In this document: piece after piece, positions 1 through 64,000 of the stretch
Position numbering within the stretch: the first letter of the stretch is position 1
Layout of the letters: every line of letters starts with the position of its first letter
Assembly (NCBI RefSeq): GCF_055900595.2
Contig: NZ_CM148325.1
Reading direction: 5' to 3' (one strand)
DNA: 64,000 nucleotides
Notes under the pieces: generated by a model
Told to the model about the DNA's origin: nothing
The model's input: the letters and a program-made list of their open reading frames with translations, nothing else
Database searches by the model: none
Position numbers and translations under genes: made by a program

Positions 1-1110
1 CCGGCCTCCCGTTCTCACCGTTTCGGCTGGCAGGCTGAAGAAGCGGTAGATATCGCTCGTAATCAGATTGCCGATCTGGTTGGCGCTGATCCGCGTGAAA
101 TTGTCTTTACCTCTGGTGCTACCGAATCTGACAACCTGGCGATCAAAGGTGCTGCTAACTTTTATCAGAAAAAAGGCAAGCACATCATCACCAGCAAAAC
201 CGAACACAAAGCGGTACTGGATACCTGCCGTCAACTGGAGCGCGAAGGTTTTGAAGTCACTTACCTGGCACCGCAGCGTAACGGTATTATCGACCTGAAA
301 GAACTCGAAGCAGCGATGCGTGATGACACCATCCTTGTTTCCATCATGCACGTAAATAACGAAATCGGCGTGGTGCAGGATATCGCGGCTATCGGTGAAA
401 TGTGCCGTGCTCGTGGCATTATCTATCACGTTGATGCAACCCAGAGCGTGGGCAAACTGCCTATCGACCTGAGCCAGTTGAAAGTTGACCTGATGTCTTT
501 CTCCGGTCACAAAATCTACGGCCCGAAAGGTATCGGTGCGCTGTATGTGCGTCGTAAACCGCGCGTACGTATCGAAGCACAAATGCACGGCGGCGGTCAC
601 GAGCGCGGTATGCGTTCCGGTACTCTGCCTGTTCACCAGATCGTCGGTATGGGCGAAGCCTATCGCATCGCAAAAGAAGAGATGGCGACCGAGATGGAAC
701 GTCTGCGCGGCCTGCGTAACCGTCTGTGGAACGGCATCAAAGATATCGAAGAAGTTTACCTGAACGGTGACCTGGAACACGGTGCGCCGAACATTCTCAA
801 CGTCAGCTTTAATTACGTTGAAGGTGAGTCGCTGATTATGGCGCTGAAAGACCTTGCGGTTTCTTCCGGTTCTGCCTGTACGTCAGCAAGCCTCGAACCG
901 TCCTACGTGCTGCGCGCGCTGGGGCTGAACGACGAGCTGGCACATAGCTCTATCCGTTTCTCTTTAGGTCGTTTTACTACTGAAGAAGAGATCGACTACA
1001 CCATCGAGTTAGTTCGTAAATCCATCGGTCGTCTGCGTGACCTTTCTCCGCTGTGGGAAATGTACAAGCAGGGCGTGGATCTGAACAGCATCGAATGGGC
1101 ACATCATTAA
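1..1110 (+). CDS. iscS: cysteine desulfurase IscS (5' end cut by window edge)
   Basis: Frame-1 translation from nt 1 (..[41 protein letters not shown]..) runs uninterrupted into ORF 316..1110; followed by iscU-iscA-hscBA-fdx in the conserved isc order. Confidence 0.93.
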
Positions 1111-1137
1111 TCGGTATCGGAATCAGGAGAATTTATA

Positions 1138-1524
1138 ATGGCTTACAGCGAAAAAGTTATCGATCATTACGAGAATCCACGTAACGTGGGTTCCTTTGAC
1201 AACAACGACGAGAACGTGGGCAGCGGCATGGTGGGTGCACCGGCCTGTGGCGACGTGATGAAGTTGCAGATTAAAGTCAACGATGAAGGTATCATTGAAG
1301 ACGCGCGTTTTAAAACTTACGGCTGCGGTTCCGCTATCGCTTCCAGCTCCCTGGTCACCGAATGGGTGAAAGGGAAGTCTCTCGACGAAGCACAGGCGAT
1401 CAAAAACACCGATATTGCTGAAGAACTTGAACTGCCGCCGGTGAAAATTCACTGTTCTATTCTGGCAGAAGACGCGATCAAAGCCGCCATTGCGGACTAT
1501 AAAAGCAAACGTGAAGCAAAATAA
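1138..1524 (+). CDS. iscU: Fe-S cluster scaffold protein IscU
   Basis: 128-aa ORF with conserved GAPACGDVMKL and YGCGSAIASSS motifs; AGGAG SD upstream. Confidence 0.95.
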   Translation: MAYSEKVIDHYENPRNVGSFDNNDENVGSGMVGAPACGDVMKLQIKVNDEGIIEDARFKTYGCGSAIASSSLVTEWVKGKSLDEAQAIKNTDIAEELELPPVKIHCSILAEDAIKAAIADYKSKREAK

Positions 1525-1540
1525 GAGTTGAGGTTTGGTT

Positions 1541-1864
1541 ATGTCGATTACACTGAGCGACAGTGCAGCAGCGCGAGTAAATACCTTTCTGGCTAACCGC
1601 GGCAAAGGGTTTGGCCTGCGTCTGGGCGTGAGAACCTCCGGATGTTCAGGTATGGCTTATGTACTGGAATTTGTTGACGAACCGACGCCGGAAGACATCG
1701 TGTTTGAAGACAAAGGCGTGAAAGTCGTGGTCGATGGCAAAAGCCTGCAATTTCTGGACGGTACGCAACTGGATTTCGTAAAAGAAGGCCTGAACGAAGG
1801 GTTTAAATTTACCAACCCGAACGTCAAAGATGAGTGTGGTTGCGGCGAAAGCTTCCACGTTTGA
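1541..1864 (+). CDS. iscA: Fe-S cluster insertion protein IscA
   Basis: ORF 1535..1864; likely start at ATG 1541 (MSITLSD..), C-terminal CGCGESF motif typical of A-type carriers. Confidence 0.93.
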
Positions 1865-1959
1865 TGCGCATACCGATAACCCCACCGTGGTCAGCTGCGC
1901 GTGGGGTTTGTTTTACCTGATTCGTCGTTATTGCGGCGGATCGCAGCCCTGAGAATGTT

Positions 1960-2475
1960 ATGGATTACTTCACCCTCTTTGGCTTGCCTGCCCGTTATCA
2001 ACTCGATACCCAGGCACTGAGCCTGCGTTTTCAGGATCTACAACGTCAGTATCATCCTGATAAATTCGCCAGCGGAAGCCAGGCGGAACAACTCGCCGCC
2101 GTACAGCAATCTGCAACCATTAACCAGGCCTGGCAAACGCTGCGTCATCCGTTAATGCGCGCGGAATATTTACTTTCTTTGCACGGTTTTGATCTCGCCA
2201 GCGAGCAGCATACTGTGCGCGACACCGCGTTCCTGATGGAACAGCTGGAGCTTCGCGAAGAACTGGACGAGATCGAACAGGCGAAAGATGAAGCGCGGCT
2301 GGAAAGCTTTATCAAACGTGTGAAAAAGATGTTTGATACCCGCCATCAGTTGATGGTTGAACAGTTAGACAACGAGACGTGGGACGCGGCGGCGGATACC
2401 GTGCGTAAGCTGCGTTTTCTCGATAAACTGCGAAGCAGTGCCGAACAACTCGAAGAAAAACTGCTCGATTTTTAA
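1960..2475 (+). CDS. hscB: J-domain co-chaperone HscB
   Basis: 171-aa ORF with HPD J-domain motif (QRQYHPDKF), position between iscA and hscA. Confidence 0.92.
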
Positions 2476-2491
2476 TTTCTGGAAGCTAAAC

Positions 2492-4342
2492 ATGGCCTTA
2501 TTACAAATTAGTGAACCTGGTTTGAGTGCTGCGCCGCATCAGCGTCGTCTGGCGGCCGGTATTGACCTGGGCACAACCAACTCGCTGGTGGCGACAGTGC
2601 GCAGCGGTCAGGCCGAAACGTTAGCCGACCATGAAGGCCGTCACCTGCTGCCCTCTGTTGTTCACTATCAACAGCAGGGGCATTCGGTGGGTTATGACGC
2701 GCGCACTAACGCAGCGCTTGACACCGCCAACACCATTAGTTCTGTTAAACGCCTGATGGGGCGCTCGCTGGCTGATATCCAGCAACGCTACCCGCATTTG
2801 CCTTATCAATTCCAGGCCAGCGAAAACGGCTTGCCGATGATTGAAACAGCAGCGGGATTGCTGAATCCGGTGCGCGTTTCTGCGGACATCCTCAAAGCAC
2901 TGGCGGCGCGGGCAACTGAAGCCCTGGCAGGCGACTTGGATGGTGTCGTTATCACCGTTCCGGCGTACTTTGACGATGCCCAGCGTCAGGGCACCAAAGA
3001 CGCGGCGCGTCTGGCTGGGCTGCATGTTCTGCGCTTGCTTAACGAACCGACCGCTGCGGCTATCGCCTACGGGCTGGATTCCGGTCAGGAAGGCGTGATC
3101 GCTGTTTATGACCTCGGTGGCGGGACGTTTGATATTTCCATTCTGCGCTTAAGTCGCGGCGTGTTCGAAGTGCTGGCGACCGGCGGTGATTCCGCGCTCG
3201 GCGGCGATGACTTTGACCATCTGTTAGCAGATTACATTCGCGAACAGGCGGGCATTCCTGACCGTAGCGATAACCGCGTTCAGCGTGAACTGCTGGATGC
3301 CGCCATTGCGGCCAAAATCGCGCTGAGCGATGCGGACTCTGTGACCGTGAGTGTTGCGGGCTGGCAGGGTGAAATCAGCCGTGAACAATTCAACGAACTG
3401 ATCGCGCCATTGGTAAAACGAACCTTACTGGCTTGTCGTCGTGCGCTGAAAGACGCGGGCGTTGAGGCTGACGACGTACTGGAAGTGGTGATGGTTGGTG
3501 GTTCTACCCGCGTGCCGCTGGTGCGTGAACGGGTGGGTGAATTTTTCGGTCGTCCACCGCTGACTTCCATCGACCCGGATAAAGTCGTCGCTATTGGCGC
3601 GGCGATTCAGGCGGATATTCTGGTGGGTAACAAGCCGGACAGCGAAATGCTGTTGCTTGATGTGATCCCGCTGTCGCTGGGCCTCGAAACCATGGGTGGC
3701 CTGGTGGAGAAAGTGATCCCGCGTAACACCACAATTCCGGTGGCGCGCGCCCAGGATTTCACCACCTTTAAAGATGGTCAGACGGCGATGTCTATCCATG
3801 TAATGCAGGGTGAGCGTGAGCTGGTGCAGGACTGCCGCTCGCTGGCACGTTTTGCGCTGCGTGGTATTCCGGCGCTACCGGCTGGCGGCGCGCATATTCG
3901 CGTAACGTTTCAGGTCGATGCTGATGGTCTTTTGAGCGTGACGGCGATGGAGAAATCCACCGGCGTTGAGGCGTCTATTCAGGTTAAACCGTCTTATGGT
4001 CTGACCGACAGTGAAATCGCTTCGATGATCAAAGACTCAATGAGCTATGCCGAGCAGGACGTAAAAGCCCGTATGCTGGCTGAACAAAAAGTAGAAGCGG
4101 CGCGTGTGCTGGAAAGTTTGCACGGCGCGCTGGCTGCTGATGCCGCGCTGTTAAGCGCCCCAGAGCGTCAGGTCATTGACGATGCTGCCGCTCACCTGAG
4201 TGAAGTGGCGCAGGGCGATGATGTTGACGCCATCGAACAAGCGATTAAAAACGTAGACAAACAAACCCAGGATTTCGCCGCTCGCCGCATGGACCAGTCG
4301 GTTCGTCGTGCGCTGAAGGGCCATTCCGTGGACGAGGTTTAA
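2492..4342 (+). CDS. hscA: Hsp70-family chaperone HscA
   Basis: ORF 2438..4342; Hsp70 signatures ([17 protein letters not shown]); probable start MALLQISEP at 2492. Confidence 0.93.
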
Positions 4343-4343
4343 T

Positions 4344-4679
4344 ATGCCAAAGATTGTTATTTTGCCTCATCAGGATCTCTGTCCTGATGGCGCTGTTCTG
4401 GAAGCGAATAGCGGTGAAACCATTCTCGACGTTGCGCTGCGTAACGGCATCGAGATTGAACACGCCTGTGAAAAATCCTGTGCTTGCACCACCTGCCACT
4501 GCATCGTTCGTGAAGGTTTTGATTCGCTGCCGGAAAGCTCAGAGCAGGAAGACGACATGCTGGACAAAGCCTGGGGGCTGGAGCCGGAAAGCCGTTTAAG
4601 CTGCCAGGCGCGCGTTACCGACGAAGATTTAGTGGTCGAAATCCCGCGTTACACTATCAACCATGCGCGTGAGCATTAA
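4344..4679 (+). CDS. fdx: [2Fe-2S] ferredoxin Fdx
   Basis: 111-aa ORF with cysteine cluster [12 protein letters not shown], immediately after hscA. Confidence 0.93.
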
Positions 4680-4690
4680 CAGAGGTTAGT

Positions 4691-4891
4691 ATGGGACTTA
4701 AGTGGACCGATAGCCGCGAAATTGGCGAAGCACTGTACGATGCGTATCCGGATCTTGATCCGAAAACGGTTCGATTCACCGATATGCATCAGTGGATTTG
4801 CGATCTGGAAGATTTCGACGACGACCCGCAGGCATCGAACGAGAAAATCCTCGAAGCGATTTTATTAGTCTGGCTGGACGAAGCCGAGTGA
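4691..4891 (+). CDS. iscX: Fe-S assembly protein IscX (YfhJ)
   Basis: 66-aa acidic ORF closing the isc operon. Confidence 0.88.
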
Positions 4892-5068
4892 TTTCCGCGT
4901 CATGCTTCACGCCGCAGATGCGTTGGCTGCGCTCGTTCACCCCAGTCACATAGTTATCTATGCTCCTGGGGCTTCACTCACTTGCCGCCTTCCTGCAACG
5001 CGAATCATTTAGCGGAAAAATCCTGGGGCTGCCAACTGGCGGCCCTTTTACAAATAAGGATAACTAAA

Positions 5069-6352
5069 ATGACAGAAGCGATGAAGATTACCCTCTCGAC
5101 CCAACCTGCCGACGCGCGCTGGGGAGAAAAAGCAACTTACAGCATTAATAATGACGGCATTACCCTGCATTTGAACGGGGCAGACGATCTGGGGCTGATC
5201 CAGCGTGCGGCGCGCAAGATTGACGGTCTGGGCATCAAGCATGTTCAGCTAAGCGGTGATGGCTGGGATGCGGATCGTTGCTGGGCATTCTGGCAAGGTT
5301 ACAAAGCCCCGAAAGGCACGCGTAAAGTGGAGTGGCCGGATCTGGACGATGCCCAGCGTCAGGAATTGGATAACCGCCTGATGATCATCGACTGGGTGCG
5401 TGACACCATCAACGCACCGGCAGAAGAACTGGGGCCATCGCAACTGGCACAGCGTGCTGTTGATCTGATCAGCAACGTCGCAGGCGATCGTGTGACTTAC
5501 CGGATCACCAAAGGTGAAGATCTTCGTGATCAAGGTTATATGGGGCTGCACACTGTCGGGCGTGGTTCAGAACGTTCCCCGGTATTGCTGGCGCTGGATT
5601 ACAACCCAACTGGCGATAAAGAAGCGCCGGTGTACGCGTGCCTGGTAGGTAAAGGCATCACCTTTGATTCCGGCGGCTACAGCATCAAACAGACCGCGTT
5701 TATGGACTCAATGAAGTCTGACATGGGCGGTGCGGCAACGGTTACCGGGGCGCTGGCATTTGCCATTACGCGCGGTCTGAACAAGCGTGTGAAGCTGTTC
5801 CTCTGCTGTGCGGATAACCTGATTAGCGGCAACGCGTTCAAACTGGGGGATATCATTACCTATCGCAACGGTAAAAAAGTCGAAGTCATGAACACCGATG
5901 CGGAAGGGCGTCTGGTTCTGGCAGATGGCCTGATTGACGCCAGTGCGCAGAAACCGGAACTGATTATCGATGCCGCGACACTCACCGGTGCGGCGAAAAC
6001 CGCGCTGGGTAATGATTATCACGCGCTGTTCAGTTTTGACGATGCGTTGGCCGGTCGCCTACTGGAGAGTGCCGCCCAGGAGAACGAACCGTTCTGGCGT
6101 CTGCCGCTGGCGGAGTTCCACCGTAGCCAGCTGCCGTCTAACTTTGCGGAACTGAACAATACCGGAAGCGCGGCGTATCCGGCGGGTGCAAGTACGGCGG
6201 CGGGCTTCCTGTCGCACTTTGTTGAGAACTATAAACAAGGTTGGCTGCATATCGACTGTTCGGCGACTTACCGTAAAGCACCGGTTGAACAGTGGTCTGC
6301 GGGTGCGACCGGGCTGGGTGTGCGCACGATTGCTAATCTGTTAACGGCGTAA
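5069..6352 (+). CDS. pepB: peptidase B (M17 aminopeptidase)
   Basis: ORF 4982..6352; probable start MTEAMKITL at 5069; M17 leucyl aminopeptidase signature [12 protein letters not shown]. Confidence 0.9.
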
Positions 6353-6359
6353 ACTAATA

Positions 6360-6460
6360 TGCCGGATGCGGCGTAAACGCCTTATCCGGCTTACAAAGTA
6401 TTGTGAATTCAAAAAATTGCGATTCCCTTGTAGGCCTGATAAGCGTAGCGCATCAGGCAC
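6360..6460. repeat. REP/BIME-type extragenic palindromic elements
   Basis: Two imperfect palindromes of the GCCGGATGCGGCG..CGCCTTATCCGGC / TAGGCCTGATAAGCG..CGCATCAGGC type in the pepB-sseB intergenic region. Confidence 0.7.
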
Positions 6461-6494
6461 TTGTGCCCCGAACGTTGAATGAATTGTGGTTCTT

Positions 6495-7271
6495 ATGTCC
6501 GAAACAAAAAACGAACTTGAAGAGCTGCTGGAAAAAGCAGCAACTGAACCGGCGCACCGCCCGGCCTTTTTCCGTACTCTACTGGAATCCACTGTCTGGG
6601 TACCAGGTACGGCGGCGCAGGGCGAGGCAGTGGCTGAAGATAGCGCGCTTGATTTACAGCACTGGGAAAAAGAAGACGGTACCAGCGTCATTCCTTTTTT
6701 CACCTCGTTAGAAGCACTGCAACAGGCGGTTGAAGACGAACAGGCGTTTGTCGTAATGCCCGTTCGCACATTGTTTGAGATGACCCTTGGCGAAACGCTC
6801 TTCCTTAATGCCAAACTGCCAATCGGTAAAGAATTTATGCCGCGTGAAATCAGTTTGTTGATTGGTGAAGAAGGAAATCCGCTGAGTAGTCAGGAAGTAC
6901 TGGAAGGCGGCGAATCGCTGATATTATCGGAAGTCGCAGAGCCGCCAGCACAAATGATTGATTCACTTACCACCTTATTTAAAACCATTAAGCCGGTGAA
7001 GCGTGCTTTTATTTGTTCAATTAAAGAGAACGAAGAGGCACAGCCTAATTTACTTATTGGCATTGAAGCCGATGGCGATATCGAAGAAATTATTCAGGCG
7101 GCGGGAAGTGTAGCGACCGATACATTACCTGGTGATGAACCAATAGATATTTGCCAGGTGAAAAAAGGGGAAAAAGGAATTAGCCACTTTATTACCGAAC
7201 ATATTGCGCCATTCTATGAACGTCGTTGGGGTGGATTCCTGCGTGATTTTAAACAGAATCGAATAATTTAA
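6495..7271 (+). CDS. sseB: serine-sensitivity enhancing protein SseB
   Basis: ORF 6486..7271; start likely MSETKNELEEL at 6495; conserved position between pepB and sseA. Confidence 0.85.
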   Translation: MSETKNELEELLEKAATEPAHRPAFFRTLLESTVWVPGTAAQGEAVAEDSALDLQHWEKEDGTSVIPFFTSLEALQQAVEDEQAFVVMPVRTLFEMTLGETLFLNAKLPIGKEFMPREISLLIGEEGNPLSSQEVLEGGESLILSEVAEPPAQMIDSLTTLFKTIKPVKRAFICSIKENEEAQPNLLIGIEADGDIEEIIQAAGSVATDTLPGDEPIDICQVKKGEKGISHFITEHIAPFYERRWGGFLRDFKQNRII

Positions 7272-7720
7272 AATATGCCGCCCCAAAGGGCGGCATTCGG
7301 GCTTACTTGCTGTTCTGAAGGTTGTTAACCATCAGTAAATTGTTGCCGGAGGGACTCCGGTTATTATTTACCTCGGTTAACAGCGCACCAGAAACAATAA
7401 GTACGATACAGAAGCACCGTATCTTCATTGTGCGGTCCATGCGAAGACCGCATCACGACAGCACCACTGGCGATATTGCCGCGATAGCAAGCGCTGTGGG
7501 GTGCCTGCATTTACGGTCATGGAACATCCTTTCCTAAAGCCAGCGCCCGTTTGCGAGACGGCGAAAAGGGCCGTCACGAATAATACTCTCATATTTGAAT
7601 AATTACTCTATTTATTATCTTGACTTAGCCAGGCATAAAAGAGAGTATTTCAACACTGTGGGGTGCCTGCGTTGCTCCGGCAACACAAGTCAACCTGCTG
7701 GAAAGGCCGCGAACCAGACC
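7272..7720. ncRNA. ryfA: ryfA-like small RNA / possible type I toxin locus; strand and ends uncertain
   Basis: ~500 bp non-coding gap between convergent sseB and sseA, the conserved position of RyfA; flanked by hairpin terminators; contains a 15-bp direct repeat CTGTGGGGTGCCTGC (7494..7508 and 7656..7670) and a small hydrophobic ORF on the minus strand (7303..7440). Confidence 0.35.
7275..7296. terminator. hairpin terminator after sseB, possibly bidirectional
   Basis: Perfect 9-bp stem ATGCCGCCC / GGGCGGCAT with 4-nt loop; the minus strand has a U-rich run immediately after the stem. Confidence 0.55.
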
Positions 7721-7723
7721 AGC

Positions 7724-7757
7724 AATAAAAAACCGCCAAATTTGGCGGTTTTTTATT
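7724..7757. terminator. bidirectional rho-independent terminator downstream of sseA
   Basis: AATAAAAAA-CCGCCAAATTTGGCGG-TTTTTTATT: GC stem flanked by A-run and T-run, directly after the sseA stop. Confidence 0.8.
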
Positions 7758-7770
7758 GCCTGTAAAAAGC

Positions 7771-8616
7771 TTATTTCTCTGGCTCAACCGGTAAATCGGC
7801 CCGTGCGCCCCATTCACTCCATGCGCCGTCGTATAGTTTCACGTTTGGCACATCCAGCGTCGCGAGTGCCAATAAAACCACGGCTGCTGTTACACCAGAA
7901 CCGCAGCTGACGATAATTGGTTTGTCGTAGCTGACACCGCGACCAAAAAATATCGCATCCAGTTCATCGGTCGTTTTTAGTTCGCCTTCACGGACCAGTT
8001 CCGTCCACGGAACGTTCAATGCACCGGGAATATGTCCGCGACGTAAACCTGGGCGAGGTTCATCAACTTCTGCGTTAAAACGTGTAGCCGGGCGGGCATC
8101 AATAATTTGCGCCGTATTTTCATGGCTTGCCAATAATACATCGGTTACTTTCACCACGGCTTCAGGATTAAACGCGGCGTTAAACTCTCCTTCCGGCAGC
8201 TCTACTGCGCCTTCTTCTAATAGCAGATCATCACGCTGCCAGCCTGCAAGTCCACCACCCAGAATCGACACTTTCTCTACACCAAAGGTGCGCAGCATCC
8301 ACCATGCGCGTGGGGCTGAGAAAAGATTACCTTCGTCATAGACAATCAGGTGCTTATCCTGGTTAACGCCTAACTCACGCATTGCAACGGCGAACGTTTC
8401 CGGGCGCGGCAGCATGTGCGGAAGCGGGGAAGTGTGATCAGAAAGCGCTTCGATATCAAAAAACACTGCGCCGGGAATATGTCCATTCAGATACTCCTGG
8501 GCAACGTTACGATCTTCCTGTCCAGGCGGTGCCATGCGGGCATCGATAATCTGAATTTCCGGGTCATCAATATGTTCGGCGAGCCAGTCGGCTCCTACAA
8601 ACCATGTCGTGGACAT
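7771..8616 (-). CDS. sseA: 3-mercaptopyruvate sulfurtransferase (tandem rhodanese)
   Basis: ORF 7771..8628; likely start MSTTWFVGADW at 8616; active-site motif CGSGVTA. Confidence 0.9.
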   Translation of the reverse strand: MSTTWFVGADWLAEHIDDPEIQIIDARMAPPGQEDRNVAQEYLNGHIPGAVFFDIEALSDHTSPLPHMLPRPETFAVAMRELGVNQDKHLIVYDEGNLFSAPRAWWMLRTFGVEKVSILGGGLAGWQRDDLLLEEGAVELPEGEFNAAFNPEAVVKVTDVLLASHENTAQIIDARPATRFNAEVDEPRPGLRRGHIPGALNVPWTELVREGELKTTDELDAIFFGRGVSYDKPIIVSCGSGVTAAVVLLALATLDVPNVKLYDGAWSEWGARADLPVEPEK

Positions 8617-8821
8617 AGGCATCTCCATTTTTGCCGGGTTAGGCTAAATTGTCGGATGTTTGGTGAAAAGCGACAAGCAAAAGAGGCTGATTTGGCTGTC
8701 TGAGCCACAATTCTCACTAAAATTCGGATTCCATGAGCGCGATACTGAATTACATAACGTAAATTCTCACGCATAATAATTATTCGACGTTGCTAACGGG
8801 CCATTGTGGCAGGGATGAAAA

Positions 8822-11800
8822 ATGAAAAAGTTACGCGTAGCCGCCTGCATGCTAATGCTGGCGCTGGCAGGGTGCGACAACAACGATAACGCGCCAACAG
8901 CGGTGAAAAAAGATGCACCTTCTGAAGTTACTAAAGCGGCATCTTCAGAAAACGCGAGTTCAGCAAAACTCTCTGCACCGGAGCGACAAAAACTGGCACA
9001 ACAGAGTGCCGGTAAGGCGCTGACATTGCTGGATCTGTCTGAAGTCCAACTCGATGGCGCAGCCACGCTGGTGCTGACTTTCTCTATCCCTCTCGACCCG
9101 GATCAGGATTTCTCGCGCGTTATTCACGTCGTCGATAAAAAGAGCGGCAAAGTGGATGGTGCCTGGGAGTTGTCAGATAATCTTAAAGAGCTGCGTTTAC
9201 GCCACCTCGAGCCGAAACGTGATTTGATCGTTACTATTGGCAAGGAGGTCAAGGCACTCAACAACGCAACCTTCAGTAAAGATTACGAAAAAACTATAAC
9301 TACCCGCGATATCCAGCCGAGCGTCGGTTTTGCCAGCCGTGGTTCGCTGCTGCCTGGAAAAGTTATTGAAGGGCTGCCGGTAATGGCGCTCAATGTTAAC
9401 AATGTCGATGTTAACTTCTTCCGTGTTAAGCCAGAATCTCTGCCAGCATTTATTAGCCAATGGGAATACCGAAATTCGCTGGCGAACTGGCAGTCAGACA
9501 AACTGCTGCAAATGGCGGATCTGGTTTATACCGGACGTTTTGATCTCAATCCTGCGCGTAACACCCGTGAAAAATTATTGCTGCCGCTGGGTGATATCAA
9601 ACCGCTTCAGCAGGCGGGTGTGTATCTGGCTGTGATGAATCAGGCTGGACGTTACGATTACAGTAATCCCGCGACGCTGTTTACATTAAGTGATATCGGC
9701 GTATCGGCCCACCGTTATCACAATCGTCTGGATATCTTTACCCAAAGCCTGGGAAACGGCGCGGCCCAGCAAGGAGTTGAAGTCTCATTATTAAATGAGA
9801 AAGGGCAGACTCTGACTCAGGCAACCAGTGACGCCCAGGGGCATGTGCAGCTGGAAAATGATAAAAACGCGGCATTACTGTTGGCGCGTAAAGACGGTCA
9901 GACAACGCTACTCGATTTAAAACTTCCGGCGCTGGACTTAGCAGAATTTAACATTGCTGGCGCGCCAGGCTATAACAAACAGTTTTTCATGTTTGGCCCG
10001 CGCGATCTTTATCGCCCGGGTGAAACAGTCATCCTTAATGGTTTATTGCGTGATGCAGACGGTAAAGCGTTGCCCGATCAACCCATCAAGCTGGACGTAA
10101 TTAAACCCGACGGGCAGGTACTCAGGAGCGTCGTTAGTCAGCCGGAGAATGGCCTCTATCACTTTACCTGGCCACTCGATAGTAATGCGGCCACCGGCAT
10201 GTGGCATATCCGAGCCAACACGGGCGATAACCAGTATCGGATGTGGGATTTCCACGTCGAAGATTTTATGCCAGAGCGCATGGCGCTGAATCTGACCGGT
10301 GAGAAAACCCCGTTAACGCCGAAAGATGAAGTGAAATTCTCCGTGGTGGGTTACTACCTGTACGGGGCGCCTGCTAATGGTAATACTTTGCAAGGGCAAC
10401 TTTTCCTGCGCCCACTGCGTGAAGCTGTGTCAGCCTTACCTGGTTTCGAATTCGGCGATATAGCTGCTGAAAACCTTTCGCGCACGCTGGATGAAGTTCA
10501 GTTGACGCTGGATGATAAAGGGCGCGGCGAAGTTTCTACAGAAAGCCAGTGGAAGGAAACGCATTCCCCATTACAGGTTATTTTCCAGGGCAGTTTGCTG
10601 GAGTCTGGCGGTCGCCCGGTGACGCGCCGTGCTGAGCAGGCTATCTGGCCTGCCGATGCATTGCCGGGGATCCGTCCGCAATTCGCCTCGAAATCGGTTT
10701 ACGATTATCGCACTGACAGTACGGTAAAACAGCCCATTGTTGATGAAGGCAGTAACGCCGCTTTTGACATCGTTTATAGCGATGCACAGGGCGTCAAAAA
10801 AGCTGTGTCTGGCTTACAAGTGCGCCTGATTCGCGAACGCCGCGATTACTACTGGAACTGGTCAGAAGATGAAGGCTGGCAGTCACAGTTTGATCAAAAA
10901 GATCTGATCGAAAATGAACAAACACTGGATCTTCAGGCTGATGAAACCGGTAAAGTCAGTTTCCCGGTAGAGTGGGGCGCTTATCGTCTGGAAGTCAAAG
11001 CGCCGAATGAAGCGGTCAGTAGTGTGCGTTTCTGGGCTGGCTATAGCTGGCAGGACAATAGCGACGGTAGCGGTGCTGTGCGACCAGACCGTGTCACGCT
11101 GAAACTGGATAAAGCCAGTTATCGCCCTGGTGATACCATTAAGTTGCACATTGCCGCACCAACGGCGGGTAAAGGCTATGCGATGGTCGAGTCCAGTGAA
11201 GGGCCGCTGTGGTGGCAGGAGATTGATGTTCCGGCACAAGGGCTGGATCTGACGATTCCGGTCGATAAAACCTGGAATCGTCATGATCTTTATTTAAGTA
11301 CGCTGGTGGTACGTCCTGGCGATAAATCTCGCTCCGCGACGCCAAAACGCGCAGTTGGCGTGTTGCATTTGCCGCTTGGCGATGAAAACCGTCGTCTCGA
11401 TCTGGCGCTGGAAACTCCAGCGAAAATACGCCCCAATCAGCCATTAACCGTGAAAATTAAAGCCAGCAATAAAAATGGTGAGATGCCAAAACAGGTGAAT
11501 GTGCTGGTGTCTGCGGTTGATAGCGGTGTGCTGAATATTACTGATTATGTCACGCCAGATCCGTGGCAGGCATTCTTTGGTCAGAAACGCTATGGCGCAG
11601 ATATTTACGATATTTACGGTCAGGTTATTGAAGGTCAGGGGCGTCTGGCAGCTCTGCGTTTTGGTGGCGATGGTGATGAACTGAAACGCGGTGGTAAACC
11701 GCCAGTAAATCACGTCAATATTGTTGCGCAACAGGCGCTACCGGTAACACTCAACGAACAGGGCGAAGGCACGGTTACATTGCCGATTGGTGATTTTAAC

Positions 11801-13783
11801 GGTGAATTGCGCGTCATGGCACAAGCATGGACGGCAGATGATTTCGGTAGCAACGAAAGCAAAGTGGTTGTTGCCGCACCGGTGATAGCAGAACTGAATA
11901 TGCCGCGCTTTATGGCCAGCGGTGACACCTCACGTCTGACGCTGGATATCACTAATCTTACCGATAAACCGCAAAAACTGAACGTTGCTCTGACCGCCAG
12001 TGGCTTGCTTGAACTGGTTAGCGATTCACCCGCAGCCGTTGAATTAGCGCCGGGCGTGCGAACCACGCTGTTTATCCCGGTGCGAGCATTGCCGGGTTAT
12101 GGTGATGGTGAAATTCAGGCCACTATTAGCGGGTTAGCGTTACCGGGCGAAACCGTTGCCGATCAGCATAAGCAGTGGAAAATGGGTGTCCGTCCGGCAT
12201 TTCCGGCACAAACCGTCAATTACGGTACGGCGTTGCAGCCTGGTGAGACATGGGCGATTCCAGCTGATGGATTGCAAAACTTCTCGCCTGTTACGCTGGA
12301 AGGGCAATTGTTGTTGAGCGGCAAAGCACCGTTGAATATTGCACGTTATATCAAAGAGTTAAAAGCGTATCCGTACGGTTGTCTGGAGCAAACCGCCAGC
12401 GGCCTGTTCCCGTCACTTTACACCAACGCAGCCCAACTGCAGGCGTTGGGAATCAAAGGCGACAGTGATGAGAAGCGCCGTGCGGCAGTCGATATCGGCA
12501 TTTCTCGTTTACTGCAAATGCAACGTGATAACGGTGGCTTTGCGCTGTGGGATAAAAACGGTGATGAAGAGTACTGGCTGACGGCTTACGTGATGGATTT
12601 CCTGGTCCGCGCAGGTGAGCAGGGTTACAGCGTGCCGACAGAAGCCATTAACCGGGGGAATGAGCGTCTACTGCGCTATTTACAAGATCCGGGCATGATG
12701 TCGATTCCGTATGCGGATAATCTCAAAGCCAGTAAATTCGCCGTACAGTCTTACGCTGCGCTGGTGCTGGCCCGTCAGCAAAAGGCACCGCTGGGTGCGC
12801 TGCGTGAAATCTGGGAGCATCGTGCCGATGCTGCGTCTGGATTACCGCTGCTGCAACTTGGCGTTGCGCTGAAAACCATGGGCGATGCAACGCGTGGTGA
12901 AGAAGCGATTGTGCTGGCGCTGAAAACGCCGCGCAATAGTGATGAGCGGATATGGCTGGGTGATTACGGTAGTCCACTGCGCGACAACGCATTGATGCTC
13001 TCCTTGCTGGAAGAGAACAAATTGCTATCCGATGAGCAGTACCCTCTGCTGAACACACTTTCGCAGCAGGCGTTCGGTGAACGCTGGTTATCAACTCAGG
13101 AAAGTAACGCGCTGTTCCTGGCTGCCCGTACGATTCAGGATTTACCGGGCAAATGGCAGGCGCAAACGTCTTTCTCTGCTGAGCTGCTGACAGGTGAGAA
13201 AGCGCAAACCAGCAATCTGAATAGCGATCAACTTGCCACCTTACAGGTGACCAACAGTGGCGATCAGCCGTTATGGCTGCGTGTGGATGCCAGCGGTTAT
13301 CCGCAATCCGCCCCTTTACCGGCGAGCAATGTGCTGCAAATCGAGCGCCATATTCTTGGCACTGACGGTAAGAGCAAATCGCTGGATTCGTTACGTAGCG
13401 GCGATCTGGTACTGGTCTGGTTGCAGGTCAAAGCCAGTAACAGCGTGCCGGATGCTTTGGTCGTTGATTTACTGCCTGCTGGCCTGGAACTGGAAAACCA
13501 GAACCTGGCTAACGGCAGCGCCAGCCTGGAGCAAAGTGGTAGCGAAGTGCAAAACCTACTCAGTCAAATGCAACAAGCGAACATTAAGCATATTGAGTTT
13601 CGTGACGATCGCTTTGTGGCGGCGGTTGCCGTTGATGAATATCAACCAGTCACGCTGGTGTATCTGGCGCGGGCGGTAACGCCGGGAACATACAATGTTC
13701 CGCAACCAATGGTGGAATCGATGTATGTTCCCCACTGGCGGGCGACTGGCGCGGCTGAAGATCTGTTGATTGTCAGACCGTAA
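8822..13783 (+). CDS. yfhM: alpha-2-macroglobulin family lipoprotein
   Basis: 1653-aa ORF, lipoprotein signal with lipobox LAGC, thioester-like CLEQ motif; conserved pairing with pbpC. Confidence 0.9.
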   Translation: MKKLRVAACMLMLALAGCDNNDNAPTAVKKDAPSEVTKAASSENASSAKLSAPERQKLAQQSAGKALTLLDLSEVQLDGAATLVLTFSIPLDPDQDFSRVIHVVDKKSGKVDGAWELSDNLKELRLRHLEPKRDLIVTIGKEVKALNNATFSKDYEKTITTRDIQPSVGFASRGSLLPGKVIEGLPVMALNVNNVDVNFFRVKPESLPAFISQWEYRNSLANWQSDKLLQMADLVYTGRFDLNPARNTREKLLLPLGDIKPLQQAGVYLAVMNQAGRYDYSNPATLFTLSDIGVSAHRYHNRLDIFTQSLGNGAAQQGVEVSLLNEKGQTLTQATSDAQGHVQLENDKNAALLLARKDGQTTLLDLKLPALDLAEFNIAGAPGYNKQFFMFGPRDLYRPGETVILNGLLRDADGKALPDQPIKLDVIKPDGQVLRSVVSQPENGLYHFTWPLDSNAATGMWHIRANTGDNQYRMWDFHVEDFMPERMALNLTGEKTPLTPKDEVKFSVVGYYLYGAPANGNTLQGQLFLRPLREAVSALPGFEFGDIAAENLSRTLDEVQLTLDDKGRGEVSTESQWKETHSPLQVIFQGSLLESGGRPVTRRAEQAIWPADALPGIRPQFASKSVYDYRTDSTVKQPIVDEGSNAAFDIVYSDAQGVKKAVSGLQVRLIRERRDYYWNWSEDEGWQSQFDQKDLIENEQTLDLQADETGKVSFPVEWGAYRLEVKAPNEAVSSVRFWAGYSWQDNSDGSGAVRPDRVTLKLDKASYRPGDTIKLHIAAPTAGKGYAMVESSEGPLWWQEIDVPAQGLDLTIPVDKTWNRHDLYLSTLVVRPGDKSRSATPKRAVGVLHLPLGDENRRLDLALETPAKIRPNQPLTVKIKASNKNGEMPKQVNVLVSAVDSGVLNITDYVTPDPWQAFFGQKRYGADIYDIYGQVIEGQGRLAALRFGGDGDELKRGGKPPVNHVNIVAQQALPVTLNEQGEGTVTLPIGDFNGELRVMAQAWTADDFGSNESKVVVAAPVIAELNMPRFMASGDTSRLTLDITNLTDKPQKLNVALTASGLLELVSDSPAAVELAPGVRTTLFIPVRALPGYGDGEIQATISGLALPGETVADQHKQWKMGVRPAFPAQTVNYGTALQPGETWAIPADGLQNFSPVTLEGQLLLSGKAPLNIARYIKELKAYPYGCLEQTASGLFPSLYTNAAQLQALGIKGDSDEKRRAAVDIGISRLLQMQRDNGGFALWDKNGDEEYWLTAYVMDFLVRAGEQGYSVPTEAINRGNERLLRYLQDPGMMSIPYADNLKASKFAVQSYAALVLARQQKAPLGALREIWEHRADAASGLPLLQLGVALKTMGDATRGEEAIVLALKTPRNSDERIWLGDYGSPLRDNALMLSLLEENKLLSDEQYPLLNTLSQQAFGERWLSTQESNALFLAARTIQDLPGKWQAQTSFSAELLTGEKAQTSNLNSDQLATLQVTNSGDQPLWLRVDASGYPQSAPLPASNVLQIERHILGTDGKSKSLDSLRSGDLVLVWLQVKASNSVPDALVVDLLPAGLELENQNLANGSASLEQSGSEVQNLLSQMQQANIKHIEFRDDRFVAAVAVDEYQPVTLVYLARAVTPGTYNVPQPMVESMYVPHWRATGAAEDLLIVRP

Positions 13784-16096
13784 ATGCCTCGCCTGTTAAC
13801 CAAACGCGGCTGCTGGATAGCGCTGGCAGCTGCGCCTTTTCTCCTTTTTTTTGCCGCGTGGGGAGCAGATAAACTCTGGCCCCTGCCATTGCATGAAGTC
13901 AATCCCGCACGCGTAGTCGTGGCGCAGGATGGTACGCCACTCTGGCGTTTCGCCGATGCTGAGGGCATCTGGCGCTATCCGGTAACCATCGAAGATGTCT
14001 CTCCGCGTTACCTTGAAGCACTGATCAATTATGAAGATCGCTGGTTCTGGAAGCATCCGGGGGTGAATCCATTCTCGGTGGCGCGCGCAGCATGGCAAGA
14101 TCTCACTTCGGGACGGGTTATTTCCGGCGGCAGCACACTCACCATGCAGGTTGCTCGTCTGCTTGATCCTCACCCCAAAACTTTTGGCGGCAAAATTCGC
14201 CAGCTCTGGCGCGCGTTTCAACTGGAATGGCACTTGTCTAAACGTGACATTCTGACCTTGTATCTTAATCGCGCTCCGTTTGGTGGTACGTTGCAGGGGA
14301 TCGGTGCGGCAAGCTGGGCATATCTCGGAAAATCGCCTGCGAATTTAAGCTATTCCGAGGCGGCAATGCTGGCGGTGTTACCACAAGCGCCCAGCCGACT
14401 GCGTCCGGATCGCTGGCCGGAACGAGCCGAGGCCGCACGTAATAAAGTGCTCAATCGGATGGCTGCGCAAGGTGTGTGGTCCCGTGAGCAGGTAAAAGAA
14501 TCTAGTGAAGAGCCCATCTGGTTGGCACCCAGACAAATGCCGCAACTGGCACCGCTGTTTTCGCGCATGATGCTCGGTAAAAGCAAAAGCGACAAAATCG
14601 TTACTACGCTGGATGCTGGTTTACAGCGTCGTCTGGAAGAACTGGCGCAAAACTGGAAAGGACGATTGCCACCGCGCAGTTCGTTGGCAATGATCGTTGT
14701 TGATCATACTGATATGAGTGTGCGCGGCTGGGTAGGATCGGTTGATCTTAATGATGATTCCCGCTTTGGGCATGTCGATATGGTCAATGCGATCCGATCG
14801 CCGGGATCGGTACTCAAACCGTTTGTTTATGGTCTGGCGCTGGATGAAGGCTTGATCCACCCTGCATCGCTGTTGCAAGACGTTCCCCGGCGCACTGGTG
14901 ATTATCGACCAGGCAACTTTGACAGCGGTTTTCATGGCCCGATCAGCATGAGCGAGGCGCTGGTGCGCTCTCTGAATTTACCTGCTGTGCAGGTGCTGGA
15001 AGCCTATGGGCCGAAACGGTTTGCGGCAAAGTTACGCAATGTTGGATTGCCGTTATATCTGCCCAACGGCGCTGCACCGAATCTTTCGCTCATTCTCGGC
15101 GGCGCAGGTGCAAAACTGGAGGATATGGCTGCAGCGTATACCGCATTTGCTCGCCACGGTAAGGCGGGTAAGTTGCGCTTACAGCCGGGGGACCCATTAC
15201 TTGAGCGACCGTTAATGTCGCCGGGGGCCGCGTGGATTATCCGCCGTATTATGGCAGATGAAGCGCAGCCGCTTCCGGATGGCGCTTTGCCACGCGTCGT
15301 ACCACTGGCGTGGAAAACAGGAACCAGTTATGGCTATCGCGATGCATGGGCTATTGGCGTTAACGCTCGTTACGTAATTGGGATCTGGACTGGCAGACCG
15401 GACGGTACGCCCGTTGTCGGTCAGTTTGGCTTTGCCAGCGCCGTACCGCTGTTGAATCAGGTCAATAATATCTTACTGTCGCGCAGTGCGAATCTGCCGG
15501 AAGACCCGCGTCCTGATTCTGTAAGCCGTGGCGTTATCTGCTGGCCGGGTGGGCAATCATTGCCAGAAGGCGATAGCAATTGCCGCCGTCGTCTTGCCAC
15601 CTGGCTGCTCGAAGATAGCCAGCCACCAACATTACTTTTACCGGAGCAAGAAGGAATAAGTGGGATTCGTTTCCCCATCTGGCTTGATGAGCAAGGTAAA
15701 CGTGTTGCTGCTGATTGTCCTCAGGCTCGACAAGAAATGATTAATGTCTGGCCATTACCACTTGAACCCTGGCTACCTGCTGCTGAACGACGAGTAGCGC
15801 GCTTACCTGGAGCATCAACAAATTGCCCGCCCTATGGTCGCGATGCTCAGGTACCTTTACAGTTGATTGGTGTGCGTGATGGCGTAATTATCAAACGTCT
15901 GCCAGGAGCTACTGATGCGTCATTACCAGTACAATTAAGCGGAGGAACAGGCGAACGCTGGTGGTTTCTTAATGGTGAACCGTTAGCTGAACGCGGGCGT
16001 AACGTGACTCTGCATTTGACAGAGAAAGGCGATTATCAATTGCTGGTAATGGACGAAATGGGGCAGGTGGCGACAGTGAGATTTGTCATGCAGTAG
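13784..16096 (+). CDS. pbpC: penicillin-binding protein 1C (transglycosylase/transpeptidase)
   Basis: 770-aa ORF starting on the nucleotide after the yfhM stop; glycosyltransferase motifs followed by a transpeptidase domain. Confidence 0.9.
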   Translation: MPRLLTKRGCWIALAAAPFLLFFAAWGADKLWPLPLHEVNPARVVVAQDGTPLWRFADAEGIWRYPVTIEDVSPRYLEALINYEDRWFWKHPGVNPFSVARAAWQDLTSGRVISGGSTLTMQVARLLDPHPKTFGGKIRQLWRAFQLEWHLSKRDILTLYLNRAPFGGTLQGIGAASWAYLGKSPANLSYSEAAMLAVLPQAPSRLRPDRWPERAEAARNKVLNRMAAQGVWSREQVKESSEEPIWLAPRQMPQLAPLFSRMMLGKSKSDKIVTTLDAGLQRRLEELAQNWKGRLPPRSSLAMIVVDHTDMSVRGWVGSVDLNDDSRFGHVDMVNAIRSPGSVLKPFVYGLALDEGLIHPASLLQDVPRRTGDYRPGNFDSGFHGPISMSEALVRSLNLPAVQVLEAYGPKRFAAKLRNVGLPLYLPNGAAPNLSLILGGAGAKLEDMAAAYTAFARHGKAGKLRLQPGDPLLERPLMSPGAAWIIRRIMADEAQPLPDGALPRVVPLAWKTGTSYGYRDAWAIGVNARYVIGIWTGRPDGTPVVGQFGFASAVPLLNQVNNILLSRSANLPEDPRPDSVSRGVICWPGGQSLPEGDSNCRRRLATWLLEDSQPPTLLLPEQEGISGIRFPIWLDEQGKRVAADCPQARQEMINVWPLPLEPWLPAAERRVARLPGASTNCPPYGRDAQVPLQLIGVRDGVIIKRLPGATDASLPVQLSGGTGERWWFLNGEPLAERGRNVTLHLTEKGDYQLLVMDEMGQVATVRFVMQ

Positions 16097-16244
16097 TCTG
16101 TTTTGCTCATATTTGTTGCTTAAACTCGTTTTATTTTAAAAAAATGTTACCTTCATCAATAGTCAACGGCCCTGTTGCTCATTATAATCCGCGCCATCTC
16201 GTACGCTGGTACAGACAACAACAGAATAATTTACAGAGGTAAAA

Positions 16245-16676
16245 ATGGCTATTGAACGTACTTTTTCCATCATCAAACCGAACGCGGTAGCAAAAAACGT
16301 CATTGGCAATATCTTTGCGCGCTTTGAAGCTGCAGGGTTCAAAATTGTCGGCACCAAAATGCTGCACCTGACCGTTGAACAGGCTCGTGGCTTTTATGCT
16401 GAACACGATGGAAAACCGTTCTTTGATGGTCTGGTTGAATTCATGACCTCTGGCCCGATCGTGGTTTCCGTGCTGGAAGGTGAAAACGCCGTTCAGCGTC
16501 ACCGCGATCTGCTGGGCGCGACCAATCCGGCAAACGCACTGGCTGGTACTCTGCGTGCTGATTACGCTGACAGCCTGACCGAAAACGGTACTCACGGTTC
16601 TGATTCCGTCGAATCTGCCGCTCGCGAAATCGCTTATTTCTTCGGCGAAGGTGAAGTGTGCTCGCGCACGCGTTAA
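16245..16676 (+). CDS. ndk: nucleoside diphosphate kinase
   Basis: 143-aa ORF; [16 protein letters not shown]-terminus and NGTHGSDS active-site His motif. Confidence 0.95.
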
Positions 16677-16825
16677 TAATTTCGTAAATGCCGCGTGCAA
16701 ACGTGGCATCCATGCGCCAGAATTTGTACAATGCAGCGCCCCCGGACGAGCAGCCGCTCACCGGGGCGTTTCTTTTTTCAACCCTCCAGGGGCCATAACG
16801 TGTAATAACGAGGCCGGAATAGCAT

Positions 16826-17980
16826 ATGTCTGAACAATTAGTCACACCTGAAAACGTCACCACGAAAGATGGAAAAATCAACCTGCTGGATCTCAACCGT
16901 CAGCAGATGCGGGAGTTTTTTAAAGATTTAGGTGAAAAACCCTTCCGCGCCGATCAGGTGATGAAGTGGATGTATCACTATTGCTGCGACAACTTTGATG
17001 AGATGACCGACATCAACAAAGTGTTGCGCGGCAAACTAAAAGAGGTGGCGGAAATCCGCGCACCGGAAGTGGTTGAAGAACAGCGTTCATCTGACGGCAC
17101 CATTAAATGGGCGATTGCCGTTGGCGATCAGCGCGTTGAAACGGTGTATATCCCGGAAGACGACCGTGCCACGCTTTGCGTTTCCTCGCAGGTGGGGTGT
17201 GCGCTGGAGTGTAAATTCTGTTCCACCGCCCAGCAGGGCTTTAACCGCAATCTGCGGGTGTCGGAAATTATCGGCCAGGTGTGGCGTGCAGCGAAAATCG
17301 TTGGCGCAGCAAAAGTCACCGGTCAGCGCCCAATCACTAACGTAGTGATGATGGGTATGGGCGAGCCGCTGCTCAACCTGAACAACGTCGTTCCGGCGAT
17401 GGAAATCATGCTCGATGATTTCGGTTTTGGTCTGTCTAAACGTCGCGTTACGCTCTCTACATCAGGCGTTGTTCCGGCGCTGGATAAACTGGGCGATATG
17501 ATCGACGTAGCGCTGGCAATTTCCCTGCACGCGCCGAACGACGAAATTCGTGACGAAATTGTGCCGATCAACAAAAAGTACAATATCGAAACGTTCCTTG
17601 CTGCGGTGCGCCGCTATCTGGAGAAATCTAACGCCAATCAGGGCCGAGTCACTATTGAATACGTGATGCTTGATCACGTTAACGACGGCACTGAACACGC
17701 GCACCAACTGGCGGAGCTGCTGAAAGATACGCCGTGTAAGATCAACCTGATCCCGTGGAACCCGTTCCCTGGCGCGCCGTATGGACGCAGCTCAAACAGT
17801 CGTATCGACCGTTTCTCAAAAGTGCTGATGAGCTACGGTTTCACCACTATTGTGCGTAAAACTCGTGGTGATGATATCGATGCTGCCTGTGGTCAGTTGG
17901 CGGGCGATGTTATCGACCGTACGAAACGTACCCTGCGTAAACGAATGCAGGGTGAGGCCATCGACATTAAAGCGGTCTGA
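16826..17980 (+). CDS. rlmN: 23S rRNA/tRNA m2A methyltransferase, radical SAM
   Basis: 384-aa ORF with radical-SAM cysteine motif CALECKFC. Confidence 0.92.
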
Positions 17981-17985
17981 TAGCC

Positions 17986-18030
17986 ATTACGCCACGGTTA
18001 CTTTATGTACCGTGGCGTAATCTTTTATGA
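17986..18030 (+). terminator. rho-independent terminator after rlmN
   Basis: Perfect 13-bp inverted repeat ATTACGCCACGGT / ACCGTGGCGTAAT with 10-nt loop, followed by CTTTTAT. Confidence 0.7.
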
Positions 18031-18264
18031 ATGAAGTATTAAGTTGCAATTGTCTGGTCAATATTAACGGTGCGTTTTTGCTGACTTTAAGGCAGTATGT
18101 AACGATGCAACAGTAAGTTAGCCTTAGTGAATGTGGGCTTTGTCACGAGCACACAGACGGTCTTATACTGTATGATAACGGTTAACTTAACGGATGTTTC
18201 GCGGTGTGGGTGAGCATGATGGTTCACCGGCATCTCAATTCTCATTTAAACGTACCTGCAGCGA

Positions 18265-19278
18265 ATGAATACTGAAGCCACGCACGACCAAAATGAAGCA
18301 CTTACTACCGGCGCTCGCCTGCGTAATGCTCGCGAACAACTAGGACTTAGTCAGCAGGCCGTTGCTGAGCGACTTTGCCTGAAGGTTTCCACGGTACGCG
18401 ACATTGAAGAAGATAAGGCACCTGCCGATCTTGCTTCAACATTCCTGCGCGGATATATCCGCTCTTATGCGCGTCTGGTACATATTCCAGAAGAAGAACT
18501 GCTACCGGGGCTGGAAAAACAGGCTCCACTACGAGCTGCAAAAGTTGCGCCGATGCAGAGTTTTTCCCTCGGTAAACGCCGCAAAAAACGTGACGGCTGG
18601 CTGATGACCTTCACCTGGCTGGTGTTGTTTGTGGTTATTGGCCTGAGCGGTGCCTGGTGGTGGCAAGACCACAAAGCTCAGCAGGAAGAGATCACTACTA
18701 TGGCCGATCAATCTTCTGCGGAACTGAGCAGTAATAACGAACAGGGGCAGAGTGTTCCGTTAGATACGTCGACAACCACAGACCCGACTACGACGTCCAC
18801 GCCGCCAGCGTCTGTGGATACTACCGCAACTAACACGCAAACACCTGCCATAACTTCGCCAGCACCAGCTGTTGATTCACAACAGAATGCAGTTGTTTCA
18901 CCTTCGCAGGCAAATGTTGATACCGCTGCGACCCCGGCACCAACGGCAACAACAACGCCAGATGGTGCTGCGCCGTTGCCAACCGATCAGGCTGGCGTGA
19001 CCACGCCGGCGGCTGACCCGAATGCGCTGGTGATGAACTTTACTGCCGATTGCTGGCTGGAAGTCACTGATGCTACCGGTAAAAAACTGTTTAGCGGTAT
19101 GCAGCGTAAAGACGGTAATTTGAACTTAACCGGCCAGGCTCCGTATAAACTGAAAATTGGTGCGCCAGCCGCAGTACAGATCCAGTATCAAGGGAAACCT
19201 GTCGATCTGAGTCGTTTTATCAGAACTAACCAGGTTGCGCGTCTGACCCTAAATGCCGAACAATCACCGGCGCAGTAA
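18265..19278 (+). CDS. rodZ: cytoskeleton protein RodZ
   Basis: 337-aa ORF: N-terminal XRE-type HTH, single TM segment, Pro/Thr/Ala-rich periplasmic linker. Confidence 0.9.
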
Positions 19279-19304
19279 CAGACGGGTAACGCGGGAGATT
19301 TTTC

Positions 19305-20423
19305 ATGCATAACCAGGCTCCAATTCAACGTAGAAAATCAACACGTATTTACGTTGGGAATGTGCCGATTGGCGATGGTGCCCCCATCGCCGTACAGTCC
19401 ATGACCAATACGCGTACGACAGACGTCGAAGCTACGGTCAATCAAATTAAGGCGCTGGAACGTGTTGGCGCTGATATCGTCCGTGTCTCCGTACCGACGA
19501 TGGACGCGGCAGAAGCGTTCAAGCTCATCAAACAACAGGTTAACGTACCGCTGGTGGCTGATATCCACTTTGACTATCGCATTGCGCTGAAAGTAGCGGA
19601 ATACGGGGTCGATTGTTTGCGTATTAACCCTGGCAATATCGGTAATGAAGAGCGTATTCGCATGGTGGTTGACTGCGCGCGCGATAAAAACATTCCGATC
19701 CGTATTGGCGTTAACGCTGGATCGCTGGAAAAAGATCTGCAAGAAAAGTATGGCGAACCGACGCCGCAGGCGTTGCTGGAATCTGCCATGCGTCATGTTG
19801 ATCATCTCGATCGCCTGAACTTCGATCAGTTCAAAGTCAGCGTGAAAGCGTCTGACGTCTTCCTCGCTGTTGAGTCTTATCGTTTGCTGGCAAAACAGAT
19901 CGATCAACCGCTGCATCTTGGGATCACCGAAGCGGGCGGCGCACGTAGTGGGGCAGTAAAATCTGCCATTGGTTTAGGCCTGCTGCTGTCTGAAGGCATC
20001 GGCGACACGCTGCGCGTATCGCTGGCGGCCGATCCGGTCGAAGAGATCAAAGTCGGTTTCGATATTTTGAAATCGCTGCGTATCCGTTCGCGCGGGATCA
20101 ACTTCATCGCCTGCCCGACCTGTTCGCGTCAGGAGTTTGACGTTATCGGTACGGTTAACGCCCTGGAGCAACGCCTGGAAGATATCATCACTCCGATGGA
20201 CGTTTCGATTATCGGCTGCGTGGTGAATGGACCAGGTGAGGCGCTGGTTTCTACACTCGGCGTCACCGGCGGCAACAAGAAAAGCGGCCTCTATGAAGAT
20301 GGCGTGCGCAAAGACCGTCTGGACAACAACGATATGATCGACCAGCTGGAAGCGCGCATTCGTGCGAAAGCCAGCCAACTGGATGAAGCGCGTCGAATTG
20401 ACATTCAGCAGGTTGAAAAATAA
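19305..20423 (+). CDS. ispG: HMBPP synthase (4-hydroxy-3-methylbut-2-enyl diphosphate synthase)
   Basis: 372-aa ORF; conserved GcpE family sequence with C-terminal Cys ligands. Confidence 0.93.
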
Positions 20424-20533
20424 TAACGTGATGGGAAGCGCCTCGCTTCCCGTGTATGATTGAACCCGCATGGCTCCCGAAATATTGAGGGGCGCGTTGA
20501 GGGTTCATTTTTATATTCAGAAAGAGAATAAAC

Positions 20534-21808
20534 GTGGCAAAAAACATTCAAGCCATTCGCGGCATGAACGATTACCTGCCTGGCGAAACGGCCATCTGGC
20601 AGCGCATTGAAGGCACACTGAAAAACGTGCTCGGCAGCTACGGTTACAGTGAAATCCGCTTGCCGATTGTAGAGCAGACCCCGCTATTCAAACGTGCGAT
20701 TGGTGAAGTCACCGACGTGGTTGAAAAAGAGATGTACACCTTTGAGGATCGCAATGGCGACAGCCTGACTCTGCGCCCTGAAGGGACGGCGGGCTGTGTA
20801 CGCGCCGGCATCGAGCATGGTCTTCTGTACAATCAGGAACAGCGTCTATGGTATATCGGGCCGATGTTCCGTCACGAGCGTCCGCAGAAAGGGCGTTATC
20901 GTCAGTTCCACCAGTTGGGCTGCGAAGTTTTCGGTCTACAAGGTCCTGATATCGACGCTGAACTGATTATGCTCACCGCCCGCTGGTGGCGTGCGCTGGG
21001 TATCTCTGAACACGTAACTCTTGAGCTGAACTCTATCGGTTCGCTGGAAGCACGCGCCAATTATCGCGATGCGCTGGTTGCATTCCTTGAGCAGCATAAA
21101 GAAAAGCTGGACGAAGACTGCAAACGCCGCATGTACACTAACCCGCTGCGCGTGCTGGATTCCAAAAATCCGGAAGTGCAGGCCCTTCTCAACGACGCCC
21201 CAGCATTAGGTGACTATCTTGACGAGGAATCTCGTGAGCACTTTGCTGGTCTGTGCAAACTGCTGGAGAGCGCGGGTATCGCTTACACCGTAAACCAGCG
21301 TCTGGTGCGTGGTCTGGATTACTATAACCGTACTGTTTTTGAGTGGGTGACTAACAGCCTCGGTTCCCAGGGCACCGTGTGCGCAGGCGGTCGTTATGAC
21401 GGTCTGGTGGAACAACTGGGTGGTCGTGCAACACCGGCAGTCGGTTTCGCGATGGGCCTCGAACGTCTTGTATTGTTAGTTCAGGCCGTTAATCCGGAAT
21501 TTAAAGCCGATCCTGTTGTCGATATATATCTGGTGGCTTCAGGTGCTGACACACAATCTGCGGCTATGGCATTAGCAGAGCGTTTGCGTGATGAATTACC
21601 GGGCGTGAAACTGATGACCAACCACGGCGGCGGCAACTTTAAGAAGCAGTTTGCCCGTGCTGATAAATGGGGCGCCCGCGTTGCTGTGGTGCTGGGTGAG
21701 TCTGAAGTGGCTAACGGCACAGCAGTAGTGAAGGATTTGCGCTCTGGTGAGCAAACGGCAGTTGCGCAGGATAGCGTAGCCGCGCATTTGCGCACGTTAC
21801 TGGGTTAA
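20534..21808 (+). CDS. hisS: histidyl-tRNA synthetase
   Basis: 424-aa ORF with class II aaRS motifs; initiates at GTG 20534 ([10 protein letters not shown]). Confidence 0.93.
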
Positions 21809-21825
21809 GGAAGGAGAAGGACAGC

Positions 21826-22446
21826 GTGGAAATTTACGAGAACGAAAACGACCAGGTTGAAGCGGTTAAACGCTTTTTTGCTGAAAATGGCAAAGCACTG
21901 GCTGTTGGGGTGATTTTGGGCGTTGGCGCATTGATTGGCTGGCGCTACTGGAACAGCCATCAGGTTGATTCTACACGCTCCGCTTCTCTTGCCTATCAAA
22001 ATGCGGTTACCGCAGTGAGCGAAGGCAAACCGGATAGCATCCCGGCGGCGGAAAAATTTGCTGCTGAAAATAAAAATACCTATGGTGCGCTGGCTTCTTT
22101 GGAACTTGCGCAGCAATTTGTTGACAAAAATGAACTAGAGAAAGCTGCCACCCAGTTACAACAGGGATTGGCGGACACGAGCGATGAAAATCTCAAAGCC
22201 GTGATAAATCTGCGTCTTGCTCGCGTTCAGGTTCAGCTCAAGCAGGCTGATGCCGCGCTGAAAACCCTTGATACCATCAAAGGTGAAGGGTGGGCTGCCA
22301 TTGTTGCCGACCTGCGTGGTGAAGCATTGCTGAGCAAAGGTGATAAGCAAGGTGCGCGTAGTGCATGGGAAGCAGGCGTGAAAAGCGATGTTACCCCGGC
22401 ACTGAGCGAAATGATGCAGATGAAAATTAATAATTTGTCCATCTGA
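21826..22446 (+). CDS. yfgM: TPR-like membrane-anchored protein YfgM
   Basis: 206-aa ORF with N-terminal TM helix, GTG start; conserved upstream of bamB. Confidence 0.85.
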   Translation: MEIYENENDQVEAVKRFFAENGKALAVGVILGVGALIGWRYWNSHQVDSTRSASLAYQNAVTAVSEGKPDSIPAAEKFAAENKNTYGALASLELAQQFVDKNELEKAATQLQQGLADTSDENLKAVINLRLARVQVQLKQADAALKTLDTIKGEGWAAIVADLRGEALLSKGDKQGARSAWEAGVKSDVTPALSEMMQMKINNLSI

Positions 22447-22456
22447 GAGGGACCCG

Positions 22457-23635
22457 ATGCAATTGCGTAAATTACTGCTGCCAGGACTGCTTTCCGTTAC
22501 CCTTTTAAGCGGCTGTTCGCTGTTTAACAGCGAAGAAGATGTGGTAAAGATGTCCCCATTGCCAACCGTTGAAAACCAGTTTACGCCGACCACGGCGTGG
22601 AGCACTTCCGTTGGTAGCGGCATTGGCAACTTCTATTCCAATCTTCATCCGGCACTGGCGGACAACATTGTCTATGCAGCAGACCGCGCTGGTTTAGTAA
22701 AAGCGCTGAATGCGGATGATGGCAAAGAAATCTGGTCTGTCAGTCTGGCCGAGAAAGATGGCTGGTTCTCTAAAGAGCCTGCATTACTTTCTGGCGGCGT
22801 GACCGTGTCTGGCGGACATGTCTACATTGGTAGCGAAAAGGCGCAGGTTTACGCGCTGAATACCAGCGATGGTACTGTGGCATGGCAAACTAAAGTCGCG
22901 GGTGAAGCGCTTTCTCGCCCGGTGGTCAGCGACGGTCTGGTGTTAATCCACACCAGTAACGGTCAGTTGCAAGCCCTGAACGAAGCTGACGGCGCTGTCA
23001 AATGGACAGTTAACCTCGATATGCCTTCACTCTCTTTGCGTGGCGAGTCTGCGCCAGCAACGGCTTTTGGTGCGGCCGTCGTGGGTGGCGATAATGGTCG
23101 CGTCAGCGCAGTGCTAATGGAACAGGGCCAGATGATTTGGCAGCAGCGTATTTCCCAGGCGACCGGTTCTACCGAAATTGACCGCCTGAGCGATGTTGAC
23201 ACGACTCCCGTCATTGTTAACGGCGTTGTTTTCGCGCTGGCCTATAATGGTAACCTGACAGCGCTTGATCTGCGCAGCGGTCAGATTATGTGGAAGCGCG
23301 AACTGGGTTCGGTGAATGATTTCATCGTCGACGGCAACCGCATCTATCTGGTCGATCAAAATGACCGGGTGATGGCGTTGACCATTGATGGCGGCGTTAC
23401 GCTGTGGACACAAAGCGATCTGCTGCATCGCCTGTTGACTTCTCCGGTGCTGTATAATGGCAACCTGGTGGTAGGTGACAGTGAAGGTTATCTGCACTGG
23501 ATCAACGTCGAAGATGGTCGTTTCGTTGCCCAGCAAAAAGTTGATAGTTCCGGTTTCCAGACTGAACCGGTTGCCGCTGACGGCAAACTGCTGATCCAGG
23601 CAAAAGACGGGACTGTGTACTCTATTACACGTTAA
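22457..23635 (+). CDS. bamB: outer-membrane assembly lipoprotein BamB
   Basis: 392-aa ORF with lipoprotein signal LLSGC and PQQ-like beta-propeller repeats. Confidence 0.92.
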   Translation: MQLRKLLLPGLLSVTLLSGCSLFNSEEDVVKMSPLPTVENQFTPTTAWSTSVGSGIGNFYSNLHPALADNIVYAADRAGLVKALNADDGKEIWSVSLAEKDGWFSKEPALLSGGVTVSGGHVYIGSEKAQVYALNTSDGTVAWQTKVAGEALSRPVVSDGLVLIHTSNGQLQALNEADGAVKWTVNLDMPSLSLRGESAPATAFGAAVVGGDNGRVSAVLMEQGQMIWQQRISQATGSTEIDRLSDVDTTPVIVNGVVFALAYNGNLTALDLRSGQIMWKRELGSVNDFIVDGNRIYLVDQNDRVMALTIDGGVTLWTQSDLLHRLLTSPVLYNGNLVVGDSEGYLHWINVEDGRFVAQQKVDSSGFQTEPVAADGKLLIQAKDGTVYSITR

Positions 23636-23752
23636 TCGTCTCTGTCGTTCACTTTGAAAACGGCTCCTGGACAGGGGCCGTTTTCCTGTTTTTAACAACG
23701 ACACGAATATAGCGTGCGTTGTCTGATGATTTATAAAAATGAGGCTTTAAAC

Positions 23753-25225
23753 ATGGTACCTGTGGTCGCGCTTGTCGGGCGCCCTAACGTAGGAAAATCC
23801 ACGTTATTTAACCGTCTAACTCGCACCCGAGATGCGCTGGTTGCGGATTTCCCGGGTCTGACTCGTGACCGTAAGTACGGTCGTGCGGAAATTGAAGGCC
23901 GCGAGTTTATCTGTATTGATACCGGCGGGATTGACGGAACAGAAGACGGTGTAGAAACCCGCATGGCGGAACAGTCGCTGCTGGCGATTGAAGAAGCGGA
24001 CGTCGTACTGTTTATGGTGGATGCGCGCGCGGGCCTGATGCCTGCGGATGAAGCGATTGCCAAACATCTGCGCTCCCGCGAAAAACCCACCTTTCTGGTG
24101 GCAAACAAAACCGATGGTCTGGATCCGGATCAGGCCGTTGTTGATTTCTATTCGCTCGGTTTAGGTGAAATCTATCCTATCGCCGCGTCTCACGGTCGTG
24201 GCGTATTAAGTCTGCTGGAGCACGTGCTGTTGCCGTGGATGGAAGATATCGCACCACAAGAAGAAGTGGATGAAGACGCTGAGTACTGGGCGCAATTTGA
24301 AGCGGAAGAGAACGGCGAAGAAGAAGAGGAAGACGACTTTGACCCGCAAAGTCTGCCAATCAAACTGGCGATAGTGGGTCGTCCTAACGTCGGTAAGTCT
24401 ACACTCACTAACCGTATCCTTGGCGAAGAACGCGTCGTAGTTTACGACATGCCGGGCACTACGCGTGACAGTATCTACATTCCAATGGAACGCGATGGGC
24501 GTGAGTATGTACTCATTGACACTGCGGGCGTACGTAAACGCGGCAAAATCACCGATGCGGTAGAGAAATTCTCCGTAATCAAAACATTGCAGGCGATTGA
24601 AGATGCCAACGTGGTGATGTTGGTGATTGATGCTCGCGAAGGTATTTCCGATCAGGATCTCTCCCTGCTGGGCTTTATTCTCAATAGTGGGCGCTCACTT
24701 GTCATTGTAGTGAACAAGTGGGACGGCCTGAGCCAGGAAGTGAAAGAGCAAGTAAAAGAGACGCTGGACTTCCGTCTGGGCTTTATCGACTTCGCCCGTG
24801 TGCATTTTATCTCTGCATTATACGGCAGCGGCGTTGGTAACCTGTTTGAGTCAGTACGTGAAGCGTATGACAGCTCCACCCGTCGTGTGGGGACATCTAT
24901 GCTGACGCGTATCATGACCATGGCGGTTGAAGATCACCAGCCGCCGCTGGTTCGCGGGCGTCGTGTGAAGCTGAAATATGCCCACGCCGGTGGTTACAAT
25001 CCGCCGATTGTGGTGATTCACGGCAACCAAGTGAAAGACCTGCCTGATTCGTACAAACGCTACTTGATGAATTACTTCCGCAAGTCTCTGGACGTGATGG
25101 GTACGCCGATTCGTATTCAGTTCAAAGAAGGGGAAAACCCATATGCGAACAAGCGTAACACCCTGACGCCGACCCAGATGCGCAAGCGTAAGCGTTTGAT
25201 GAAGCATATTAAGAAAAGTAAGTAA
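23753..25225 (+). CDS. der: ribosome-associated GTPase Der (EngA)
   Basis: ORF 23714..25225; start likely [17 protein letters not shown] at 23753; two tandem GTPase domains (GRPNVGKST twice). Confidence 0.93.
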
Positions 25226-25287
25226 TCACTTATCTGGTTTCCCTTTCCAAACGGAGAGGGAAACTGAACAACAGGCGAGGAGTATTT

Positions 25288-25503
25288 ATGGAACTCAACT
25301 GCCCAACCTGCCATAACCCTCTCGAACGCAACGGTGAAACTGCCCACTGTGCAACTTGTGCCAAAGATTTCACCATTCAGGCGCTTTGTCCTGACTGCCA
25401 TCAGCCATTACAGGTGTTAAAAGCTTGTGGTGCAGTAGATTATTTCTGCCAGCATGGGCACGGTTTAATATCCAAAAAGCGCGTTGAATTTATTGTTGCT
25501 TAA
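25288..25503 (+). CDS. yfgJ: zinc-ribbon protein YfgJ
   Basis: 71-aa ORF with CPTC..CATC..CPDC..C Cys pairs. Confidence 0.85.
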   Translation: MELNCPTCHNPLERNGETAHCATCAKDFTIQALCPDCHQPLQVLKACGAVDYFCQHGHGLISKKRVEFIVA

Positions 25504-25712
25504 TATTATTTAAATATATGGTGTAATCATTTGTATTCATAATATAAATGATTGCATCCTATTTTATTTGTTGAAACGCAAATGTAAGTGAGCGAAATCA
25601 CTGTGTTATAAATTTAAGATTATATTTAGTTTTCCTGGCGTGCCTTTCTGAATAATCTGGAATAGAATATTAGAGCTAATTTTAAGCATTATTAATGTCA
25701 CAGGGGATGTGC

Positions 25713-27887
25713 ATGCTGCGATGGAAACGCTGTATTATGCTAACATTTATCTCTGGAGCTGCTTTTGCGGCTCCAGAGATAAATGTTGAGCATAAAGAAT
25801 CGTTACCTGATTTAGGTAGTCAGGCCGCACAACAGGAAGAGCAAACTAACAAGGGTAAATCGCTAAAAGAGCGTGGTGCCGATTACGTCATTAACTCTGC
25901 CACGCAAGGGTTTGAAAACCTGACACCCGAGGCGCTGGAGTCCCAGGCCAGAAGCTATCTGCAAAGTCAAATTACCTCTACGACACAATCTTATATTGAG
26001 GATACACTCTCCCCCTACGGTAAGGTCCGAACGAATCTTTCTCTTGGTCAGGGCGGCGATCTGGATGGCAGTTCCATCGATTATTTTGTTCCCTGGTATG
26101 ATAATCAAACTACTGTTTATTTCAGCCAATTTTCTGCACAACGAAAAGAAGATCGTACGATCGGGAATATTGGGCTTGGTGTAAGACATAATTTTGATAG
26201 ATGGTTATTGGGTGGAAATATATTTTATGATTATGACTTTACCCGTGGGCATCGCCGTTTAGGTTTAGGCGCCGAAGCGTGGACTGATTATTTAAAATTC
26301 TCTGGCAACTATTATCACCCGCTTTCTGACTGGAAAGACTCCGAAGATTTCGATTTTTATGAGGAGCGCCCGGCGCGCGGCTGGGATATTCGCGCCGAAG
26401 CCTGGCTACCTGCTTACCCGCAGCTTGGCGGTAAAATCGTTTTCGAACAGTATTACGGTGATGAAGTCGCGCTTTTTGGCACCGATAATCTGGAGAATGA
26501 TCCCTTCGCCGTCACGCTGGGTGTGAAATACCAGCCCCTACCACTCATTGCCGTAGGAACGGATTTCAAAGCCGGCACTGGCGATAATACCGATCTTTCT
26601 GTTAACGCAACGCTGAACTACCAGTTTGGTGTCCCGCTCAAAGACCAGCTTGATCCTGACAAAGTGAGCGCGGCTCACTCGCTCATGGGCAGCCGTCACG
26701 ACTTTGTTGAACGTAACAACTTTATTGTTCTGGAATACAAAGAGAAAGATCCCCTCGATGTCACTTTGTGGCTGAAAGCCGATGCGACGAATGAACATCC
26801 CGAGTGCGTGATTAAAGATACGCCAGAAGCAGCCATCGGGCTGGAAAAATGTAAGTGGACCATTAACGCGCTCATTAATCATCACTACAAAATCGTTGCT
26901 GCCTCCTGGCAGGCGAAAAACAATGCTGCACGTACGCTGGTGATGCCGGTTATCAAAGAAAATACGCTTACCGAAGGGAACAACAATCACTGGAATCTGG
27001 TGCTGCCTGCCTGGCAGTACAGCTCTGATAAAGCCGACCAGGAAAAACTCAATACCTGGCGGGTACGCCTGTCGCTGGAAGATGAAAAGGGCAATCGGCA
27101 GAACTCCGGCGTGGTGGAAATTACCGTTCAGCAGGACCGTAAAATTGAGCTCATTGTTAACAACATCGCCAATGTACCGGATGAGAACAATCACAGCCAC
27201 GAAGCCAGCGCGCAAGCGGATGGTGTAGATGGTGTCGTCATGGATCTCGACGTTACCGATAGTTTTGGCGACAACACTGACCGTAACGGTAATGTCTTGC
27301 CGCAGGATAATCTCAGCCCGCAGCTGTTTGACGCCAATGATAAAAAAGTGACGCTGACAAATAAACCCTGCACCACCGAGGTGCCGTGCGTTTTTATCGC
27401 CAAACAAGATAAAGAAAAGGGGACCGTTACGCTCTCCAGTACGTTGCCCGGCACCTTCCGCTGGAAAGCGAAAGCCGCCCCTTATGATGACAGTAACTAT
27501 GTTGACGTAACGTTCCTGGGTTCTGACATCGGCGGGCTGAATGCTTTTATCTACCGCGTTGGTGCAGCTAAGCCCGTCAATCTTATCGGCAACAAAGAAC
27601 CGTTGCCTCTCAATAGCCGCTATCGCTTTGTGCTGTGGCGCGACGCTAACAAAGACGGCGTGTTCCAGCTTTCTGAGAAGCTCACTGACGATGAGATGAA
27701 ACAGTATGACTATCAGTGGGAATTCACGGGGCATAGCGTAAATGGCAATACCGGTGCGCAAACCAATACCACGAACGTCGATATAGAGATCCCGGCAACC
27801 AACAAGGAAGCGGCAGCAAAGTTTAGTGCCCAGGTAACCGATGGCGTGCAGGGATACGGTTTGCAGGTCAATTACAGCAAGAAATAG
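25713..27887 (+). CDS. sinH: intimin/invasin-family inverse autotransporter (SinH-like)
   Basis: ORF 25695..27887; ATG 25713 has SD AGGGGA and gives signal peptide MLRWKRCIMLTFISGAAFA; N-terminal beta-barrel-type region with Ig-like passenger domains; island position between yfgJ and xseA. Confidence 0.75.
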   Translation: MLRWKRCIMLTFISGAAFAAPEINVEHKESLPDLGSQAAQQEEQTNKGKSLKERGADYVINSATQGFENLTPEALESQARSYLQSQITSTTQSYIEDTLSPYGKVRTNLSLGQGGDLDGSSIDYFVPWYDNQTTVYFSQFSAQRKEDRTIGNIGLGVRHNFDRWLLGGNIFYDYDFTRGHRRLGLGAEAWTDYLKFSGNYYHPLSDWKDSEDFDFYEERPARGWDIRAEAWLPAYPQLGGKIVFEQYYGDEVALFGTDNLENDPFAVTLGVKYQPLPLIAVGTDFKAGTGDNTDLSVNATLNYQFGVPLKDQLDPDKVSAAHSLMGSRHDFVERNNFIVLEYKEKDPLDVTLWLKADATNEHPECVIKDTPEAAIGLEKCKWTINALINHHYKIVAASWQAKNNAARTLVMPVIKENTLTEGNNNHWNLVLPAWQYSSDKADQEKLNTWRVRLSLEDEKGNRQNSGVVEITVQQDRKIELIVNNIANVPDENNHSHEASAQADGVDGVVMDLDVTDSFGDNTDRNGNVLPQDNLSPQLFDANDKKVTLTNKPCTTEVPCVFIAKQDKEKGTVTLSSTLPGTFRWKAKAAPYDDSNYVDVTFLGSDIGGLNAFIYRVGAAKPVNLIGNKEPLPLNSRYRFVLWRDANKDGVFQLSEKLTDDEMKQYDYQWEFTGHSVNGNTGAQTNTTNVDIEIPATNKEAAAKFSAQVTDGVQGYGLQVNYSKK

Positions 27888-27942
27888 GGTCGGCGCCATG
27901 GCTGATCGGGCCACCGCTGAATATTAATCAAGGAGAGTGTTT

Positions 27943-28935
27943 ATGAAACCTGATATGAAACGTGGCCTGACAAAAGTCGCGCTCGCGTTGATGCTGGCTG
28001 GATACTGTGCCGTACCAGCCGCTATGGCGGAAGATGCCGCCTGGGTCGCCAGTGGAGCGACCGCTGAATTCGAAGGGACTATACCCTGGCTCTATCGCGA
28101 AGGGGGGAATGCCACGATTAACTCGGAAGATGCGGATCACATTAAAGTGACGTCTGATGGTAAAGGGACCCGCCCTGCAGGTAGCGAGACGGATAAACGC
28201 CTTTACTCAGGGGATACCATCACGCTGGGATGGGATATCGGCGATACCGAAGGGGATGTTGATGATGGTCCCGCAGGCATTGATGCGAAAACGACGGCCA
28301 CTATCAAATGGTACAGCTACAGCAATAATGCGGGTGGCGATAAAACGGAGCTGACCGCAGCGGCAGGCAAGACGAGTTATAAACTCACTGATGACGATCG
28401 TGGGCGTTATATCGGTGTTGAAATCCAGCCCATCACCCAGACCGGTAATCCCTTCGAGGGAACGTCGCTGACTCTGCTGGATATTTCAACGGCCAGCGGT
28501 GGCGGCAGCGATACGGACAATGTCGATCCCGGCCCGGTTGTGAACCAGAATCTGAAAGTTGCCATCTTCGAGAAAGGCACCACTACCAACCTTATCGGTG
28601 GTAACACGGCCATTGCGCTTAATAAAACGTATGTGGCCAAACTGTACTCGGATGAAAACCAGAACGATAAATACGACGCAGGTACGGATATGGACGTTAC
28701 CGCTAACTATGACTTTGCATGGGTCTTTAACGGTAACAGTAAACAACTTGCTGCGGCGGGCGGTATTGCTAATGCCAGCTTCGATAACAATGACATTGTT
28801 ATCCCGCAAACTAACGAAGAAGCAAGAACCAGCCTTAACGGTAGTGATCGTAATGGTAAGAGTGGTCTTGCGATCCCGGCAAACGGCGACGGCGTTCAGG
28901 GCTATACGCTGTCTATCATTTACAAACACCACTAA
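27943..28935 (+). CDS. secreted SinI-like protein sharing a C-terminal module with SinH
   Basis: ORF 27937..28935; ATG 27943 preceded by AGGAG; signal peptide; C-terminus DGVQGYTLSIIYKHH parallels the SinH C-terminus DGVQGYGLQVNYSKK. Confidence 0.7.
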   Translation: MKPDMKRGLTKVALALMLAGYCAVPAAMAEDAAWVASGATAEFEGTIPWLYREGGNATINSEDADHIKVTSDGKGTRPAGSETDKRLYSGDTITLGWDIGDTEGDVDDGPAGIDAKTTATIKWYSYSNNAGGDKTELTAAAGKTSYKLTDDDRGRYIGVEIQPITQTGNPFEGTSLTLLDISTASGGGSDTDNVDPGPVVNQNLKVAIFEKGTTTNLIGGNTAIALNKTYVAKLYSDENQNDKYDAGTDMDVTANYDFAWVFNGNSKQLAAAGGIANASFDNNDIVIPQTNEEARTSLNGSDRNGKSGLAIPANGDGVQGYTLSIIYKHH

Positions 28936-29043
28936 TGCGCACAACAGCATTCCCTTACGGGAATGCTGTTTTCGCCTGTTTTGCTTAGCGACGCGTTAAG
29001 CAAAACAGGTTGATGTTTTGTTTATCATGCTGGAGTTTTCTAC

Positions 29044-32000
29044 ATGTCGGTATGTCTGAAACCAGGGAAAATCATTATGCTTCTGGGCATGTTGGCAGCT
29101 TTTATGCTGTCTGACTTTGCACGGGCAGGGGCGGAATGGCAGACATATCCTGATTCTACAGGCGAGTTTAACGGAACCGTTCCTTTTGCCGACAGCGCCA
29201 GCGTACCCGTCTATCAGGGCAGTGTTCAGCTTAATCCTGCTGAATCTCATGATGTCGGGTTTTCTGCTAAACCGAATGAATTTAGCGTTGACGATGACGC
29301 TGCTAACCTGATTGTCGCTAATCCTCAGGACAATGAAGGCGACCAGTTTTCCACACCACCTGCGCTGCGCTGGGAAAATCAAACACCCCCTACCGTCAGC
29401 CTGGTGTGGGCCGATGCCGCCACGCCCGATGTGCCCCTTAACCCACAACCTATTGCTAACCGTAGCTTTTGCGCTCAGGGGCTGGCCGGACGCTCGCTGG
29501 TGGCCTGGCCGCAGATTGATGCGCAGCAAACCCTCCCACTGCTCTACCTGTTGACCTCGACCGGCTATCCCTATGCGGGGACGGTGGCGCTGGTGGACCA
29601 GAAAGTGACCCTGAACATCGCGCCCGCGCAGGGCGATTTAATCTCGGTGAGCGCCAGCGGTTATAACGAAACGATCGCGGCGGCAAAAACCACCGTTGGC
29701 GACACCATCACGCTCACCGTCACCACTAAAGATTGTCAGGGCAACGTCGCGGGTAATATTCCGTTTATTATCAAACGTAAAGATGCTGAAAATCGCCAGG
29801 GGGCAGTGAATAATAGTGCGCCAGTGGTACTGGATAGCACCGAGTTAACGACGACGGCTACCGAATACCATGGCACCTCTGATGCCAACGGCACGGCCAC
29901 CATCACGGTGAGCCAACCGAACGGCCCTGGCGTCAAAACGCCACTGGTGGTCAGCATTTCCGGCATTGCGCAAACCAGCGAAACCGCGGTGATTTTTACG
30001 GTGCTCACCAGCCCGGACGCGGCGCAGGCTACGATGTGGGGCCATATGGCGGAAACGGTAGAAGCGCACGGTTACACCTTCAGTCGACCAAAGCTGGCGG
30101 CAGAAGTCAGCAATGAAAGCGCCACGGTCGTCGATCACAACGAAACCTGGTCCACCTTCACCTGGAGCGGCGCAGATAACCACTGCACCGTGCTGCCCGG
30201 CATGCGCCACTTCGGCGCGCTGGCGACCGTTATCCCCACATCGGTGCAGACAGTCCTTGGCTGGCCGATGCAGGGGGATTATTACTGGTCATCGCTGGCG
30301 GGCACCACCGGGCAGCACCATGCGGCGGATGTCTCTAACCGTGGTGAAACGCAAAAGCCGGATAGCACCCCGTTTCTTGTAAGCTGCGTGGATAAACCCG
30401 CGCCTGATGTCGAGCCGAAAATCGTCCTTACGCCCGAAAACTATGATGATACGGCACAGGCGATGAAATCGCAGGTGGGCGAAGACGCCACGATGCGTCT
30501 GACGATCACCGACAATAAAAATAACGATCAACCACTGGCGTATTACTACTTCTCGCTGCATCTGGATGACGGCGTTAACCGCAAAAATCAAACCGATTCC
30601 GCCTGGGAAGCCCATCCGGTGCAGATTACTGGTGGTTCGAATTTGCAACAGGTTGATGCTCACACCTATGAAGGCATGACCGATGTCAACGGTCAGGCTT
30701 CGCTAACCCTGAGTCAGCCCGACGGCGCAGGCGTGAAAACCCATATCACGGCGAAAATGCGCAGCAATTTTACGGCTACAGATGCCAAAGACGTGATTTT
30801 TACTGTGATCACCAGCCCGGACAGCGACAAGGCGCGGATGTGGGGCCATATGCGCGGCATTGTTGTATCTGGCAGTCTGTTCAAACGCCCAGTGCTGGCG
30901 GATGAAACTGAGCATGAACTGGGATCGGTGCGGGAAAATAACGAAGACTGGGCGCTGTTCGATCAAGACACCAGTATGCAGGCTGAATGCGGCGTCGGCC
31001 ATACGCCAAGTCAGAGTGGGCTGGAAAGCCTTTTTTCAGCCCATCCCGGTAACGCGATTGGCACTGAGTATGGCTGGCCCACCGCACAACAGAACTACCT
31101 AAGCGCGGTGGAGCAAGCCACGCATTCATCGGTGAATTTGGCGAACGGAAACGTCGACAGCTACCCCGGCTTTAAGCGAAATTACCTCTCCTGTTCGGGC
31201 AATGAGATGGTCGCGAAGGTTGAAGTGAGCACCGATCACGATGTCACCCCTGGCACCAAAGCGCAGGCCAAAGTGGGAGACACCGTCGTGATGACCGTGC
31301 GTACGGTTAACGCGCTCAATAATACCCCCGTTCCCTTTACTGCCTTCACCATCACTAAAGGCATGGGGTATAACCGAGCGGGGCTGGTGAGCGGGTTTGA
31401 TGACCCGAGCAGCGGCGCAATCTCGATGAATGGCACGCAATACGGCACATCTCAGCCGTCGATGGTCTACACAGGTACGACAGATGCACAAGGCGTGGCA
31501 ACGGTCGAAATAGAGCAACCCCAGGGGGTGGGGTTAAGAACCGTGCTGAGCATTACGCCGGTCAATTCCCATCTACCAAATGCCATTAATTACAATGTTA
31601 TTTTTACCACCCCAACCAGCCCGGATGTTAGTGGGGCGCAGATGTGGGGCCATATGGATGAAACGATTACCGTTGATTCATTAACCTTTACCCGGCCTAA
31701 GCTGGCAGCAGAAATCACCAGTCCGGATGGCACATTAACGGAAAAAAACGAAGTCTGGGCGCGCGTTAGCCAGGCCAGTACGGCCATTACCAGTAAAGGC
31801 GGTTGCGGAACCAATATGCTGCCGCGCCGCTCCCAGCTCAGTGCGCTCTATGACGCTAATAACGGTAATGCGGTGCAAGCCACACACGGCTGGCCGACGC
31901 AGCGTCAGCCCTACTGGAGCAGTTCCCCCGCGGATTTAACGCCGCACAATTACACCATTGCCCTGGATAACGGCGCACAGGCCATCGGCGGCGATACGCC

Positions 32001-35000
32001 GGTTTACGTCAGTTGCCTGACGACGGCGAACAAACCTGCCAGCAGCATTACGCTGGATGTGGTTGATAACGCACAGTGGGCTGCCGGAAATAACGCGGCG
32101 AAGCTGAAAAAAGGCGAAACGCTACAGGTTAAGGTAACGGTAAAAGATGCGCAGGGTAATCCGCTCACGGATATGCCATTTAAACTGAGTCGCGGAGACG
32201 GTTATACCCGCACGGGCGAAAAACATATTGCCGGTAGTGGCGATGCGCTGGTGGCACCGGTGGTGATTAACAGTGGGCTGGCGGATGAAACGACGTTGAA
32301 CGACACCGCGGGATTTTATACTGCCATGACCGGCAGCGACGGCAGCAAAATCCTCAATATTACCCGCCCGGATACTCACGGTACCAAAACGGCGCTGACG
32401 GCGACGTTGTATTCCGATCCAACAAAAAAAGACAGCCTGGATACAATCTTTACTGTGGTCACCAGCCCGGATAGTAGCAAAGCGAAAATGTGGGGCCATA
32501 TGCCGGAAACCTTAACGGCGGCAGATGGTACCGTTTTTAAACGCCCATTGCTGATAAAGGAACTGTCGAGTCAGACCGGGCGAACAGCAATATTCGAAGA
32601 CAATGAAAACTGGGCGCTGTTTACTCAAACCCAGGCGAACTCAACCAGTAACGGCTGCGGCACTAGCTATGTTCCCACTCAGGCAGGGTTGTTGTCGTTG
32701 TTTGATAATCACGCTGGCAATACCATCAAAACCGTCCAGGGCTGGCCGGTAGTAACGCGTTATTTATCCAGCACGCCCGACAACACTGGCATGGAACAGC
32801 GTAACTACAAAGCGGTGGATCTCGGCAATGGCACCAGTGCCATGGTGTCAACGTCGACACTGGATCTACTGACCTGCCAAACCACGCCAGTCACCACGGT
32901 GAGCCAGATTCTGCTGGAAGCGGCAGATCCTGCGGCTCTGATTTATGTTGACGATACACTGAGTGTGGTTAAAGCCAAAAAAGGCGAAGAGTCGGTAGTG
33001 CGCGTCACCACGAAAGATGCGCAAGGTAACCCGGTTGGCAATGCGGCGTTTATTCTGAAACGTGCCACCAGCATAAACCGGAGGTATACATCAGCGACAG
33101 CGAGTGTAGGTGCGCTGACTGTAACCGATGCCTGGGGAAATACGCGGAGTAATTTTCAGGCAACAACTGAAATGATCTATGGCGTGACGGGGGCTGACGG
33201 GTCGACAACCTTTACGCTGAAACAGGATAACAGTACCGGGTTAAGAACCGATCTCACGGCATCACTGGATGGCGTCAGCAGCGTTCAGGCGACCCTCCCG
33301 ATGGTCTTTACCGTGGTAACCAGTCCAGATTCTCCTAAAGCGAATTTTTGGGGACACATGCCTGAAACGGTAACGGCCGCTGATGGCATGACGTATAAGC
33401 GACCATTACTGTTTAAAGAACTTACCAATAACTATGCACGCTATAGCACTTTTGAGAATGGTGAAGATTGGGCAAGATTCAGTGTGGTTCAGTCAAATAA
33501 CACCGATATGGATGGATGCGGTGCAGAGTATATGCCGACACTGGATGGCCTGCAGTCCTTGTACAGTGCCAATAGTGGTAATGCGATGAGTACAGTGCAG
33601 GGATGGCCGGTAGCTAATAGTTATCTCACCAATACACCGAGTGATACGCAACCCAGTAACCGTTATTACAATGTGGTGCAACTGAATTCCGGCGCGGTTT
33701 CTCAAATCGTGACCACCGTGCTGGCATTACAAACTTGTCGCACAACGCCTGCGGTTATTGCCAGCCAGGTGTCTCTGGAGCCTGCGGACGCCACGCAATT
33801 CGTTAAGGTTGACGATACTCTGAGCGCCATTAAGGTGAAAAAAGGCGATGAGGTTGTTATTCGCGTCACGACCAAAGATGCGCAAGGAAACCCGGTGGGT
33901 AATACGCCGTTTACACTGAAGCGTAGCAGTTCTTTCAATCGCCAGAATGCATTAGTGACGATGCAGACGGTTTCGGTGACACCCGCAGCGGCCAGTACAG
34001 TTGATACCAATGCATCGGCCACCGTGTATGGCGTGACCGGGCCAGACGGAACCACCACGATGACACTCCGACAGGATGCGTCTACTGGACTCAAAACCGA
34101 CTTTTATGCTCTGTTGAACGATACCGGCGTGTCGTCGAACACCTTGCCAGTGATCTTCACCGTCGTCACCAGCCCGGATACACCGCTGGCGGCCAACTGG
34201 GGGCATATGGCGGAAACCTTTACCAGCAGCAAGGGCGTCACCTTCAAACGGCCTTTCCTCAAAGCTGAACTTTCTGGTGGTACGGCGGTAACGACCAATA
34301 ATGAAGTCTGGTCGCGCCTGACAGCAACGGAGAAAACGGATGCCAGCAAGGCGGGTTGTGATGAGAGTTATCAACCGCTGATGACTGACATGCAGGGGTT
34401 GTATGCGGATTACCCTAACAACCAGTTGGGCACGGTGCTCGGCTTGCCGACTTCCGCCGGGTATATGTGGGCCTACGACATGATGACGGTTTCTGGCAGC
34501 AGCTGGAGCAACCAGGCATATTCGCTCGTTAATGGTCAGACAGTTCAGGCATCGTCCAGTTATACGGCGGTAGTGATGTGCCTGGTGGAACCGCATACCG
34601 TTCCGGCGATGATAGAGATCACTTCAACAGCACAGGATGCGGCAAAAACGGTCAGCAATGGTGGTCGACCGAGCGCCGTAGCGAAGAAAGGTGAGACGAT
34701 TCCGCTGACGGTGACCGTACGTGATAGCACCGGGAATCCGGTACCCTACGCCGACTTTACCCTCACGCGTGGAACGACGCTGGATCGCTCGAAAGCAACC
34801 GTTAACTCGAGTGCGGACGATCTTACCGTGAAGTCATTGATACCCGCGAACAGCGACGCTGGGCTGACGGCAAATGGGGCAAAAGTGCTCAGAACAACGG
34901 GCAGTGATGGCACTGCCACCTTTGAAGTGAGCCAGAATGCCACGACAGGTCTGGCGACACCGATAACCGTCACGCTGGCGCGCGATACAACCAAAACCGC

Positions 35001-37131
35001 CACGCTGGATGTTATCTACACGGTGATAACCAGCCCGGACTCACCGAGCGCGAAATTCTGGGGACACATGCCGGACACCTTTACCAGTTCGGCAGGCGTC
35101 ACCTTCAGACGACCGCTCCTGAAAGCCGAAGCGACTTCAGGGTCATCGATTAGCACTAACGGTAATGGTGAAGTGTGGTCGTATATGAGCAACGTTCAAA
35201 ATTTAACATCGACAGATTGTCCGCTGGAGAATCAACCGCGCAGTAATGAATTGTTGGATTTGTATAATGATCATCCCAACGGCGCGATAATGACTGACCT
35301 GGGGCTGCCGATATATGCAGGCAAGTGGTGGGCTTATGATATGGTCATGCCGGATTTATATACGTGGCAGTATCAGACTGTCAGCCTGAGCGCAGGAGAT
35401 ATCGCGAAGAGCTCGGCAAACAACGCGCTGATGCTTTGCCTGGCGAAGCCGCATCCGGCAGGCGTCAGCGTAATGTTGACGTCATCCGCAATGGATAACG
35501 CCAGAACCCTCAGTAATGGCGGGCGACCCAGCGCGTCAGTGAAAAAAGGTAACCCACTGCCAATTGTGGTGACGGTCAAAGATCGTGATGGCAACCCGCT
35601 GGCGGGAGAGGCCGTGACGCTCAGGCGTGGTTCAGCGATGAGTCGTTCAGGAGCAGGAGTGGGCACGCCGGCAAATGCAATGACGTTGACAGAATTGACA
35701 CCTGTGTCGGCGGAGTTTTCTCTGGCCGCACACGATACGCAATGGCAAGGTTTCACCGGTAGTGATGGTACGGCCACTTTCAATGTTGAACAGCCTGAGA
35801 CCATCGGCCTGGCTATCTCGTTCACCGCTATACTGGCGCGAGATGTCGCAACTACCAGCGTCATTGATGCGATCTTTACCGTCGTCACCAGCCCGGATTC
35901 CGCAATGGCGACCTACTGGGGCCATATGCCGGATACGGTAACGGCGGAAAACGGCGTGGTCTTTGAACGGCCTAAATTGTTGAAAGAGCTGCCGTCGAGC
36001 GCCGGAGTCAGTCAGGTGACGGATAACAATGAAGTGTGGCCGTTGTTTAAGGCAACGCAAAGGGAAGATAGCAGCCTCAGTCCTTGTGAAGCGGCACGTC
36101 GGCCATTGAGCGATGATTTATTATCGCTCTACGCGCGCTATCCGGGGAACACGCTGACGACTCAAATCGGCTGGTCTACGAAGTATGCATGGTGGGCACT
36201 GGATAACAAGCAGGGGAATGCCCTGGTTGTCAGTCTGAATAATGGTTTTGAGTCGTCGACGGCGAGTACGGGGTATCAGGGATGTCTGGTCAATCCCCGC
36301 GCGACCGTCTCCAGCGTCACGCTGACATCGACGGCGATAGATGCCACTACGCAGGCGGCGAAGGTAAAAAAAGGTGAAGCCGCGCCCGTCGTTGTTACCG
36401 TAAAAGACAGCGCCGGGAAGCCGGTACCTAATGTCGCTTTCACCTTAAAACGTGGTGATGCCGTGCCGCGTAACAGCGGGGCGACGTTGTATGGTGATGT
36501 TGCGGCGATGGATGATATGACGGTACAACCTGCCAGCGGGACGGTGGTAACGCTGGCTGACAGTGGGAATACGATCGACGGTGTGACAGGGGCGGACGGT
36601 ACGGCAAGTTTTGCCGTTCGTCAGGATAATACGCCAGGATATAAAACGCCGTTGACGGTGACGCTGACGGATAACGCCACAATAACGGCGACGCTGGATA
36701 CGATTTTCACCGTGCCGACCAGCCCGAATGTCGCCACGGCGTATTTCTGGGGGCATATGGCGGATACCGCCACCGTAAGTGGCAAGACGTTACATCGCCC
36801 GCTATTGAAATCAGAGTTGCCGTCAGGGGCTACAGCGGCAGTAGCGCCAACGGTGAATAATGAAATCTGGGCGCTGGCACATGTGATCGATGCTCAAAAA
36901 TGGGATATTGCAAAGCAGTGCGGTGACTTTAGTAGAGCACCGAGCTATACCGATTTACAGTCATTGCATAGCGGTTTTAGCGCGCTGGGATGGCCATCAT
37001 CGATAAGCTTCCCCTATTTCTCTACCGATCGGGCCGGTTCGTTCTATTGTGGTATGGATGAAGGGGCGGGGACACAAAACTGCGGTATTCAGGCATCCAG
37101 TACCGCAGGGTTTGCGACTTGTTTCCAGTAG
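29044..37131 (+). CDS. ratA: giant repetitive secreted/surface protein (RatA-like)
   Basis: 2695-aa ORF with N-terminal signal peptide; nine tandem ~270-aa units each carrying FTV(V/L)TSPD..(M/F)WGHM motifs. Confidence 0.8.
29650..37100 (+). repeat. nine in-frame tandem coding repeats (~0.81-0.86 kb period) within the ratA-like gene
   Basis: WGHM signature recurs near nt 30033, 30838, 31642, 32490, 33347, 34197, 35058, 35917 and 36757. Confidence 0.8.
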
Positions 37132-37178
37132 TCTTATCGGGTCTGTAAGCGGGGGAAAGTCTGGTACGCAATACGTCT

Positions 37179-38576
<1,398 letters not shown>

Positions 38577-38658
38577 TTATTCAGTCGATAGTAACCCGCC
38601 CTCCGGGGATAGCAAGCATTTTTTGCAAAAAGGGGTAGATGCAATCGGTTACGCTCTG

Positions 38659-38664
38659 TATAAT
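38659..38664 (+). promoter_or_regulatory. candidate -10 hexamer (TATAAT) of the guaBA promoter
   Basis: Perfect TATAAT 44 bp upstream of the guaB ATG in the xseA-guaB divergent region; -35 element not clearly resolved. Confidence 0.4.
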
Positions 38665-38707
38665 GCCGCGGCAATATTTATTAACCACTCTGGTCGAGAT
38701 ATTGCCC

Positions 38708-40174
38708 ATGCTACGTATCGCTAAAGAAGCTCTGACGTTTGACGACGTTCTCCTCGTTCCTGCACATTCTACCGTTCTGCCGAATACCGCTGACCTCAGC
38801 ACCCAGCTGACAAAAACTATTCGTCTGAATATCCCTATGCTCTCCGCAGCAATGGATACCGTAACGGAAGCGCGCCTGGCTATCGCCCTGGCTCAGGAAG
38901 GCGGTATCGGCTTTATCCACAAAAACATGTCCATTGAACGCCAGGCTGAAGAAGTTCGCCGCGTGAAAAAACACGAATCTGGCGTGGTAACCGATCCGCA
39001 GACTGTTCTGCCAACCACGACGCTGCGCGAAGTGAAAGAGCTGACCGAGCGTAACGGTTTTGCAGGCTATCCGGTTGTGACCGAAGAAAACGAACTGGTC
39101 GGCATTATCACCGGTCGTGACGTGCGTTTTGTTACCGATCTGAACCAGCCGGTTAGCGTTTACATGACGCCGAAAGAGCGTCTGGTAACCGTGCGTGAAG
39201 GCGAAGCCCGTGAAGTGGTGCTGGCAAAAATGCACGAAAAACGCGTTGAAAAAGCGCTGGTGGTTGATGATGAATTCCACCTGATCGGCATGATCACTGT
39301 GAAGGACTTCCAGAAAGCGGAACGTAAACCGAACGCCTGTAAAGACGAACAAGGCCGTCTGCGTGTAGGTGCAGCGGTTGGCGCAGGTGCGGGTAACGAA
39401 GAGCGTGTTGATGCGCTGGTTGCCGCAGGCGTTGACGTTCTGCTGATCGACTCCTCTCACGGTCACTCTGAAGGCGTTCTGCAGCGTATCCGTGAAACTC
39501 GCGCTAAATATCCTGACCTGCAAATCATCGGCGGCAACGTGGCAACAGCTGCAGGTGCCCGCGCGCTGGCAGAAGCCGGTTGCAGTGCCGTTAAAGTGGG
39601 TATCGGCCCAGGTTCTATTTGTACTACCCGCATTGTTACTGGCGTCGGTGTACCGCAGATCACTGCCGTTGCTGACGCAGTAGAAGCCCTGGAAGGCACC
39701 GGGATTCCGGTTATCGCTGACGGTGGTATTCGTTTCTCTGGCGATATCGCGAAAGCTATCGCTGCTGGTGCAAGCGCGGTGATGGTAGGCTCCATGCTGG
39801 CAGGTACGGAAGAATCCCCGGGTGAAATCGAACTCTACCAGGGCCGTTCTTACAAGTCTTACCGTGGGATGGGCTCTCTGGGCGCGATGTCCAAAGGTTC
39901 TTCTGACCGTTACTTCCAGAGCGACAACGCTGCCGACAAACTGGTGCCGGAAGGTATCGAAGGTCGCGTAGCCTATAAAGGTCGCCTGAAAGAGATCATT
40001 CACCAGCAGATGGGCGGCCTGCGCTCCTGTATGGGCCTGACCGGCTGTGGTACTATCGACGAACTGCGTACTAAAGCGGAGTTTGTACGTATCAGCGGTG
40101 CGGGCATTCAGGAAAGCCACGTTCACGACGTGACCATTACTAAAGAGTCCCCGAACTACCGTCTGGGCTCCTGA
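38708..40174 (+). CDS. guaB: IMP dehydrogenase
   Basis: ORF 38639..40174; start [18 protein letters not shown] at 38708; catalytic [11 protein letters not shown] loop. Confidence 0.95.
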
Positions 40175-40242
40175 TTCTCTTCGCCCGACTTCATGTCGGG
40201 CGATTTATATTATCTGTTTCACTTGCCTCGGAATAAGCGTCA

Positions 40243-41820
40243 ATGACGGAAAACATTCATAAGCATCGCATCCTCATTCTGGACTTCGGTTCTCAGTACA
40301 CCCAACTGGTTGCGCGCCGCGTGCGTGAACTGGGTGTTTACTGCGAACTGTGGGCGTGGGATGTGACAGAAGCACAAATTCGTGACTTCAATCCAAGCGG
40401 CATTATTCTTTCCGGCGGCCCGGAAAGCACCACCGAAGAAAACAGCCCGCGTGCGCCGCAGTATGTCTTTGAAGCAGGCGTACCGGTATTCGGCGTTTGC
40501 TATGGTATGCAGACCATGGCAATGCAGTTGGGTGGTCATGTTGAAGCCTCTAACGAACGTGAATTTGGCTATGCGCAGGTTGAAGTCGTAAACGACAGCG
40601 CACTGGTTCGCGGTATCGAAGATGCGCTGACAGCAGACGGTAAACCTCTGCTCGATGTCTGGATGAGCCATGGCGATAAAGTTACCGCTATCCCGTCCGA
40701 CTTCATCACCGTAGCCAGCACCGAAAGCTGCCCGTTCGCCATCATGGCAAATGAAGAAAAACGCTTCTATGGCGTACAGTTCCACCCGGAAGTGACTCAT
40801 ACCCGCCAGGGGATGCGCATGCTGGAGCGTTTTGTGCGTGATATCTGCCAGTGTGAAGCCCTGTGGACGCCAGCGAAAATTATCGACGATGCAGTAGCCC
40901 GTATCCGCGAGCAGGTAGGCGACGATAAAGTGATCCTCGGCCTCTCTGGTGGCGTGGATTCCTCCGTGACTGCAATGCTGCTGCACCGCGCAATCGGCAA
41001 AAACCTGACTTGCGTATTCGTTGACAACGGCCTGCTGCGTCTCAACGAAGCAGAGCAGGTTCTGGATATGTTTGGCGATCACTTTGGTCTGAACATTGTT
41101 CACGTTCCGGCAGAAGATCGCTTCTTGTCAGCGCTGGCTGGTGAAAACGATCCGGAAGCAAAACGTAAAATCATCGGTCGCGTTTTCGTTGAAGTATTCG
41201 ATGAAGAAGCGCTGAAACTGGAAGATGTGAAGTGGCTGGCGCAGGGTACTATCTACCCTGATGTTATCGAATCTGCCGCGTCTGCAACCGGTAAAGCTCA
41301 CGTCATCAAATCTCACCATAACGTGGGCGGCCTGCCGAAAGAGATGAAGATGGGCCTGGTTGAACCGCTGAAAGAGCTGTTCAAAGACGAAGTGCGTAAA
41401 ATTGGTCTGGAGCTGGGCCTGCCGTACGACATGCTGTACCGTCACCCGTTCCCGGGACCAGGCCTTGGCGTTCGTGTGCTGGGCGAAGTGAAGAAAGAGT
41501 ACTGCGACCTGCTGCGCCGTGCTGATGCCATCTTCATTGAAGAACTGCGTAAAGCGGACCTGTACGACAAAGTTAGCCAGGCGTTTACCGTGTTCCTGCC
41601 GGTACGTTCTGTTGGCGTAATGGGCGATGGTCGTAAATACGACTGGGTTGTGTCTCTGCGTGCCGTCGAAACCATCGACTTTATGACCGCACACTGGGCG
41701 CATCTGCCGTACGATTTCCTTGGTCGCGTTTCCAACCGCATTATCAATGAAGTGAACGGTATTTCCCGCGTGGTGTATGACATCAGCGGCAAGCCACCGG
41801 CGACTATTGAGTGGGAATGA
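40243..41820 (+). CDS. guaA: GMP synthase (glutamine-hydrolysing)
   Basis: 525-aa ORF; GATase domain (GVCYGMQ) plus ATP-pyrophosphatase SGGVDSSV motif. Confidence 0.95.
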
Positions 41821-41865
41821 TTCGTTAACGCTTTTCTGCGATTAACACCCATCGAAAATAATACT

Positions 41866-41900
41866 AACCGCCTTGATTTACAGGCGGTTTTTTTATTTTC
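41866..41900 (+). terminator. rho-independent terminator after guaA
   Basis: AACCGCC-TTGATTTACA-GGCGGTT hairpin followed by TTTTTTATTTT. Confidence 0.8.
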
Positions 41901-41985
41901 AGTCATTAATAACCATCAGTTACTATCTGTTGTTTTTAGCGGTAAATTTGACGGTATAAGAAATTTTTAGTCAGTGTTACACTCC

Positions 41986-42024
41986 ATTTTACCGTCAGGT
42001 TTTAGCCAGCGGTGACGGTAAAAT
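41986..42024. promoter_or_regulatory. perfect 12-bp inverted repeat just upstream of the integrase start (candidate operator or att-associated site)
   Basis: ATTTTACCGTCA (41986..41997) and TGACGGTAAAAT (42013..42024) separated by 15 bp; a related GACGGTA half-site occurs near 41950. Confidence 0.45.
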
Positions 42025-42030
42025 TTCACA

Positions 42031-43245
42031 ATGGAGAGTGACCCGATGCTGACCGATACCAAACTGAAAAACCTCAAAGCGCGGGAAAAACTTTATAAAG
42101 TTGCAGACCGTGATGGGCTGTATGTAACCGTATCTCCCAAGGGATTGGTGACGTTTCGCTATGACTATCGAATCAATGGTCGTCGTGAAACGTTAACTAT
42201 TGGTCGCTATGGTGACGGTATTTCTCTGGCGCAGGCGCGCGAAAAATTAGTGGAAGCCAAAAAACGCGTAAATGCAGGAATATCGCCCGCTGGAGAGAAG
42301 CGTGACGGTAAAACAAAGCGAAAAGAAGAAAAGACACTCCACGATTTTACCGTCAGCTACATGAAACACACCCGGCTGGCGGACAGCACAAGGGCGATGA
42401 AGCAAAGCATTATCGACAGAGACATCACGCCAGTATGGGGGCGCAAGCTGCTGTCAGAGATAACCCCCTCTCTCCTACGTGAGTATTGCGACAAGATAAA
42501 AGCGCGTGGTGCGCCAGCGACGGCGATTCAGGTTCGCAATATCGTTAGTGCGGTATTTAAGTTCGCCGCGCTTCACGGCGACTATTACCCCAATCCTGCC
42601 GAAGAGGTTTTACCGGCTTCAATTGCGACATTCGAAGCGCGCGACAGGGCGCTCAAGCCAGAGGAGATAGGCTGGTTTTTCAATCAGCTTGAACAAACGG
42701 GTACATTACCCACCATCAAGCTGGCCATTAAATTGGTTTTATTAACGATGGTACGTAAAAGTGAACTGCTGAACGCTCCGTGGGGTGAGGTTAATTTTAA
42801 TGCCTGCCTTTGGACGATTGACGCCAGCCGGATGAAGGGATCACGGGATCATAATGTTTATCTGTCCCGGCAGGCACAGGACATTCTGATTGCCCTGAAA
42901 ATGTGCGCAGGAAGCAGTGATTGGGTTTTGCCTTCATGCAATCAGTCGTCGCATAAGACCATGTCGGCGGCGACCTTAAACCGGGTCATTAATCTTACGG
43001 TTAAGCAGGCGCAGGAACGGGGGATCAGGCTGGCGTCGTTTTCCGTTCACGATATGCGCCGAACGGCATCGACGTTATTGCATGAGGCGGGGTTTAATTC
43101 CGACTGGATAGAAAAATGCCTCGCGCACGAGGAAAGAAGCGTCAGAGCCGTTTATAACAAAGCGGAATACGCAGAGCAGCGCCGTGATATGTTGCAGCAG
43201 TGGGCGGATATGGTTGATGGGTGGATCAAGCAATACCGCCCGTAA
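42031..43245 (+). CDS. int: tyrosine-type site-specific integrase (P4-like family)
   Basis: 404-aa ORF; N-terminal LTDTKLKNLKAREKLYKVADRDGLYVTV arm-binding type sequence and C-terminal catalytic region (HDMRRTASTLL..CLAHEE..VYN); alternative start ATG 42046. Confidence 0.9.
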   Translation: MESDPMLTDTKLKNLKAREKLYKVADRDGLYVTVSPKGLVTFRYDYRINGRRETLTIGRYGDGISLAQAREKLVEAKKRVNAGISPAGEKRDGKTKRKEEKTLHDFTVSYMKHTRLADSTRAMKQSIIDRDITPVWGRKLLSEITPSLLREYCDKIKARGAPATAIQVRNIVSAVFKFAALHGDYYPNPAEEVLPASIATFEARDRALKPEEIGWFFNQLEQTGTLPTIKLAIKLVLLTMVRKSELLNAPWGEVNFNACLWTIDASRMKGSRDHNVYLSRQAQDILIALKMCAGSSDWVLPSCNQSSHKTMSAATLNRVINLTVKQAQERGIRLASFSVHDMRRTASTLLHEAGFNSDWIEKCLAHEERSVRAVYNKAEYAEQRRDMLQQWADMVDGWIKQYRP

Positions 43246-43248
43246 GTA

Positions 43249-43503
43249 CTATGCGGGGATCTTGGTACCAGAGCGCTTTGGGACTTTGGCCAGATTTTTC
43301 TGTACCGCGTTATCAATATGGTGATGGTTATTTTCCTGCCGTGCTTTGAGCCAGCGTTCCACTTCCTCTTTGTCCCACGCGACGGCGCGCTTCGTTAGCG
43401 CAAAACGTTTGGGAAACAGGCCTTTTTGCTCCAACGCATAAATCGTACTTTCAGAGAGTGGCACCATCTGTAAAAGCACGTTTTTTCTAATGGCAATTTT
43501 CAT
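43249..43503 (-). CDS. AlpA/Vis-family phage transcriptional regulator (excisionase-like)
   Basis: 84-aa ORF resembling AlpA (..LSESTIYALEQKGLFPKRFALTKRAVAWDKEEVERWL..); adjacent to and divergent from int. Confidence 0.75.
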   Translation of the reverse strand: MKIAIRKNVLLQMVPLSESTIYALEQKGLFPKRFALTKRAVAWDKEEVERWLKARQENNHHHIDNAVQKNLAKVPKRSGTKIPA

Positions 43504-44314
43504 TGTTTATTCCTTTAATCCAAAGGCACTCAGTTCTGATAACAGATCCTTTTTTACCAGCAGCGGCAGATTGCTTTGTCTCTTTACGCCAGCCGGTTAG
43601 CAAATCGTTATACATTTCGGTGTCGTAGCCGCTGATAACCACGCTTCCTTGTAACCGGGTGACGGTCTCCAGTAAGCGCAGGTGGGCACCATCGTCCATT
43701 TCGTGGCGATAATATTTGTTAGTCAGATTACGGGTGCTATGAACATACGGCGGATCGACAAAATGCAGCGTGTCGGCGGCGTCATGATCCAGAATACACT
43801 GGATGGCATCGCGGTTTTCCACCAGAACCCCTTCAAAACGCTGACCAACGGCGGCCAGATTATCGGGCATACGGCTCCAGATGTGTTGGGCCGTTCCACT
43901 GGCGCGTTTAGTGTCCAGCCGAAAGCCGGTAGTGCCTTTAGTTGCCCCGGCAGAACCGAAGCCCATCGTGGCGCGAATCACTAAACGCCTTGCCTGTTCA
44001 ACAGAATTTTTCCCATAGCGATAGGCCGAAATAAACTCGGTGCGGGAATAGGGTGTCAGGCTGCAGGCTTCAACCAGTCTTTCGCGCAGTTGTGGGGTAC
44101 GAAGAACGGCGAACAGGTTAACGACGTCGCCATCCAGATCGTTGTAAACCTCGGCGTAGCTACGTGGTTTTCTGAGCAGTACGCTGGCTGCACCGCCGAA
44201 GGGTTCCACATAGCATCTGTGGGCCGGAAAGTGGCTAATGATCCACGGAGCTAGTCGCCACTTGCCGCCGTGGTAGCGGATTGCAGGGTGCTTAATCATC
44301 CAGTTTTTCTCCAC
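43487..44314 (-). CDS. Dam-family DNA N6-adenine methyltransferase (paralog 1)
   Basis: 275-aa ORF with N-terminal YHGGK..RCYVEPFGGAAS AdoMet motif and catalytic DPPY motif. Confidence 0.8.
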   Translation of the reverse strand: MEKNWMIKHPAIRYHGGKWRLAPWIISHFPAHRCYVEPFGGAASVLLRKPRSYAEVYNDLDGDVVNLFAVLRTPQLRERLVEACSLTPYSRTEFISAYRYGKNSVEQARRLVIRATMGFGSAGATKGTTGFRLDTKRASGTAQHIWSRMPDNLAAVGQRFEGVLVENRDAIQCILDHDAADTLHFVDPPYVHSTRNLTNKYYRHEMDDGAHLRLLETVTRLQGSVVISGYDTEMYNDLLTGWRKETKQSAAAGKKGSVIRTECLWIKGINNENCH

Positions 44315-44891
44315 GCCGTTCTACGTTCAGGTGTCGCCACTGCACCGCAATCCGTTTCATCACCGCATTCCCCTCTGGGATCACCTCCTGCGGCTCCTTC
44401 ATCAACATGACCCGCCCCCGAATAACGATCAGCGCTTGTTCCAGCAGGCCATAGTCCAGATAACAGAGATCGGGAATATCCAGTTGCCACACATAGCCAT
44501 TCCATGCTGAAAGTAGCACTTGCGCGGCGGCGCGTCCGCCGCTGGTTTCTGTGAGCGCGATTTTGGCAAGTGTATTGACGGCTGCGCCATATTCCTCTGG
44601 CGTGACGCGGAGTTTCTGCTGGCTGTTATCTTCTTTTGCCAGCGTTAATAATCCAATCGGGTGTAATACGCCCAGCTCTTCCATCTTTTCTTTCAATGTT
44701 GCAGCTGTATTCCATCCAATTCTGAATTTGCGCTGCAGGCGGCTGATACTGATAATGCCTTCCGCCTCGGCCAGTTCGACCGCTTTGGGATAGAGTTCAT
44801 TGAGCCGATATTCGTAATCAGCGAAGGGCGCACCGCTATTCTCTGGCAGGCCAGAGAGTGTTTGTGAATTATTTCCAGAGGATTTCATCAT
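44292..44891 (-). CDS. protein with FtsK-gamma-like winged-helix domain
   Basis: 199-aa ORF; segment ISISRLQRKFRIGWNTAATLKEKMEELGVL closely parallels the FtsK gamma domain ([29 protein letters not shown]); overlaps downstream Dam gene by 23 bp. Confidence 0.55.
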   Translation of the reverse strand: MMKSSGNNSQTLSGLPENSGAPFADYEYRLNELYPKAVELAEAEGIISISRLQRKFRIGWNTAATLKEKMEELGVLHPIGLLTLAKEDNSQQKLRVTPEEYGAAVNTLAKIALTETSGGRAAAQVLLSAWNGYVWQLDIPDLCYLDYGLLEQALIVIRGRVMLMKEPQEVIPEGNAVMKRIAVQWRHLNVERRGEKLDD

Positions 44892-44901
44892 AATTTCCTT
44901 T

Positions 44902-47559
44902 TTAACGTTGAAAAACCCAACACTTCACCGTCGCCGGGCGGCGCGGTGCGGCTGGGTAACGGCGGTTAAATTCAGCGTTGATGCCGCTGTTAACCGTTCT
45001 GACTTCAATAAACTTGTGGGTACGGCTGGTTTTTAGCACTCGCTTCAAATCGCTGATCGGCGGGATCTGCTGGCGGCGCTCGGTAGCCAGTTGAATAAAG
45101 TGGTTAAGGTTAACGGCGATAAGCTGTTCATCGCGCGAGTGGTTGAGCTGTGGTTCGTCGTCGCCATCGAGGAAGTCGAAAATATCCCAGAACTCCTGCA
45201 CCAGAGGATGGTCGGCGCTGATGGCCTGTTGGCGCTCCAGACTGAGGCGGATAAACATTTCTCTGGTCGCCTGTAGCTGCTCTTCCGTGACCGGAATAAC
45301 CAGCGCCAGCGCGTCGAGCAGCGCCATAAGCTGGGCGTGGTTTTTAATGATGCGGATATGGCGAATATCTGGGTGGGAGTGAAGTTGCTGCTCGTATAGC
45401 GGGATCTGACGGTTAACGCACTCCAGCACGGCCTGTTCCGCCAGCGCTGCCTTCAGCATAAAGCCGGAAAGCTGTTCTACCGGCAGGCGTTCGAGCTGCT
45501 CGGCAGCGACCTTGGTCTGAGTATTCTGGCCGCTGCGGTCGGTGTACAGGTGAATAATACGTTCCAGCACCGGGTTAGAGGCGCTAACATCGGCGTTTTG
45601 CGCAATCACAATCGCGCCCCGGAACGGCGGTTCATAGGTCTCGTTGCCGCTGTTACGCAGACCGCGAGAACGCACCGACCGCCCGTTATAGGCGGTTTTC
45701 AGCTCTTCCCAATCAAAGCCACGCTGCTTTGCCCCCTCCTGATTACGGTCACCCTCGATCAGCACCACCGGCATATTTGCTACCTGCGCAAAGTTGCGCG
45801 CGCGGGCGGCCAGCGTTGATTTAGACGGATCGAAACCTTCATAGTCGCGTCGGCCCAACAGTTTCCAGAGGAACTCTATCAGCGTGGTTTTACCGCTGCC
45901 GGGTTCGCCAACGATTTCCAGAAATGGAAAGCTCTTGTGCTTGTCGCGGATCTGTTCGGCAAACATCGTCCCAAACCAGTACGCCAGCGCCACAAACCCC
46001 TTTGCGCCAAACGCCTGCCAGAGTAGCTGGGGCCACTGGCTGTCCATCTGTTTTAAATTGTCGTTCAGCGTCAGGCTGACCGACTGGTTCAGGCTTTTAA
46101 GGCTAAGTTTGCCCATGTCGAAGAAGTCTTCTTCGTTGAGTGTGTACAGCCGACCATCGCGAACGGCCAGATCGTTGAACACGTAAGCGCGGTATTCTTT
46201 GCTGTAGCCGATAAAATCAGTGGTCTGGACAGTTTTGATTTTGGGAAGCTGCTTGAGCAGCAACTTATCTAACTGCTGACTGGTGCCGGTGAAGATGCCG
46301 CCCTGCGCGATATGCAGCAGGCGCTTTTTGAATTCTGAGCCGCTGGAAAGTTGGGAGCCGGTGAAGGTGTTTTTTATCGGTGGAGTGTCGTCGGGGAAGT
46401 TAATGCGAAAGTAATACCAGCTTTCGTCGGTAATGGTGTTGGCCTGATAGTAGAGGGCGGTCGGGTAGCAGTTGGCTATCTCAACAACGGCGGCTGACTC
46501 CTGTAGCGCTTTATGTTTGGCTTCTTCTTCGTCCAGCTCCTCTTTGCCGTTATACATCACGTTATCAAAGGCACGCATATAACGGTCAATATCCAGCTTG
46601 AACCAGTACAGGCGGCTGTCGAACTCGAAGTGAAACTCTTTGCGTTCGGTACGCTCATGCATCAGTAATGCTTTGGCATTCGGATTGGGAGCGATCAACA
46701 GTGAACCGTAGTAACGATATTTTTTAATCAGATCCGGGTTTAGCCGATCGCGCTGGTGCAAATCGTTCCAGTCCAGCTTGGTGCGGGAATAGGGCGTTTG
46801 TGCGGCGGTGGAAAGCCAGCCGTCGTCGCGGCTGCGTTTTACCCAGCGGCGGGTGTAATTCATGCCCGCTTTGTCGTTATCCAGCGCCCAGACCAGTAAA
46901 GGACGCTTTTTATCCACGAACAGCGCGGCCAGTTGGCTTAACGCCTGCGCCGGATAGTTGTTACAGGTCATCAGGGAAACGGCGGCAATGCCGTGGTGGT
47001 GCAGGGCGATAGCGTCAAAAATGCCCTCAACCAGCCAGATCTCCTGCTGTTCTTCCAGCTTAAGCGTTGGCAATTGCCACCATAGCCCGCTGTAAGCGCC
47101 GTGAAAATTGGCTTTGCGATCGCCGAAACGCTGTGGGCGGTCAACGATCCGCTCCCACCACACGCCGTCAGCCAGCGGGAAACGCACAGTGGCCGAGCCG
47201 AGATCGCGCCGTGCGTCATAGTAGTTCTCTTGAGCGTAACAGTTACGGAGCAGCGAAAGGTCAAAGCCGCGCATCTCGCGCAGGTAGGCATCGGCGGCGG
47301 CCTGTGGGTTTTCCGGGGTTGGGGGATATCTGTCTGACCAGCTTTCAAATAGATCCGGGTACACCTCTTTGATATGGATTTCGGCATTGCATTTATTCAG
47401 GCGACCGCAGCGCAGTACCCACGGGCTGATGGCGTAGGTGTACAGCTCTTTTTTCTGGCAGTCCGGGCAGACGCCCTGCCGCAGCCAGTCGCCCTGTTCT
47501 TTAAAGGAAAAATCGGCTAGCAGTCGCCGCGTAATTTCCTGATGAAGTTGTGGTTGCAT
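44902..47559 (-). CDS. phage/plasmid primase-helicase (zinc-binding + TOPRIM-like primase fused to P-loop NTPase; P4 alpha-like)
   Basis: 885-aa ORF; N-terminal CPDC..C..C zinc motif, EGIFDAIAL TOPRIM-like segment, Walker A GEPGSGKTT in the C-terminal half. Confidence 0.75.
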   Translation of the reverse strand: MQPQLHQEITRRLLADFSFKEQGDWLRQGVCPDCQKKELYTYAISPWVLRCGRLNKCNAEIHIKEVYPDLFESWSDRYPPTPENPQAAADAYLREMRGFDLSLLRNCYAQENYYDARRDLGSATVRFPLADGVWWERIVDRPQRFGDRKANFHGAYSGLWWQLPTLKLEEQQEIWLVEGIFDAIALHHHGIAAVSLMTCNNYPAQALSQLAALFVDKKRPLLVWALDNDKAGMNYTRRWVKRSRDDGWLSTAAQTPYSRTKLDWNDLHQRDRLNPDLIKKYRYYGSLLIAPNPNAKALLMHERTERKEFHFEFDSRLYWFKLDIDRYMRAFDNVMYNGKEELDEEEAKHKALQESAAVVEIANCYPTALYYQANTITDESWYYFRINFPDDTPPIKNTFTGSQLSSGSEFKKRLLHIAQGGIFTGTSQQLDKLLLKQLPKIKTVQTTDFIGYSKEYRAYVFNDLAVRDGRLYTLNEEDFFDMGKLSLKSLNQSVSLTLNDNLKQMDSQWPQLLWQAFGAKGFVALAYWFGTMFAEQIRDKHKSFPFLEIVGEPGSGKTTLIEFLWKLLGRRDYEGFDPSKSTLAARARNFAQVANMPVVLIEGDRNQEGAKQRGFDWEELKTAYNGRSVRSRGLRNSGNETYEPPFRGAIVIAQNADVSASNPVLERIIHLYTDRSGQNTQTKVAAEQLERLPVEQLSGFMLKAALAEQAVLECVNRQIPLYEQQLHSHPDIRHIRIIKNHAQLMALLDALALVIPVTEEQLQATREMFIRLSLERQQAISADHPLVQEFWDIFDFLDGDDEPQLNHSRDEQLIAVNLNHFIQLATERRQQIPPISDLKRVLKTSRTHKFIEVRTVNSGINAEFNRRYPAAPRRPATVKCWVFQR

Positions 47560-47647
47560 TGCCAGTACCTTTATTCAGGTAATACTTACCCGTCGCATAG
47601 ACACGTTGTTTATGCGTTGTGGTTGTGAGTCTTTTATTTACTGAGCG

Positions 47648-47896
47648 TTACGCGATTTTCTGCTTTTGCAGAAATTGCCCGCGTGTGGATAGCGGTATGT
47701 GTATCTTAGGATTCGGGCAACCGCTGGGTACTACCGTTCCCATCACGGTCTCCATCGCGATAAATGAAAACGAACAGTTAACGTTCTTGCACTGGTAATA
47801 GAGCTTACGTACCAGCGGTGACATATATTCGCTGCTGCGAATTATCGCCTTACCGTCGCAGTGTGGGCATTTCATCATGTCCGATCTCCTTACCAC
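47648..47896 (-). CDS. ogr: Ogr/Delta-family zinc-finger late-gene transcriptional activator
   Basis: 82-aa ORF (likely start MKCPHCDG at 47875) with CPHC..22 aa..CKNVNC zinc-finger spacing typical of P2 Ogr / P4 Delta. Confidence 0.8.
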   Translation of the reverse strand: MVRRSDMMKCPHCDGKAIIRSSEYMSPLVRKLYYQCKNVNCSFSFIAMETVMGTVVPSGCPNPKIHIPLSTRGQFLQKQKIA

Positions 47897-48201
47897 TTTT
47901 AACTAACTGAAACACTAACGCTTTTCGTTAACGGACTGACGAAATAGTGTGATGCCGTTCAAAAAAATGATTCTTGCCATGCTGGACATCGAACGGTTCT
48001 GCTCCAGCGCTAATGCTTACAGTTCCGCGATTTCAGCGGGGAGCAGACGCATTGCCACCGGTTTGTTCGACATCACCCCGCGGGGTGCTCGTGAGCGTAA
48101 GACGTTCTCATTTGTTTTCATGGTGGTATATTGTGGTTATTAACATTACACAATCTATAATTCCCTCAATTGAGTGAATTGTCAATGGTAATTATATCCA
48201 A

Positions 48202-48540
48202 ATGAAAGAATTTGGCATCCGTTTGAAGGAAGAACGTATCCGACTTGGCCTTGATCAAGACGGCTTTGGACAACTTGGGGGCGTGAAGAAAAACGCACAA
48301 AGTAACTATGAGAATGGACTGCGCAAGCCGGACAGTGACTATCTTGCTGGCATAGCGGCAGCGGGAGTTGATGTTCTGTATGTTCTAACAGGCAACCGCA
48401 CGCCTGTGGCTACGTTGTCCAGTAAAGAGAGTGTGTTGGTGGAGAACTATCGTTCTGCTACGCCAGAACACCAGTCCACCCTTGACACGGTTAGCGCTGC
48501 GCTTGCGCAACCGGGAGTAGGGAAAGCAGCTAAGGGATAA
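48202..48540 (+). CDS. XRE-family helix-turn-helix transcriptional regulator (Cro/CI-like)
   Basis: 112-aa ORF with classic HTH_XRE N-terminus (FGIRLKEERIRLGLDQDGFGQLGGVKKNAQSNYENGLRKPDSDYLAGIA); divergent from ogr. Confidence 0.8.
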   Translation: MKEFGIRLKEERIRLGLDQDGFGQLGGVKKNAQSNYENGLRKPDSDYLAGIAAAGVDVLYVLTGNRTPVATLSSKESVLVENYRSATPEHQSTLDTVSAALAQPGVGKAAKG

Positions 48541-48580
48541 CGAGTAGAATGAATTTGGTTATTGTCTGTATGGAGGCAAA

Positions 48581-49153
48581 ATGAAGTTGAATAATCTGGT
48601 TGCTCTTTACAGGAACATGACAGAGCAAAAATTGGATAGGGTTAAATTCCCATACAGACACAATAATTTACATTTTGATGTATTTTTCTTTATTGATGGA
48701 AAACCGTTTGAGCTTCTTTTCGGAGCATTAGGCGCTAATCTTTGCTTTCGTCTAAAAGTCGAGAAGGGATTCGTCATAAATCCTAATCTGGGAAGTGAGA
48801 CTTATAAAGAATTATGCAAGGCGCTAGGTTTGAAATATGACCCTGCCAATCCATTTAGAACAAGTAAGTTTTTTGAAGATTTTGATGGGAAAATCCCTAC
48901 ATCGGTTACTGTTAAGAATAAGGCAAAATATACTGATATTGCTGTGCATGTCAGGGATGTTGAAGAAGCAGACAGAATATATTTCTGTGGATGGAAAAAC
49001 AACAATGAAGAAAAGAGTCATGTTACTGAAGATAATTTAAAGAAAACGAAAGAGTTTTTAGGGTATCAGGCTTTTCTTGTTTGTAAGGAAAAGAATATTA
49101 GCAGTAGATGGACTGATTTAGAAAATAAAGCAAAAGATTTTTATTTACCATAG
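48581..49153 (+). CDS. hypothetical protein (cargo gene 1, no recognisable domain)
   Basis: 190-aa ORF with strong SD GGAGG; A+T-rich, Lys/Asn-rich; first gene of compact operon. Confidence 0.6.
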   Translation: MKLNNLVALYRNMTEQKLDRVKFPYRHNNLHFDVFFFIDGKPFELLFGALGANLCFRLKVEKGFVINPNLGSETYKELCKALGLKYDPANPFRTSKFFEDFDGKIPTSVTVKNKAKYTDIAVHVRDVEEADRIYFCGWKNNNEEKSHVTEDNLKKTKEFLGYQAFLVCKEKNISSRWTDLENKAKDFYLP

Positions 49154-49167
49154 GATTGTGAGGTTAT

Positions 49168-50316
49168 ATGTCTGATATTTCATTAGGGTGCGTGGTTGTT
49201 CATAGGTTGATAAAAGAGCAACATAAAGATTTCGATCACTCAAAACCATATAGTCGCCGTGATACGGTTCTTGACCGAAATAATGAAATCGTAATTAAAC
49301 TAGTGTCCAGTATAGCCGCATTGTATGGTAAAAAATCTAATAGCTCGCATTATGGTATATTTAATTTAGATGAAACACGCAGGGGGCCTTTTCCAGCGGA
49401 ATTTGATAAATATCGGAATGATACATCCAAGAAGTTAGACGATGAATTGTTTATAGGATTATCAAAAAATGTTATGCATCAGTTATATATTGAGGCAAAG
49501 GATCGACCTGCTGCATCAGGAGGATTACTTCTTTTTGCTGATTATATCAGTAAATCCGTGCGTTACTTTCTTATTGCAATGATTAAGCAAAAGGAAGGTA
49601 TAGTTATTAGTGATAAATTAGAGCCAAAGGAGTTAGAGCATCTTGATCTGGCAAAACTAAACCAGGCGGCACGAATAAACTATGATTTGTATGATAAATA
49701 TATTTCCGCTGATGAGAATGAAAGACAGGATGTTAATTATTTAAGTTTTGTTAGTCCCAGTTCTAACCAGACAACTTCAGGGTATTTCATTACTGCCTTA
49801 GGTTGTGATAAAGGTAATACATCAACTAAAGCTACGAGTAATTTAATTAATGAATCTTTTAACTTCTTCAGAAATCATCAAGAATTAAAGGATAATGCCC
49901 GTAAATTTAAAAATGAAATTATTGAGTATTTATTCGATTGTTCTGAAAATAACATTTCAGCTAAGCTCTCTGTTGTTAGTGAGATGGCGGCGAAGCATAT
50001 GGTTAATTTAGAAGATGACATTAAAGATAAATTGTCAGAAGAATTATATGCTCATTTGAATAGTGAAAGTATTCGTGTGCCTGTGGAATTTAGGGTAAGC
50101 AAATCAGTAGTTAAGAAAAACAGAAATATTAAATATACAAGTGATAATGTTAATTTTGAGTTTAAATCTAGTTTACTAGGCAATACTCTTGATAATGAGA
50201 TATGCTATAATAAGAAAACTGGACATTTAACTTTTACTCGGATTACTCCTGAGAAAAAAAGTGAAATAGCTCAATTGCTTGATGAGTTAATAAAAGAAAG
50301 AAATAGCGAAAAATAA
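49168..50316 (+). CDS. NdpA/YejK-like nucleoid-associated protein homolog (cargo gene 2)
   Basis: 382-aa ORF, SD GTGAGG; collinear similarity to E. coli YejK recalled from memory (VVVHRLIKEQH vs IALHQLIKRDE; GGLLLFADY..VRYFLIAMI vs GGxVLFCHY..VEYLLVAVL). Confidence 0.55.
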   Translation: MSDISLGCVVVHRLIKEQHKDFDHSKPYSRRDTVLDRNNEIVIKLVSSIAALYGKKSNSSHYGIFNLDETRRGPFPAEFDKYRNDTSKKLDDELFIGLSKNVMHQLYIEAKDRPAASGGLLLFADYISKSVRYFLIAMIKQKEGIVISDKLEPKELEHLDLAKLNQAARINYDLYDKYISADENERQDVNYLSFVSPSSNQTTSGYFITALGCDKGNTSTKATSNLINESFNFFRNHQELKDNARKFKNEIIEYLFDCSENNISAKLSVVSEMAAKHMVNLEDDIKDKLSEELYAHLNSESIRVPVEFRVSKSVVKKNRNIKYTSDNVNFEFKSSLLGNTLDNEICYNKKTGHLTFTRITPEKKSEIAQLLDELIKERNSEK

Positions 50317-50318
50317 GG

Positions 50319-50957
50319 TTGCTTAATATGTCATGTTTTGAAACGGTTGTTGAGCTTTTCAGATATGTAGGGCGTCCTAAATTTGATGCTATTAATAATC
50401 GTTTTTCAGCAACTATTTCTTATGATGCTCATATATATGAACTCTTAGTTTCTTTGCAACCTCATACAGCGTGGGGAGAAATTGAAGAGATTGTCATTGA
50501 TGATGTGGATATAGATGTTGATGATAGCCTTCCCGCTAAAGGAACATCAATAACACTGACAATCTCTATATCAACTGGAGCTAGTGAGTCATTTTTTATC
50601 GATATTAAAGATCTAATTCAAAAGTCTCCGATGTTAAATAGAGGTATTTTAAGAAAGTCTTTTTACTTGGTTGAGGAAGATTTTTATTTTAATGAAGGAA
50701 TGGTTGAGGGATTAGCAAAAATACCAGAACTATCTGTTTTAAAGAATCTTTGTGATTTTATTTTATGTCTATCAAAAGTTGCACACTACAGCAATAGTAA
50801 AAGTGATGATGTATGCCATAAGTTAGTTTTCTTGAAAAATACTAATGCTAAGTCATTACCTTTAATTATTGAAACTAATGTTGATTATTCACTTCTTTTA
50901 ACAGGTATTAAGGATTTAAAAATCATCGAATCTTTTTCTGATGAAAAAAAGCTATAA
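50319..50957 (+). CDS. hypothetical protein (cargo gene 3)
   Basis: 212-aa ORF beginning 2 bp after the preceding stop; acidic, no recognisable domain. Confidence 0.55.
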   Translation: MLNMSCFETVVELFRYVGRPKFDAINNRFSATISYDAHIYELLVSLQPHTAWGEIEEIVIDDVDIDVDDSLPAKGTSITLTISISTGASESFFIDIKDLIQKSPMLNRGILRKSFYLVEEDFYFNEGMVEGLAKIPELSVLKNLCDFILCLSKVAHYSNSKSDDVCHKLVFLKNTNAKSLPLIIETNVDYSLLLTGIKDLKIIESFSDEKKL

Positions 50958-51001
50958 CGGATGATAATTATTTTGAGCGAAAAGGGATTTTCATTAATAC
51001 G

Positions 51002-51583
51002 GTGGTCGATTTTCTTGAATCAATCGATGTAAAGAAACAGTTTCATTTTTTATTCTGTGAGTGGGATGAATTTCTAAAACTATACCATAATAACCTCGGT
51101 GTATATCTTAGTGGTTTTTCATTTCATAAAGTAAGAAAGGAAGTGGCAGAGGCAGAAGCTAATTTAGCTGAGCGTTTTTCAAAAATAATGTCAGACATGA
51201 TAGCTAAGCTTTTAGGTATTCCTGTTTCTTTGGTTGCTACTTTTGGCATGATAAAATTAAATACCCTGCCGGAAATGTTAGTGGTTTTTTTAGGTGTATT
51301 GCTCACGTCGATAATTATGTTTTTTATTGTAAGAAGTCAATACACACAGTTTAGGATGATTTGTGATGCTAAAGATATTATATTTTCCCCATTAGTGAAA
51401 AAATCTGTAGGTTATACAGAAGATTTGAAAAAATTAGTATGCAATGCAAAGGATAATTTAGACAAAAATCAGGTCATGTTAAATCGTTACCTTCTTTTCT
51501 TTCAATGCTTATGCTGGATTCCGACAGCCTTAGGTGGTGGAATGATCTTAATGGCTATTATGGTTCATTTAGGATTACTATAA
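51002..51583 (+). CDS. predicted membrane protein (cargo gene 4)
   Basis: 193-aa ORF with apparent GTG start; hydrophobic segments (IPVSLVATFGMIKL.., MLVVFLGVLLTSIIMFFIV, ..CWIPTALGGGMILMAIMVHLGLL); 3' end overlaps convergent gene D by 6 bp; start codon uncertain. Confidence 0.45.
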   Translation: MVDFLESIDVKKQFHFLFCEWDEFLKLYHNNLGVYLSGFSFHKVRKEVAEAEANLAERFSKIMSDMIAKLLGIPVSLVATFGMIKLNTLPEMLVVFLGVLLTSIIMFFIVRSQYTQFRMICDAKDIIFSPLVKKSVGYTEDLKKLVCNAKDNLDKNQVMLNRYLLFFQCLCWIPTALGGGMILMAIMVHLGLL

Positions 51584-52678
51584 ACTTAATTCCATTTCTA
51601 ATGCGGTGACATAACCAGTACCGCCATCCAACGTATGCACGCACCGCGTAATCACCCACGCGGTGCCATCAATTTCCGCCTTAAACCCCTTCACCTGCAG
51701 CGGTAATTCCGGGAACAAATCGGGCCGTCCACGCGCAAGATTCAGGCTGAACGTTGCCGCGCCGCGCTGTAGCTGCTCCCACGCGCTTTTTGCCGCTCTG
51801 TAGGCGTTATTTTTGTTGGCATAGGTGTGGCGCAGCACCTTGATATTTCCCTCTTCGCCAACCATCACGTTATCAGCATTGAATGAGGCGTCTGACGGCG
51901 GAGATTCTGTTGGTTGCGTTTGTGGACGGTTTTTCCGTGTCTTGCGCTTCATGTCAGTGGACTGCTTTTTTGCCTGCCGTGTATCCAGCCAGTAGGCCGT
52001 CACACCGGTATACGCCTCCCTGTCCGCGATGCTGAACCGGTGGCTGTCGCCGTCCTCGCGGGTAATGGTTGCGACCGGCAGCGGTTTGCCGCTGGCACTT
52101 TTACCGGAACCTGTCGGCATTAGCAGCAGAGCATCATTTTTCACGCAGGCGATAGCGCCGTGCAGTTGCGCCAGCCGGGTCAGGAAGGAGGCATCGGATT
52201 CGTTAGTCTGGTCAACGTGCTCAATGGCGATCCCAGCCAGCTCGCCGCTGACGGTTGATTCCAGCTTATGACGCGCCGCCACGGTTTGCACAATCGCGCC
52301 CAGCGTCGCATCATGGTAGCTCTGTTCCCGTTTAACGTTCAGCGAATCGCGGAAATCGGCGCTGCGGGCGCGGAGGCTGAGTACGTCCGGTGCGCCGCTG
52401 TGCTCCAGTTCGTCCACTGTGAAGACATTCTGGTGCATCACGCCGTCACCCTTCCAGCCTAGAGAAACCGTTAGCTTTTCGCCCTTTGCCGGAAACGCCA
52501 GCAGGCCGTCGCTGTCGTCCAGTTCGAGCTGCAGTTCGTCGGCCTCAAAGCCCCGGTTGTCGGTGATACGCAGGCTGATTAAGCGGTTGTCCAGATTCCG
52601 CGTAATGTCCTTACCGTTCAGCACCACGCTGTACTCCGGCTGCGGCTGGGCGTTTAAGAGTGCGTTTAACATCGTCAT
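51578..52678 (-). CDS. P2 gpD-like tail protein (late control D)
   Basis: 366-aa ORF, MTMLNALLNAQPQPEYSVVLNGKDITRNLDNRLISLRITDN.. typical of gpD; position after U. Confidence 0.85.
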   Translation of the reverse strand: MTMLNALLNAQPQPEYSVVLNGKDITRNLDNRLISLRITDNRGFEADELQLELDDSDGLLAFPAKGEKLTVSLGWKGDGVMHQNVFTVDELEHSGAPDVLSLRARSADFRDSLNVKREQSYHDATLGAIVQTVAARHKLESTVSGELAGIAIEHVDQTNESDASFLTRLAQLHGAIACVKNDALLLMPTGSGKSASGKPLPVATITREDGDSHRFSIADREAYTGVTAYWLDTRQAKKQSTDMKRKTRKNRPQTQPTESPPSDASFNADNVMVGEEGNIKVLRHTYANKNNAYRAAKSAWEQLQRGAATFSLNLARGRPDLFPELPLQVKGFKAEIDGTAWVITRCVHTLDGGTGYVTALEMELSL

Positions 52679-53103
52679 AGTCCGTCTACCATCGTGATGA
52701 TGTCGCCCAGCAAGCCACCCAGCTTCGGCGGATCGACACGTTTTAACGCCAGCGTAAACTCAATGCGCCGGGCCGCACCGTCGCGAAAAAAGACGCTCCG
52801 GGTGACGTTCAGACTCTCAATCACAAACCAGCCATGCAGCGATCCGGTGCCTTCAATCAGCGGCCAAGCCATCCCCTGATCGGCCATCTTTCGCAGGAAA
52901 AACAGGGTAAATCGCCCGCCGGTCAGTTCCGGCAACAGCACGCCGTTTAGCGTAATGGTTTCGTCACCCACGCCGATAAACTGGCTGGCCGGACGTAGCC
53001 CCACGCGGGAACTGGCAGGATGCCGCCACGCTACGGCGTGCTGCATATCCTGATAGGGCAGGGTTTTCAGGCTGAAGACGAACAGCCCCAGTACCATCAT
53101 CAT
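52675..53103 (-). CDS. P2 gpU-like tail protein
   Basis: ORF 52675..53211; probable start at MMMVLGLFVF (53103) overlapping end of T; 4-bp overlap with D start. Confidence 0.75.
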   Translation of the reverse strand: MMMVLGLFVFSLKTLPYQDMQHAVAWRHPASSRVGLRPASQFIGVGDETITLNGVLLPELTGGRFTLFFLRKMADQGMAWPLIEGTGSLHGWFVIESLNVTRSVFFRDGAARRIEFTLALKRVDPPKLGGLLGDIITMVDGL

Positions 53104-53113
53104 AAGAGCCTCC

Positions 53114-55963
53114 TTAATCAATATCGCGCAGGCTGCTGCGGGTTCTGGCGGCATTCTGCCTTTCGCGCTTGTCCAGTTCCTGCGCCACCAGTTTCGCCAG
53201 TTGTTGTTCATTCATGCCGGGAGCAGCGTGGATGTGAATAGTGACAGGCCCGCCGCTGGCTGCCGGTACAGAAAGGGATGCTGGCGCGAGCGGGGCGCGA
53301 TTATCCGGCAGGGCGGCGATAGGGGGCATGGCGACAGCGGCGGCGCTGAGCGTCAGCCCGGCACCGGCGGCGATTAACTGCTTCGAGAGTTGCCCTACGC
53401 TGGCCAGCGCCGTTTGCGTGTTGCCCTCAATCCCGACCGCCAGCCCGTCCACGGTATAGCGGCCCATTTCGGCGAACACCCGCGACGGTGAATGAATACC
53501 GAGCTTGTCCTTAAACCAGTTGGAAATATTGCTGCCCAGATCCAGCACGCCCTGTTTAATCGCTTCCCATTTGGCAAAGATCCCCTGTTTCAGCCCTTCC
53601 ATGATATTGCCGCCGATCTCGGTAAAGCGGGTGGACAGGTTACTGAAACTGTTCAGAACGTTATCCCAGACTGTGGTAAACACCGTGGACAGGTTCCAGT
53701 TGGTGAAAAAAGCATTGATGGCATTCAGGGCAGTGCTGACGGTGGTTTTAATTCCCTCCCAGATACCGGTGGCGGTAGTGGTAATGCCCGTCCAGATTTG
53801 CCCCAGAAATGCCACCACGCTGTTCCACGCCTCAGCGGTACTGGCTTTGATAGTATCCCAGTGCTGGTAAATCAGGCCGGGAAGCGTCCAGTTCAGCAGG
53901 ATATTCACCAGCCCGTTCCAGCAGCCGGAGAGAAACGTTTTAATCCCTTCCCAGACGGCGCTGGTTGTGGCTTTTACACTGTTCCACGCATCGCTGCATA
54001 CCTGCTTAAAACTATTCCAGAGCGCGGCGAACTTCGGCCCCAGCCAGTCCCAGTTACTCCAGATCCAGATGGCGGCACCGGCGATCAGCGCAATCACCGC
54101 CAGAATCGGGTTAGCCATCATTGCGCGGCCCAGCCAAATTACCGCTTTTCCCGCGCCTTTAAAGGCATTCGCCAGCAGCCCCAGCGCGCTGCCGCCCTTA
54201 ATACCGAGCACCGACAGGCTGAGTTTTAGCGCCGCCATCGGGCCGAGGATACCGGCCAGCGTCAGGGATATGCCTCCGAGCGCCACGGCGAACGCGCCGA
54301 TCGCCATGCCGATTTTCACCAGCGTGGCGGTTAATTGTGGGTTGGCCTTCATCCATGCGCCGATGGACTGTAAAACGCCGGTTATGCGTTGGGTAATACT
54401 GCGCAACGGGCTGTCAACTGATTCGAACATCTCAATACCGAGATCTTCCCACGCCGAGTCAAGATTCTGGAGATCACCCTTCATATTATCGGCCATCGTT
54501 TTGGCAACTTTGCCAGCGGTACCGAGGGAGGCTTTCACCTGTTCGGCATAGGCTTCAATACGCTGCGACGGATCGAGTGACGCCTGTTTGTCGAGCAGTT
54601 CCATCATCGCGGAAGAGGCTTCCACACCGAAAATATCCTTGATGTAGGACATTTTCTTCACGTTGCCGACGCCGCCGATCCCTTGCTTCTCAAACGCGGC
54701 GGAGATTTCTGCCAGTAGCTGCGGCATCTCTTTCATTTTTCCGGTGCTGTCCGCCACCGAGACTTTCAGGTCTTCCAGCGCGGCGGCGGCTTTTTTCGGC
54801 TGTGATGCCAGCCGCAACAGCGCCATACGTAAGGATGTACCTGCCTGCGCTCCCTGAATCCCCACGTTACCCAGCATCCCGACCATCGCTGACATGGTTT
54901 CAAAGTCCTGCCCCGCAGCCTGTGCAGCCGGGCCGACGTATTTCATGGTTTCACCCAGCATCTGCAGGTCGGTATTAGACGTAGTGAACGTGAAGGTGAG
55001 CGCGTCAGCCATGCGTTGCATCTGGTCTGCCGGGATTTTATAGGCGCTCTGAATATTGGAGGCGATATCGGAAACCTGAGCAAGCTGCGTGTCCATCCCC
55101 GCCGCTTTCGCCAGATCCAACATGTGCGGCATCGCCTTTTCGATTTTATCTGGCGTGTAGCCCGCCATTGCCAGAAAACCCTGCCCCTGCGCCACATCGT
55201 TGGCGGTAAAGCTGGTTGATGCGCCTAAATCTCGCGATTGCGTTCGCAGCCGTTTCAGTTCATCAGAGTTTTTATCGGTGCGTGTTAACGCCTGTACGCG
55301 CGACATGCCCACGTCGAAATCGTAGCCGGGCATCATTACCCGCGCGCTGCCGTAAAGCATACCCACGCCGGTGGCCGTCGTGGTTGCGCCGAATCCGGCC
55401 AGTTTGTTGCGGGCGTCCATTGCTCCTGCGTAGCTATTTTTTGCTGCGTTCATCCGCTGCTGCTGCCGGTTTAGCCGTTCCAGTCGCCTGCGCTGTTCCT
55501 CCATGCTACGGTTAGCACTCTCCAGTCGTTGCCGTAGTTCACTCTGGCGCTGGCTGAGATTACGGGTATCGATACCAGCGTTGCGCAGTACGGTGCGGCT
55601 ATGCTGCTGGGCCTGAGTAAGCTGACCATGCCGTTCTTTAAGTCGCCGCGCCTCCTGCTGAGCACGTTCAAACTCCCGACGCATCGCAGCCGTGGGCGCA
55701 GTGCTGCTTTGCATTGCCGTGGCCAGCGCCCGGACGCGATCCTGCGCGCTTTTAAGCTGATTGCCGGTGACGGCGACATCGCGCGCCAGCTTGCGGTAGC
55801 CATCGATTTGTCCGGCCTGTTTGTTCAGGTCTTTGACCTGCTGCTGCGCCGCTTTCAGTGCTCTGGCGGTGTCGCTGCTGCTTTGCGTGACGGCTTTTAG
55901 CGGACGGGTGATTTTATCTACGGCGCTGAGTAGTACCTGTAAACGAAGGTTTTGTGTGCTCAT
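53114..55963 (-). CDS. tail tape measure protein (gpT-like)
   Basis: 949-aa ORF with coiled-coil N-terminus and Ala/Gly-rich hydrophobic middle; located between E/E' and U. Confidence 0.85.
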   Translation of the reverse strand: MSTQNLRLQVLLSAVDKITRPLKAVTQSSSDTARALKAAQQQVKDLNKQAGQIDGYRKLARDVAVTGNQLKSAQDRVRALATAMQSSTAPTAAMRREFERAQQEARRLKERHGQLTQAQQHSRTVLRNAGIDTRNLSQRQSELRQRLESANRSMEEQRRRLERLNRQQQRMNAAKNSYAGAMDARNKLAGFGATTTATGVGMLYGSARVMMPGYDFDVGMSRVQALTRTDKNSDELKRLRTQSRDLGASTSFTANDVAQGQGFLAMAGYTPDKIEKAMPHMLDLAKAAGMDTQLAQVSDIASNIQSAYKIPADQMQRMADALTFTFTTSNTDLQMLGETMKYVGPAAQAAGQDFETMSAMVGMLGNVGIQGAQAGTSLRMALLRLASQPKKAAAALEDLKVSVADSTGKMKEMPQLLAEISAAFEKQGIGGVGNVKKMSYIKDIFGVEASSAMMELLDKQASLDPSQRIEAYAEQVKASLGTAGKVAKTMADNMKGDLQNLDSAWEDLGIEMFESVDSPLRSITQRITGVLQSIGAWMKANPQLTATLVKIGMAIGAFAVALGGISLTLAGILGPMAALKLSLSVLGIKGGSALGLLANAFKGAGKAVIWLGRAMMANPILAVIALIAGAAIWIWSNWDWLGPKFAALWNSFKQVCSDAWNSVKATTSAVWEGIKTFLSGCWNGLVNILLNWTLPGLIYQHWDTIKASTAEAWNSVVAFLGQIWTGITTTATGIWEGIKTTVSTALNAINAFFTNWNLSTVFTTVWDNVLNSFSNLSTRFTEIGGNIMEGLKQGIFAKWEAIKQGVLDLGSNISNWFKDKLGIHSPSRVFAEMGRYTVDGLAVGIEGNTQTALASVGQLSKQLIAAGAGLTLSAAAVAMPPIAALPDNRAPLAPASLSVPAASGGPVTIHIHAAPGMNEQQLAKLVAQELDKRERQNAARTRSSLRDID

Positions 55964-56084
55964 GATTCAACACCGCTGCGCTGGCGGGCCTGCTCCCGCC
56001 AGTAAAGGGTTTCGCCAAGGGTTAATGCGTCCATCGCGGATAGTGGCCAATGGAAGATGACGGCTATGTCGCCTTGAGCCTCCT

Positions 56085-56381
56085 CTATGCGTCCGGGGTA
56101 TCCGTTGCTTCCGGCGAGGTCTGCGGCAAAAAACCGACAAGCGCCGTACCGAAAGCCGTCAGGTCGATAAAATCCAGTTGCGCCACCTCATGCTTATTCA
56201 GCGGCGGTGCGGTGATGCGCGGTAGAACGCTGGTGAGTGCATCTACGTTAAGGCTTAACAGCTCCACCAGACTGACACCGCGCAGGTCGCCGCCCAGTGG
56301 TTTACGGATCTGGAACTCGACAAATTCGGTTTCGCCGCGTTTCAGGGGAGTATTCAGGGTAACGGTTTTACGTTCGCTCAT
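56085..56381 (-). CDS. P2 gpE-like tail assembly chaperone
   Basis: 98-aa ORF between FII and T with slippery site near its 3' end. Confidence 0.8.
   Translation of the reverse strand: MSERKTVTLNTPLKRGETEFVEFQIRKPLGGDLRGVSLVELLSLNVDALTSVLPRITAPPLNKHEVAQLDFIDLTAFGTALVGFLPQTSPEATDTPDA
56106..56112 (-). other. candidate -1 programmed frameshift slippery site (TTTTTTG) for E+E' synthesis
   Basis: Minus-strand heptamer T-TTT-TTG nine codons before the gpE stop; the -1 frame stays open across the 121-bp gap toward T, as in P2 E/E+E'. Confidence 0.6.
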
Positions 56382-56390
56382 GGTTCATCC

Positions 56391-56906
56391 TTACAGGCCA
56401 ATGGCGCGACGTGCGCCAGCCAGACGGTCTTTGCCGTCGATATTTTCAATAAAGTTCACGGTGTCGATTTCGACGATGGTTTCACCGTTGACGCTCTCTT
56501 TGTAATAGGTACAAAGGGTGCTGATTTTGGTCGCGGAGTTCTCGCCCTGCTTGTATTCGCCGCGATCCAGCTCTTTGTGGCGACCACGCACCACGATTTC
56601 CACCGCGTCGTACTCTTCGCTGTCTTCACGCTGGATAGCGCCGGAGAATCGCAGCATCACGCCGCTGATCTTCGTCCAGCCGATCTGCCGCAGCGCCAGC
56701 AGCTCATAGCCGCCGATTGACCATTCCACGCTGAGCGCCTCGTCATCCAGTCCCAGATCGACATGCGCCGCGCCGTTCATGCCGCCGCCGCGATAGGCTT
56801 CCAGCTTGCGCGTCAGCTTTGCCGGGGTGAAGGACTCCACCTGTGCCAGATAGATATCGCCCTCGTTAAACAGGTTGAGGTATTTCAGTTTGCTGGGTAG
56901 TGCCAT
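56391..56906 (-). CDS. tail tube protein (gpFII-like)
   Basis: 171-aa ORF MALPSKLKYLNLFNEG.. with typical FII C-terminus (..IDTVNFIENIDGKDRL..). Confidence 0.88.
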   Translation of the reverse strand: MALPSKLKYLNLFNEGDIYLAQVESFTPAKLTRKLEAYRGGGMNGAAHVDLGLDDEALSVEWSIGGYELLALRQIGWTKISGVMLRFSGAIQREDSEEYDAVEIVVRGRHKELDRGEYKQGENSATKISTLCTYYKESVNGETIVEIDTVNFIENIDGKDRLAGARRAIGL

Positions 56907-56920
56907 GGTGCGTTCTCCTG

Positions 56921-58099
56921 TTACACAGTGGTGGCGATGGATTCAGCCAGATTGACCAGATAGCGGTCAGTGATGCGCTGGCGGAACATCAGGTTTTCCA
57001 GCGGCGGCACCGGGGTGTAGTCGTAGTCGATATACGCTTTACCCGCTTTCAGGATGTCCGGCGTGTTGGCGGCGGGATCGAACCATGCGGAGCCGTCGAC
57101 GATGTAGCCGTTGCCTTTCAGTTCGCGGAATTTGGCGTTCACGCCTTCGATAATGTCGCGGAACAGAGAAGCGTGTTGCGGTTTATCTATCGCCCAGAAG
57201 TGGGCGTCGGCGATGGTATCCGCCAGCACCTGCGCGGTGCGGGTGTAGTTCTCAAAGGCAAACAGCGGATCGGTGCTGCAGGTGCGCGATCCCCAGAAGC
57301 GATAGCCGGCGTTGCAAATCAGCGTGGTGACGTCGTGGCTGTTGAGGTAATCCGAATCGGTGGCGGTGGACTGCAGATCCCAGAATACGCTGCGGGAAAT
57401 GCCGGTCACGCCGTTGACGTCAACGTTGGACAGCGTTTTATGCCAGCCGGTTTCTTCATCAATTTTTGCACGCAGGCCCACGGCGCGGGCGGTGGCGTAT
57501 AGGGTACGTTCGGCGGCAGCCTGTGTATCAAAGCCGACAAAATCCGGCCAGATAATCATCGCCTCTCGCGCACCTAGCTGATCGCGATACAGCACCGCCT
57601 CTTCTTTGGTCTGCGCGCCGAACGCCGACAGATAGCTGAAGGCGCGAAGCTGTTGTGAAATGCTGACCAGTTCGGTGGCGATGGGCAGAGAATCCAGCCC
57701 TGGTACCGCCAGAATGCGCGGTTTTATTTTCAGTTTGGTTTGCGAGTCCAGTAGCGCCTTCATGCCGGTGTATTTCCCGGCTGGCGTGCTGCCGCCGATG
57801 ATATTGGCGGTGGTTTCGGCGGCGGAGTCACCTTCGGCTACGCGCACGGCGACCACCACCGGCTGCGTCTGGTCGGCGATGGCATCCAGAGAGTGTGCCA
57901 GCGTACCGCTATCACCGGCTTTACCCAGCGCAGATCGCACGTCGGTTAACAGTACTGGGGTATCAAGGGGAAAGGTTTTTTCATCGGCATCTGAACCGGT
58001 ACAGACAATGCCGATCACGGCAGTGGAAATGGTACGGATCGGGCGCACGCCTTCATTGATTTCAATAACGCGCGCGCCGTGGTGGTAGTCGGTTGCCAT
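56921..58099 (-). CDS. tail sheath protein (gpFI-like)
   Basis: ORF 56921..58186; probable start MATDYHHGARVIEINEG at 58099; C-terminal ..IDYDYTPVPPLENL.. sheath signature. Confidence 0.88.
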   Translation of the reverse strand: MATDYHHGARVIEINEGVRPIRTISTAVIGIVCTGSDADEKTFPLDTPVLLTDVRSALGKAGDSGTLAHSLDAIADQTQPVVVAVRVAEGDSAAETTANIIGGSTPAGKYTGMKALLDSQTKLKIKPRILAVPGLDSLPIATELVSISQQLRAFSYLSAFGAQTKEEAVLYRDQLGAREAMIIWPDFVGFDTQAAAERTLYATARAVGLRAKIDEETGWHKTLSNVDVNGVTGISRSVFWDLQSTATDSDYLNSHDVTTLICNAGYRFWGSRTCSTDPLFAFENYTRTAQVLADTIADAHFWAIDKPQHASLFRDIIEGVNAKFRELKGNGYIVDGSAWFDPAANTPDILKAGKAYIDYDYTPVPPLENLMFRQRITDRYLVNLAESIATTV

Positions 58100-58204
58100 G
58101 AGGCGAGCCTCCATCAGGTCAATAAATGACGATGGTGGCACAGAGCGAAAAGGGCGGTGACGGCTTCCACTTGTAACCACTGGCACTACAAGCAGAAGCG
58201 GTTT

Positions 58205-58963
58205 TTAATTCAGGATAATCAGTTCTGATGTGGTGCTGGCTGGCTTTCCACCTACGGTATAGCGAATCCCTACCGTTGAGAATGTCAGGCCGTGGAAGAT
58301 ATCGCGCATTTCCGGGATGTCGTTAACCGAGATAATCATCCGGCCCTGCATGGTGCGCGCCAGCTCTGCCATACGCTGGTACTGCTCAAGGCCAAATGGT
58401 ACGCCGTAGCCTTCGGTTTTCCAGTATGGTGGGTCGCAGTAGAACAGGGTATGCGGGCGGTCATAGCGGCGAATACAGTCGGCCCAGTCCAGATTTTCAA
58501 TGCAGACGCGCGCCAGCCGCAGATGGGCGGCGGATAAATCCTCTTCCATACGCAGCAGGTTCAGGCGCGGCGGTGAGGTGGTGGCGGTACCGAACGTGCG
58601 ACTTTCCACTTTGCCGCCGAATGCCAGCTTTTGCAGATAGTAGAAGCGCGCCGCGCGCTGGATATCGGTCAGCGTTTCTTCCGGGGTGATCTGGAGCCAG
58701 CGGTACATTTCGCGGCTGACCAGCGACCATTTAAACTGGCGGACAAACTCTTCTAAATGGTGCTGAAGTACGCGGTAGAGGTTGGTAACGTCACCGTTGA
58801 TATCGTTCAGCACCTCGGCCTGTGCGGGCTGTTTCATAAAGAACAACGCTGCCGCCCCGCAGAACGGTTCAACGTAGCAGCGGTGTTTGGGAAACAGTGG
58901 CAGAATGTGTTTTGCCAGCCTGCGCTTACCGCCGATCCACGGAATAACGGGTAACGTATTCAA
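58205..58963 (-). CDS. Dam-family DNA N6-adenine methyltransferase (paralog 2), moron between G and FI
   Basis: 252-aa ORF with IGGK..RCYVEPFCGAAA and DPPY motifs; start overlaps upstream stop (ATGA). Confidence 0.8.
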   Translation of the reverse strand: MNTLPVIPWIGGKRRLAKHILPLFPKHRCYVEPFCGAAALFFMKQPAQAEVLNDINGDVTNLYRVLQHHLEEFVRQFKWSLVSREMYRWLQITPEETLTDIQRAARFYYLQKLAFGGKVESRTFGTATTSPPRLNLLRMEEDLSAAHLRLARVCIENLDWADCIRRYDRPHTLFYCDPPYWKTEGYGVPFGLEQYQRMAELARTMQGRMIISVNDIPEMRDIFHGLTFSTVGIRYTVGGKPASTTSELIILN

Positions 58964-59418
58964 ATTGTCAATTTTCCAGACCGACTGCTGACCAACGCAT
59001 ACAGCAGATTAGGAGACCAGCGCCAACTATCGCGCAGGTGCAGAAATTCGGCGCAGAACTCGCTGCAAAACAGGCGTTCCTGTTTACCCTGACTGAGTAA
59101 CACAAAACCCATGGCGCCCAGCCAGTCGTAACCTTTATCGTCGTGCTGACGAAAAAAGGTTTCCAGTGCCAGCGGATCGGCGTTGATCGGGAGTAAATCC
59201 CATTTCTCAATCGGCAGCGGCATTCGTTTGCTGCGCACGCCTTTATCCCGTACCGATGATGAGTAACAGATAAACAGGCCATCCGGCAGGCGTTCGACCA
59301 GTTCGCAGTGAGAGTAAGGGCCGCGCGTGACCTGTCGCGTCAACCAGTCGGAGAGCCGGGCAAGGCTGAAAAAGCGTTCAGCCCGGCCACGGTAGAACGC
59401 CATGTAAACCTGACTCAT
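58960..59418 (-). CDS. hypothetical protein (moron gene at Z/fun position)
   Basis: ORF 58960..59427; start likely MSQVYMAF at 59418 giving an ATGA overlap with the G stop; Cys/His-containing, no recognised domain. Confidence 0.55.
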   Translation of the reverse strand: MSQVYMAFYRGRAERFFSLARLSDWLTRQVTRGPYSHCELVERLPDGLFICYSSSVRDKGVRSKRMPLPIEKWDLLPINADPLALETFFRQHDDKGYDWLGAMGFVLLSQGKQERLFCSEFCAEFLHLRDSWRWSPNLLYALVSSRSGKLTI

Positions 59419-60122
59419 GGTTGCCATCCTGATGAGTAGTCGTAACCCATAACCGCCTGCACCTCCGTCAACGCTTCAACGGCGGCAATATGCTGCTGGG
59501 CAGCGGCGAACAGGCGCATATCGTGCGCCATTGTTTCGGTTTCAAACCGGGCGGCGATCTCGTTGGTTAGTTCAATCAGGTTGTGATTTTTGGTCTGCCA
59601 CATTAAGCCTGCCGGTATTTGTTTAGCCACGCCCATTTTGGTGAGCGAGAGCTGCTGGATGCGGCTGTTAGCGTCGCTGTGGAAATGGTGATTATCGATG
59701 ATGATGTAGTCAGCGGTGATTCGATCGCGATACTGCTTTATTTCTGCCACCTTTGCCTGTCGGGCTTTTTCGATATCGGGCTGCCAGCGTTTGCCGTCCC
59801 AACGGACAAAGGCGTTATCGGGCTTCAGCAGAGTGACGTTATCCGGCAATGGCCCCAGATGATGAAGCTGTACCTCACTGCCCGCATCGGTATCAAACGC
59901 GGTTTTACCGCGATGATCTTCTACCGCAAGCCATGTTTCTCCGTTGAATGTCAGGGCAAAGCCGCTCTGGCATTCGGGCGGTTCGATAGTGGTACAGCAT
60001 TCCGGTAAGCCGGTGTTGGGGGCGATATAGGCGTCGCTGACGCCGATAAATTCCTGAGTATCTGCCGCGTAGTTAAAGATGCGCAGGGTTTGCGGTTCGT
60101 CGGAAAATGCGAATGTGCTCAT
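59415..60122 (-). CDS. tail fiber assembly protein (gpG-like)
   Basis: 235-aa ORF immediately downstream of tail fiber H with ATGA overlap. Confidence 0.75.
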
Positions 60123-61780
60123 GCCAGCCTCACGATATAGTTGAAAGCGATATTTTTAACGGTGTTTTCGGTGTTCCCGGCGGCATTCACCGTAATAGTG
60201 TGGCTGTGGGAACCCAAGGCGATAGCGTGGTTATGCGCGCCGATAGTCAGCGAATGGGTATGAGCGCCGATGGCTACTGTGTGAGTATGGACACCGTCTG
60301 TACTGGTTCTGAATTTGTAGTTATCCCAGTCTGTGTCTGCAGACCCCTGATTATTACGGGTACTGTCGAAGTAACCGTGACGTCCACCGCTGGCTTCACC
60401 CCATCCGCTGTCGTGGTTGTGAGCACCGGCTGACGCTGTTGATTTTGTCCCGTAGTCAAACGCGCTGGTATTTTTAGTACCCAAATCGGTGGAACTGGCA
60501 GTTTTAGTGCCTAAATCTGTGTTAGTGGCGCTGGCTGTGTGACTATGAGATTTAACGCCATCCTGTTCCTGAGACAGTATCGAGCGTCCGCTGGCGGGTT
60601 TCCCCTTGATTGTCCAGCCGCGCATATCCGGGATTACCCCAGAGGGGTAAGCGATTGCCAGTTTAGGGTAGGCGGTTTTATTGAAGGACTGACCGACCAT
60701 CAGGGCGTAGCCGCTGGGGATTGCATCGGATGACCACGGTATCGGCGTGCCGACCGGACAGGTTTCCGCCGCCAGCGCTTTGTCTACTGCCGCTTTCACC
60801 GCCTTGGGCGTGGCGGCCAGTGTTTCGCTGGTGCTGTCGATGGCGCTACTAAGCTGGACAATCCCTTTACGCGCCGTGGTGGCATCCTGCGCGGTATATT
60901 TGCCATTAGCCATATCGTAGGCCGCTTTCACCGCCTTGGGCGTGGCGGCCAGTGTTTCGCTGGTGCTGTCGATGGCGCTACTAAGCTGGACAATCCCTTT
61001 ACGCGCCGTGGTGGCATCCTGAGCGGTATATTTGCCATTAGCCATATCGTAGGCCGCTTTCACCGCCTTGGGCGTGGCGGCCAGCGTTTCGCTGATACTG
61101 TCGATGGAGCTACTAAGCTGGACAATCCCTTTACGTGAGGTGGTGGCATCCAGTGCGGTATATTTTCCATTAGCCAGATCGTAGGCTGCTTTCACTGCTT
61201 TGGGCGTGGCGGCCAGTGTTTCGCTGATGCTGTTGGTCGCACTGCTTAATTGAGTAAAACCTTTGGCAGTTAACGTGGCGTCAGGATGGTTACGGGACTG
61301 CACGTGGCACGTCAGGCTTTCATCCACATACTGTCTTGTTGCCAGCACCACGGCAGGGTCGATTTTCAGCTCCACGTTTTCCGTATGGGAGACAATCAGC
61401 ACCATGCGGATAATCTGCGTGCGGCCCGAACCTTCGATTAACTGCGGCTTGTAGGTTGGCGGGCAGTTGCCGACGGCAATCAGCCGGTCGTGCTCGTCGT
61501 ACAGGCCAATTTCTCTGATCCACCATCCGCCTACATCCTCCGGTAGTACCTGTTCGGCAATAATCTGGTTGGGGTTGTTAGGGTCAATACTGAGCGTATT
61601 CAGCGGCGCACGTCGGCGTTCGTTGATTAACCGGGTTTGGCCAGTCTCCGGTGTTGGCAGGTTACCGTTTCCGTCGCCCACGGCCATTTGCGTCAGATGA
61701 AGAGGTGAACCCTGTGCGGTGGCGGTCGCCAGCGCGGATTCGCCGGTAGTGGTTAATAGCGTGAAATAGGTAGCGCTCAT
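60119..61780 (-). CDS. tail fiber protein (gpH-like)
   Basis: 553-aa ORF; conserved P2 H-type N-terminus (..[24 protein letters not shown]..) and repetitive, variable C-terminal half. Confidence 0.88.
60790..61250 (-). repeat. about 3.5 tandem copies of a 132-bp (44-aa) coding repeat within tail fiber gene H
   Basis: Near-identical units begin at 60790, 60922 and 61054 with a diverged partial unit from 61186; encode ..[44 protein letters not shown].. Confidence 0.85.
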
Positions 61781-62391
61781 GGGGCGATCCTTAGCGTATC
61801 AATCAGATGCAGCGCAGCCCCGCGGTAGTTACGGCCCACGCTGTATACATGTTCGGGAATAAAGGGATAAACGGTGAGCGTATCGCCGGTATAGTTCGTC
61901 GCGCTGAACCAGACGTATCCGTTGCTCTGCAGGCTGATCGCCAGTCCGATTAAGTGGCGTGAACAGGGTTTGGCATCATCGATCAGGCGCTCCAGCTCCA
62001 CATACATCTGCTCGGTGATGCCCTGTTCGCGCACGCCGACCTCCAGTGCGAAGGTGCCGGGAATACCTTCCGGGCGCAGTTGCCACCATTCGGTTACCCG
62101 GATAAGGAAACCGAGCGGTTCCACCGCACGTTGCAGTGCGCCGATGGTGCCTTTGTGCTGATGGATGTAGAAAGAGGCGGCAATCACCTGCCGCTTGGTA
62201 TCGACTGGCCAGTTTTCATCCCAGCGGTCAACGGAAAACGCCCATGCCAGATAAGGCAACAGCGCGGCGGGGCAGCTACCCGGTTGCCACAAGCTACGCA
62301 GCGGGACTGGCACTTGTTCAGTCAGGCTGCCGGTTTGTGCCAGATTCTGCTCCAGCGGGCTGGCATTGTTGGGGAGCAGGGAGCTATTCAT
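61777..62391 (-). CDS. baseplate protein (gpI-like)
   Basis: ORF 61777..62460; probable start [14 protein letters not shown] at 62391 just after the J stop. Confidence 0.8.
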
Positions 62392-63295
62392 CGCTTCCCC
62401 CGATGGCAATTTTCCATCCGGTGCAGTAGCTGGCCTGCGTTTTGTTGATAATGACATCAACGGCAGGGGAGAGCAGTTCTACGCGCTGAACACCGGTGAC
62501 ATGCAGTGCGGCGTAAATCGCGCTGCGGCGAATATCACGCCCGATCCGATGCTGGTCATTAACGTAGCTTTTTAGCCGCTGCTCGGCGGCCTGCCGAATG
62601 GGTTCCTGCTCCGGGCCAGGATAGCAATAAAGTACGGCATCAATCTGATATGGGATCACTTCGGCGGACTGAATGGTTGGGCGATCACCTACCGGACGAA
62701 TATCAATATCGTTCAGGGCGGAATCGACTATCGCCAGCAGTTCTGCGCTGGCCAGCCCGTTGCCTTCGCGGGAGAGTACCGACACGGTGACGTAACAAGG
62801 ATAGGGGCTGATAGCGGAGACGTCTGCGATACGCCCGTCTGCGCTGCGGGCGTGATATTCGTAGGCGGCGGTCGGGCCTGCGACGGACAGACCTTCAAAC
62901 GCCTGCTGTGCGCGCATTCGTAAATCGCTGTCGGATTCATAAACCGGATCAACGGGCGGTATCGCCGTACTGTCTCCGGGCGAAATTTGCAGGCGAAAAA
63001 CCTTAAAGTTAGCGACCAGATTATCCAGATCGCGCCCGGCGGCATGGGCCAGCATATTAGCAACGGCGGCTTCATTGATGCGTACCCGCAGCGCCATCTC
63101 TAAGTAAGTATTTTCCTGCAACAGCTTGACGAAGGGTTCTGATTCATAGCCCAGTGTGCGGGTAACTTCTGCTTGCTGTTCGGCAGGATACAGGCTGATA
63201 AAGCGCTGCTTGCGGGCGGTTAGCAGGGTTTCAAAATCGACTGTTTCCACCACATCGGGGATCGGTAATTGGCTTAAATCGGTCAGTGCGCTCAT
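62384..63295 (-). CDS. baseplate protein (gpJ-like)
   Basis: ORF 62384..63331; start likely MSALTDLSQLP at 63295 forming an ATGA overlap with the W stop. Confidence 0.85.
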   Translation of the reverse strand: MSALTDLSQLPIPDVVETVDFETLLTARKQRFISLYPAEQQAEVTRTLGYESEPFVKLLQENTYLEMALRVRINEAAVANMLAHAAGRDLDNLVANFKVFRLQISPGDSTAIPPVDPVYESDSDLRMRAQQAFEGLSVAGPTAAYEYHARSADGRIADVSAISPYPCYVTVSVLSREGNGLASAELLAIVDSALNDIDIRPVGDRPTIQSAEVIPYQIDAVLYCYPGPEQEPIRQAAEQRLKSYVNDQHRIGRDIRRSAIYAALHVTGVQRVELLSPAVDVIINKTQASYCTGWKIAIGGSDE

Positions 63296-63642
63296 GGACG
63301 TCTCCTGTCGATTGGAATGGAGAATGTCCACGGCTGGCCGGGGATATCGGTACGTTCGGCTTCAATAGTGACGCTAAGATCGGCATTATCCGCAGCAAAG
63401 TCCACACCGATAATCTCGATGCGGGGTTCCCAGCGCGTCAGCGCCATGACCACTGCCGACATCACCCGTAGCCGGGTAGCGCCATCGTTGGGCTGGTCGA
63501 TCAGGTTGCCGATCAGTGAGCCATAATCGCGACGCATCACGCGCGTACCTACCGGCGTGGTCAAAATATCTTTTACGGATTGCTTAATGTGCAACTCGTC
63601 GCTTAACACTCTGCCGGTTTCAGCGTTCATACCGAGGTACAT
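63292..63642 (-). CDS. baseplate wedge protein (gpW-like)
   Basis: 116-aa ORF in P2 order between V and J. Confidence 0.85.
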   Translation of the reverse strand: MYLGMNAETGRVLSDELHIKQSVKDILTTPVGTRVMRRDYGSLIGNLIDQPNDGATRLRVMSAVVMALTRWEPRIEIIGVDFAADNADLSVTIEAERTDIPGQPWTFSIPIDRRRP

Positions 63643-64000
63643 TACTGCGGCCCTCCGGTATTGCTACCCCCGCGCTCTACGCCTGTGTGCGTGTGGGTAT
63701 GAACGGTGACGCCGTTGGAGGTAAAACTGCCGCCGCTGTGGGTGTAAGCACCTTTAAGCGTGCCGCCTTTTTTAACCGACAGCGTGGCGGTTTCCAGATG
63801 CTGGGTGCAGACGACGAGCGGTGTATCCAGCGTGACGCGGGTGCTGGCTTCGACCAGTGCGGTCTTGATGCCGGTAGCTTTTAACGTGCTGGAGCGCGGA
63901 TCATATTCAATCACCGCACCATCGGGGTAAACGCTATGGTGAACCTGTTCATCCAGCAGCGGGGCGGGGTTGGCGTCAGAGTAAATGGCCGGAAGTGCCA
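63642..64000 (-). CDS. baseplate spike/assembly protein (gpV-like), 5' end beyond window
   Basis: Open minus-strand frame running to the window edge; stops at the W start; P2 gene order V-W-J-I-H-G. Confidence 0.7.
   Translation of the reverse strand, partial: ALPAIYSDANPAPLLDEQVHHSVYPDGAVIEYDPRSSTLKATGIKTALVEASTRVTLDTPLVVCTQHLETATLSVKKGGTLKGAYTHSGGSFTSNGVTVHTHTHTGVERGGSNTGGPQ

Follow-up and report, generated by a model that had tools for sequence, protein, structure and literature searches.

A temperate P2-like prophage at the 3' end of Escherichia coli guaA with the replication and integration genes of the phiCTX/RSY1 branch

Overview

The segment that starts at position 41809 of the window (the whole 64-kb stretch of DNA analysed here) and runs to position 64000 and onward makes up, with a probability of about 0.9, the left two-thirds of a single temperate myovirus, P2-like and inserted in E. 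coli at the 3' end of guaA. This prophage belongs to the Peduoviridae and is of the phiCTX/RSA1/RSY1/Smp131 type. The genes for replication and integration, which are not those of P2, make up the usual set of a P2-family branch already on record, exemplified by phiCTX, RSY1 and Smp131; the element is one ordinary temperate phage of that family, not a novel fusion of phage and satellite. It was found in 3 of 5,426 complete E. coli genomes. The evidence comprises gene content, homologies, synteny, att junctions, the distribution of dyad sequences and a predicted protein fold.

Since the window ends inside V, the head genes, cos and attR of the window copy are deduced from a relative in E. coli GMF054, which is devoid of Dam 1 and of the FtsK-gamma extension described below. 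The GMF054 element is a single 33.5-kb prophage with one integrase and junctions on the 14-bp core GAGTGGGAATGATT. Its gene order, Q P O N M L X lysB R S V W J I H FI FII E T U D ogr, includes a full P2-type set of head, terminase, lysis and tail genes, along with a cos matching those of phiCTX and RSY1, and its proteins are 95-100% identical to those of the window, except H (79%). A sequence-only reading of the window had proposed a chimera, to be abandoned for two adjacent elements should P2-type C/cox/B/A genes and a second integrase turn up at the far end. The full GMF054 prophage contains neither, nor psu, sid or epsilon, and the head and terminase genes, cos and second att that the same reading suggested looking for are all present there.

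Integration at the 3' end of guaA

The attL core (41809..41822, plus strand) overlaps the last codons and the stop codon of guaA (40243-41820), and the homology of prophage-free E. coli to the window stops at 41822. The 14-mer occurs once in the window, and the GMF054 prophage has the identical sequence at its left junction; no second core was found anywhere in the window, even with up to 2 mismatches allowed, and the true right prophage junction was placed at position 35893 of locus L001. On the phage side of the core, a phage-supplied, terminator-like stem-loop with a T-run (41866..41897, plus strand) is likely a replacement terminator for guaA. Since both a copy of the core and this terminator come with the phage, we propose that guaA is kept intact.

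The candidate P' arm holds five copies of GACGGTAWAA (41950, 41987, 42014, 42304 and 42345). These are the only copies in the 64 kb, for which 0.2 would be expected and none of 100 shuffles reached five, and all are confined to 41950..42354; GMF054 has further copies some 75-85 bp inward from its right phage junction. Judging from this distribution, the repeats are candidate arm-type binding sites for the integrase.

The integrase itself (42031..43245, plus strand) is a P4-family, arm-type tyrosine recombinase with the Pfam domains Arm-DNA-bind_3, Phage_int_M and Phage_integrase, and its specificity is for the guaA 3' end. It matches P4 Int over its full length (30% identity, E 1e-40) and has no match to P2 Int, in line with the P4/CP4-57-type integrase named by the sequence-only reading. 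It would recombine the 14-bp core over the guaA stop codon, with the convergent AlpA/Vis-type protein, last in the early operon, serving as excisionase. The nearest integrase relative found, at 61% identity, belongs to an unrelated guaA-site prophage, and the pairing of a P4-family integrase with AlpA is also seen in RSY1, as it is in a podovirus-like prophage, otherwise unrelated, at guaA.

The early operon and its replication protein

The leftward early operon would comprise, in order, a ribbon-helix-helix-like Cro/Cox analogue, Ogr, the primase-helicase, a DUF7673 protein, Dam and AlpA. The first product (47915..48121, minus strand) is a small candidate Cro/Cox analogue whose match to Pfam RHH_5 is weak (E 0.0024, under the curated cut-off). 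In the window its gene is interrupted by an early TAA stop (48017-48019) resulting from C>A at 48019; GMF054 and the sister prophage L725 both retain the full 52-aa ORF. Next comes the zinc-finger late-gene activator of the Ogr/Delta family (47648..47896, minus strand; PF04606, E 1e-19), whose annotated start in relatives corresponds to 47878. P2 Ogr and RSY1 ORF40 match it at 42% and 47% identity, respectively. The claim that ogr follows D proved wrong: ogr sits within the leftward early operon, and between it and D lie 3.7 kb of low-GC DNA with genes on the other strand (48202-51583).

The replication protein (44902..47559, minus strand; 885 aa) joins a zinc ribbon and a DnaG-type Toprim primase to a P-loop helicase-initiator domain resembling Cch and SaPI Rep, with the Walker A motif GEPGSGKT. 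It matches phrog_1139 over its full length (1262 bits), and homologues occur in 42 phage records, 40 of them with at least 80% coverage, including phiCTX, RSY1, Smp131, Dobby and ESSI2_ev239. Identity is 58% to RSY1 ORF47, 53% to the ESSI2_ev239 protein and 48% to phiCTX orf37 over its full length. By these sequence comparisons, the primase is of the phiCTX orf37/RSY1 ORF47 family carried by autonomous P2-like phages, not of satellite type. The P4-like primase-helicase previously proposed thus survives as a fusion of Toprim primase and P-loop domain and not as a relative of P4 alpha in sequence: BLASTP against alpha aligned nothing beyond the Walker A motif and a stretch of Toprim (E ~0.01-0.07), and with hhalign residues 148-306 alone align. 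With an AlphaFold model (mean pLDDT 86.9) as query, Foldseek retrieved SCCmec Cch at E 3e-15, SaPIbov1 Rep at E 1e-12 and primase domains of DnaG; the predicted fold matches Cch and Rep from residue ~300 to 885 at a sequence identity of ~11-12%. The protein differs from those of SCCmec and SaPI in carrying a zinc-ribbon, DnaG-type primase N-terminal to this domain. Such an all-in-one protein may support self-primed, theta-type initiation, and would replace the A nickase and rolling-circle system of P2.

Three genes complete the operon on the minus strand. A 199-aa protein (44292..44891) combines an FtsK-gamma winged helix-turn-helix with DUF7673, and its 125-aa GMF054 counterpart has the DUF7673 part only; this gene was absent from the list of the sequence-only reading. 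Dam 1 (43487..44314), a D12-class N6-adenine DNA methyltransferase, is missing from the GMF054 copy and present in the IMG/VR locus L009. The small HTH protein of the AlpA/Vis family (43249..43503; PF05930, E 7e-13) is 39% identical to P4 Vis/ORF88 and 38% to RSY1 ORF48, and is likely the excisionase.

The switch region and the cargo

Between the two divergent blocks lies a candidate switch region (48100..48201) with face-to-face sigma-70-like promoters, predicted from consensus matches: one rightward (-35 at 48105, -10 ending at 48132) and one leftward (-35 at 48185, -10 ending at 48157), with the palindrome I1 at 48150-48189. The first rightward gene (48202..48540, plus strand) encodes a 112-aa HTH_3 protein matching Pfam HTH_3/HTH_31 and PHROG repressor families and lacking an S24 peptidase domain. 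It is 41% identical to RSY1 ORF38 and 49% to the product of an unannotated phiCTX region, and is a candidate immunity repressor. This short repressor, read rightward together with defence cargo, would oppose the leftward early operon.

The cargo (48581..51583, plus strand; 30-43% GC) is of the lysogenic-conversion type and encodes a DUF6037 protein (48581-49153), a YejK-like nucleoid-associated protein of the NA37 family (49168-50316) and, last, a 418-aa protein with a C-terminal membrane domain (~50328-51583), whose gene is split in the window by a 1-base deletion in the A-run at 50944-50950. Type II PANGU systems consist of a nucleoid-associated protein and a transmembrane effector (bioRxiv 10.64898/2026.04.06.716658). 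On the basis of its gene architecture, which fits type II, the cargo is probably a PANGU-type defence system; the sister prophages L725 and CEC15 carry a type I-like cargo of NA37 and RelA_SpoT proteins.

Late operons and their promoters

Homologues of P2 V W J I H and FI FII E T U D follow one another on the minus strand from 63995 down to 51581 (tblastn), at 29-63% protein identity to P2 and at about the same distance from phiCTX and RSY1. The F operon (51578..58101), delineated with PHROGs, reading of the sequence and tblastn of P2 proteins, which gave 29-62% identity, has the P2 order: FI sheath (56921-58101), FII tube (56391-56906), E/E' (55967-56381), the tape measure T (53114-55963), U (52675-53103) and D (51578-52678). 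The E/E' pair has a T6G slippery site (56133-56127). The V operon (59415..64000) runs from V (63642 to past the window end) through W (63292-63642), J (62384-63295), I (61777-62391) and the tail fibre H (60119-61780) to a tail-fibre assembly gene (59415-60122). The sequence-only reading had the late genes in exact P2 order, which stands except for G, as the gene at that position encodes a DUF4376/Caudo_TAP protein not homologous to P2 G; a second Dam methylase (58205-58963) and orf155 (58960-59427; phrog_1128), both on the minus strand, are extra accessory genes at the Z/fun position of P2.

Upstream of the F operon, the dyad GCTTGTAGTGCCAGTGGTTACAAG (58170..58193, minus strand) is of the TGT-N13-ACA type and a candidate Ogr site. 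In GMF054, GCTTGTA-N11-TACAAG occurs at only four sites: one upstream of each of FI, V and X, and one in the interval separating P from O. They count as 8 strand-matches where 0.66 would be expected, and none of 100 shuffles reached 8. Ogr would switch on four or five such late promoters and thereby the P2-type head, lysis and tail operons. The presence of four Ogr-type dyads upstream of late operons makes the early and late modules interdependent.

Alternative readings

The supposition that a P4-like satellite (41.8-51.6 kb, from int to cargo) lies beside a P2-like prophage, or has fused with it, is barely credible. The segment does have the ~10-kb size of P4, an Ogr/Delta-family gene and defence cargo, and P4-family proteins at 30% (integrase) and 39% (AlpA) identity. 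Still, psu, sid, epsilon, cII, gop and beta were not found, alpha homology ends at the Toprim core, no Rfam RNA lies inside the element, and no second att core separates the two parts. The P2-like part would itself possess neither integrase nor repressor, replication gene or Ogr, the late promoters being apparently served by the Ogr of the early operon, and the contiguous layout recurs in the plaque-forming phages RSY1, Smp131 and phiCTX, as well as in many 30-40-kb contigs of IMG/VR. A recent chimera formed in E. coli, in which a resident P2/186-type phage exchanged int-C-cox-B-A for a foreign module, is highly improbable as well. The GC content of the early (50-57%) and late (55-60%) parts suggests differing histories, the closest integrase was found in an unrelated prophage, and Dam 1 and the FtsK-gamma extension are missing in GMF054. 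However, the late proteins are as far from P2 as from phiCTX and RSY1, the late region finds its best nucleotide matches in Ralstonia phages, and its GC content exceeds the 50.2% of P2 (PMC5694545). No P2-type phage of E. coli or other Enterobacteriaceae with late genes more than 90% identical and with C/cox/B/A was found among 50,697 phage records and 5,426 E. coli genomes.

A decaying, non-inducible remnant or a domesticated tail (tailocin) locus is unlikely. It would account for the premature stop in the first early gene and the frameshift in the cargo gene, and the part of this copy inside the window shows no head genes; but all remaining genes in the visible 22 kb are intact and 95-100% identical to GMF054, which holds the complete head, terminase, lysis and cos set. 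Each lesion involves one base and may be a sequencing error; otherwise, the window copy of this temperate phage may not be inducible.

Relationship to known phages

The integrase, AlpA, Dam, primase and Ogr recognized by the sequence-only reading are all present (Pfam domains, Toprim protein of 885 aa), and so is a P2-type late region combined with non-P2 replication and integration genes. What did not hold was their attribution to a satellite, to a recent swap or to a new architecture, this layout being shared by RSY1, phiCTX and Smp131; the P4 likeness is limited to the integrase, AlpA, the Ogr/Delta family and the Toprim core.

From P2 (Peduovirus), the guaA prophage differs by lacking homologues of int, C, cox, B, A, orf80-83, orf91, tin, old and G, by having ogr in the early operon instead of after D, and by a primase-helicase in place of the A nickase, with int at the far end of the early operon. 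With P2 it has in common homologous genes V W J I H and FI FII E E' T U D in the same order, to which GMF054 adds Q P O N M L X lysB R S, and also Ogr, the T6G frameshift site, TGT-N12/13-ACA late promoters and accessory genes at Z/fun. The P4 replication protein follows the same domain logic, Toprim primase then P-loop helicase, and alpha aligns over only ~150 Toprim residues; unlike P4, the guaA prophage is three times larger and has its own complete virion, as seen in GMF054. Shared with phiCTX (Pseudomonas, Citexvirus) are the P2-type late order and, in the orientation of phiCTX, leftward genes after D and then an early operon that runs rightward and encodes the primase and a regulator of the Ogr family; the cos region of the GMF054 copy is 86% identical to that of phiCTX over 43 bp. 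The int of phiCTX is, by contrast, co-directional with its early operon, tblastn detected no phiCTX similarity to the window integrase or AlpA, and phiCTX carries ctx and integrates in a tRNA gene.

The closest known layout is that of RSY1 (Peduoviridae, Arsyunavirus), a plaque-forming Ralstonia phage in which a P2-like late region is combined with a different early region led by ogr, with a DnaG-type primase and with an int located next to att/cos (PMC5694545), as also described for Smp131 (PMC3931495). RSY1 and the guaA prophage share gpD, an opposite-strand repressor, ogr, a primase of 885-900 aa, an AlpA-like gene and a convergent arm-type integrase by an att core formed by the 14-15-bp 3' end of a gene. 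They differ in host, in integration site (tRNA-Ser for RSY1, a protein gene here), in cargo genes and in late dyads (TGTTGT-N13-ACAACA in RSY1), and nucleotide similarity to related Ralstonia phages is limited to ~73% over the sheath gene. With only 26% identity to the RSY1 integrase (ORF49), no match in phiCTX Int and 61% identity to an unrelated guaA prophage, the integration module has been exchanged over evolutionary time.

The rest of the arrangement is widespread. Among 509 primase relatives in IMG/VR, neighbourhoods were fetched for 80, of which at least 36 have gpD upstream, 53 have ogr and 43 an opposite-strand HTH repressor homologue in matching position and orientation. This synteny of D, repressor and ogr-primase is common to phages described since 1999, and its conservation across distant hosts indicates that the combination is old, not recent.

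Genomic Setting and Unity of the Element

The window is E. coli chromosome in which guaA (40243-41820) is 100% identical to that of many E. coli genomes; the match to ordinary strains ends at 41822, and foreign sequence extends from 41823 up to the window end. Most of this foreign part is present in only 3 of 5,426 complete E. coli genomes, namely those of GMF054, a relative whose prophage proteins are 95-100% identical to those of the window (79% for tail fibre H), and of L725 and CEC15, which carry sister prophages. Upstream of guaA lie yfhM, pbpC, der, an inverse-autotransporter/RatA-like adhesin island, xseA and guaB. The lower-GC island between der and xseA (25695-37131) encodes an IAT_beta inverse autotransporter of 730 aa, a protein of 332 aa and one of 2,695 aa that contains nine BIg21/InvE_AD repeats. 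The island is similar to the sinH-sinI-ratA portion of the Salmonella CS54 island. Rfam searches recovered the sRNAs ryfA (7270-7574, minus strand, 312 bits) and sroE (20423-20514, plus strand, 110 bits), both expected in this part of the E. coli chromosome, and no RNA family inside the prophage. No tRNA was found in the window by ARAGORN.

The foreign segment is a single P2-like prophage of the type represented by phiCTX of Pseudomonas and RSY1 of Ralstonia. The sequence-only reading had instead seen a P4-like early module joined to a P2-order late module, either because a P2-like phage had acquired satellite-type functions or because a satellite and its helper had fused, and had held that P2-type C, cox, B and A genes together with a second integrase at the far end would betray two adjacent elements. 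The far end is available in GMF054, where the prophage spans 33.5 kb (2402-35906 of its locus, L001), the size of P2. There, guaA and int are followed on the opposite strand by AlpA, DUF7673, primase, ogr and a small ORF, then by genes for an HTH protein, DUF6037, NA37 and a 418-aa protein, by D U T E FII FI, Dam, orf155, a tail-fibre assembly gene and H I J W V, by S R, lysis genes, X and L M N O, and finally by P Q. P2 queries also detect Q P O N M L X lysB R S in this prophage, the head and terminase genes Q P O N M L at 42-61% identity, and a cos-like sequence lies just past Q (86% over 43 bp of the phiCTX cos, 95% over the 21-bp RSY1 cos core). The capsid and terminase genes and the cos site sought by the sequence-only reading would lie past the window end; they are present, with scaffold and portal genes, in the GMF054 prophage, which has a single integrase; neither P2-type C/cox/B/A genes nor a second integrase were found at its far end.

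P2 int, C, cox, B and A gave no tblastn match at E<=1e-4 in the window or in GMF054, and P2 orf80-83, orf91, tin and old queries found nothing in GMF054. What the element shares with P4-like satellites is an integrase and AlpA/Vis: among the P4 queries, tblastn matched int, Vis and, weakly, delta, leaving both the two-element and the fusion readings unsupported, and sid, psu, epsilon, cII, gop, beta and alpha had no match. A satellite would also be expected to have its own att pair; none enclosing about 10-12 kb was found, the window holding one copy of the att core even with up to two mismatches allowed. The early part is contiguous with a full tail module in the window and with a head module as well in GMF054. 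A single prophage would continue for approximately 13-14 kb past 64000 with S R, lysis genes, X, L M N O, P Q and cos, and would end at a right junction bearing GAGTGGGA.. and GACGGTAAA repeats, without a second integrase.

Early Genes and Replication Protein

HMM searches bore out all the early families that had been named, i.e., a P4-family integrase (42031-43245, plus strand; Arm-DNA-bind_3, Phage_int_M, Phage_integrase), AlpA (43249-43503, minus strand; PF05930), a D12-class Dam methylase (Dam 1, 43487-44314, minus strand; MethyltransfD12), an 885-aa Toprim protein with the Walker A motif GEPGSGKT (44902-47559, minus strand) and the late-gene activator Ogr (47648-47896, minus strand; PF04606, E 1e-19). 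They also revealed an overlooked FtsK-gamma and DUF7673 protein at 44292-44891. Dam 1 and the FtsK-gamma N-terminal extension (43487-44891) are present in the window copy and absent from GMF054, L725 and CEC15; they recur, with the DUF7673 gene, in the IMG/VR locus L009, a close relative whose primase is 92% identical. The window prophage carries a second D12-class methylase (58205-58963), and the two are 32% identical to each other.

The match of the 885-aa protein to phrog_1139 runs from end to end (1262 bits, positions 2-889 of 895), and full-length homologues are present in 40 phage records, including RSY1 and its relatives (57-58% identity), Escherichia phage ESSI2_ev239 (53%), phiCTX, Dobby and others of Pseudomonas (48%) and Smp131 of Stenotrophomonas (45%); all those with a displayed taxonomy belong to the Peduoviridae. 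Its description as a P4-like primase did not hold, as BLASTP produced no significant alignment with P4 alpha: its hits, at E 0.01-0.07, were confined to the Walker A motif and to part of Toprim, the best covering 24 residues at E 0.011. In a profile comparison, hhalign aligned the Toprim core only (residues 148-306 with 184-344, probability 85%). By sequence comparison, the protein cannot usefully be called a homologue of P4 alpha.

Sequence searches against PDB chains returned no match, and only the fold search was informative. In the AlphaFold model (mean pLDDT 86.9), the N-terminal part resembles the zinc-binding and RNA-polymerase domains of DnaG primases, and the C-terminal 500-plus residues resemble self-loading helicase-initiators (SCCmec Cch, E 3e-15; SaPIbov1 Rep, E 1e-12), followed by the SF3 helicases of NrS-1, PriRep1 and poxvirus D5. 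This predicted combination supports the primase-helicase fusion proposed from the sequence and makes the protein a probable counterpart of P4 alpha in function, but it does not belong to the alpha family. A search of 41.8-48.3 kb for iterons or an origin yielded no convincing repeat family except arm-type integrase sites.

Late Genes and Late Control

The P2 order of the late genes was confirmed by tblastn, P2 proteins matching V W J I H FI FII E T U D colinearly from 63995 down to 51581 at 29-63% identity, and the PHROG families agree. Within E, the T6G frameshift site expected for E/E' (TTTTTTG, 56133-56127, minus strand) is followed by a -1 frame that stays open as far as the beginning of T. 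Two details of the proposed order need amending: ogr does not directly follow D, from which it is separated by a 3.7-kb opposite-strand block of 30-43% GC, and the gene at the G position has no homology to P2 G. The P2 Z/fun position is occupied by two accessory genes, the second Dam and orf155. The late proteins lie at a similar distance from P2, phiCTX and RSY1, and at the nucleotide level the late region matches Ralstonia phages best, at about 73% over the sheath gene. Both observations argue against a recent graft onto an E. coli phage of the P2/186 kind, and as judged from these comparisons the late module is not a piece of such a phage.

Direct reading of upstream regions uncovered the dyad GCTTGTA-N11-TACAAG, whose only occurrences in GMF054 are upstream of FI, of V and of X, and in the interval between P and O (8 strand-matches versus 0.66 expected, a count reached in 0 of 100 shuffles). 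The F-operon copy in the window, at 58170-58193 upstream of FI, is a candidate Ogr site of the TGT-N12/13-ACA type. Searches of the window and of GMF054 with the late-promoter motif of RSY1, TGTTGT-N13-ACAACA, turned up nothing relevant. With the activator gene in the "early" segment and its candidate sites in the "late" segment, both parts appear to form one regulatory unit.

Integration at the guaA 3' End

Comparison with a prophage-free site places the att core GAGTGGGAATGATT at 41809-41822, over the last guaA codons and the stop codon; a generic direct-repeat search missed this core because it is only 14 bp long. The motif GACGGTAWAA is present in five copies in the window, all within 41950-42354 (0.2 expected), and recurs in GMF054 about 75-85 bp inside a variant core, GAGTGGGAGTGAGG, at L001 35893. 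These repeats are candidate arm sites. The P4-family integrase would act on the 14-bp core, while the phage side would restore the end of guaA and supply a terminator (41866-41897); AlpA likely serves as the excisionase, by analogy with Vis in P4.

The variant core GAGTGGGAGTGAGG is the natural guaA 3' end of strains that have a 3.8-kb DUF262 islet directly after guaA. This islet is found in 79 E. coli genomes, and in those that match best (H92-H101) it directly adjoins guaA, with the phage absent. Taken together, the arm-type repeats, the variant core and the phage-free guaA-islet junctions indicate that the phage entered between guaA and the islet. An alternative assignment, in which the two DUF262 genes past the portal gene in GMF054 are phage cargo and attR lies at L001 39713, was rejected, since the arm-type repeats and the GAGTGGGAGTGAGG core at L001 35893 mark the true right junction and phage-free strains have the islet immediately downstream of guaA. 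The islet itself (L001 35893-39726, 3.8 kb), between the right phage junction and yfgI, holds two DUF262 (GmrSD/HEC-06-like) genes, has a version of the guaA 3' end on each side (GAGTGGGAGTGAGG and GAGTGGGAATGATT) and lacks an integrase of its own. Just past cos in GMF054, an AT-rich segment (L001 35376-35660) contains several repeats with AAAAGGTAACCTG or GGTTACC at spacings of 98 and 67 bp, which are candidates for terminase, IHF or origin-related sites.

The integrase is 26% identical to RSY1 Int, has no match to phiCTX Int, and is 61% identical to the integrase of an unrelated prophage at the same guaA site in E. coli MARGA_3. The latter (L089 1855-41119, about 39 kb) is podovirus/BPP-1-like and carries RecT and lambda P-type replication genes. 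This resemblance indicates that integration modules move between unrelated temperate phages, and that the guaA 3' end is an attachment site common to different phage types. Such integrase exchange is ordinary phage mosaicism, unconnected with satellites. The core lies at the guaA stop codon and not at the 3' end of a tRNA gene, the site used by phages of the phiCTX/RSY1/Smp131 type; tRNA 3'-end integration is habitual in that group but does not define it.

Proposed Regulatory Switch and Putative Defence Cargo

Two sigma-70-like promoters appear to face each other, a rightward one at 48105-48132 that would drive a 112-aa HTH protein (the candidate repressor) and the cargo, and a leftward one at 48185-48157 that would drive a 52-aa RHH-like protein, then Ogr, the primase and the rest. 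As the HTH protein has no S24 domain, its SOS cleavage is unlikely. The RHH-like protein, product of the first early gene, is a candidate Cro/Cox analogue. Relative to GMF054 and L725, the window has a C>A change at 48019 that creates a TAA stop (48017-48019) and leaves a 34-aa ORF, so that this prophage copy may be unable to enter lytic growth.

Between the repressor gene and D (48581-51583), the window and GMF054 carry DUF6037, a YejK-like NA37 protein (E 5e-45) and a 418-aa membrane-domain protein, whose C-terminal membrane domain in GMF054 has hydrophobic segments at 291-339 and 389-418. At this position, L725 and CEC15 encode NA37 and a RelA_SpoT protein. In locus L008 the repressor-gpD hotspot is at 8338-10424. 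PANGU systems, reported to protect E. coli against T4 and Bas34, pair a nucleoid-associated protein (NAP) with a toxSAS in type I; in type II, a YejK-like NAP shares an operon with a transmembrane effector (bioRxiv 10.64898/2026.04.06.716658). Matched by architecture alone, the window/GMF054 cargo looks like type II and that of L725/CEC15 like type I; no PADLOC model covers the NA37/DUF6037/418-aa cargo. In the window, the A8 run of the putative effector gene in GMF054 is shortened to A7 (50944-50950), and the loss of one A splits the gene into ORFs of 212 and 193 aa. This lesion could reflect a pseudogene, phase variation or a sequencing error. If it and the change at 48019 are real, the window copy may be a permanent lysogen whose defence effector is inactive.

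Relationships and Significance

An Ogr/Delta activator with TGT-N12/13-ACA dyads, the P2 late order and the E/E' slip site place the element in the Peduoviridae, and the absence of P2-type int, C, cox, B and A from its early region sets it outside the genus Peduovirus (P2/186). Its replication gene, an approximately 890-aa Toprim primase of the phiCTX orf37/RSY1 ORF47 family, is characteristic of phages of the phiCTX/RSY1/Smp131 type. The RSY1 map runs from D through two leftward genes, ORF40 (Ogr), early genes and the ORF47 primase to ORF48, annotated "excisionase and transcriptional regulator", and the convergent ORF49, "integrase arm-type DNA-binding domain", and the arrangement in the window is that of RSY1, gene for gene. 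The phiCTX map likewise shares the synteny of D, opposite-strand repressor-side genes, ogr, primase and int/att. The same layout was described for RSY1, with an early/int region markedly unlike that of P2 and a conserved late region (PMC5694545), and for the Ogr, primase-like and integrase genes of Smp131 (PMC3931495). IMG/VR contains 509 stretches that code for a primase relative; among 80 fetched loci, many of which stop at contig ends, gpD (36/80), ogr (53/80) and an opposite-strand HTH gene (43/80) were found in the same order and orientation. No phage record shares more than about 5% of the element at the nucleotide level.

The architecture is thus already known, and the E. coli lineage, the guaA site and the cargo are new members and details. 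A bolder reading would make these prophages a genus-level new E. coli lineage of the Peduoviridae, with a repressor-adjacent hotspot that swaps PANGU-type systems (II-like here, I-like in the sisters) and a DnaG-primase joined to a Cch/SaPI-Rep-like helicase as an all-in-one initiator class of its own, the activity being predicted from the model; this reading has somewhat less than even odds.

For phage biology in general, these findings carry little weight, as a conserved late region beside a variable early, integration and replication region has been documented in phiCTX, RSA1/RSY1 and Smp131. They caution that a P4-type integrase, AlpA and a primase beside tail genes are not by themselves the sign of a satellite. 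They also show that the phiCTX/RSY1-type branch occurs, rarely, in E. coli, and define an attachment site at the guaA 3' end that is also used by unrelated prophages and by a DUF262 islet. Finally, they provide a clean example of a phage hotspot with alternative NAP-based (PANGU-like) defence systems.

Follow-up and report, generated by a model that had tools for sequence, protein, structure and literature searches.

A perfect inverted repeat upstream of the integrase gene of a guaA-integrated P2-like prophage lies in an array of putative arm-type sites

Introduction

What is the role of a perfect 12-bp inverted repeat that lies in the short stretch between the end of guaA and the start of an integrase gene, and which site did the integrase use? 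The question is raised by a stretch of 64,000 nucleotides (contig NZ_CM148325.1 of RefSeq assembly GCF_055900595.2; the whole stretch is referred to as the window). A preliminary description of this DNA placed the attachment site at the 3' end of guaA or in its terminator region, and suggested that the inverted repeat may bind the integrase or a repressor. We find that positions 41823–42030 of the window belong to a P2-like prophage, as the int-proximal (P') arm of its attachment site. Both the attachment site and the cluster to which the integrase belongs are already published, and database records of epsilon15 and P4 already mark the repeats. The sole result beyond the literature consulted is quantitative support for selection acting at the DNA level on the arm words within the int reading frame.

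Integration at the 3' end of guaA

The open reading frame for GMP synthase (guaA; 40243–41820, + strand) matches a sequence annotated as guaA in 5,425 E. coli genomes. A megablast search with 41400–42500 against 5,426 complete E. coli genomes gave a guaA match in 5,425 of them, and this match ends at 41822–41823 in 5,422. The segment from 41824 onward is covered to at least 80% in only three of the 5,426 genomes. Comparison with the empty site of K-12 had been named in the preliminary description as a possible refutation, should the repeat prove to be chromosomal. K-12 has neither the inverted repeat nor anything else that follows 41822/41823 in the window. Beyond GAGTGGGAATGATT K-12 has TGACCCTGCAC, followed by a terminator of its own and by yfgI, where the window has CGTTAACGC instead. 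The inverted repeat is therefore phage DNA. That it should be native DNA downstream of guaA, or a chance palindrome, has a probability close to nil. The native origin is refuted by the empty-site comparison, with the repeat absent from K-12 and from all but the three genomes mentioned above. As for chance, perfect 12-bp inverted repeats whose loop is 40 nt or less are expected 0.23 times according to first-order Markov simulations of the window, against six loci observed, and five further copies of the repeated word lie within 420 bp.

The exact block duplicated by the insertion is the 14-mer GAGTGGGAATGATT (41809–41822). It consists of the last three guaA codons, the stop codon and two extra bases, so that the core takes in the final 12 bases of guaA, stop included, and phage DNA begins at 41823. 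The block can alternatively be read as a 17-mer with one mismatch. The attL core ATTGAGTGGGAATGATT (41806–41822, + strand) was located from the alignment with the K-12 empty site, from the attR of L725 (L089) and GMF054 (L003), and from an identical published 17-mer. The window contains a single core copy because the prophage extends past base 64000. The direct repeat to be expected at the far end was found in L725 and GMF054, where the 14-mer lies at attR and is followed by K-12-type sequence. L725 carries a prophage of ∼34 kb and its int region is 98.5% identical to that of the window. Its attR junction reads ...GATAATC-GAGTGGGAATGATT-TGACCCTGCAC..., followed by a K-12-type terminator, and the prophage end adjoins yfgI. 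As the L725 junction restores K-12-type sequence directly after the 14-mer, this was taken as the duplicated core.

GMF054 was rejected as the attR reference in favor of L725, because its yfgI-side core is without arm sites and its true phage end lies 3.8 kb inward, at a variant of the core. The intervening 3.8-kb segment of GMF054 (13893–17726) contains two DUF262 genes and no integrase, and is absent in L725. It is bounded by the core variant GAGTGGGAGTGA, with phage arm sites just before it, and by the exact core beside yfgI. Apparently this is a tandem element, or a remnant, that has no integrase and shares the guaA att site.

Of the two places first proposed for the attachment site, the guaA 3' end itself is thus retained, while the terminator turned out to be phage-borne. 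A terminator scan located this Rho-independent terminator at 41866–41896 (+ strand), with the stem AACCGCCT/AGGCGGTT and a T run. The native K-12 guaA terminator has another stem (CCCTCTG/CAGAGGG), and the terminator in the window is phage DNA standing in for the displaced native one. A terminator at this position is annotated in the epsilon15 and phiV10 records as well. Each clade of guaA-integrating elements has a Rho-independent terminator 55–90 bp past the core, with a stem that differs between clades (L004–L007, L013, L015, L028); the Uetakevirus stem is almost a copy of that of the native K-12 guaA terminator.

The preliminary description had seen no tRNA-like sequence between guaA and int, and an ARAGORN scan for tRNA and tmRNA genes was empty over the whole 64-kb window. 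An Rfam search of 41600–42500 gave nothing above threshold; just two sub-threshold sRNA matches were obtained, both over the terminator. There is accordingly no tRNA or tmRNA gene at the junction, as would be typical of an element that targets such genes. For annotation this means that the guaA 3' end, and not a tRNA, marks the left boundary of the prophage.

The same site is used by several other elements. The phage vB_EcoP_ZX5 integrates at the 3' end of guaA with attP = attB = attgagtgggaatgatt, as established by PCR and sequencing, and the same att is stated for phiV10 and epsilon15 (PMC9782041). GIsul2 uses GAGTGGGA at the guaA 3' end (PMC9376610). The “epsilon15 cluster” of IntSXT-subgroup integrases targets the guaA 3' flank throughout (PMC8138268), and the window agrees with this cluster in that integration took place at the core GAGTGGGA(ATGATT), as seen from its attL and from the attR and the empty site elsewhere. 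GIsul2 and related islands share the guaA 3' end, the core, the adjacent integrase and an alpA gene with the window; unlike the window element, GIsul2 is a genomic island and not a phage, and its reported att site is 19 bp long.

The integrase and its gene

Int (gene at 42046–43245, + strand, in an open reading frame that opens at 42031) has three Pfam domains, all above the curated cut-offs: the arm-binding domain PF13356 (Arm-DNA-bind_3, E = 6e-21), the core-binding domain PF22022 and the catalytic domain PF00589. It is 59–62% identical to the integrases of epsilon15, phiV10, SPN1S and Tyrion over 98% of the length (E ∼ 1e-150), and 30% identical to P4 Int over the full length (E = 8e-41). 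The segments VRKSEL, HDMRRT, LAHEE and AVY align with the catalytic R, H-x-x-R and H and with the Y nucleophile of P4 Int, respectively. Judged by domains and homology, Int is predicted to be a P4-type tyrosine integrase of the epsilon15 cluster in the IntSXT subgroup. Its arm-binding domain is the best conserved part of the protein (75% identity vs. 62% overall).

The start of int had been put ∼210 bp past the guaA stop. This distance holds for the first ATG of the open reading frame (42031, 210 bp), but not for the conserved start at 42046. The N-terminus [M/V/L]LTD[T/S]KL, found in 85 of 85 homologous integrases, corresponds to the ATG at 42046, and a Shine–Dalgarno sequence (GGAG) lies ahead of it at 42033–42036. 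For these two reasons the real start is most likely 42046 rather than 42031. The core sits 224 bp upstream of this ATG on the same strand. As int is transcribed away from the core, attL covers the int upstream region. Downstream of int, an alpA/vis-like gene (43249–43503, − strand; Pfam PF05930) encodes a probable recombination directionality factor which is 54% identical to phiV10 gp36 AlpA.

An extra gene for a D12-class adenine methyltransferase (43487–44314, − strand) lies between alpA and a DUF7673/FtsK-gamma gene. The prophages of GMF054 and L725, although 98% identical otherwise, do not have this gene. A second D12 methyltransferase gene is found at 58205–58963.

An array of repeated words between the core and int

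The inverted repeat was confirmed: ATTTTACCGTCA (41986–41997) and TGACGGTAAAAT (42013–42024) are exactly complementary and separated by a 15-nt spacer. The third GACGGTA copy mentioned in the preliminary description is also present, at 41950–41956. Four more copies could be identified, namely an AGCGGTA variant at 41938 and copies inside int at 42212, 42302 and 42344–42356. The word has the consensus GTGACGGTA(A/T) and occurs at these seven places in both orientations. GACGGTA occurs 22 times in the window where 4.9 copies are expected, and six of the 22 fall within 405 bp (Poisson P ∼ 9e-9).

Four of the copies, or three without the AGCGGTA variant, lie upstream of int; all offsets are counted from the core start at 41809. 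Site A0 (41938–41944, + strand, +129) is the variant half-site AGCGGTA and lies 12 bp upstream of the word in site A (TTGACGGTATAA, 41948–41959, + strand, +139), so that the words of A0 and A form a tandem pair at +129/+141. Site B (ATTTTACCGTCAG, 41986–41998, − strand, +177, with the 7-mer core of the word at +181) and site C (GTGACGGTAAAAT, 42012–42024, + strand, +203) are the left and right arms of the inverted repeat. They make up a converging pair with 24 bp from start to start. The int ATG follows 22 bp after the end of site C, which includes a −10-like hexamer, TAAAAT.

The layout of the array is conserved among relatives, even though the DNA between the sites, from core to int, cannot be aligned among them. 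Because most IMG/VR contigs break off where int begins, upstream sequence was available from only ∼25 relatives; a single one of these does not have the word at +138 to +141 from the core. Two words in tandem, 12 bp apart, are present at +128/+140 in L028, in Tyrion, in a Klebsiella plasmid, in the Uetakeviruses (as GGCGGTA) and in Ralstonia (GGCGGTA, as GGCGGTAA). An inverted copy lies at +169 to +181 across the relatives; at +179 to +181 it is seen in the window, L028 and L013; the copy of L015 and L020 has a single mismatch. A direct copy at +204/+205 is shared by the window, L028, L015, L020, L013 and Ralstonia, i.e., by the clades with a longer arm. The positions +128/+140, +180 and +204 thus recur in five clades, as expected for arm-type sites. 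The perfect palindrome is not essential for maintenance of the element, since GMF054 has a point mutation in site B.

The word is also found on the other side of the core. The far arm (attR) of L725 and GMF054 holds two tandem copies of the word, as GACGGTAAAACTGACGGTAAAT, at −83/−71 from the core, and intact phage attP sites have far-arm copies at −82 to −84 and −71/−72. Taken together, a word distinct from the core occurs in direct and inverted orientation in both attP arms, with the P' arm and int read from the window and the P arm from its relatives. The IHF consensus WATCAANNNNTTR had no match within 41801–42060; a match, AATCAAGGGGTTA, lies in the L725 far arm, 31 bp before the core.

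Beyond the window end, ∼10 repeats containing GGTAACC/GGTTACC are found between the portal gene and attR in L725 (34440–34730) and GMF054 (13380–13660). These repeats of the P2-like phage might be iterons or regulator sites.

We consider it probable that the words are arm-type sites for the N-terminal domain of Int, and that they organize the integrative and excisive complexes. This reading builds on the presence of the word on both arms, its fixed position relative to the core, the arm-binding domain of Int and the annotation of epsilon15. Of the two candidates named in the preliminary description, an integrase site or a repressor site, the comparative evidence supports the integrase. In the mechanism that we propose, a P4-type Int of the epsilon15 cluster brought in the phage through a crossover inside GAGTGGGAATGATT. 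The guaA end is restored by the core copy that came with the phage, and the phage terminator at 41866–41896 takes the place of the native one. The inverted repeat is sites B and C of an array that comprises A0/A, B/C, D/E/F within int and two far-arm copies. The Arm-DNA-bind_3 domain would bind the words of this array and the C-terminal domains the core, and such bridging of arm and core by Int would lead to the integrative and excisive complexes.

The array resembles those of known phages. In the RefSeq record of epsilon15, from which its site positions were taken as features, four homologous 10-mers are annotated as “protein_bind: integrase” (predicted), two of them inside int. The Uetakeviruses epsilon15, phiV10, SPN1S and vB_EcoP_ZX5 have the core ATTGAGTGGGAATGATT at the guaA 3' end, as in the window, with a terminator directly past the core, the GTGACGGTA word at +138 and then an inverted copy. 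In common with the window they also have two intragenic copies 90 bp apart, and an int gene that is followed by genes for a methyltransferase and AlpA. The window differs from them in an Int that is only ∼60% identical and in the carrier, which is a P2-like myovirus and not a podovirus. In its P' arm, which exceeds theirs by ∼33 bp, an additional direct copy (site C) gives rise to the perfect palindrome, and site F is a third copy inside int. On the far arm, the window type, as read from relatives, has two full copies vs. one copy and a half-site in the Uetakeviruses.

Satellite phage P4, the archetype of this class of integrases, has the same integrase architecture (the 30% identity was over the full length) and shows the same arrangement, with two adjacent 12-bp far-arm repeats, and with a tandem pair and an inverted copy just before or over the int start. 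It further has an annotated copy 294 nt into int, where the gene encodes the linker that separates the arm-binding from the core-binding domain and that in the window holds sites E and F. Unlike the window, P4 uses the word TTGGGGGCAT, targets a tRNA-Leu gene and has one intragenic copy and not three.

Another possibility is that the repeats are operators for the AlpA/Vis-like directionality factor (43249–43503) or for a phage repressor, and not sites for Int. The P2-like element and phiV10 each have a gene of the AlpA family, with the 54% identity given above, so that by distribution alone AlpA would be a candidate binder as well. In KplE1 (CPS-53), TorI represses intS from sites adjoining the −35 element. 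P4 Vis binds the int-proximal arm and represses Pint. Directionality factors, however, normally bind direct repeats on one arm only, and the word described here has at least nine copies, spread over both arms and both orientations in an arrangement that agrees site by site with the arm repeats of P4. It also tracks the integrase across unrelated immunity regions, i.e., those of the P2-like element, a Uetakevirus, a Klebsiella plasmid and a Ralstonia island, and the arm-binding domain is the part of Int that is conserved best. We therefore regard operators for AlpA or a repressor as improbable, and continue with the words as putative Int sites.

The attP arms of epsilon15-cluster integrases in phages, islands and plasmids can be recognized by GTGACGGTA(A/T) at its fixed spacing. 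The Klebsiella plasmid pKPN-498 (L091) is an IncF plasmid where an epsilon15-type int with intact P' arm sites is found at 1290–1500 next to the truncated core GGGGAATGATT. The truncated core suggests integration at a secondary site.

Possible regulation of int by Int

Sites B and C lie 22–60 bp upstream of the int start, and for this reason Int bound to them may also repress int. This autoregulation is the weaker step of the mechanism, and by analogy with related systems we would give it an even chance. A scan of 41700–42500 for the sigma-70 consensus gave no promoter. The only −10-like candidates are TGTTACACT (41975–41983, with the hexamer at 41978–41983 and an upstream TG) and TAAAAT (42019–42024). 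Manual promoter candidates over the repeat had a poor −35 element or the wrong spacing, and none was assigned.

The closest regulatory parallel is the IntS/TorI system of KplE1. There as in the window, int is transcribed away from the core and attL overlaps the int regulatory region. The P'1 site of KplE1 overlaps the −10 element, and repression of intS by IntS and by TorI has been shown experimentally. KplE1 differs in its tRNA gene target, in its arm motif and in having no reported intragenic sites; its arm-type P' site covers a located −10 element, whereas the window has candidate −10 hexamers only. In P4, Pint is repressed by Int and by Vis.

The inverted repeat could instead act in the int leader RNA, where it would form a 12-bp hairpin and CACUCC (41980–41985) would pair with the Shine–Dalgarno GGAG (42033–42036), thereby limiting Int translation or providing an RNase III site. 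RNA folding of 41975–42050 gave −25.5 kcal/mol with z = −3.6 and a paired Shine–Dalgarno sequence. The L015 clade (62% Int identity) folds alike with GCUCC/GGAGU, and the epsilon15 record has an RNase III site annotated over its converging pair. The Shine–Dalgarno sequence is not paired in L028 and L013, however, and in epsilon15 (z = −0.5) and Tyrion (z = +0.3) the fold fails to reach significance. Tyrion has retained the direct copies, whereas its inverted copy has eroded. The hairpin also leaves the far-arm copies, the 12-bp tandem pairs and the intragenic copies unexplained. Moreover, the scan was negative for a promoter upstream of 41975, and transcription from the most plausible −10 hexamer would begin within site B. 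We thus find it unlikely that the hairpin accounts for the repeat. It may be a lineage-specific overlay, compatible with protein binding, on an array whose words we still take as putative Int sites.

Copies of the word inside the int reading frame

Three copies lie in int itself. Site D (GTGACGGTA, 42212–42220, + strand, +403) covers codons 56–59 and is homologous to the epsilon15 feature 27108–27117. Site E (GTGACGGTAAAA, 42302–42313, + strand, +493) lies exactly 90 bp after site D, covers codons 86–89 and is homologous to the epsilon15 feature 27198–27207. Site F (42344–42356, − strand, +535, with the 7-mer core of the word at +539) covers codons 100–104 and is the same 13-mer as site B, ATTTTACCGTCAG; it falls in the linker between the arm-binding and core-binding domains. 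The linker with sites E and F is the least conserved segment of Int (42% identity).

In a codon alignment of 25 integrases with <95% nucleotide identity to each other, the codons of the motif are nearly fixed. Site D has GAC in 21 of 21 and GGT in 22 of 25 sequences, and site E has CGT in 19 of 22, GAC in 21 of 21 and GGT in 24 of 25. The ACC codon of the motif is found in 24 of 25 sequences. Gene-wide usage is far below these motif columns (GAC 0.58, GGT 0.29, ACC 0.36 and CGT 0.21), and the other invariant Gly columns of int have mixed codons. When the 226 conserved degenerate columns are ranked by codon invariance, the top 12 include four of the six motif codons (hypergeometric P = 6.6e-5). 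In site F, the motif bases are fixed while the encoded amino acids vary (F/H/Y and V/D). As the motif codons are near-fixed and the bases are kept where amino acids change, selection seems to act on the DNA word itself at sites D, E and F. We take this comparison of sequences as evidence for DNA-level selection on the intragenic arm words across the family. The words are absent at the positions of D, E and F in Ralstonia, L022 and L031.

A role of these three sites in recombination is uncertain because they lie 400–540 bp from the core, which is beyond the classical distance of arm sites. A tentative idea, which we think less probable than its opposite, is that D, E and F are functional Int sites under selection as DNA. 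With the upstream cluster they might form a second “operator” 200–330 bp downstream, so that Int could loop or roadblock int, or they might take part in an intasome of ∼620 bp reaching from the far-arm sites to site F. If the intragenic sites are functional, P4 would share the feature via its one annotated intragenic repeat. Truncated int transcripts have been reported for P4 lysogens, and these might then be explained. Experimental confirmation would add an extra regulatory or architectural layer to P4-type integrases.

Two further features of int are outside the GACGGTA word. A small terminator-like hairpin is found at 42369–42385 (− strand), and codons 111 and 113 (CTG and GAC) are unusually invariant across the homologs.

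The carrier prophage and its surroundings

The prophage is P2-like (Peduoviridae-type). The window contains genes for GpD, GpU, the FII tube protein, sheath, baseplate J and tail fibre, and the 98%-identical relatives have Ogr/Delta, P2-family capsid, GpO and terminase. The carrier is rare and was found in only three of the 5,426 complete E. coli genomes. The presence of a podovirus-type integration module (core, terminator, arm sites and int) on a P2-like myovirus shows module exchange.

A block of low GC content (0.30–0.43) is found in the prophage at 48000–51600. It holds genes for an HTH protein, a DUF6037 protein and an NA37 nucleoid-associated protein together with two open reading frames without a Pfam match. 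PADLOC assigned no system to these genes (48000–51600). In L725, the same slot has different genes, with NA37 and a “GTP pyrophosphokinase”, and because the relatives differ in this slot, the block has the look of a hotspot for variable cargo or defence genes.

The host chromosome next to the prophage (25000–41800, 16.8 kb) has a best identity of 97.5% to any complete E. coli genome and is 90–95% identical to most. As no complete E. coli genome exceeds 97.5%, the window probably comes from a divergent Escherichia lineage.

Follow-up and report, generated by a model that had tools for sequence, protein, structure and literature searches.

The P2-like prophage of E. coli that is integrated beside guaA carries two intact orphan methylases, MT1 and MT2. 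These belong to separate old subfamilies, lie in an early and a late operon, and probably shield the phage DNA at two different targets. The pair is real and conserved, yet it is ordinary phage cargo; multi-methylase phages are already known, as are methylases in the exact P2 slot that MT2 occupies.

The prophage and its two methylase genes

The left end of the prophage is the integrase gene, and the right side extends beyond the end of the window (the whole stretch of 64,000 nucleotides that was analyzed). No further D12 genes are found in the window besides MT1 and MT2. Both genes are in one prophage. Their positions, read from the gene order, agree with the earlier note, which placed one of them in the early/regulatory module and one in the late operon (Table 1).

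Table 1. Coordinates of MT1, MT2 and the surrounding prophage features
Feature	Coordinates	Strand	Evidence and context
Tyrosine integrase	42031..43245	+	Domains Phage_integrase, Arm-DNA-bind_3; prophage left end, adjoins guaA (40243..41820)
AlpA-like excisionase/regulator	43249..43503	-	PF05930; phrog_66, phrog_2790; own ATG within last 17 nt of MT1
MT1	43487..44299	-	Orphan D12-class N6-adenine DNA methyltransferase, 270 aa; early operon
FtsK-gamma winged helix fused to DUF7673 protein	44292..44891	-	PF09397 + PF24720; phrog_6694, phrog_13700; stop overlaps MT1 start
Toprim primase (P4 alpha-like replication protein)	44902..47559	-	phrog_1139, 1262 bits; toprim-domain annotation in relatives; early operon, upstream of MT1
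Ogr/Delta-like zinc-finger late activator	47657..47878	-	tblastn with Edwardsiella PF04606 protein, 90% identity; annotated in GMF054
HTH repressor-like gene	48202..48540	+	phrog_8, phrog_4; HTH annotation in relatives; divergent from early operon
Tail sheath gene FI	56921..58099	-	ATG at 58099; downstream of MT2; 94% identity to Edwardsiella sheath protein
MT2-sheath intergenic region	58100..58204	-	Conserved; dyad TTGTAGTGCCAGTGGTTACAA (TGT-N13-ACA) at 58190..58172
MT2	58205..58963	-	Orphan D12-class N6-adenine DNA methyltransferase, 252 aa; last gene of late tail-fiber operon
155-aa moron (phrog_1128)	58960..59427	-	Directly upstream of MT2, overlaps MT2 start
Tail-fiber assembly-like protein (DUF4376)	59415..60122	-	phrog_1807, phrog_105 and annotation; upstream, same late operon as MT2

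The MT1 open reading frame is present on the minus strand, but the limits first given for it (43487..44314) imply a GTG start at 44314. The ATG at 44299 is the most likely start, since it gives the exact form found in the protein collection (P0001), has a GGAG 9 nt upstream and overlaps the stop codon of the gene before it. MT1 matches PF02086 (MethyltransfD12) with E = 2.1e-19 over model positions 1-240 of 253 and is assigned to phrog_56. The early leftward operon has the order primase, FtsK-gamma/DUF7673, MT1, AlpA. Because both ends of MT1 overlap its neighbors, the enzyme would be made together with replication and excision functions.

The MT2 reading frame was placed correctly from the start. 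The gene begins with a TTG that overlaps the TGA of the upstream gene, and the same start is used by PGAP in E. coli GMF054. The protein is 100% identical to the E. coli protein cluster P0121, matches PF02086 with E = 7.1e-29 over model positions 1-241 of 253, and is also assigned to phrog_56 (E = 2e-97). The intergenic region that separates MT2 from the sheath gene is about 96% conserved compared to Edwardsiella, versus about 83% for the prophage backbone. On the model of P2 late promoters, its dyad is a candidate for an Ogr-dependent late promoter that would drive the sheath operon. The spacer of the candidate is 13 nt; that of P2 late promoters is 12 nt.

Both methylases are orphans. No partner nuclease is found among the neighbors of MT1 (DUF7673 and AlpA) or of MT2 (the phrog_1128 moron and the tail sheath), and none of these has a nuclease or PADLOC defense match.

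Predicted fold and target sequences

The motifs of both proteins are in alpha-group order: the AdoMet motif (FxGxG) is N-terminal, the recognition domain follows, and the catalytic DPPY is C-terminal. Both have EPF(G/C)GAA at residue 32; DPPY is at residue 182 of MT1 and at residue 177 of MT2. The AdoMet and catalytic motifs are shared, as had been proposed; the GGK, EPFxGAA and DPPY columns are invariant or nearly so in an alignment of 33 sequences. The AlphaFold models have pLDDT values of 81 (MT1) and 82 (MT2) and a pTM of 0.82-0.83. E. coli Dam is the best PDB match of both models in Foldseek, and the top matches (E. coli Dam, 7M6B, DpnM and T4 Dam) have E-values of 1e-13 to 1e-16. MT1 and MT2 are full-length N6-adenine DNA methyltransferases of the D12 class, and their predicted fold is that of Dam.

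The description of the two enzymes as Dam-family in the earlier note is correct in the broad D12 sense, but both fall below the curated Dam cut-off. The TIGR00571 scores are 64 bits for MT1 and 105.6 bits for MT2, against a cut-off of 114.85, and the scores for the E. coli Dam equivalog NF008152 (36.9 and 62.3 bits, respectively) are far below its cut-off of 441. E. coli Dam, T4 Dam and DpnM, which are alpha-group enzymes specific for GATC, share the Pfam family and motif order of MT1 and MT2, including the hairpin in the central recognition domain, and have the same fold as that predicted for the pair (TM-score 0.65-0.78), at 18-26% identity.

The recognition hairpin is where the enzymes differ. 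The MT2-type hairpin (AFGGKV...TFGTATTSPPR) and the MT1-type hairpin (MGFGSAGATKGTTGFRLDTKR), which is longer than that of E. coli Dam by a 6-residue insertion, are each conserved within their subfamily, and the hairpin has a pLDDT below 50 in both models. In Dam-DNA structures the bases are contacted by K9, N120, L122, R124 and P134 of E. coli Dam. These GATC-reading residues are unconserved in both subfamilies, as far as an uncertain hairpin alignment allows them to be placed. Dam K9 aligns to P in MT2 and to R in MT1, and Dam R124 pairs, within the same uncertain hairpin alignment, with E120 of MT2, a variable position in the MT2 family. Since the hairpins differ and the residues that read GATC in Dam are not conserved, it is likely from the sequences that MT1 and MT2 recognize different targets. 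No close homolog with a measured target, and no target for the MT2 subfamily, was found in the literature searched.

The alternative is that both are GATC-specific Dam enzymes which top up the host Dam during rapid phage replication. Their role would then be to prevent MutH nicking or to control replication or packaging, rather than to widen protection, and a GATC-specific enzyme would duplicate what host Dam already does against restriction. E. coli Dam, DpnM and T4 Dam, which methylate GATC, are the solved structures that match best by both structure and sequence; homologs such as B3 ORF48 are annotated as Dam, and phages of Dam-positive hosts, for example T2, T4 and P1, commonly carry a GATC Dam gene. 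However, this explanation is unlikely. Besides the scores under both Dam cut-offs and the poor conservation of the Dam contact residues, the D12 fold includes non-GATC enzymes such as 7M6B, which is presumably M.CbeI, and the observed/expected ratio of GATC across the prophage is about 1.0. Two distinct conserved hairpins, together with purifying selection on both genes, also argue against full redundancy.

Probable timing of expression and proposed role

The gene order suggests that MT1 would be expressed with the early replication and excision genes, and that MT2, as the terminal gene of the tail-fiber operon just upstream of the conserved candidate late promoter, would be made during genome packaging. 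The placement of each gene is also that customary in its subfamily, as described below for MT1-type genes of Yersinia phages and for MT2-type genes. Neither gene is likely to be expressed in the lysogen. Most probably the phage DNA would be methylated at two different targets during lytic growth, and the progeny would then escape restriction in the next host. The orphan D12 methylases in prophages of E. coli EC958 are transcriptionally inactive and without an assigned motif (PMC4659465).

It is also conceivable, but similarly improbable as a shared GATC specificity, that MT1 is an epigenetic regulator of the lysis-lysogeny or excision switch, and that MT2 alone protects the DNA. MT1 adjoins int and is coupled in translation to the AlpA-like excisionase/regulator, and MT1-type genes of Yersinia phages lie in the early-left operon beside xis/int. 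The B. cenocepacia phage H111-1 carries the methylases gp10 and gp51, two in one prophage with apparently different roles, and gp51 is required for stable lysogeny (bioRxiv 10.1101/2020.03.09.983379). Genetic evidence established the function of gp51, whereas the functions of MT1 and MT2 are predicted. The MT1 operon is divergent from the repressor, so MT1 is probably not made in the lysogen, which argues against a regulatory role. The control region (47560-48200) has no clustered candidate sites and contains just two GATC. In addition, three E. coli relatives have lost MT1 through a clean in-frame deletion that left a scar, while the otherwise complete and similar prophage was retained. MT1 is therefore dispensable, which also weighs against the proposed protective role of the pair.

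A second variant concerns MT2, which might be a Mom-like modifier of broad specificity that requires only a very short or degenerate context around the adenine instead of a specific site. MT2-type genes elsewhere are in late or mom-like positions; in the Mu-like phages B3, MuM16-1, Bise and TJ1 they are late, Com-controlled or at the right end, and the B3 copy sits behind a Com gene. The methylases of B3 (ORF48), VP882 and phiE125 (gp27) belong to the MT2 subfamily with 66-67% identity over the full length, and are late-region or mom-like cargo of temperate phages. The tip of the MT2 hairpin (KV-x-x-x) is variable inside a family that is otherwise 72-80% conserved. Non-specific adenine methyltransferases of Mu-like prophages (Hia5, Hin1523 and Nma1821) are likewise orphan phage enzymes of the Dam fold; their genes are late and mom-equivalent in position, and they act against restriction (PMC3299994).

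Nevertheless, a Mom-like MT2 is quite unlikely. Unlike the B3 gene, MT2 has no Com zinc-finger gene overlapping its 5' end and no Com-like ORF upstream; the moron is there instead, and the TTG start is coupled to it within a P2-like tail-fiber operon. Apart from the hairpin tip, the recognition domain shows the strong conservation that a defined site would call for. The Hia5 group is probably a distinct subfamily; B3 ORF48, a protein with 66% identity to MT2, is reported to lie outside the closest 1000 relatives of Hia5 (Drozdz et al., PMC3299994).

The slot itself has precedents among Burkholderia P2-like phages. KS5 holds Com and a methylase between tail-fiber assembly and sheath, the same place in a P2-like genome as MT2 and a further point in favor of a Mom-like role, and KL3 carries two methylases in one genome, a precedent for the pair (PMC3091744). 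The KS5 and KL3 enzymes are of the PF01555 (N4/N6) and C5-cytosine families, whereas MT1 and MT2 are D12, and KL3 gp47 belongs to an EcoRII-type restriction module, in contrast to the orphan MT1 and MT2.

The early and late genes could also form a conserved two-step program in which MT1 marks replicating genomes and MT2 acts as a late anti-restriction modifier of unusual or relaxed specificity. This possibility is decidedly slim. Conservation within the MT2 subfamily is 72-80% among phages that infect beta- and gamma-proteobacteria, and its genes are often found in mom-like positions; if the two-step program were true, this widespread subfamily would be a new class of broad-protection enzyme comparable to Hia5.

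Origin, conservation and significance

The earlier note had regarded the pair as a duplication with related N-termini and divergent C-terminal halves. The second observation is borne out, as identity between MT1 and MT2 is 53% over residues 1-68 and 23.5% over residues 69-252, but the pair does not look like a duplication. The two proteins have 32% identity over 233 aa (BLASTP, E = 1e-29), compared to 66-94% identity with genes of other phages and prophages. MT1 has 90% identity to its Edwardsiella ortholog and 76% to methylases of Hafnia and Yersinia phages, and MT2 has 94% identity to its Edwardsiella ortholog and 66-72% to methylases of Mu-like, BcepMu-like, VP882 and phiE125 phages. Since each is closer to the methylases of other phages than to the other, two old subfamilies appear to have been brought together without duplication in the phage. 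A duplication within the phage followed by divergence of the C-terminus into subfunctionalized paralogs would fit the common Pfam family and PHROG and the similar N-termini; however, it is highly improbable, since the N-terminal likeness is in the AdoMet-binding region, which is present in E. coli Dam too, unrelated phages have far closer methylases, and MT1-type and MT2-type sequences form clean separate blocks in the 33-sequence alignment.

The pair is conserved outside of E. coli. The prophage at guaA in E. ictaluri is of the same lineage, with 81-85% DNA identity, and has both methylases at the same two positions. The dN/dS against the Edwardsiella orthologs is 0.083 for MT1 and 0.070 for MT2, similar to the sheath, tube, primase and integrase genes. 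Neither gene is a pseudogene; decay of one copy, which the loss of MT1 in the three E. coli relatives and the TTG start of MT2 might suggest, is effectively refuted by full length relative to homologs (95-100% coverage), intact catalytic motifs, dN/dS of 0.07-0.08 and confident fold models for both.

Whether phage or prophage DNA withstands restriction on entry into a new host depends in part on orphan phage methylases, which also complicate the interpretation of methylomes. The prophage lineage offers a natural comparison between members with both enzymes (this E. coli and E. ictaluri) and members from which MT1 was precisely deleted (the three E. coli strains). Because the lineage exists both with the pair and without MT1, it is directly testable how much each enzyme contributes to host range.

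The two methylase genes and their place in the prophage

The P2-like prophage beside guaA carries two genes for predicted D12-class adenine methyltransferases, MT1 and MT2. Both ORFs described in an earlier note were found, with a corrected start for MT1. The earlier coordinates of this gene, 43487..44314, assumed a GTG start; the exact protein in the public collection (P0001, 270 aa) starts at the ATG at 44299, which follows a GGAG motif and shares bases with the stop codon of the gene before it. MT2 encodes 252 aa; its TTG start overlaps the stop codon (TGA) of the ORF before it and is also called by PGAP in E. coli GMF054. The two proteins share 32% identity over 233 residues (BLASTP, E = 1e-29), with 53% in residues 1-68 and 23.5% in the remainder; therefore, the description of related N-termini and divergent C-terminal halves was accurate.

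Both proteins match Pfam PF02086 and phrog_56. Across 33 aligned sequences, E. coli Dam among them, the GGK, EPF.G and DPPY columns are invariant or nearly so. The AlphaFold models (pLDDT 81-82, pTM 0.82-0.83) best match the solved structures of E. coli Dam, 7M6B, DpnM and T4 Dam. There is no third D12 gene within the 64-kb window, and a PADLOC scan near MT1 and MT2 returned generic methylase models only, with no linked nuclease or defence system.

Positions of the features in the window
Feature	Position	Remark
Adhesin-like ORF, host flank	29044..37131	2695 aa
Integrase	42031..43245	directly after guaA
AlpA-like protein	43249..43503	early leftward operon
MT1	43487..44299	minus strand
FtsK-gamma/DUF7673 protein	44292..44891	early leftward operon, 199 aa
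Toprim primase	44902..47559	early leftward operon, 885 aa, phrog_1139
Primase and Ogr/Delta-like gene	44902..47878	
Repressor-like HTH gene	48202	
Low-GC cargo island	48200..51580	34% GC
phrog_5023 homologue	50319..51583	A7 run at ~50944..50950
Sheath gene	58099	ATG
MT2	58205..58963	minus strand
Moron, phrog_1128	58960..59427	155 aa
Distal tail-fibre gene and assembly region	60283..61268	

The host is E. coli, since the guaB-guaA region has 100% identity to several complete genomes. The prophage begins at the integrase and extends past 64000, and a prophage that is ~96% identical occupies the same site in three complete E. coli genomes. The early leftward operon has the order Ogr/Delta-like zinc finger, Toprim primase, FtsK-gamma/DUF7673 protein, MT1 and AlpA-like protein; start and stop codons overlap at both MT1 junctions, and the repressor-like HTH gene is divergent from this operon. 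The baseplate/tail-fibre operon ends with MT2, which follows the tail fibre, a DUF4376 assembly protein and the moron. The 105-bp gap between MT2 and the sheath gene is ~96% conserved relative to the Edwardsiella ictaluri prophage at guaA, whereas the backbone is ~83% conserved. It contains a dyad, TTGTAGTGCCAGTGGTTACAA, which is a candidate Ogr-dependent late promoter by analogy with P2; its spacer is 13 nt, compared to 12 nt in P2 late promoters. Gene order supports the claim that one gene would be early, in the regulatory module, and the other late.

The Ogr/Delta-like gene heads the early operon. For replication the phage has the Toprim primase, which resembles the P4 alpha protein, in place of a P2 gpA-type nickase. 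The DUF7673 protein begins with an FtsK-gamma winged-helix domain that is absent from its counterparts in the Edwardsiella and E. coli relatives, where DUF7673 stands by itself (123-125 aa). The moron, labelled 'enoyl-CoA hydratase/carnithine racemase-like', separates MT2 from the tail-fibre assembly gene, and its slot in the Edwardsiella prophage holds just a 57-aa ORF. The distal tail-fibre gene and assembly region diverge from the E. coli and Edwardsiella relatives (blastn gaps), with protein H 64% identical over the first 382 residues only, which is consistent with host-range swapping. In the host flank, the adhesin-like ORF has ~75% DNA identity to its E. coli GMF054 counterpart, and the neighbouring xseA-guaBA region ~95%.

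The low-GC island, flanked by the repressor-like HTH gene and gpD, encodes a DUF6037 protein, a phrog_3767 nucleoid-associated protein and the phrog_5023 homologue; none of its genes has a PADLOC match. Since the Edwardsiella relative has different genes there (DUF3644 and WYL), the slot looks like a variable hotspot, possibly related to defence. The A7 run divides the phrog_5023 homologue into two ORFs. In E. coli GMF054 the run is A8 and the gene is a single one of 418 aa, the halves being otherwise 100% identical. The split may reflect pseudogene formation by frameshift, phase variation or an error in sequencing.

Origin and conservation of the pair

The earlier note had proposed a duplication, which is not borne out. 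Judged from sequence comparison, MT1 and MT2 are not duplicates because each has much closer relatives outside its own genome. For MT1, identity is 76% with the methylases of Hafnia phage Meifeng and the Yersinia vB_YenM phages, and in the latter the gene also sits beside xis/int in an early-left operon. MT2 shares 72% identity with the methylases of Klebsiella phage KP12 and of PhiKM, a BcepMu-like phage of E. coli, and 66-67% with those of VP882, Pseudomonas B3 (ORF48, which is preceded by Com) and phiE125 (gp27). In a joint alignment these MT1-type and MT2-type relatives form clean separate blocks with different recognition hairpins: AFGGKV...TFGTATTSPPR in the MT2-type, and MGFGSAGATKGTTGFRLDTKR in the MT1-type, with a 6-residue insertion; that of E. 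coli Dam is YGYNGLCRYNLRGEFNVPFGR.

MT1 has its closest homologue, at 90% identity, in E. ictaluri, whose prophage at guaA has the same int, AlpA, MT1, DUF7673, primase and Ogr order. An MT2 orthologue (94% identity) lies directly upstream of its sheath gene; therefore, the two-methylase layout is common to prophages of different genera, at a DNA identity of 81-85%. Gene-by-gene comparison of the window with Edwardsiella gave dN/dS values of 0.070 for MT2 and 0.083 for MT1, so that neither copy is a pseudogene; the values are 0.079 for the sheath, 0.042 for the tube, 0.060 for the primase and 0.054 for the integrase. These values indicate that purifying selection acts on both methylases.

Three E. 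coli relatives (GMF054, L725 and CEC15) have 366 bp in place of 43508..44902 of the window, which was compared with 15488..15875 of locus L001. Their DUF7673 protein ends in ...ERHGENNENCH, compared to ...ERRGEKLDD in the window and Edwardsiella, and MT1 of the window ends in ...IKGINNENCH. The matching residues mean that the relatives' DUF7673 runs on in frame into the last six MT1 codons (...GENNENCH*). This fusion is the scar of a ~796-bp deletion, whose junction falls between two imperfect repeats, GGAGAAAA and GGAATAAA, and which left the AlpA start intact. MT1-like DNA was found in 0 of the 5,426 complete E. coli genomes searched.

Target specificity and proposed role

MT1 and MT2 probably differ in target, since their hairpins differ, each hairpin is conserved and both genes are co-retained under selection. 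It is unlikely that they share GATC specificity, redundant with host Dam. Among the structural matches, 7M6B, titled 'Mcbe1', is presumably M.CbeI, an N4-cytosine enzyme of Caldicellulosiruptor bescii that is specific for GGCC, and if so the D12 fold alone is no proof of GATC. That title rules out M.BceJIV (GTWWAC) as the identity of 7M6B. The TIGR00571 scores (64 bits for MT1, 105.6 for MT2) are below the curated Dam cut-off of 114.85, and both score far short on the E. coli Dam equivalog model. E. coli Dam reads GATC through K9, N120, L122, R124 and P134; these residues are not conserved in either subfamily, in a hairpin alignment that is uncertain. The hairpins of the models have pLDDT below 50 and thus allow no contact inference, and the GATC observed/expected ratio in the prophage (~1.0) is uninformative. 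Haemophilus phage HP1 Dam (orf13), a GATC enzyme of a P2-like phage, was rejected as a characterised relative, having no detectable similarity to either protein. In the papers covered by a literature search on phiE125 gp27, VP882 Dam, B3 ORF48, VHML Dam, Shewanella MuM16-1, Xenorhabdus and E. ictaluri methylomes, no target is given for either subfamily.

On the simplest reading, both are orphan enzymes that would modify phage DNA in lytic growth, MT1 at the time of replication and excision and MT2 in late morphogenesis. Between them they would shield the progeny against restriction in the host infected next. Among the precedents for this reading, prophage D12 orphans of E. coli EC958 are silent in the lysogen (PMC4659465), and phage KS5 and another E. 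coli P2-like prophage, described below, have cargo in the same or a related slot. A regulatory MT1, by analogy with gp51 of phage H111-1, is improbable. A Mom-like MT2 with relaxed specificity, as in Hia5, is likewise improbable. Hia5-type non-specific enzymes were considered as the family of MT2; the MT2-type B3 ORF48 is reported not to be a close relative of theirs (PMC3299994).

The pair among phage methylases

A methylase in the MT2 slot of P2-like phages is already documented; phage KS5 has Com and a methylase between tail-fibre assembly and sheath genes (PMC3091744). Another E. coli P2-like prophage has SIR2 and DUF6602 cargo in a related slot, which together with KS5 supports the slot as a cargo site. 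The P2 hotspot paper by Rousset et al., as searched, does not discuss the tail-fibre/sheath slot. In the phage collection, at least 7 of 676 records had two places matching MT2 and at least 3 of 249 had two matching MT1; from these low counts, sequenced phages with two D12 genes appear to be uncommon. P1 and many other multi-methylase phages are reportedly covered in a 2013 review by Murphy et al. More than one methylase per phage is documented for KL3 (PMC3091744) and H111-1 (bioRxiv 10.1101/2020.03.09.983379).

The observation is sound, and methylases are an ordinary class of cargo genes. Specific here are two D12 enzymes from different subfamilies in early and late positions, the conservation of both genes across Escherichia and Edwardsiella prophages, and a precise deletion that has removed one of the two in nature.

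Follow-up and report, generated by a model that had tools for sequence, protein, structure and literature searches.

The element analysed here is a P2-family (Peduoviridae) prophage integrated next to guaA. Within the window, meaning the whole 64-kb stretch of DNA that was analysed, its P2-like identity is evident from gpD, U and T, from sheath, tube, baseplate, capsid and terminase genes, and from ogr and int (Table 1). On the strand opposite the early genes lie the XRE-family gene and four AT-rich ORFs, followed by gpD, U, T and the remaining tail genes, which converge on the AT-rich cargo. The prophage has a single divergent junction, that between the candidate repressor gene and the early operon. 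The interval at this junction, 47897-48201, is the only candidate immunity region identified in the prophage sequence.

Table 1. Genes and candidate regulatory features of the prophage early region and switch.
Feature	Position	Strand	Description
int	42031-43245		First in prophage order, just after guaA
AlpA/excisionase-type HTH gene	43249-43503		84 aa; next to int
Dam-like methylase gene, then FtsK-gamma/DUF7673 gene			Between the AlpA-type HTH gene and the primase gene
Toprim primase-helicase gene	44902-47559		885 aa
ogr	47648..47878	-	Late-gene activator, 76 aa; Pfam Ogr_Delta, E 1.1e-19; second gene of the leftward early operon
Arc-like (predicted ribbon-helix-helix) gene	47915..48121	-	68 codons; first gene of the leftward operon; pseudogene in the window
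Candidate rightward (repressor/lysogenic) promoter	48105..48132	+	Best-conserved candidate; -35 TTCTCA (48105-10), 16 bp, extended -10 TGg-TATATT (48124-32)
Control region	48122..48201		80 bp, 30% GC; between the Arc-like ATG and the XRE ATG
Central block TTAAC-N-TT-N-CACAA	48140-48153		Between the two predicted starts; includes the right arm of the palindrome first described
Candidate early (lytic) promoter P_E	48157..48185	-	-35 TTGACA (48185-48180), 17-bp spacer, -10 AATTAT (48162-48157)
Candidate repressor operator (dyad)	48159..48180		AATTCCCTCAA/TTGAGTGAATT; core TCCCTC-AATT-GAGTGA at 48162-48177; in the P_E spacer
Second leftward promoter-like site	48191..48218	-	ATGCCA-16-TATAAT, -10 at 48196-48191; 11.0 bits
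XRE-family HTH gene	48202..48540	+	112 aa; candidate immunity repressor
Variable cargo	48581..51583	+	AT-rich; DUF6037, NA37 nucleoid-associated-like protein, 418-aa gene

Synteny with related loci

The region was compared with about 90 related loci, which range from E. coli, Erwinia and Edwardsiella to Pseudomonas and the Burkholderia phages phiE202 and Carl1. The order int, AlpA-like gene, DUF7673 gene, Toprim primase gene, ogr and a small gene, facing XRE and cargo and then gpD, U and T, is shared by the window and three E. coli genomes. It is identical in Erwinia (L007), Edwardsiella anguillarum (L090) and two metagenome contigs (L091 and L092), and is also common to the isolated temperate phages Carl1 and phiE202. 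The three complete E. coli genomes, including GMF054 and L725, harbor the same prophage at 98-99% identity, and the search of complete E. coli genomes returned no further copies. Four near-identical copies from a metagenome pattern scan added no divergence. A DNA search of the phage collection with the 1-kb region gave no match, nor did Rfam for 47000-49000.

An overlooked Arc-like gene

The interval 47897-48201 had initially been annotated as a divergent control region between ogr and the XRE gene. Divergent control DNA is indeed present, but most of the 305 bp is taken up by the Arc-like gene and the control DNA is confined to 48122-48201. Because this small minus-strand gene had been overlooked, what was read as one 305-bp interval is a 207-bp gene plus an 80-bp control region. 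The control region is likewise not divergent to ogr itself, since the leftward unit begins with the Arc-like gene, which fills two thirds of the interval. The end of ogr had been placed at 47896, which is the end of a GTG-extended ORF; RefSeq annotation of the same prophage starts the gene at the ATG at 47878, and equivalent coordinates are annotated in E. coli GMF054 and L725.

The Arc-like gene escaped notice because the window copy is a pseudogene, with a TAA at codon 35 (48019-48017). This stop results from one SNP at 48019, where the + strand has A in the window and C in the others. In the E. coli genomes with the same prophage, the RefSeq annotation has a small minus-strand gene at this place, between ogr and XRE; in relatives the gene is intact and encodes 68 aa. 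Its start lies at the ATG at 48121. Several lines of evidence place the start there. The 16-residue N-terminal extension is kept in Erwinia, Edwardsiella and the metagenome relatives, and 68 aa are called in 12 of the 13 database clusters of the protein. Differences from Erwinia, L092 and Edwardsiella fall at third codon positions in 35 of 56 cases, and in the first 48 nt (16 codons) in 9 of 14. The profile of PHROG 3431, "Arc-like repressor", matches residues 1-66 (67-position profile, E 3.4e-24).

Other matches to the protein are weaker: Pfam RHH_5 scores 18 bits, under the 26-bit cutoff, and the PDB profile match is 2kke (E 0.0025). An AlphaFold monomer (pLDDT 74.5) gave one long helix without RHH topology and is uninformative. 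In phiE202, phiE094 and RsoM1USA, homologs with 52-55% identity adjoin the XRE homolog.

The candidate leftward promoter and the TATAAT hexamer

The TATAAT hexamer at 48156-48161, on which the initial annotation rested its promoter, is present on the + strand, 41 bp ahead of the XRE ATG at 48202 (about 40 bp had been stated). It is perfect and it is rare: the 64-kb window has 15 copies on both strands, two of which lie in the 80-bp core (48156-48161 on the + strand and 48196-48191 on the - strand). A simple promoter scan omits a + strand promoter here because no -35 with at least four of six matches lies 16-18 bp upstream; in a PWM scan, the weak pairing TGGTTA-16-TATAAT scores 8.9 bits. In shuffles of the 180-bp region the best score had a mean of 8.6 bits and a 95th percentile of 11.1 bits, and all single promoter scores in the window, of which the best is 11.0 bits, fall within the range of shuffled AT-rich sequence. 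As single-sequence scores do not discriminate in a core of 30% GC, the promoter candidates were ranked by comparative evidence only.

Comparison with relatives favors the other strand. The hexamer position reads CATATT in Erwinia and L091 and TATCTT in L092; in the Pseudomonas relatives it reads GATTCT or ATTCTA on the + strand and TAGAAT on the minus strand. What relatives keep at this place is a -10 on the opposite strand, belonging to the candidate leftward promoter of the Arc-like gene, ogr and the primase gene. TATAAT shares five of six bases with the minus-strand -10 of this promoter, P_E, which matches the consensus at 10 of 12 positions, scores 10.4 bits (PWM) and has a predicted start at ~48150. 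Measured from the XRE ATG, the top-scoring minus-strand promoter places its -35 at -17 to -19 and its -10 at -40 in about 50 of 81 related loci. The family form is TTGAC(A/C)-16/17-TAGAAT-like and reaches 15 bits (TTGACA-16-TAGAAT), against a shuffle 95th percentile of ~11. P_E of the window lies at exactly the family position, and its -35 is conserved in alignments A3 and A5. This conserved promoter is predicted to serve the Arc-like/ogr/primase operon and not XRE. The second leftward promoter-like site (Table 1) is kept in L092 and absent in Erwinia and the Pseudomonas relatives, so that its status as a real promoter is uncertain.

The candidate rightward promoter and the central block

The best-conserved candidate for a promoter of the repressor gene is the extended -10 site at 48105..48132 (11.0 bits, PWM), with a predicted start at ~48139 and facing P_E. 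Its -10 abuts the start codon of the Arc-like gene, and the form TATA(T/G/C)T is kept despite diverged flanks in Erwinia, L091, L092, Edwardsiella, Carl1, Pandoraea and phiE202. More broadly, a motif CAT-(G/A)G-N-G-(G/A)TATA-N-T stands beside the Arc-like start codon from E. coli to Burkholderia and Pandoraea. The -35 TTCTCA is not kept in Carl1 or Pandoraea, and its conservation elsewhere is ambiguous because it lies inside coding sequence. The predicted starts at ~48139 and ~48150 would face each other about 12 bp apart. It is possible that TATAAT, with TGGTTA and the 16-bp spacer, acts as a second, overlapping rightward -10, and an overlapping divergent arrangement through 48156-61 is possible in place of a face-to-face pair. 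A leaderless XRE mRNA from a -10 AATTAT at 48190-95 was considered and set aside; the -35 is poor and relatives offer no support.

Between the two predicted starts lies the central block, which is conserved among loci with the Arc-like gene as far as Burkholderia and Pandoraea. It overlaps the imperfect TTGTG/CACAA palindrome that had been proposed as an operator. As first given, TTGTGGTTATTAACATTACACAA at 48131-48153, 6 of 11 symmetric pairs match; the palindrome is best described as TATATTGTG-N13-CACAATCTA at 48127-48157, with 8 of 9 pairs. When the 305 bp were shuffled 500 times with dinucleotides preserved, 225 of the shuffles (45%) had an equal or better palindrome, which is chance level. 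Relatives outside the E. coli/UBA5654 group have all lost its left arm (Erwinia, L091, L092, Edwardsiella, Carl1 and Pandoraea), and its right part falls inside the conserved block. A better operator candidate, and a conserved one, is the adjacent dyad described below. Cox/Apl-family proteins bind direct repeats spaced by one helical turn; a repeat GTGGTAT/GTGGTTAT, 10 bp apart at 48123/48133, is poorly kept in Erwinia.

The initial reading could still be taken literally, with TATAAT as the -10 for XRE and cargo and TTGTG...CACAA as an operator for XRE or another factor. The rarity of the perfect hexamer, its weak -35 and the presence of the right palindrome arm in a block conserved to Burkholderia speak for it, as do a few Pseudomonas relatives whose best + strand -10 is at -46/-47. 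However, the hexamer decays in close relatives, most relatives have a good -10 on the minus strand only (TAGAAT, paired with TTGAC(A/C)), and the palindrome fares no better than shuffled sequence and loses its left arm. We regard this reading as unlikely, though it is the best placed of the alternatives.

A dyad in the spacer of the candidate leftward promoter

The top palindrome of the 305 bp is a different one, the dyad at 48159-48180, in which 10 of 11 pairs match and which was equalled or beaten in 18 of 500 shuffles. Its core is the sole match in 64 kb to TCACTC-N4-GAGTGA at one mismatch or fewer, the mismatch being CCC for CAC. The TCACTC-N4-GAGTGA form is common to Erwinia, L092 and several Pseudomonas loci, and in L092 the dyad is a perfect 20-bp palindrome. 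Among 76 unique upstream regions of the family, 33 have their best palindrome centred between -30 and -33 relative to the ATG, against about 4 expected from a uniform distribution. The arms vary by locus (TCACTC, CCACTC, CACCCT, ACACCCC, CCATTC, GCGTAT, GTGGTC and others); the family dyads have 6-bp half-sites and a 4-bp spacer, 10 bp from centre to centre, a geometry that fits binding by an HTH dimer. In the window the dyad fills the spacer of TTGACA-17-AATTAT, and this position over the putative lytic promoter is conserved in the family.

The strongest argument that XRE would bind the dyad comes from Edwardsiella. There, the N-terminal HTH domain of XRE and the DNA rightward from ~48135, comprising promoter and dyad, have been replaced as one block; identity is 84% for the Arc-like protein and nearly complete for the C-terminal half of XRE. 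The Edwardsiella dyad, in the same place, is TTGCAG-N4-CTGCAA. The dyad thus appears to be fixed in position and to change in sequence with the DNA-binding domain of the repressor. The int start codon is overlain by a further operator-like site (42026-41, two mismatches), which is no better than chance and was discarded.

The XRE-family protein

HTH_3/HTH_31 are the only Pfam domains of the XRE protein, and its PHROG matches are transcriptional repressor families. With about 100 aa, a single HTH and no cleavage domain, it has the build of the P2 C-type repressors. XRE homologs are found in 80 genome loci; identity to the gene in the same position is 43-62% in Burkholderia, Ralstonia and Pseudomonas P2-like phages, and the Carl1 homolog is annotated "immunity repressor". 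An alignment to P2 C (28% identity over 46 aa of the HTH, pairwise E 5e-4) is marginal. PDB sequence matches are to ImmR and to a 434-derived protein.

No other repressor candidate was found in the annotated GMF054 copy of the prophage, several small unnamed proteins aside; the HTH protein next to int (84 aa) is of the AlpA/excisionase type. The XRE protein lacks a peptidase domain, and neither an antirepressor nor a LexA site was detected. A CTGT-N8-ACAG LexA-box core inside XRE (48376-91), the sole one in 64 kb, is ascribed to chance because changes at synonymous sites abolish it in relatives. No recognizable Shine-Dalgarno sequence precedes XRE or the Arc-like gene. On the evidence of domain content, position and homology, XRE is most likely the phage immunity repressor.

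Cargo genes downstream of XRE

The cargo has a GC content of 32%, compared with 50-57% in the backbone. DUF6037, NA37 and the 418-aa protein make up the cargo of the window and GMF054, the 418-aa gene being split in the window by a 1-bp deletion at about 50943. L725 and CEC15 have NA37 with a GTP pyrophosphokinase (PADLOC candidate PDC-S33), Erwinia (L007) and L091 have SMODS with S_4TM, Edwardsiella has DUF6037, ThsB_TIR, caspase-like and ASCH proteins, and L092 has DUF2971 and Abi_alpha. Sorted by kind, the cassettes named in connection with the hotspot proposal discussed below are CBASS-like SMODS+S_4TM, TIR/caspase, Abi, NA37 with a RelA/SpoT-like protein, and DUF6037+NA37 with a membrane protein. 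The literature searched contained no mention of DUF6037.

While the cargo differs between relatives, XRE is constant, and the left exchange junction lies inside the XRE 3' end. Neither a terminator-like site nor a consensus + strand promoter was found between XRE and the first cargo gene, which makes co-expression of XRE and cargo in the lysogen, probably by co-transcription, plausible. In UBA5654 the XRE gene, the switch DNA and the cargo persist in a non-phage relaxase/AbiGi island in which the Arc-like gene has decayed, so XRE can persist, and perhaps function, in the absence of the phage early operon.

This last case raises another possibility, that XRE is a dedicated regulator of the defence-type cargo, similar to CapH or the C proteins, and that lysogeny is kept by something else. 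XRE always lies directly upstream of variable, defence-like cargo, it has a weak PADLOC match to capH (E 0.004), and in the UBA5654 island it survives with control DNA and cargo. Against this, a CapP-like partner was absent from the loci checked (the window, GMF054, L725, L090-L092 and part of L006/L007), and the annotated GMF054 prophage shows no other repressor candidate. XRE stays constant as cargo changes behind a junction in its own 3' end, the dyad sits in the spacer of the ogr/primase promoter and not ahead of the cargo, and homologs hold the immunity position in isolated temperate phages. A dedicated cargo regulator is consequently improbable, somewhat more so than the literal reading of the hexamer.

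A model for the lysis-lysogeny switch

Taken together, we propose that 47897-48201 is the lysis-lysogeny (immunity) switch of the prophage, with XRE as repressor and the cargo co-expressed, a reading to which we give a probability of roughly 0.75. Gene content and order, the fixed positions of leftward promoter and dyad, the joint replacement of dyad and HTH domain and the coding signature of the Arc-like gene are observations; the assignment of proteins to binding sites, the choice of rightward promoter, cargo co-transcription and the part played by the Arc-like protein are inferences. A dimer of XRE would bind the 16-22 bp dyad at 48159-48180. Since the dyad sits between the TTGACA -35 and the AATTAT -10 of the leftward early promoter, binding would shut off the early operon, that is, the Arc-like regulator, Ogr, the primase-helicase, the DUF7673 protein and the AlpA-like excisionase. 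The repressor gene and the cargo would be transcribed rightward, probably from the extended -10 promoter at the Arc-like start codon, with TATAAT as an alternative. Upon infection or induction the early promoter would fire and the Arc-like protein would be made first, in the role of Cox, Apl or Cro; presumably it acts through the conserved block that separates the two starts to repress the rightward promoter. Ogr from the early transcript would then turn on the late promoters (CTTGTA-N11-TACAAG). If the premature stop in the Arc-like gene of the window is real and not an error, the lytic arm of this copy would be crippled and the switch biased toward a repressor-on, cargo-expressing state. The general idea of the initial annotation, a promoter-operator that ties cargo or immunity to the prophage state, holds in this model; the palindrome, the promoter direction and the partner gene that it named do not.

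Two further explanations concern the palindromes. One holds that the dyad at 48159-48180 is no protein operator but forms a hairpin in the 5' leader of XRE transcripts, where it would influence mRNA stability or translation. A leader from 48139 does fold around the dyad (-15.1 kcal/mol, z -2.1), and both XRE and the Arc-like gene lack a recognizable Shine-Dalgarno sequence, but any palindrome folds. Nor does a pure RNA element predict a dyad that changes with the DNA-binding domain when the remainder of XRE and the Arc-like protein are preserved, and the 6-bp half-sites with 4-bp spacer across the family suit an HTH dimer; we consider a hairpin very unlikely. Least likely of all is an Ogr-dependent late promoter inside the switch, for ogr feedback or late XRE/cargo expression, with the palindrome first described as an Ogr box: the four late promoters of the prophage, which have CTTGTA-N11-TACAAG and (C/G)ACCAT 45 nt from the dyad centre, do share its TGT-N13-ACA spacing, TTGTG-N11-TACAC at 48131-48151 matches at 8 of 12 flank positions, and a weak -10 TACGCT (48099-94) would put the dyad centre at ~-54 for a leftward start, but neither side of the palindrome has (C/G)ACCAT, Erwinia, L091 and L092 do not keep the TGT, Edwardsiella lacks the whole site, and chance alone would give one TGT-N13-ACA in about 4 kb; this candidate was rejected.

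Comparison with known switches

P2-like phages are a model for switches with face-to-face promoters. In P2 as annotated, Pe lies against the C start and Pc against the cox start, and C operators flank the Pe -10; P2 C has 99 aa with HTH_3. In the published logic of P2 and 186, the promoters face each other, the repressor operators overlie the lytic one, the first early product is a small DNA-binding protein, and Cox or Apl sites lie over or between the promoters (PMC7498355, PMC1904268). The switch proposed here is similar in that the gene of a small (~100 aa) HTH_3 candidate repressor diverges from the early operon, the best-conserved candidate promoters would face each other, the lytic one by the repressor start and the lysogenic one by the start of the first early gene, a candidate repressor site lies over the lytic promoter, and the first early gene encodes a small, putatively DNA-binding protein.

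The differences are also considerable. P2 C binds two direct repeats that flank the -10 (PMC1904268), whereas here the candidate site sits in the spacer as an inverted repeat. The first early gene does not belong to the Cox/Apl family; it encodes a predicted Arc-like RHH protein (PHROG 3431) that does not align to P2 Cox. The ogr gene is inside the early operon, unlike in P2, where it follows gpD and has its own promoter; int is not downstream of the repressor gene, and a Toprim primase-helicase takes the place of gpA. The intergenic region measures 80 bp, compared with 114 bp in P2, and the predicted starts are ~12 bp apart, compared with 40-60 bp between facing starts in characterized P2-like phages (PMC7498355).

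By these features the predicted early region of this lineage resembles that of the Burkholderia phages phiE202 and Carl1 and not that of P2 itself. In phiE202, Carl1 and related Ralstonia phages (Peduoviridae: Tigrvirus, Kisquinquevirus), gpD, cargo and XRE likewise face an Arc-like gene, ogr and primase gene, and the proteins are homologous (XRE 47-62% identity, Arc-like 52-55%). The motif CAT-GG-N-GGTATA-N-T, the block TTAAC-N-TT-N-CACAA, the dyad and a TGTCAA ~17 bp before the repressor ATG are held in common; hosts, GC content, cargo and dyad sequences differ, those of the phage group being of the type GTGGTC-N4-GGCCAC. No experimental dissection of phiE202/Carl1-type switches was found in the searchable literature, nor any mention of Carl1 together with a repressor.

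In lambdoid/434-type CI-Cro switches, the palindromic operator of an XRE/434-type HTH repressor overlaps the lytic promoter, and operator and DNA-binding domain are exchanged together as an immunity module. In lambda lysogens the repressor transcript also includes accessory exclusion genes (cI-rexAB). The palindromic candidate operator over the lytic promoter, the module swap and the accessory genes behind the repressor gene are features that the present locus shares with these systems. Unlike them, it has a single detectable dyad and not a tripartite OR, its repressor has no S24 peptidase domain, its proposed counter-regulator is a predicted RHH protein and not a Cro-type HTH protein and probably uses different sites, and its promoters are probably face-to-face and not back to back.

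Implications

In the literature consulted, the repressors of P2-like phages are divided into two types only, P2 C and 186 CI (PMC1904268). The locus described here appears to represent a widespread third design, with a small XRE repressor, an inverted-repeat operator in the spacer of the lytic promoter, an Arc-like counter-regulator and ogr in the early operon, which spans Enterobacteriaceae, Pseudomonas, and Burkholderia and Ralstonia phages.

A more far-reaching proposal, which we put forward tentatively and which as a whole is somewhat more likely to fail than to hold, is that Peduoviridae of this guaA-integrating lineage have a so far undescribed defence hotspot in the slot between repressor gene and gpD. 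Cassettes in it would be carried on the repressor transcript from the immunity promoter, DUF6037/NA37 would be a new anti-phage system, and the recurrent nulls of the Arc-like gene, two diverged copies of which have a TAA at the same codon, would be the outcome of selection for a cargo-expressing lock. The published P2 hotspot is at a different locus, between gpA and gpQ (PMC9122126).

The element itself is of an ordinary kind, a P2-family switch in a little-studied phage lineage, and nothing about it is surprising in kind. Its value lies in the corrected annotation and in a clean experimental entry point: the comparative set yields concrete, testable assignments of operator and promoters, with Edwardsiella as a natural swap of the immunity module. 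As the switch probably drives the defence-type cargo, its control would tell when that cargo is expressed.

Late promoters and operator-like sites

All four late promoters of the prophage of E. coli GMF054 share the dyad (G/A)CTTGTA-N11-TACAAGC, accompanied by an ACCAT-type element whose form and spacing vary between promoters (see table). Dyad and element presumably constitute the Ogr box and -10 of this lineage. A candidate operator over the start codon of int, TCACAATGGAGAGTGA, departs from the TCACTC-N4-GAGTGA operator consensus at two positions and was rejected, as shuffled sequences placed such a match at chance level. In Burkholderia phage phiE202, a perfect 12-bp palindrome, GGTCAATTGACC, lies directly downstream of the ATG of the repressor gene gp21. 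It resembles the GTGGTC/GGCCAC half-sites of the dyad upstream in the same phage, and phiE202 may use it as a second operator.

Features and their coordinates in the window and related sequences
Feature	Sequence	Position	Remark
Operator-like site	Window	42026-42041	Rejected
Adenine methylase ORF	Window	43487-44314	D12-class/Dam-like
Terminator-like hairpin	Window	47913-47933 (minus)	T-rich tail
Arc-like codon 35	Window	48017-48019 (minus)	TAA
Cargo slot	Window	48541-51583	AT-rich, variable
Split cargo gene	Window	50319-51583	1-bp deletion near 50943
Adenine methylase ORF	Window	58205-58963	D12-class/Dam-like
Late promoter	GMF054 prophage	15336	(C/G)ACCAT, 45 nt from dyad centre
Late promoter	GMF054 prophage	21302	ACCAAT instead, 41 nt from dyad centre
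Late promoter	GMF054 prophage	24807	(C/G)ACCAT, 45 nt from dyad centre
Late promoter	GMF054 prophage	29814	(C/G)ACCAT, 45 nt from dyad centre
XRE-cargo module	UBA5654	2595-11524	Non-phage setting

The window prophage harbors two adenine methylase ORFs. The one situated between the AlpA-like gene and the gene for the DUF7673 protein is missing from GMF054 and from another E. coli genome with a near-identical prophage (L725), both of which encode a shorter DUF7673 protein that lacks the FtsK-gamma domain.

Apparent lesions of the prophage copy

The Arc-like gene occupies 47915-48121 on the minus strand. Its codon 35, GAA in intact relatives, is a premature TAA in the window and in an identical metagenome contig (L086). 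The diverged and decayed Arc-like copy of Enterobacteriaceae bacterium UBA5654 carries TAA at the same codon. Possible explanations for this stop are an error in sequencing, common ancestry, and repeated inactivation of the gene, which would lock the prophage in lysogeny. The terminator-like hairpin overlaps the Arc-like stop codon a short way upstream of ogr, where it could dampen transcription continuing into ogr and the primase gene.

The second apparent lesion is a frameshift in an A-run, where the deletion leaves ORFs of 212 and 193 aa in place of the single 418-aa ORF of GMF054. A homopolymer assembly error is a possible cause.

The cargo slot behind the repressor

The slot lies immediately 3′ of the repressor gene. 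Comparison of the XRE-to-gpD interval in the window, L001, L002, Erwinia (L007), Edwardsiella (L090) and two metagenome contigs (L091 and L092) revealed CBASS-like, TIR/caspase, Abi, NA37 plus RelA/SpoT-like, and DUF6037 plus NA37 cassettes among the relatives. This locus differs from the P2 hotspot of Rousset et al. 2022. The literature searched held no mention of DUF6037, and no PADLOC model covers the cassette of the window.

The UBA5654 locus combines XRE and its switch DNA with three unknown cargo genes. It lacks ogr and primase, and its other genes include a MobA/MobL relaxase, AbiGi and an integrase. This non-phage setting suggests that the repressor-cargo module has been captured by, or kept in, non-phage DNA.

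Follow-up and report, generated by a model that had tools for sequence, protein, structure and literature searches.

The window analysed here, a stretch of 64,000 nucleotides from contig NZ_CM148325.1 (RefSeq assembly GCF_055900595.2), contains a P2-like prophage in which the late activator gene ogr and the tail gene D, both on the minus strand, are separated by a block of plus-strand genes (Table 1). The reading frames of this block, their coordinates and their strand were all confirmed, and since homologues of every cargo protein were found elsewhere, they represent real genes and not chance ORFs. On the left, the ogr product was matched to PRK09678 in NCBIfam (E=1.2e-14) and to PHROG 603, and the identical protein of Escherichia coli GMF054 is named "Ogr/Delta-like zinc finger protein" in RefSeq. 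On the right, gene D was matched to PHROG 52 (E=3.5e-156), and its RefSeq name is "phage late control D family protein". The A+T-richness pointed out in the initial annotation is borne out by the G+C profile, which falls to 0.27-0.35 over positions 48600-51600 versus 0.55-0.62 in the flanking phage genes.

Table 1. Genes and other features of the region between ogr and gene D (positions in the window).
Feature	Positions	Strand	Remarks
ogr/delta-like zinc-finger late activator	47648-47896	-	leftward early operon, prophage backbone
Small Arc-like regulator	47915-48073	-	PHROG 3431; opens the leftward early operon (Cro/Cox-like position)
Divergent control region, Arc-like/XRE genes	48074-48201	.	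putative immunity switch
XRE gene	48202-48540	+	112 aa
Swapped cargo segment, low G+C	48514-51609	.	homology breakpoints versus prophages with other cargo
DUF6037/RloE-family gene	48581-49153	+	190 aa
NA37/YejK-like gene	49168-50316	+	382 aa
ORF as first read, from TTG	50319-50957	+	212 aa
Effector 5' fragment (PagB-like/DS-1B-like), acidic N-terminal alpha/beta domain	50328-50957	+	premature TAA from frameshift
A7 homopolymer, -1 frameshift site	50944-50950	+	A8 in intact alleles
Effector 3' part, helical and transmembrane domain, shifted frame	50951-51583	+	mechanical ORF from GTG 51002
ORF as first read, from GTG	51002-51583	+	193 aa
Gene D (tail/late control D)	51578-52678	-	right backbone border of the slot

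What had been described as a four-gene operon actually consists of three genes, the last of them frameshifted, in which two independent modules are stacked. The conserved start of this last gene, referred to here as the effector gene, is the ATG at 50328 (MSCFET...), which matches the N-terminus of the intact homologues, and not the TTG at 50319. The reported 14-nt gap before the NA37 gene stands, and the 2-bp gap after it becomes 11 nt. Good Shine-Dalgarno sequences do precede the genes for the 190-aa protein (GGAGG) and the NA37 protein (GAGG), that of the third gene is moderate, and the 193-aa ORF has no usable one, the nearest candidate being an AAGGG located 15 nt upstream of its GTG.

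Comparison with related prophages delimits the block. Backbone homology stops at 48513 in one relative (L002) and at 48524 in another (L018), and restarts at 51610 in both; homology with a Morganella island that carries related cargo also runs out at 51610. The final ~10 codons of gene D thus fall within the swapped segment, and the ends of the effector gene and gene D, stop codons included, share 6 nt. The existence of a variable cargo slot at the D/ogr junction, which had been suggested from the sequence, is confirmed by 52 viral contigs from IMG/VR showing the order ogr(-)/XRE(+)/variable/gpD(-), with gaps of 0.96-6.8 kb. These slots hold 139 cargo ORFs in 81 protein clusters, most of them without a PADLOC match, and include CBASS, PARIS, TIR-caspase, and PDC-S20. 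The TIR and caspase set occupies the slot in L018, whose prophage backbone is near-identical, and in Edwardsiella (L097), while CBASS, PARIS, and PDC-S20 are found in more distant relatives. In E. coli L725 and CEC15, where the flanks of the slot are 96-98% identical to those of the window, it contains an NA37 gene and, after it, a gene with a RelA/SpoT domain, the architecture of Type I PANGU. The breakpoints, the G+C content and the other cargo at the same slot bear out the view of the block as horizontally swapped accessory cargo of a P2-like prophage. The proposal that this cargo serves defence gains support from the alternative CBASS, PARIS, TIR-caspase, and PANGU-like contents, and defence is most likely the role of the block.

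The old/tin hotspot of P2, located between the replication gene A and the portal gene Q, is likewise a stretch of 1-5 kb with high turnover that houses anti-phage systems and is enclosed by a pair of conserved phage genes (Rousset et al. 2022, PMC9122126). The locus described here was rejected as an instance of it owing to its position, from the XRE/ogr region to gene D and not between gpA and gpQ; unlike the old/tin hotspot, the slot of this P2-like subgroup lies between the probable repressor and gene D, and a primase replaces gpA. The repressor-to-gene-D position is not named in that study (PMC9122126) or in the text of its 2026 follow-up.

The XRE protein was matched to PHROGs 8, 4, and 2328 (repressor/regulator) and to the RstR-family repressor of NCBIfam (E=1.4e-5). 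It had been presented as the regulator of the cargo, a role at odds with its membership of the conserved backbone: homology with prophages of different cargo crosses the gene (to ~48513-48524), which is kept beside other cargo in L002, L018, L097, and the 52 IMG/VR contigs. A cargo-specific regulator was accordingly rejected: whatever the cargo, the gene keeps its place, oriented towards the early operon. No other repressor candidate of the complete GMF054 prophage faces that operon, and genes at the same position in phages KS5 and KL3 have been annotated as repressors (PMC3091744). By position, it probably encodes the immunity repressor of the prophage.

The divergent region upstream, almost invariant across the E. 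coli and Salmonella houtenae copies, holds an imperfect 40-bp palindrome (48150-48189) and several promoter-like consensus matches: on the minus strand, 48185-48157 (TTGACA/17/AATTAT) and 48218-48191, the latter reaching into the XRE start, and on the plus strand, 48105-48132, with a TG. These matches point to a probable immunity switch. The Arc-like gene on its other side (PHROG 3431 "Arc-like repressor", E=4e-19 for the intact GMF054 copy) is inactivated in the window by a nonsense mutation, E19*, in which A replaces C at plus-strand position 48019. GMF054 and L725 have an intact copy, and DNA alignment shows the wild-type base in S. houtenae, the change being a single substitution.

The first cargo gene encodes a full-length DUF6037 protein (PF19503, E=2e-31, model positions 1-192 of 200). 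Its AlphaFold DB neighbours include the 200-aa RloE of Campylobacter jejuni (Q8G8T1), and no solved structural neighbour was found. RloE (restriction-linked ORF E) thus belongs to the same family, although in C. jejuni it is an insert in the hsd locus whereas in the window it is prophage cargo. The label "Rloe protein" was discarded as a clue to function, as one paper gives the name rloE to RloC-type tRNases while AlphaFold DB ties RloE to DUF6037.

Genomic contexts show that DUF6037 is a module separate from the NA37 pair. The three genes DUF6037, NA37, and effector occur together in E. coli and S. houtenae, and in Morganella as a remnant, where a 444-bp deletion leaves 38 codons of DUF6037 and both partner genes are intact (94% DNA identity). 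However, three other types of prophage carry a DUF6037 homologue by itself, a copy >90% identical accompanies the unrelated TIR-caspase cargo in the same slot of Edwardsiella (L097), and NA37 and the effector occur without DUF6037 in five other loci, among them a lambdoid prophage (L005), a Serratia island (L003), and L006. DUF6037 was therefore ruled out as an integral PANGU component. The family is regarded as a candidate defence gene. It is conceivable, at somewhat less than even odds, that DUF6037/RloE, the one cargo gene left intact in this copy, is an unvalidated stand-alone anti-phage or exclusion gene, a mobile module in a repressor-driven operon with interchangeable partners (NAP and effector in the window, TIR-caspase in Edwardsiella), and that the slot is a largely unmined reservoir of such genes. 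Together with the many uncharacterised gene sets of the slot, it offers candidates for testing.

The second gene had been called NdpA/YejK-like, which proved correct: its product is NA37/YejK-like over its full length (Pfam PF04245, E=6e-45, model positions 1-322 of 325) and was also matched to PHROG 3767 (E=4e-63), labelled "nucleoid associated protein". Against NCBIfam it scores with both YejK (108 bits) and DS1_1_antiphage (80.8 bits), in each case under the cut-off. It does not qualify as the housekeeping YejK equivalog NF001557 (108.1 bits versus a cut-off of 341), and its gene lies on swapped cargo. This protein is predicted to be a DNA-bound sensor of the PagA-like/DS-1A-like kind.

The 212-aa and 193-aa ORFs are the two halves of a single 418-aa gene. 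E. coli GMF054, 99.3% identical over the region, has one 418-aa CDS at this place, and in the alignment the sole length difference is A7 in the window versus A8 in GMF054, at 50944-50950. The gene is likewise intact in S. houtenae and Morganella, and among the best 150 of 994 representatives of the family nearly all are single polypeptides of ~400-430 aa, matched end to end. In agreement with this, the 5' fragment covers positions 9-198 of the 412 of PHROG 5023 and the 3' part positions 224-397, and the latter also matches DS1_2_antiphage of NCBIfam (E=6.8e-13). The structure model of the intact protein (pLDDT 93.4) shows an alpha/beta domain at residues 1-212, followed by long helices at residues 246-295, 314-362, 365-395, and 398-417, with hydrophobic segments at about residues 291-340 and 389-418. 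Residues 1-212 have a pI of 4.76 and a net charge of -12, and, judging from this charge, the domain may act as a DNA mimic. The break falls in the helix at residues 206-211, between the alpha/beta and the helical domains. Since the single A was lost exactly at the junction of the sensor-binding and membrane domains, sensing and killing would be uncoupled, and the window copy of the NA37 and effector module is probably inactive. Other independent truncating alleles exist, one cut to 249 aa by a T6-to-T5 change and one split into 294 and 128 aa.

For the listed members, the split products occur on 355-377 contigs and the most frequent intact 418-aa allele of E. coli on 178, an excess that may reflect either tolerance of an allele that still works or heavy sampling of one lineage. 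The A-run was considered as a conserved phase-variation switch and rejected, because the homopolymer is absent in the Morganella orthologue, which reads GAAAAGAGAGC at that site. Among 50,697 phage records, megablast of the region gave no match, and tblastn of the effector gave five only, weak or distant.

The combination had been considered undescribed. It is not, since homology links the NA37 and 418-aa pair to DS-1, a validated system of two genes, and the pair shows the Type II PANGU architecture. In cloned form, DS-1, which DefensePredictor had found, was demonstrated to protect E. coli (PMC13092281). Its proteins (WP_000355468.1 and WP_000150292.1; NCBIfam NF053868/NF053869) belong to the same two families, and their genes have the identical order and tight spacing. 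The NA37 protein shares 26% identity with DS-1A over 214 aligned residues, and validated DS-1B matches in hmmsearch a profile of 85 sequences of the 418-aa family (E=1.4e-31, positions 68-406 of 410). However, the scores of the window proteins, 80.8 bits versus a cut-off of 330 for DS1_1 and 48.5 bits versus 315 for DS1_2, are far under the curated equivalog cut-offs, so that the pair is not a DS-1 equivalog; by sequence it is a distant homologue. Moreover, DS-1A holds an N-terminal zinc-ribbon-like CxxC...CxxC extension, which the window NA37 protein lacks. The PADLOC check of the five proteins recommended in the initial annotation gave nothing useful: the library (PADLOC-DB v2, 2023) predates DS-1 and PANGU, has no family for the NA37, 212-aa, and 193-aa proteins, and returned for the DUF6037 protein only DruD, at chance level (E=0.031).

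In Type II PANGU, a nucleoid-associated protein (NAP), Pag2A, acts as the sensor, and Pag2B, with a DNA-mimic domain and transmembrane helices, as the effector. Pag2A is reported to bind the acidic domain of Pag2B with a KD of 19 nM and to leave the nucleoid upon T4 infection; protection takes the form of abortive infection and needs both genes (Li et al., bioRxiv 10.64898/2026.04.06.716658). As in the window, a YejK/NA37-like gene precedes a close co-directional gene of ~400 aa, whose product combines an acidic N-domain with transmembrane helices at the C-terminus, on mobile elements amid defence genes, a likeness drawn from the published description of Pag2A and Pag2B. The window has the NAP, with the full NA37 model, and the co-directional effector at less than 40 bp (11 nt from the ATG, 2 nt from the TTG); the effector, however, is not a single polypeptide (209/212 plus 193 aa), although the intact GMF054 allele has this architecture. 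The window pair also differs in being part of a longer operon, in which it follows the probable phage repressor and DUF6037. Type I PANGU (NAP plus GRel toxSAS) is represented in exactly the same slot of L725 and CEC15; this pair has another effector and a very divergent NA37, without a tblastn match to that of the window at E<1e-3. Type I-like and Type II-like versions swap at identical breakpoints in near-identical prophages.

According to these data, and with a probability of roughly 0.78, the block is lysogen-expressed accessory defence cargo, composed of a DUF6037 module and of a module of the DS-1/Type II PANGU kind that is broken here. Being directly downstream of the probable XRE repressor, the cargo would be transcribed in the lysogen, with the XRE transcript running on into it. 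By analogy with the published relatives, the NA37/YejK-like protein would coat the chromosomal DNA and be freed once the host genome is being degraded by an incoming phage; it may then bind the acidic, DNA-mimicking N-domain of its membrane-anchored partner, turning on the helical transmembrane domain, so that the infected cell would no longer support phage growth (abortive infection). The locus reveals no new kind of system, but a divergent prophage-borne member of the DS-1/PANGU nucleoid-protein defence family (described in 2025-2026), set just 3' of a probable repressor, and the window allele is a natural loss-of-function candidate that separates the sensor-binding and membrane domains of the effector. 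In cI-rexA-rexB of lambda, exclusion or defence genes also lie directly 3' of the immunity repressor; the lysogen expresses their strand, and the lytic genes are encoded on the other one. The proteins are unrelated and the arrangement is alike, to the extent that the window XRE is indeed a co-transcribed repressor.

Three other explanations were weighed. It is improbable that the split is functional, either with the 209-aa acidic and 193-aa membrane proteins as part of a three-protein system or with slippage at A7 restoring the full length. Both halves retain open frames, the break is placed exactly at the domain boundary, and, among the members listed, more contigs carry the split allele than the intact E. 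coli one; against this, the 193-aa ORF, besides lacking a usable Shine-Dalgarno sequence, has as its first possible start a GTG inside the old frame, residues 210-224 are missing from both pieces, and the proteins are fused nearly throughout the best 150 of 994 representatives. The further truncating alleles look like decay, and the same prophage carries the nonsense mutation in its Arc-like switch gene.

Slightly less probable still is a system that needs all three components and would form a new PANGU subtype, with DUF6037 as a regulator, an antitoxin or a second sensor. The five NA37 and effector loci devoid of DUF6037, its loss in Morganella with the partners intact, its solitary homologues in prophages and its close copy beside TIR-caspase in Edwardsiella all argue against such a trio, as does the sufficiency of two genes in the published relatives DS-1 and PANGU (PMC13092281; bioRxiv 10.64898/2026.04.06.716658), despite the 14-nt gap and orientation shared with the NA37 gene and the co-travelling of the genes in E. 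coli, S. houtenae, and Morganella. Very improbable, and the least probable of the three, is that NA37 is a phage nucleoid protein for the own use of the prophage (silencing, chromosome organisation or host takeover), its membrane partner serving superinfection exclusion or the timing of lysis. The label of PHROG 3767, which says merely "nucleoid associated protein", and the YejK score slightly above that of the DS-1 model would fit this idea. However, the cassette is not conserved among P2-like phages, which indicates that it has no core phage role; it trades places with bona fide defence systems in the slot, the partner is homologous to a validated anti-phage protein, and the pair adjoins BREX genes in the Morganella island.

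The A+T-rich operon inserted between ogr and gene D is a DUF6037/RloE module stacked on a DS-1/Type II PANGU-like gene pair. It follows the probable repressor of the phage, and the window copy of the pair has a broken effector. The five plus-strand ORFs that the initial annotation placed here were recovered at the same positions. The flanking genes, as well as gpU and the tape measure gene that lie beyond gene D, were assigned by PHROG and NCBIfam searches and by the RefSeq annotation of E. coli GMF054, whose corresponding region is 99.3% identical to the window. The contrast in base composition also held, with a G+C content of 0.27-0.35 over 48600-51600, while the tail genes have 0.55-0.62 and the early genes about 0.5-0.6.

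Features of the cargo region and other window genes mentioned in the text
Feature	Coordinates	Strand	Identification
Dam-type methyltransferase	43487-44314	-	prophage early region
ogr	47648-47896	-	Ogr/Delta zinc-finger protein
Arc-like gene	47915-48073	-	nonsense E19*
divergent intergenic region	48074-48201		128 bp, promoter-like sites on both strands
palindrome	48150-48189		40 bp
XRE gene	48202-48540	+	inferred immunity repressor
DUF6037/RloE gene	48581-49153	+	190 aa
NA37 gene	49168-50316	+	382 aa, NdpA/YejK-like
effector gene	50328-51583	+	frameshifted, ORFs of 212 and 193 aa
gene D	51578-52678	-	late control D
ORF by the tail sheath gene	58205-58963	-	
RatA-like repeat adhesin	29044-37131	+	2,695 aa, host gene

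The cargo had been read as a four-gene operon, but it contains three genes, because the window ORFs of 212 and 193 aa correspond to a single CDS of 418 aa in GMF054. In the DNA alignment, the sole length difference between both regions is a run of eight adenines in GMF054 that is reduced to seven in the window (50944-50950). PHROG 5023 (412 positions) spans both halves in order, and an exhaustive profile search retrieved 994 representatives of the family, of which nearly all of the best 150 are about 400-430 aa long and match from end to end. The true start of the gene is a conserved ATG at 50328, while the GTG taken as the start of the 193-aa ORF encodes a Val within the intact gene and lacks a usable Shine-Dalgarno sequence.

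A sequencing error in the window as the cause of the frameshift is excluded, since the cluster members listed place the exact split products on 355 and 377 public contigs; in these same lists, 178 contigs carry the intact allele that is most frequent in E. coli, and intact alleles are also present in Morganella (on 42 contigs) and Salmonella houtenae (on 10). The adenine run could also have been a built-in switch, an explanation that was rejected because the run is not kept in Morganella. As for a new two-piece design, the state of the prophage favours loss of function instead. The Arc-like gene carries a nonsense mutation, produced by a C-to-A change at 48019, where GMF054, S. houtenae and E. 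coli L725, which has other cargo, hold the wild-type base; in GMF054 and L725 the reading frame of the gene is uninterrupted. Given this mutation, the prophage's switch to lytic growth may be blocked, and the existence of two inactivating lesions within 3 kb suggests that it is decaying or locked in, which makes loss of function the favoured reading of the effector frameshift.

Genes of this NAP-effector family have been broken repeatedly. NA37 is split in Serratia (L003:6866-7999) and in one Morganella genome (L008:6843-7942), and in E. coli there are at least two further truncating effector alleles (proteins P0005, P0056, and P0059), one in which a T6-to-T5 change yields 249 aa and another that encodes a pair of 294 and 128 aa. 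As defence pseudogenes are rare in P2/P4 elements according to a recent survey, this family may be unusually costly.

The NdpA/YejK-like assignment of the 382-aa protein was confirmed by Pfam (E=6e-45), which shows it to be NA37/YejK-like over its full length. PADLOC (2023) gave no match for the NA37 pair. In NCBIfam release 20, two models are hit, DS1_1_antiphage ("nucleoid-associated anti-phage protein") by the NA37 protein and DS1_2_antiphage by the 193-aa ORF, both far below the equivalog cut-off. DS-1 was validated as a cloned two-gene system in the DefensePredictor study (PMC13092281), and consists of an NA37 protein of 391 aa (WP_000355468.1) followed, 2 nt on, by a protein of 404 aa (WP_000150292.1). 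The second of these is matched by an 85-member profile of the 418-aa family over positions 68-406 of 410 (E=1.4e-31), and the NA37 proteins of the window and DS-1 share 26% identity.

The name PANGU was given in a 2026 preprint to a class of defence systems with a nucleoid-associated protein as sensor, in which a YejK-like protein sits on the nucleoid, is freed when phage nucleases such as T4 EndoII degrade the host DNA, and then binds and activates an effector. This effector is a GRel toxSAS in Type I, and in Type II a protein that joins an acidic, DNA-mimicking N-domain to a C-terminal TM domain (10.64898/2026.04.06.716658). In its intact form, the 418-aa protein agrees with the Type II effector: its model (pLDDT 93.4) shows an alpha/beta domain in residues 1-212, with a pI of 4.76 and a net charge of -12, followed by long helices, and hydrophobic segments are found at about 291-340 and 389-418. 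The comparison with the Type II sensor and effector, Pag2A and Pag2B, is with their published description. The combination is therefore not undescribed, as had been proposed before the work of 2025-2026 was taken into account; the pair, akin to DS-1 and, by description, to Type II PANGU, is a new, divergent member of an already described defence class.

The 190-aa protein is a member of DUF6037 (E=2e-31) and constitutes a separate module. Distant relatives of the NA37 and effector genes occur without it in a lambdoid prophage (L005), where they lie between the Q antiterminator and the holin, in a Serratia P4-like island with the split NA37 gene (L003), and in a third locus (L006). The same cassette, 94% identical in DNA, lies in a Morganella integrase island beside BREX genes. 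There a 444-bp deletion has left 38 codons of DUF6037, and XRE has decayed too, but both NA37 and the 418-aa gene are intact. Conversely, lone DUF6037 homologues on the opposite strand (42-52% identity) are found in Ralstonia, Yersinia ruckeri, and other prophages, and in Edwardsiella anguillarum a protein more than 90% identical occupies the same backbone and slot with BRCT-like, ThsB-TIR, caspase-like, and ASCH genes. The Morganella morganii locus (L007:4577-17257), which adjoins an integrase and IS elements and has PglZ, an N6_N4 methylase, and an SNF2-related gene as BREX-type neighbours, has the look of cargo that came from a prophage and was left in a chromosomal defence island.

XRE had been counted with the cargo, but homology with prophages that carry other cargo runs through this gene to about 48513-48524, which assigns it to the backbone. 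The cargo is replaced between that point and 51610, where homology restarts and where the Morganella island has exactly the same right end point. Since the last 32 bp of gene D fall within the exchanged segment, every cargo supplies its own last ~10 codons of D, and the stop codons of the effector and D overlap convergently by 6 nt. The region from which XRE and the Arc-like gene diverge is near-invariant. The Arc-like gene heads a leftward operon that continues with ogr, the primase, and further genes, and no repressor candidate other than XRE faces this early operon in the full GMF054 prophage. Two Burkholderia P2-like phages, KS5 and KL3, have a gene annotated as a repressor at the same position, with a single accessory gene between it and D (PMC3091744). 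From its sequence, 48074-48540 looks like an immunity switch, in which case XRE would be the prophage repressor and the cargo, as part of its operon, would be read through from the XRE promoter in lysogens. Such an arrangement would resemble that of lambda, in which rexAB is transcribed from the cI promoter.

The proposal that this is a variable prophage slot for defence cargo was supported. Scanning IMG/VR with the XRE protein revealed the arrangement ogr(-), XRE(+), variable stretch, and gpD(-) in 52 P2-like contigs (L017-L096), with a variable stretch of 0.96-6.8 kb whose G+C content is below that of the flank in every case. The cargo includes a CBASS cyclase with a 4TM effector (L017), WYL, TIR, and caspase genes (L018, whose ogr and gpD are 100% and 97% identical to those of the window), PDC-S20 (L065), and PARIS AriA/AriB (L089); in E. 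coli L725 and CEC15 the slot holds a pair of NA37 and RelA/SpoT proteins. Only a few of the 81 protein clusters (139 ORFs) were recognised as CBASS, PARIS, TIR-caspase, or PDC-S20, and recurrent sets of 258+299 aa (7 and 5 loci), 229+421 aa (4), and 380+274+279 aa (2) had no PADLOC match; many uncharacterised gene sets share this slot. The published P2 hotspot is gpA-gpQ (PMC9122126); a 2026 survey, in the text consulted, refers to additional hotspots, including ones "within the late genes", and does not name the stretch between XRE and gene D. The E. anguillarum cargo (L097:6074-10413) is a larger composite with the order XRE, BRCT-like 167-aa protein, DUF6037, ThsB-type TIR, Peptidase_C14 caspase-like protein, 351-aa protein, and ASCH before gene D, and has only DUF6037 in common with the window.

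Other accessory genes were observed outside the slot. A Dam-type methyltransferase is encoded in the window prophage. The GMF054 prophage (L100) has an annotated DNA adenine methylase at the position of the ORF by the tail sheath gene; its late region includes a gene for a Doc-family toxin, and its portal gene is followed by two DUF262 genes, at the classical P2 hotspot position. The RatA-like adhesin (NCBIfam PRK15316, 5420 bits) is unrelated to the cargo.
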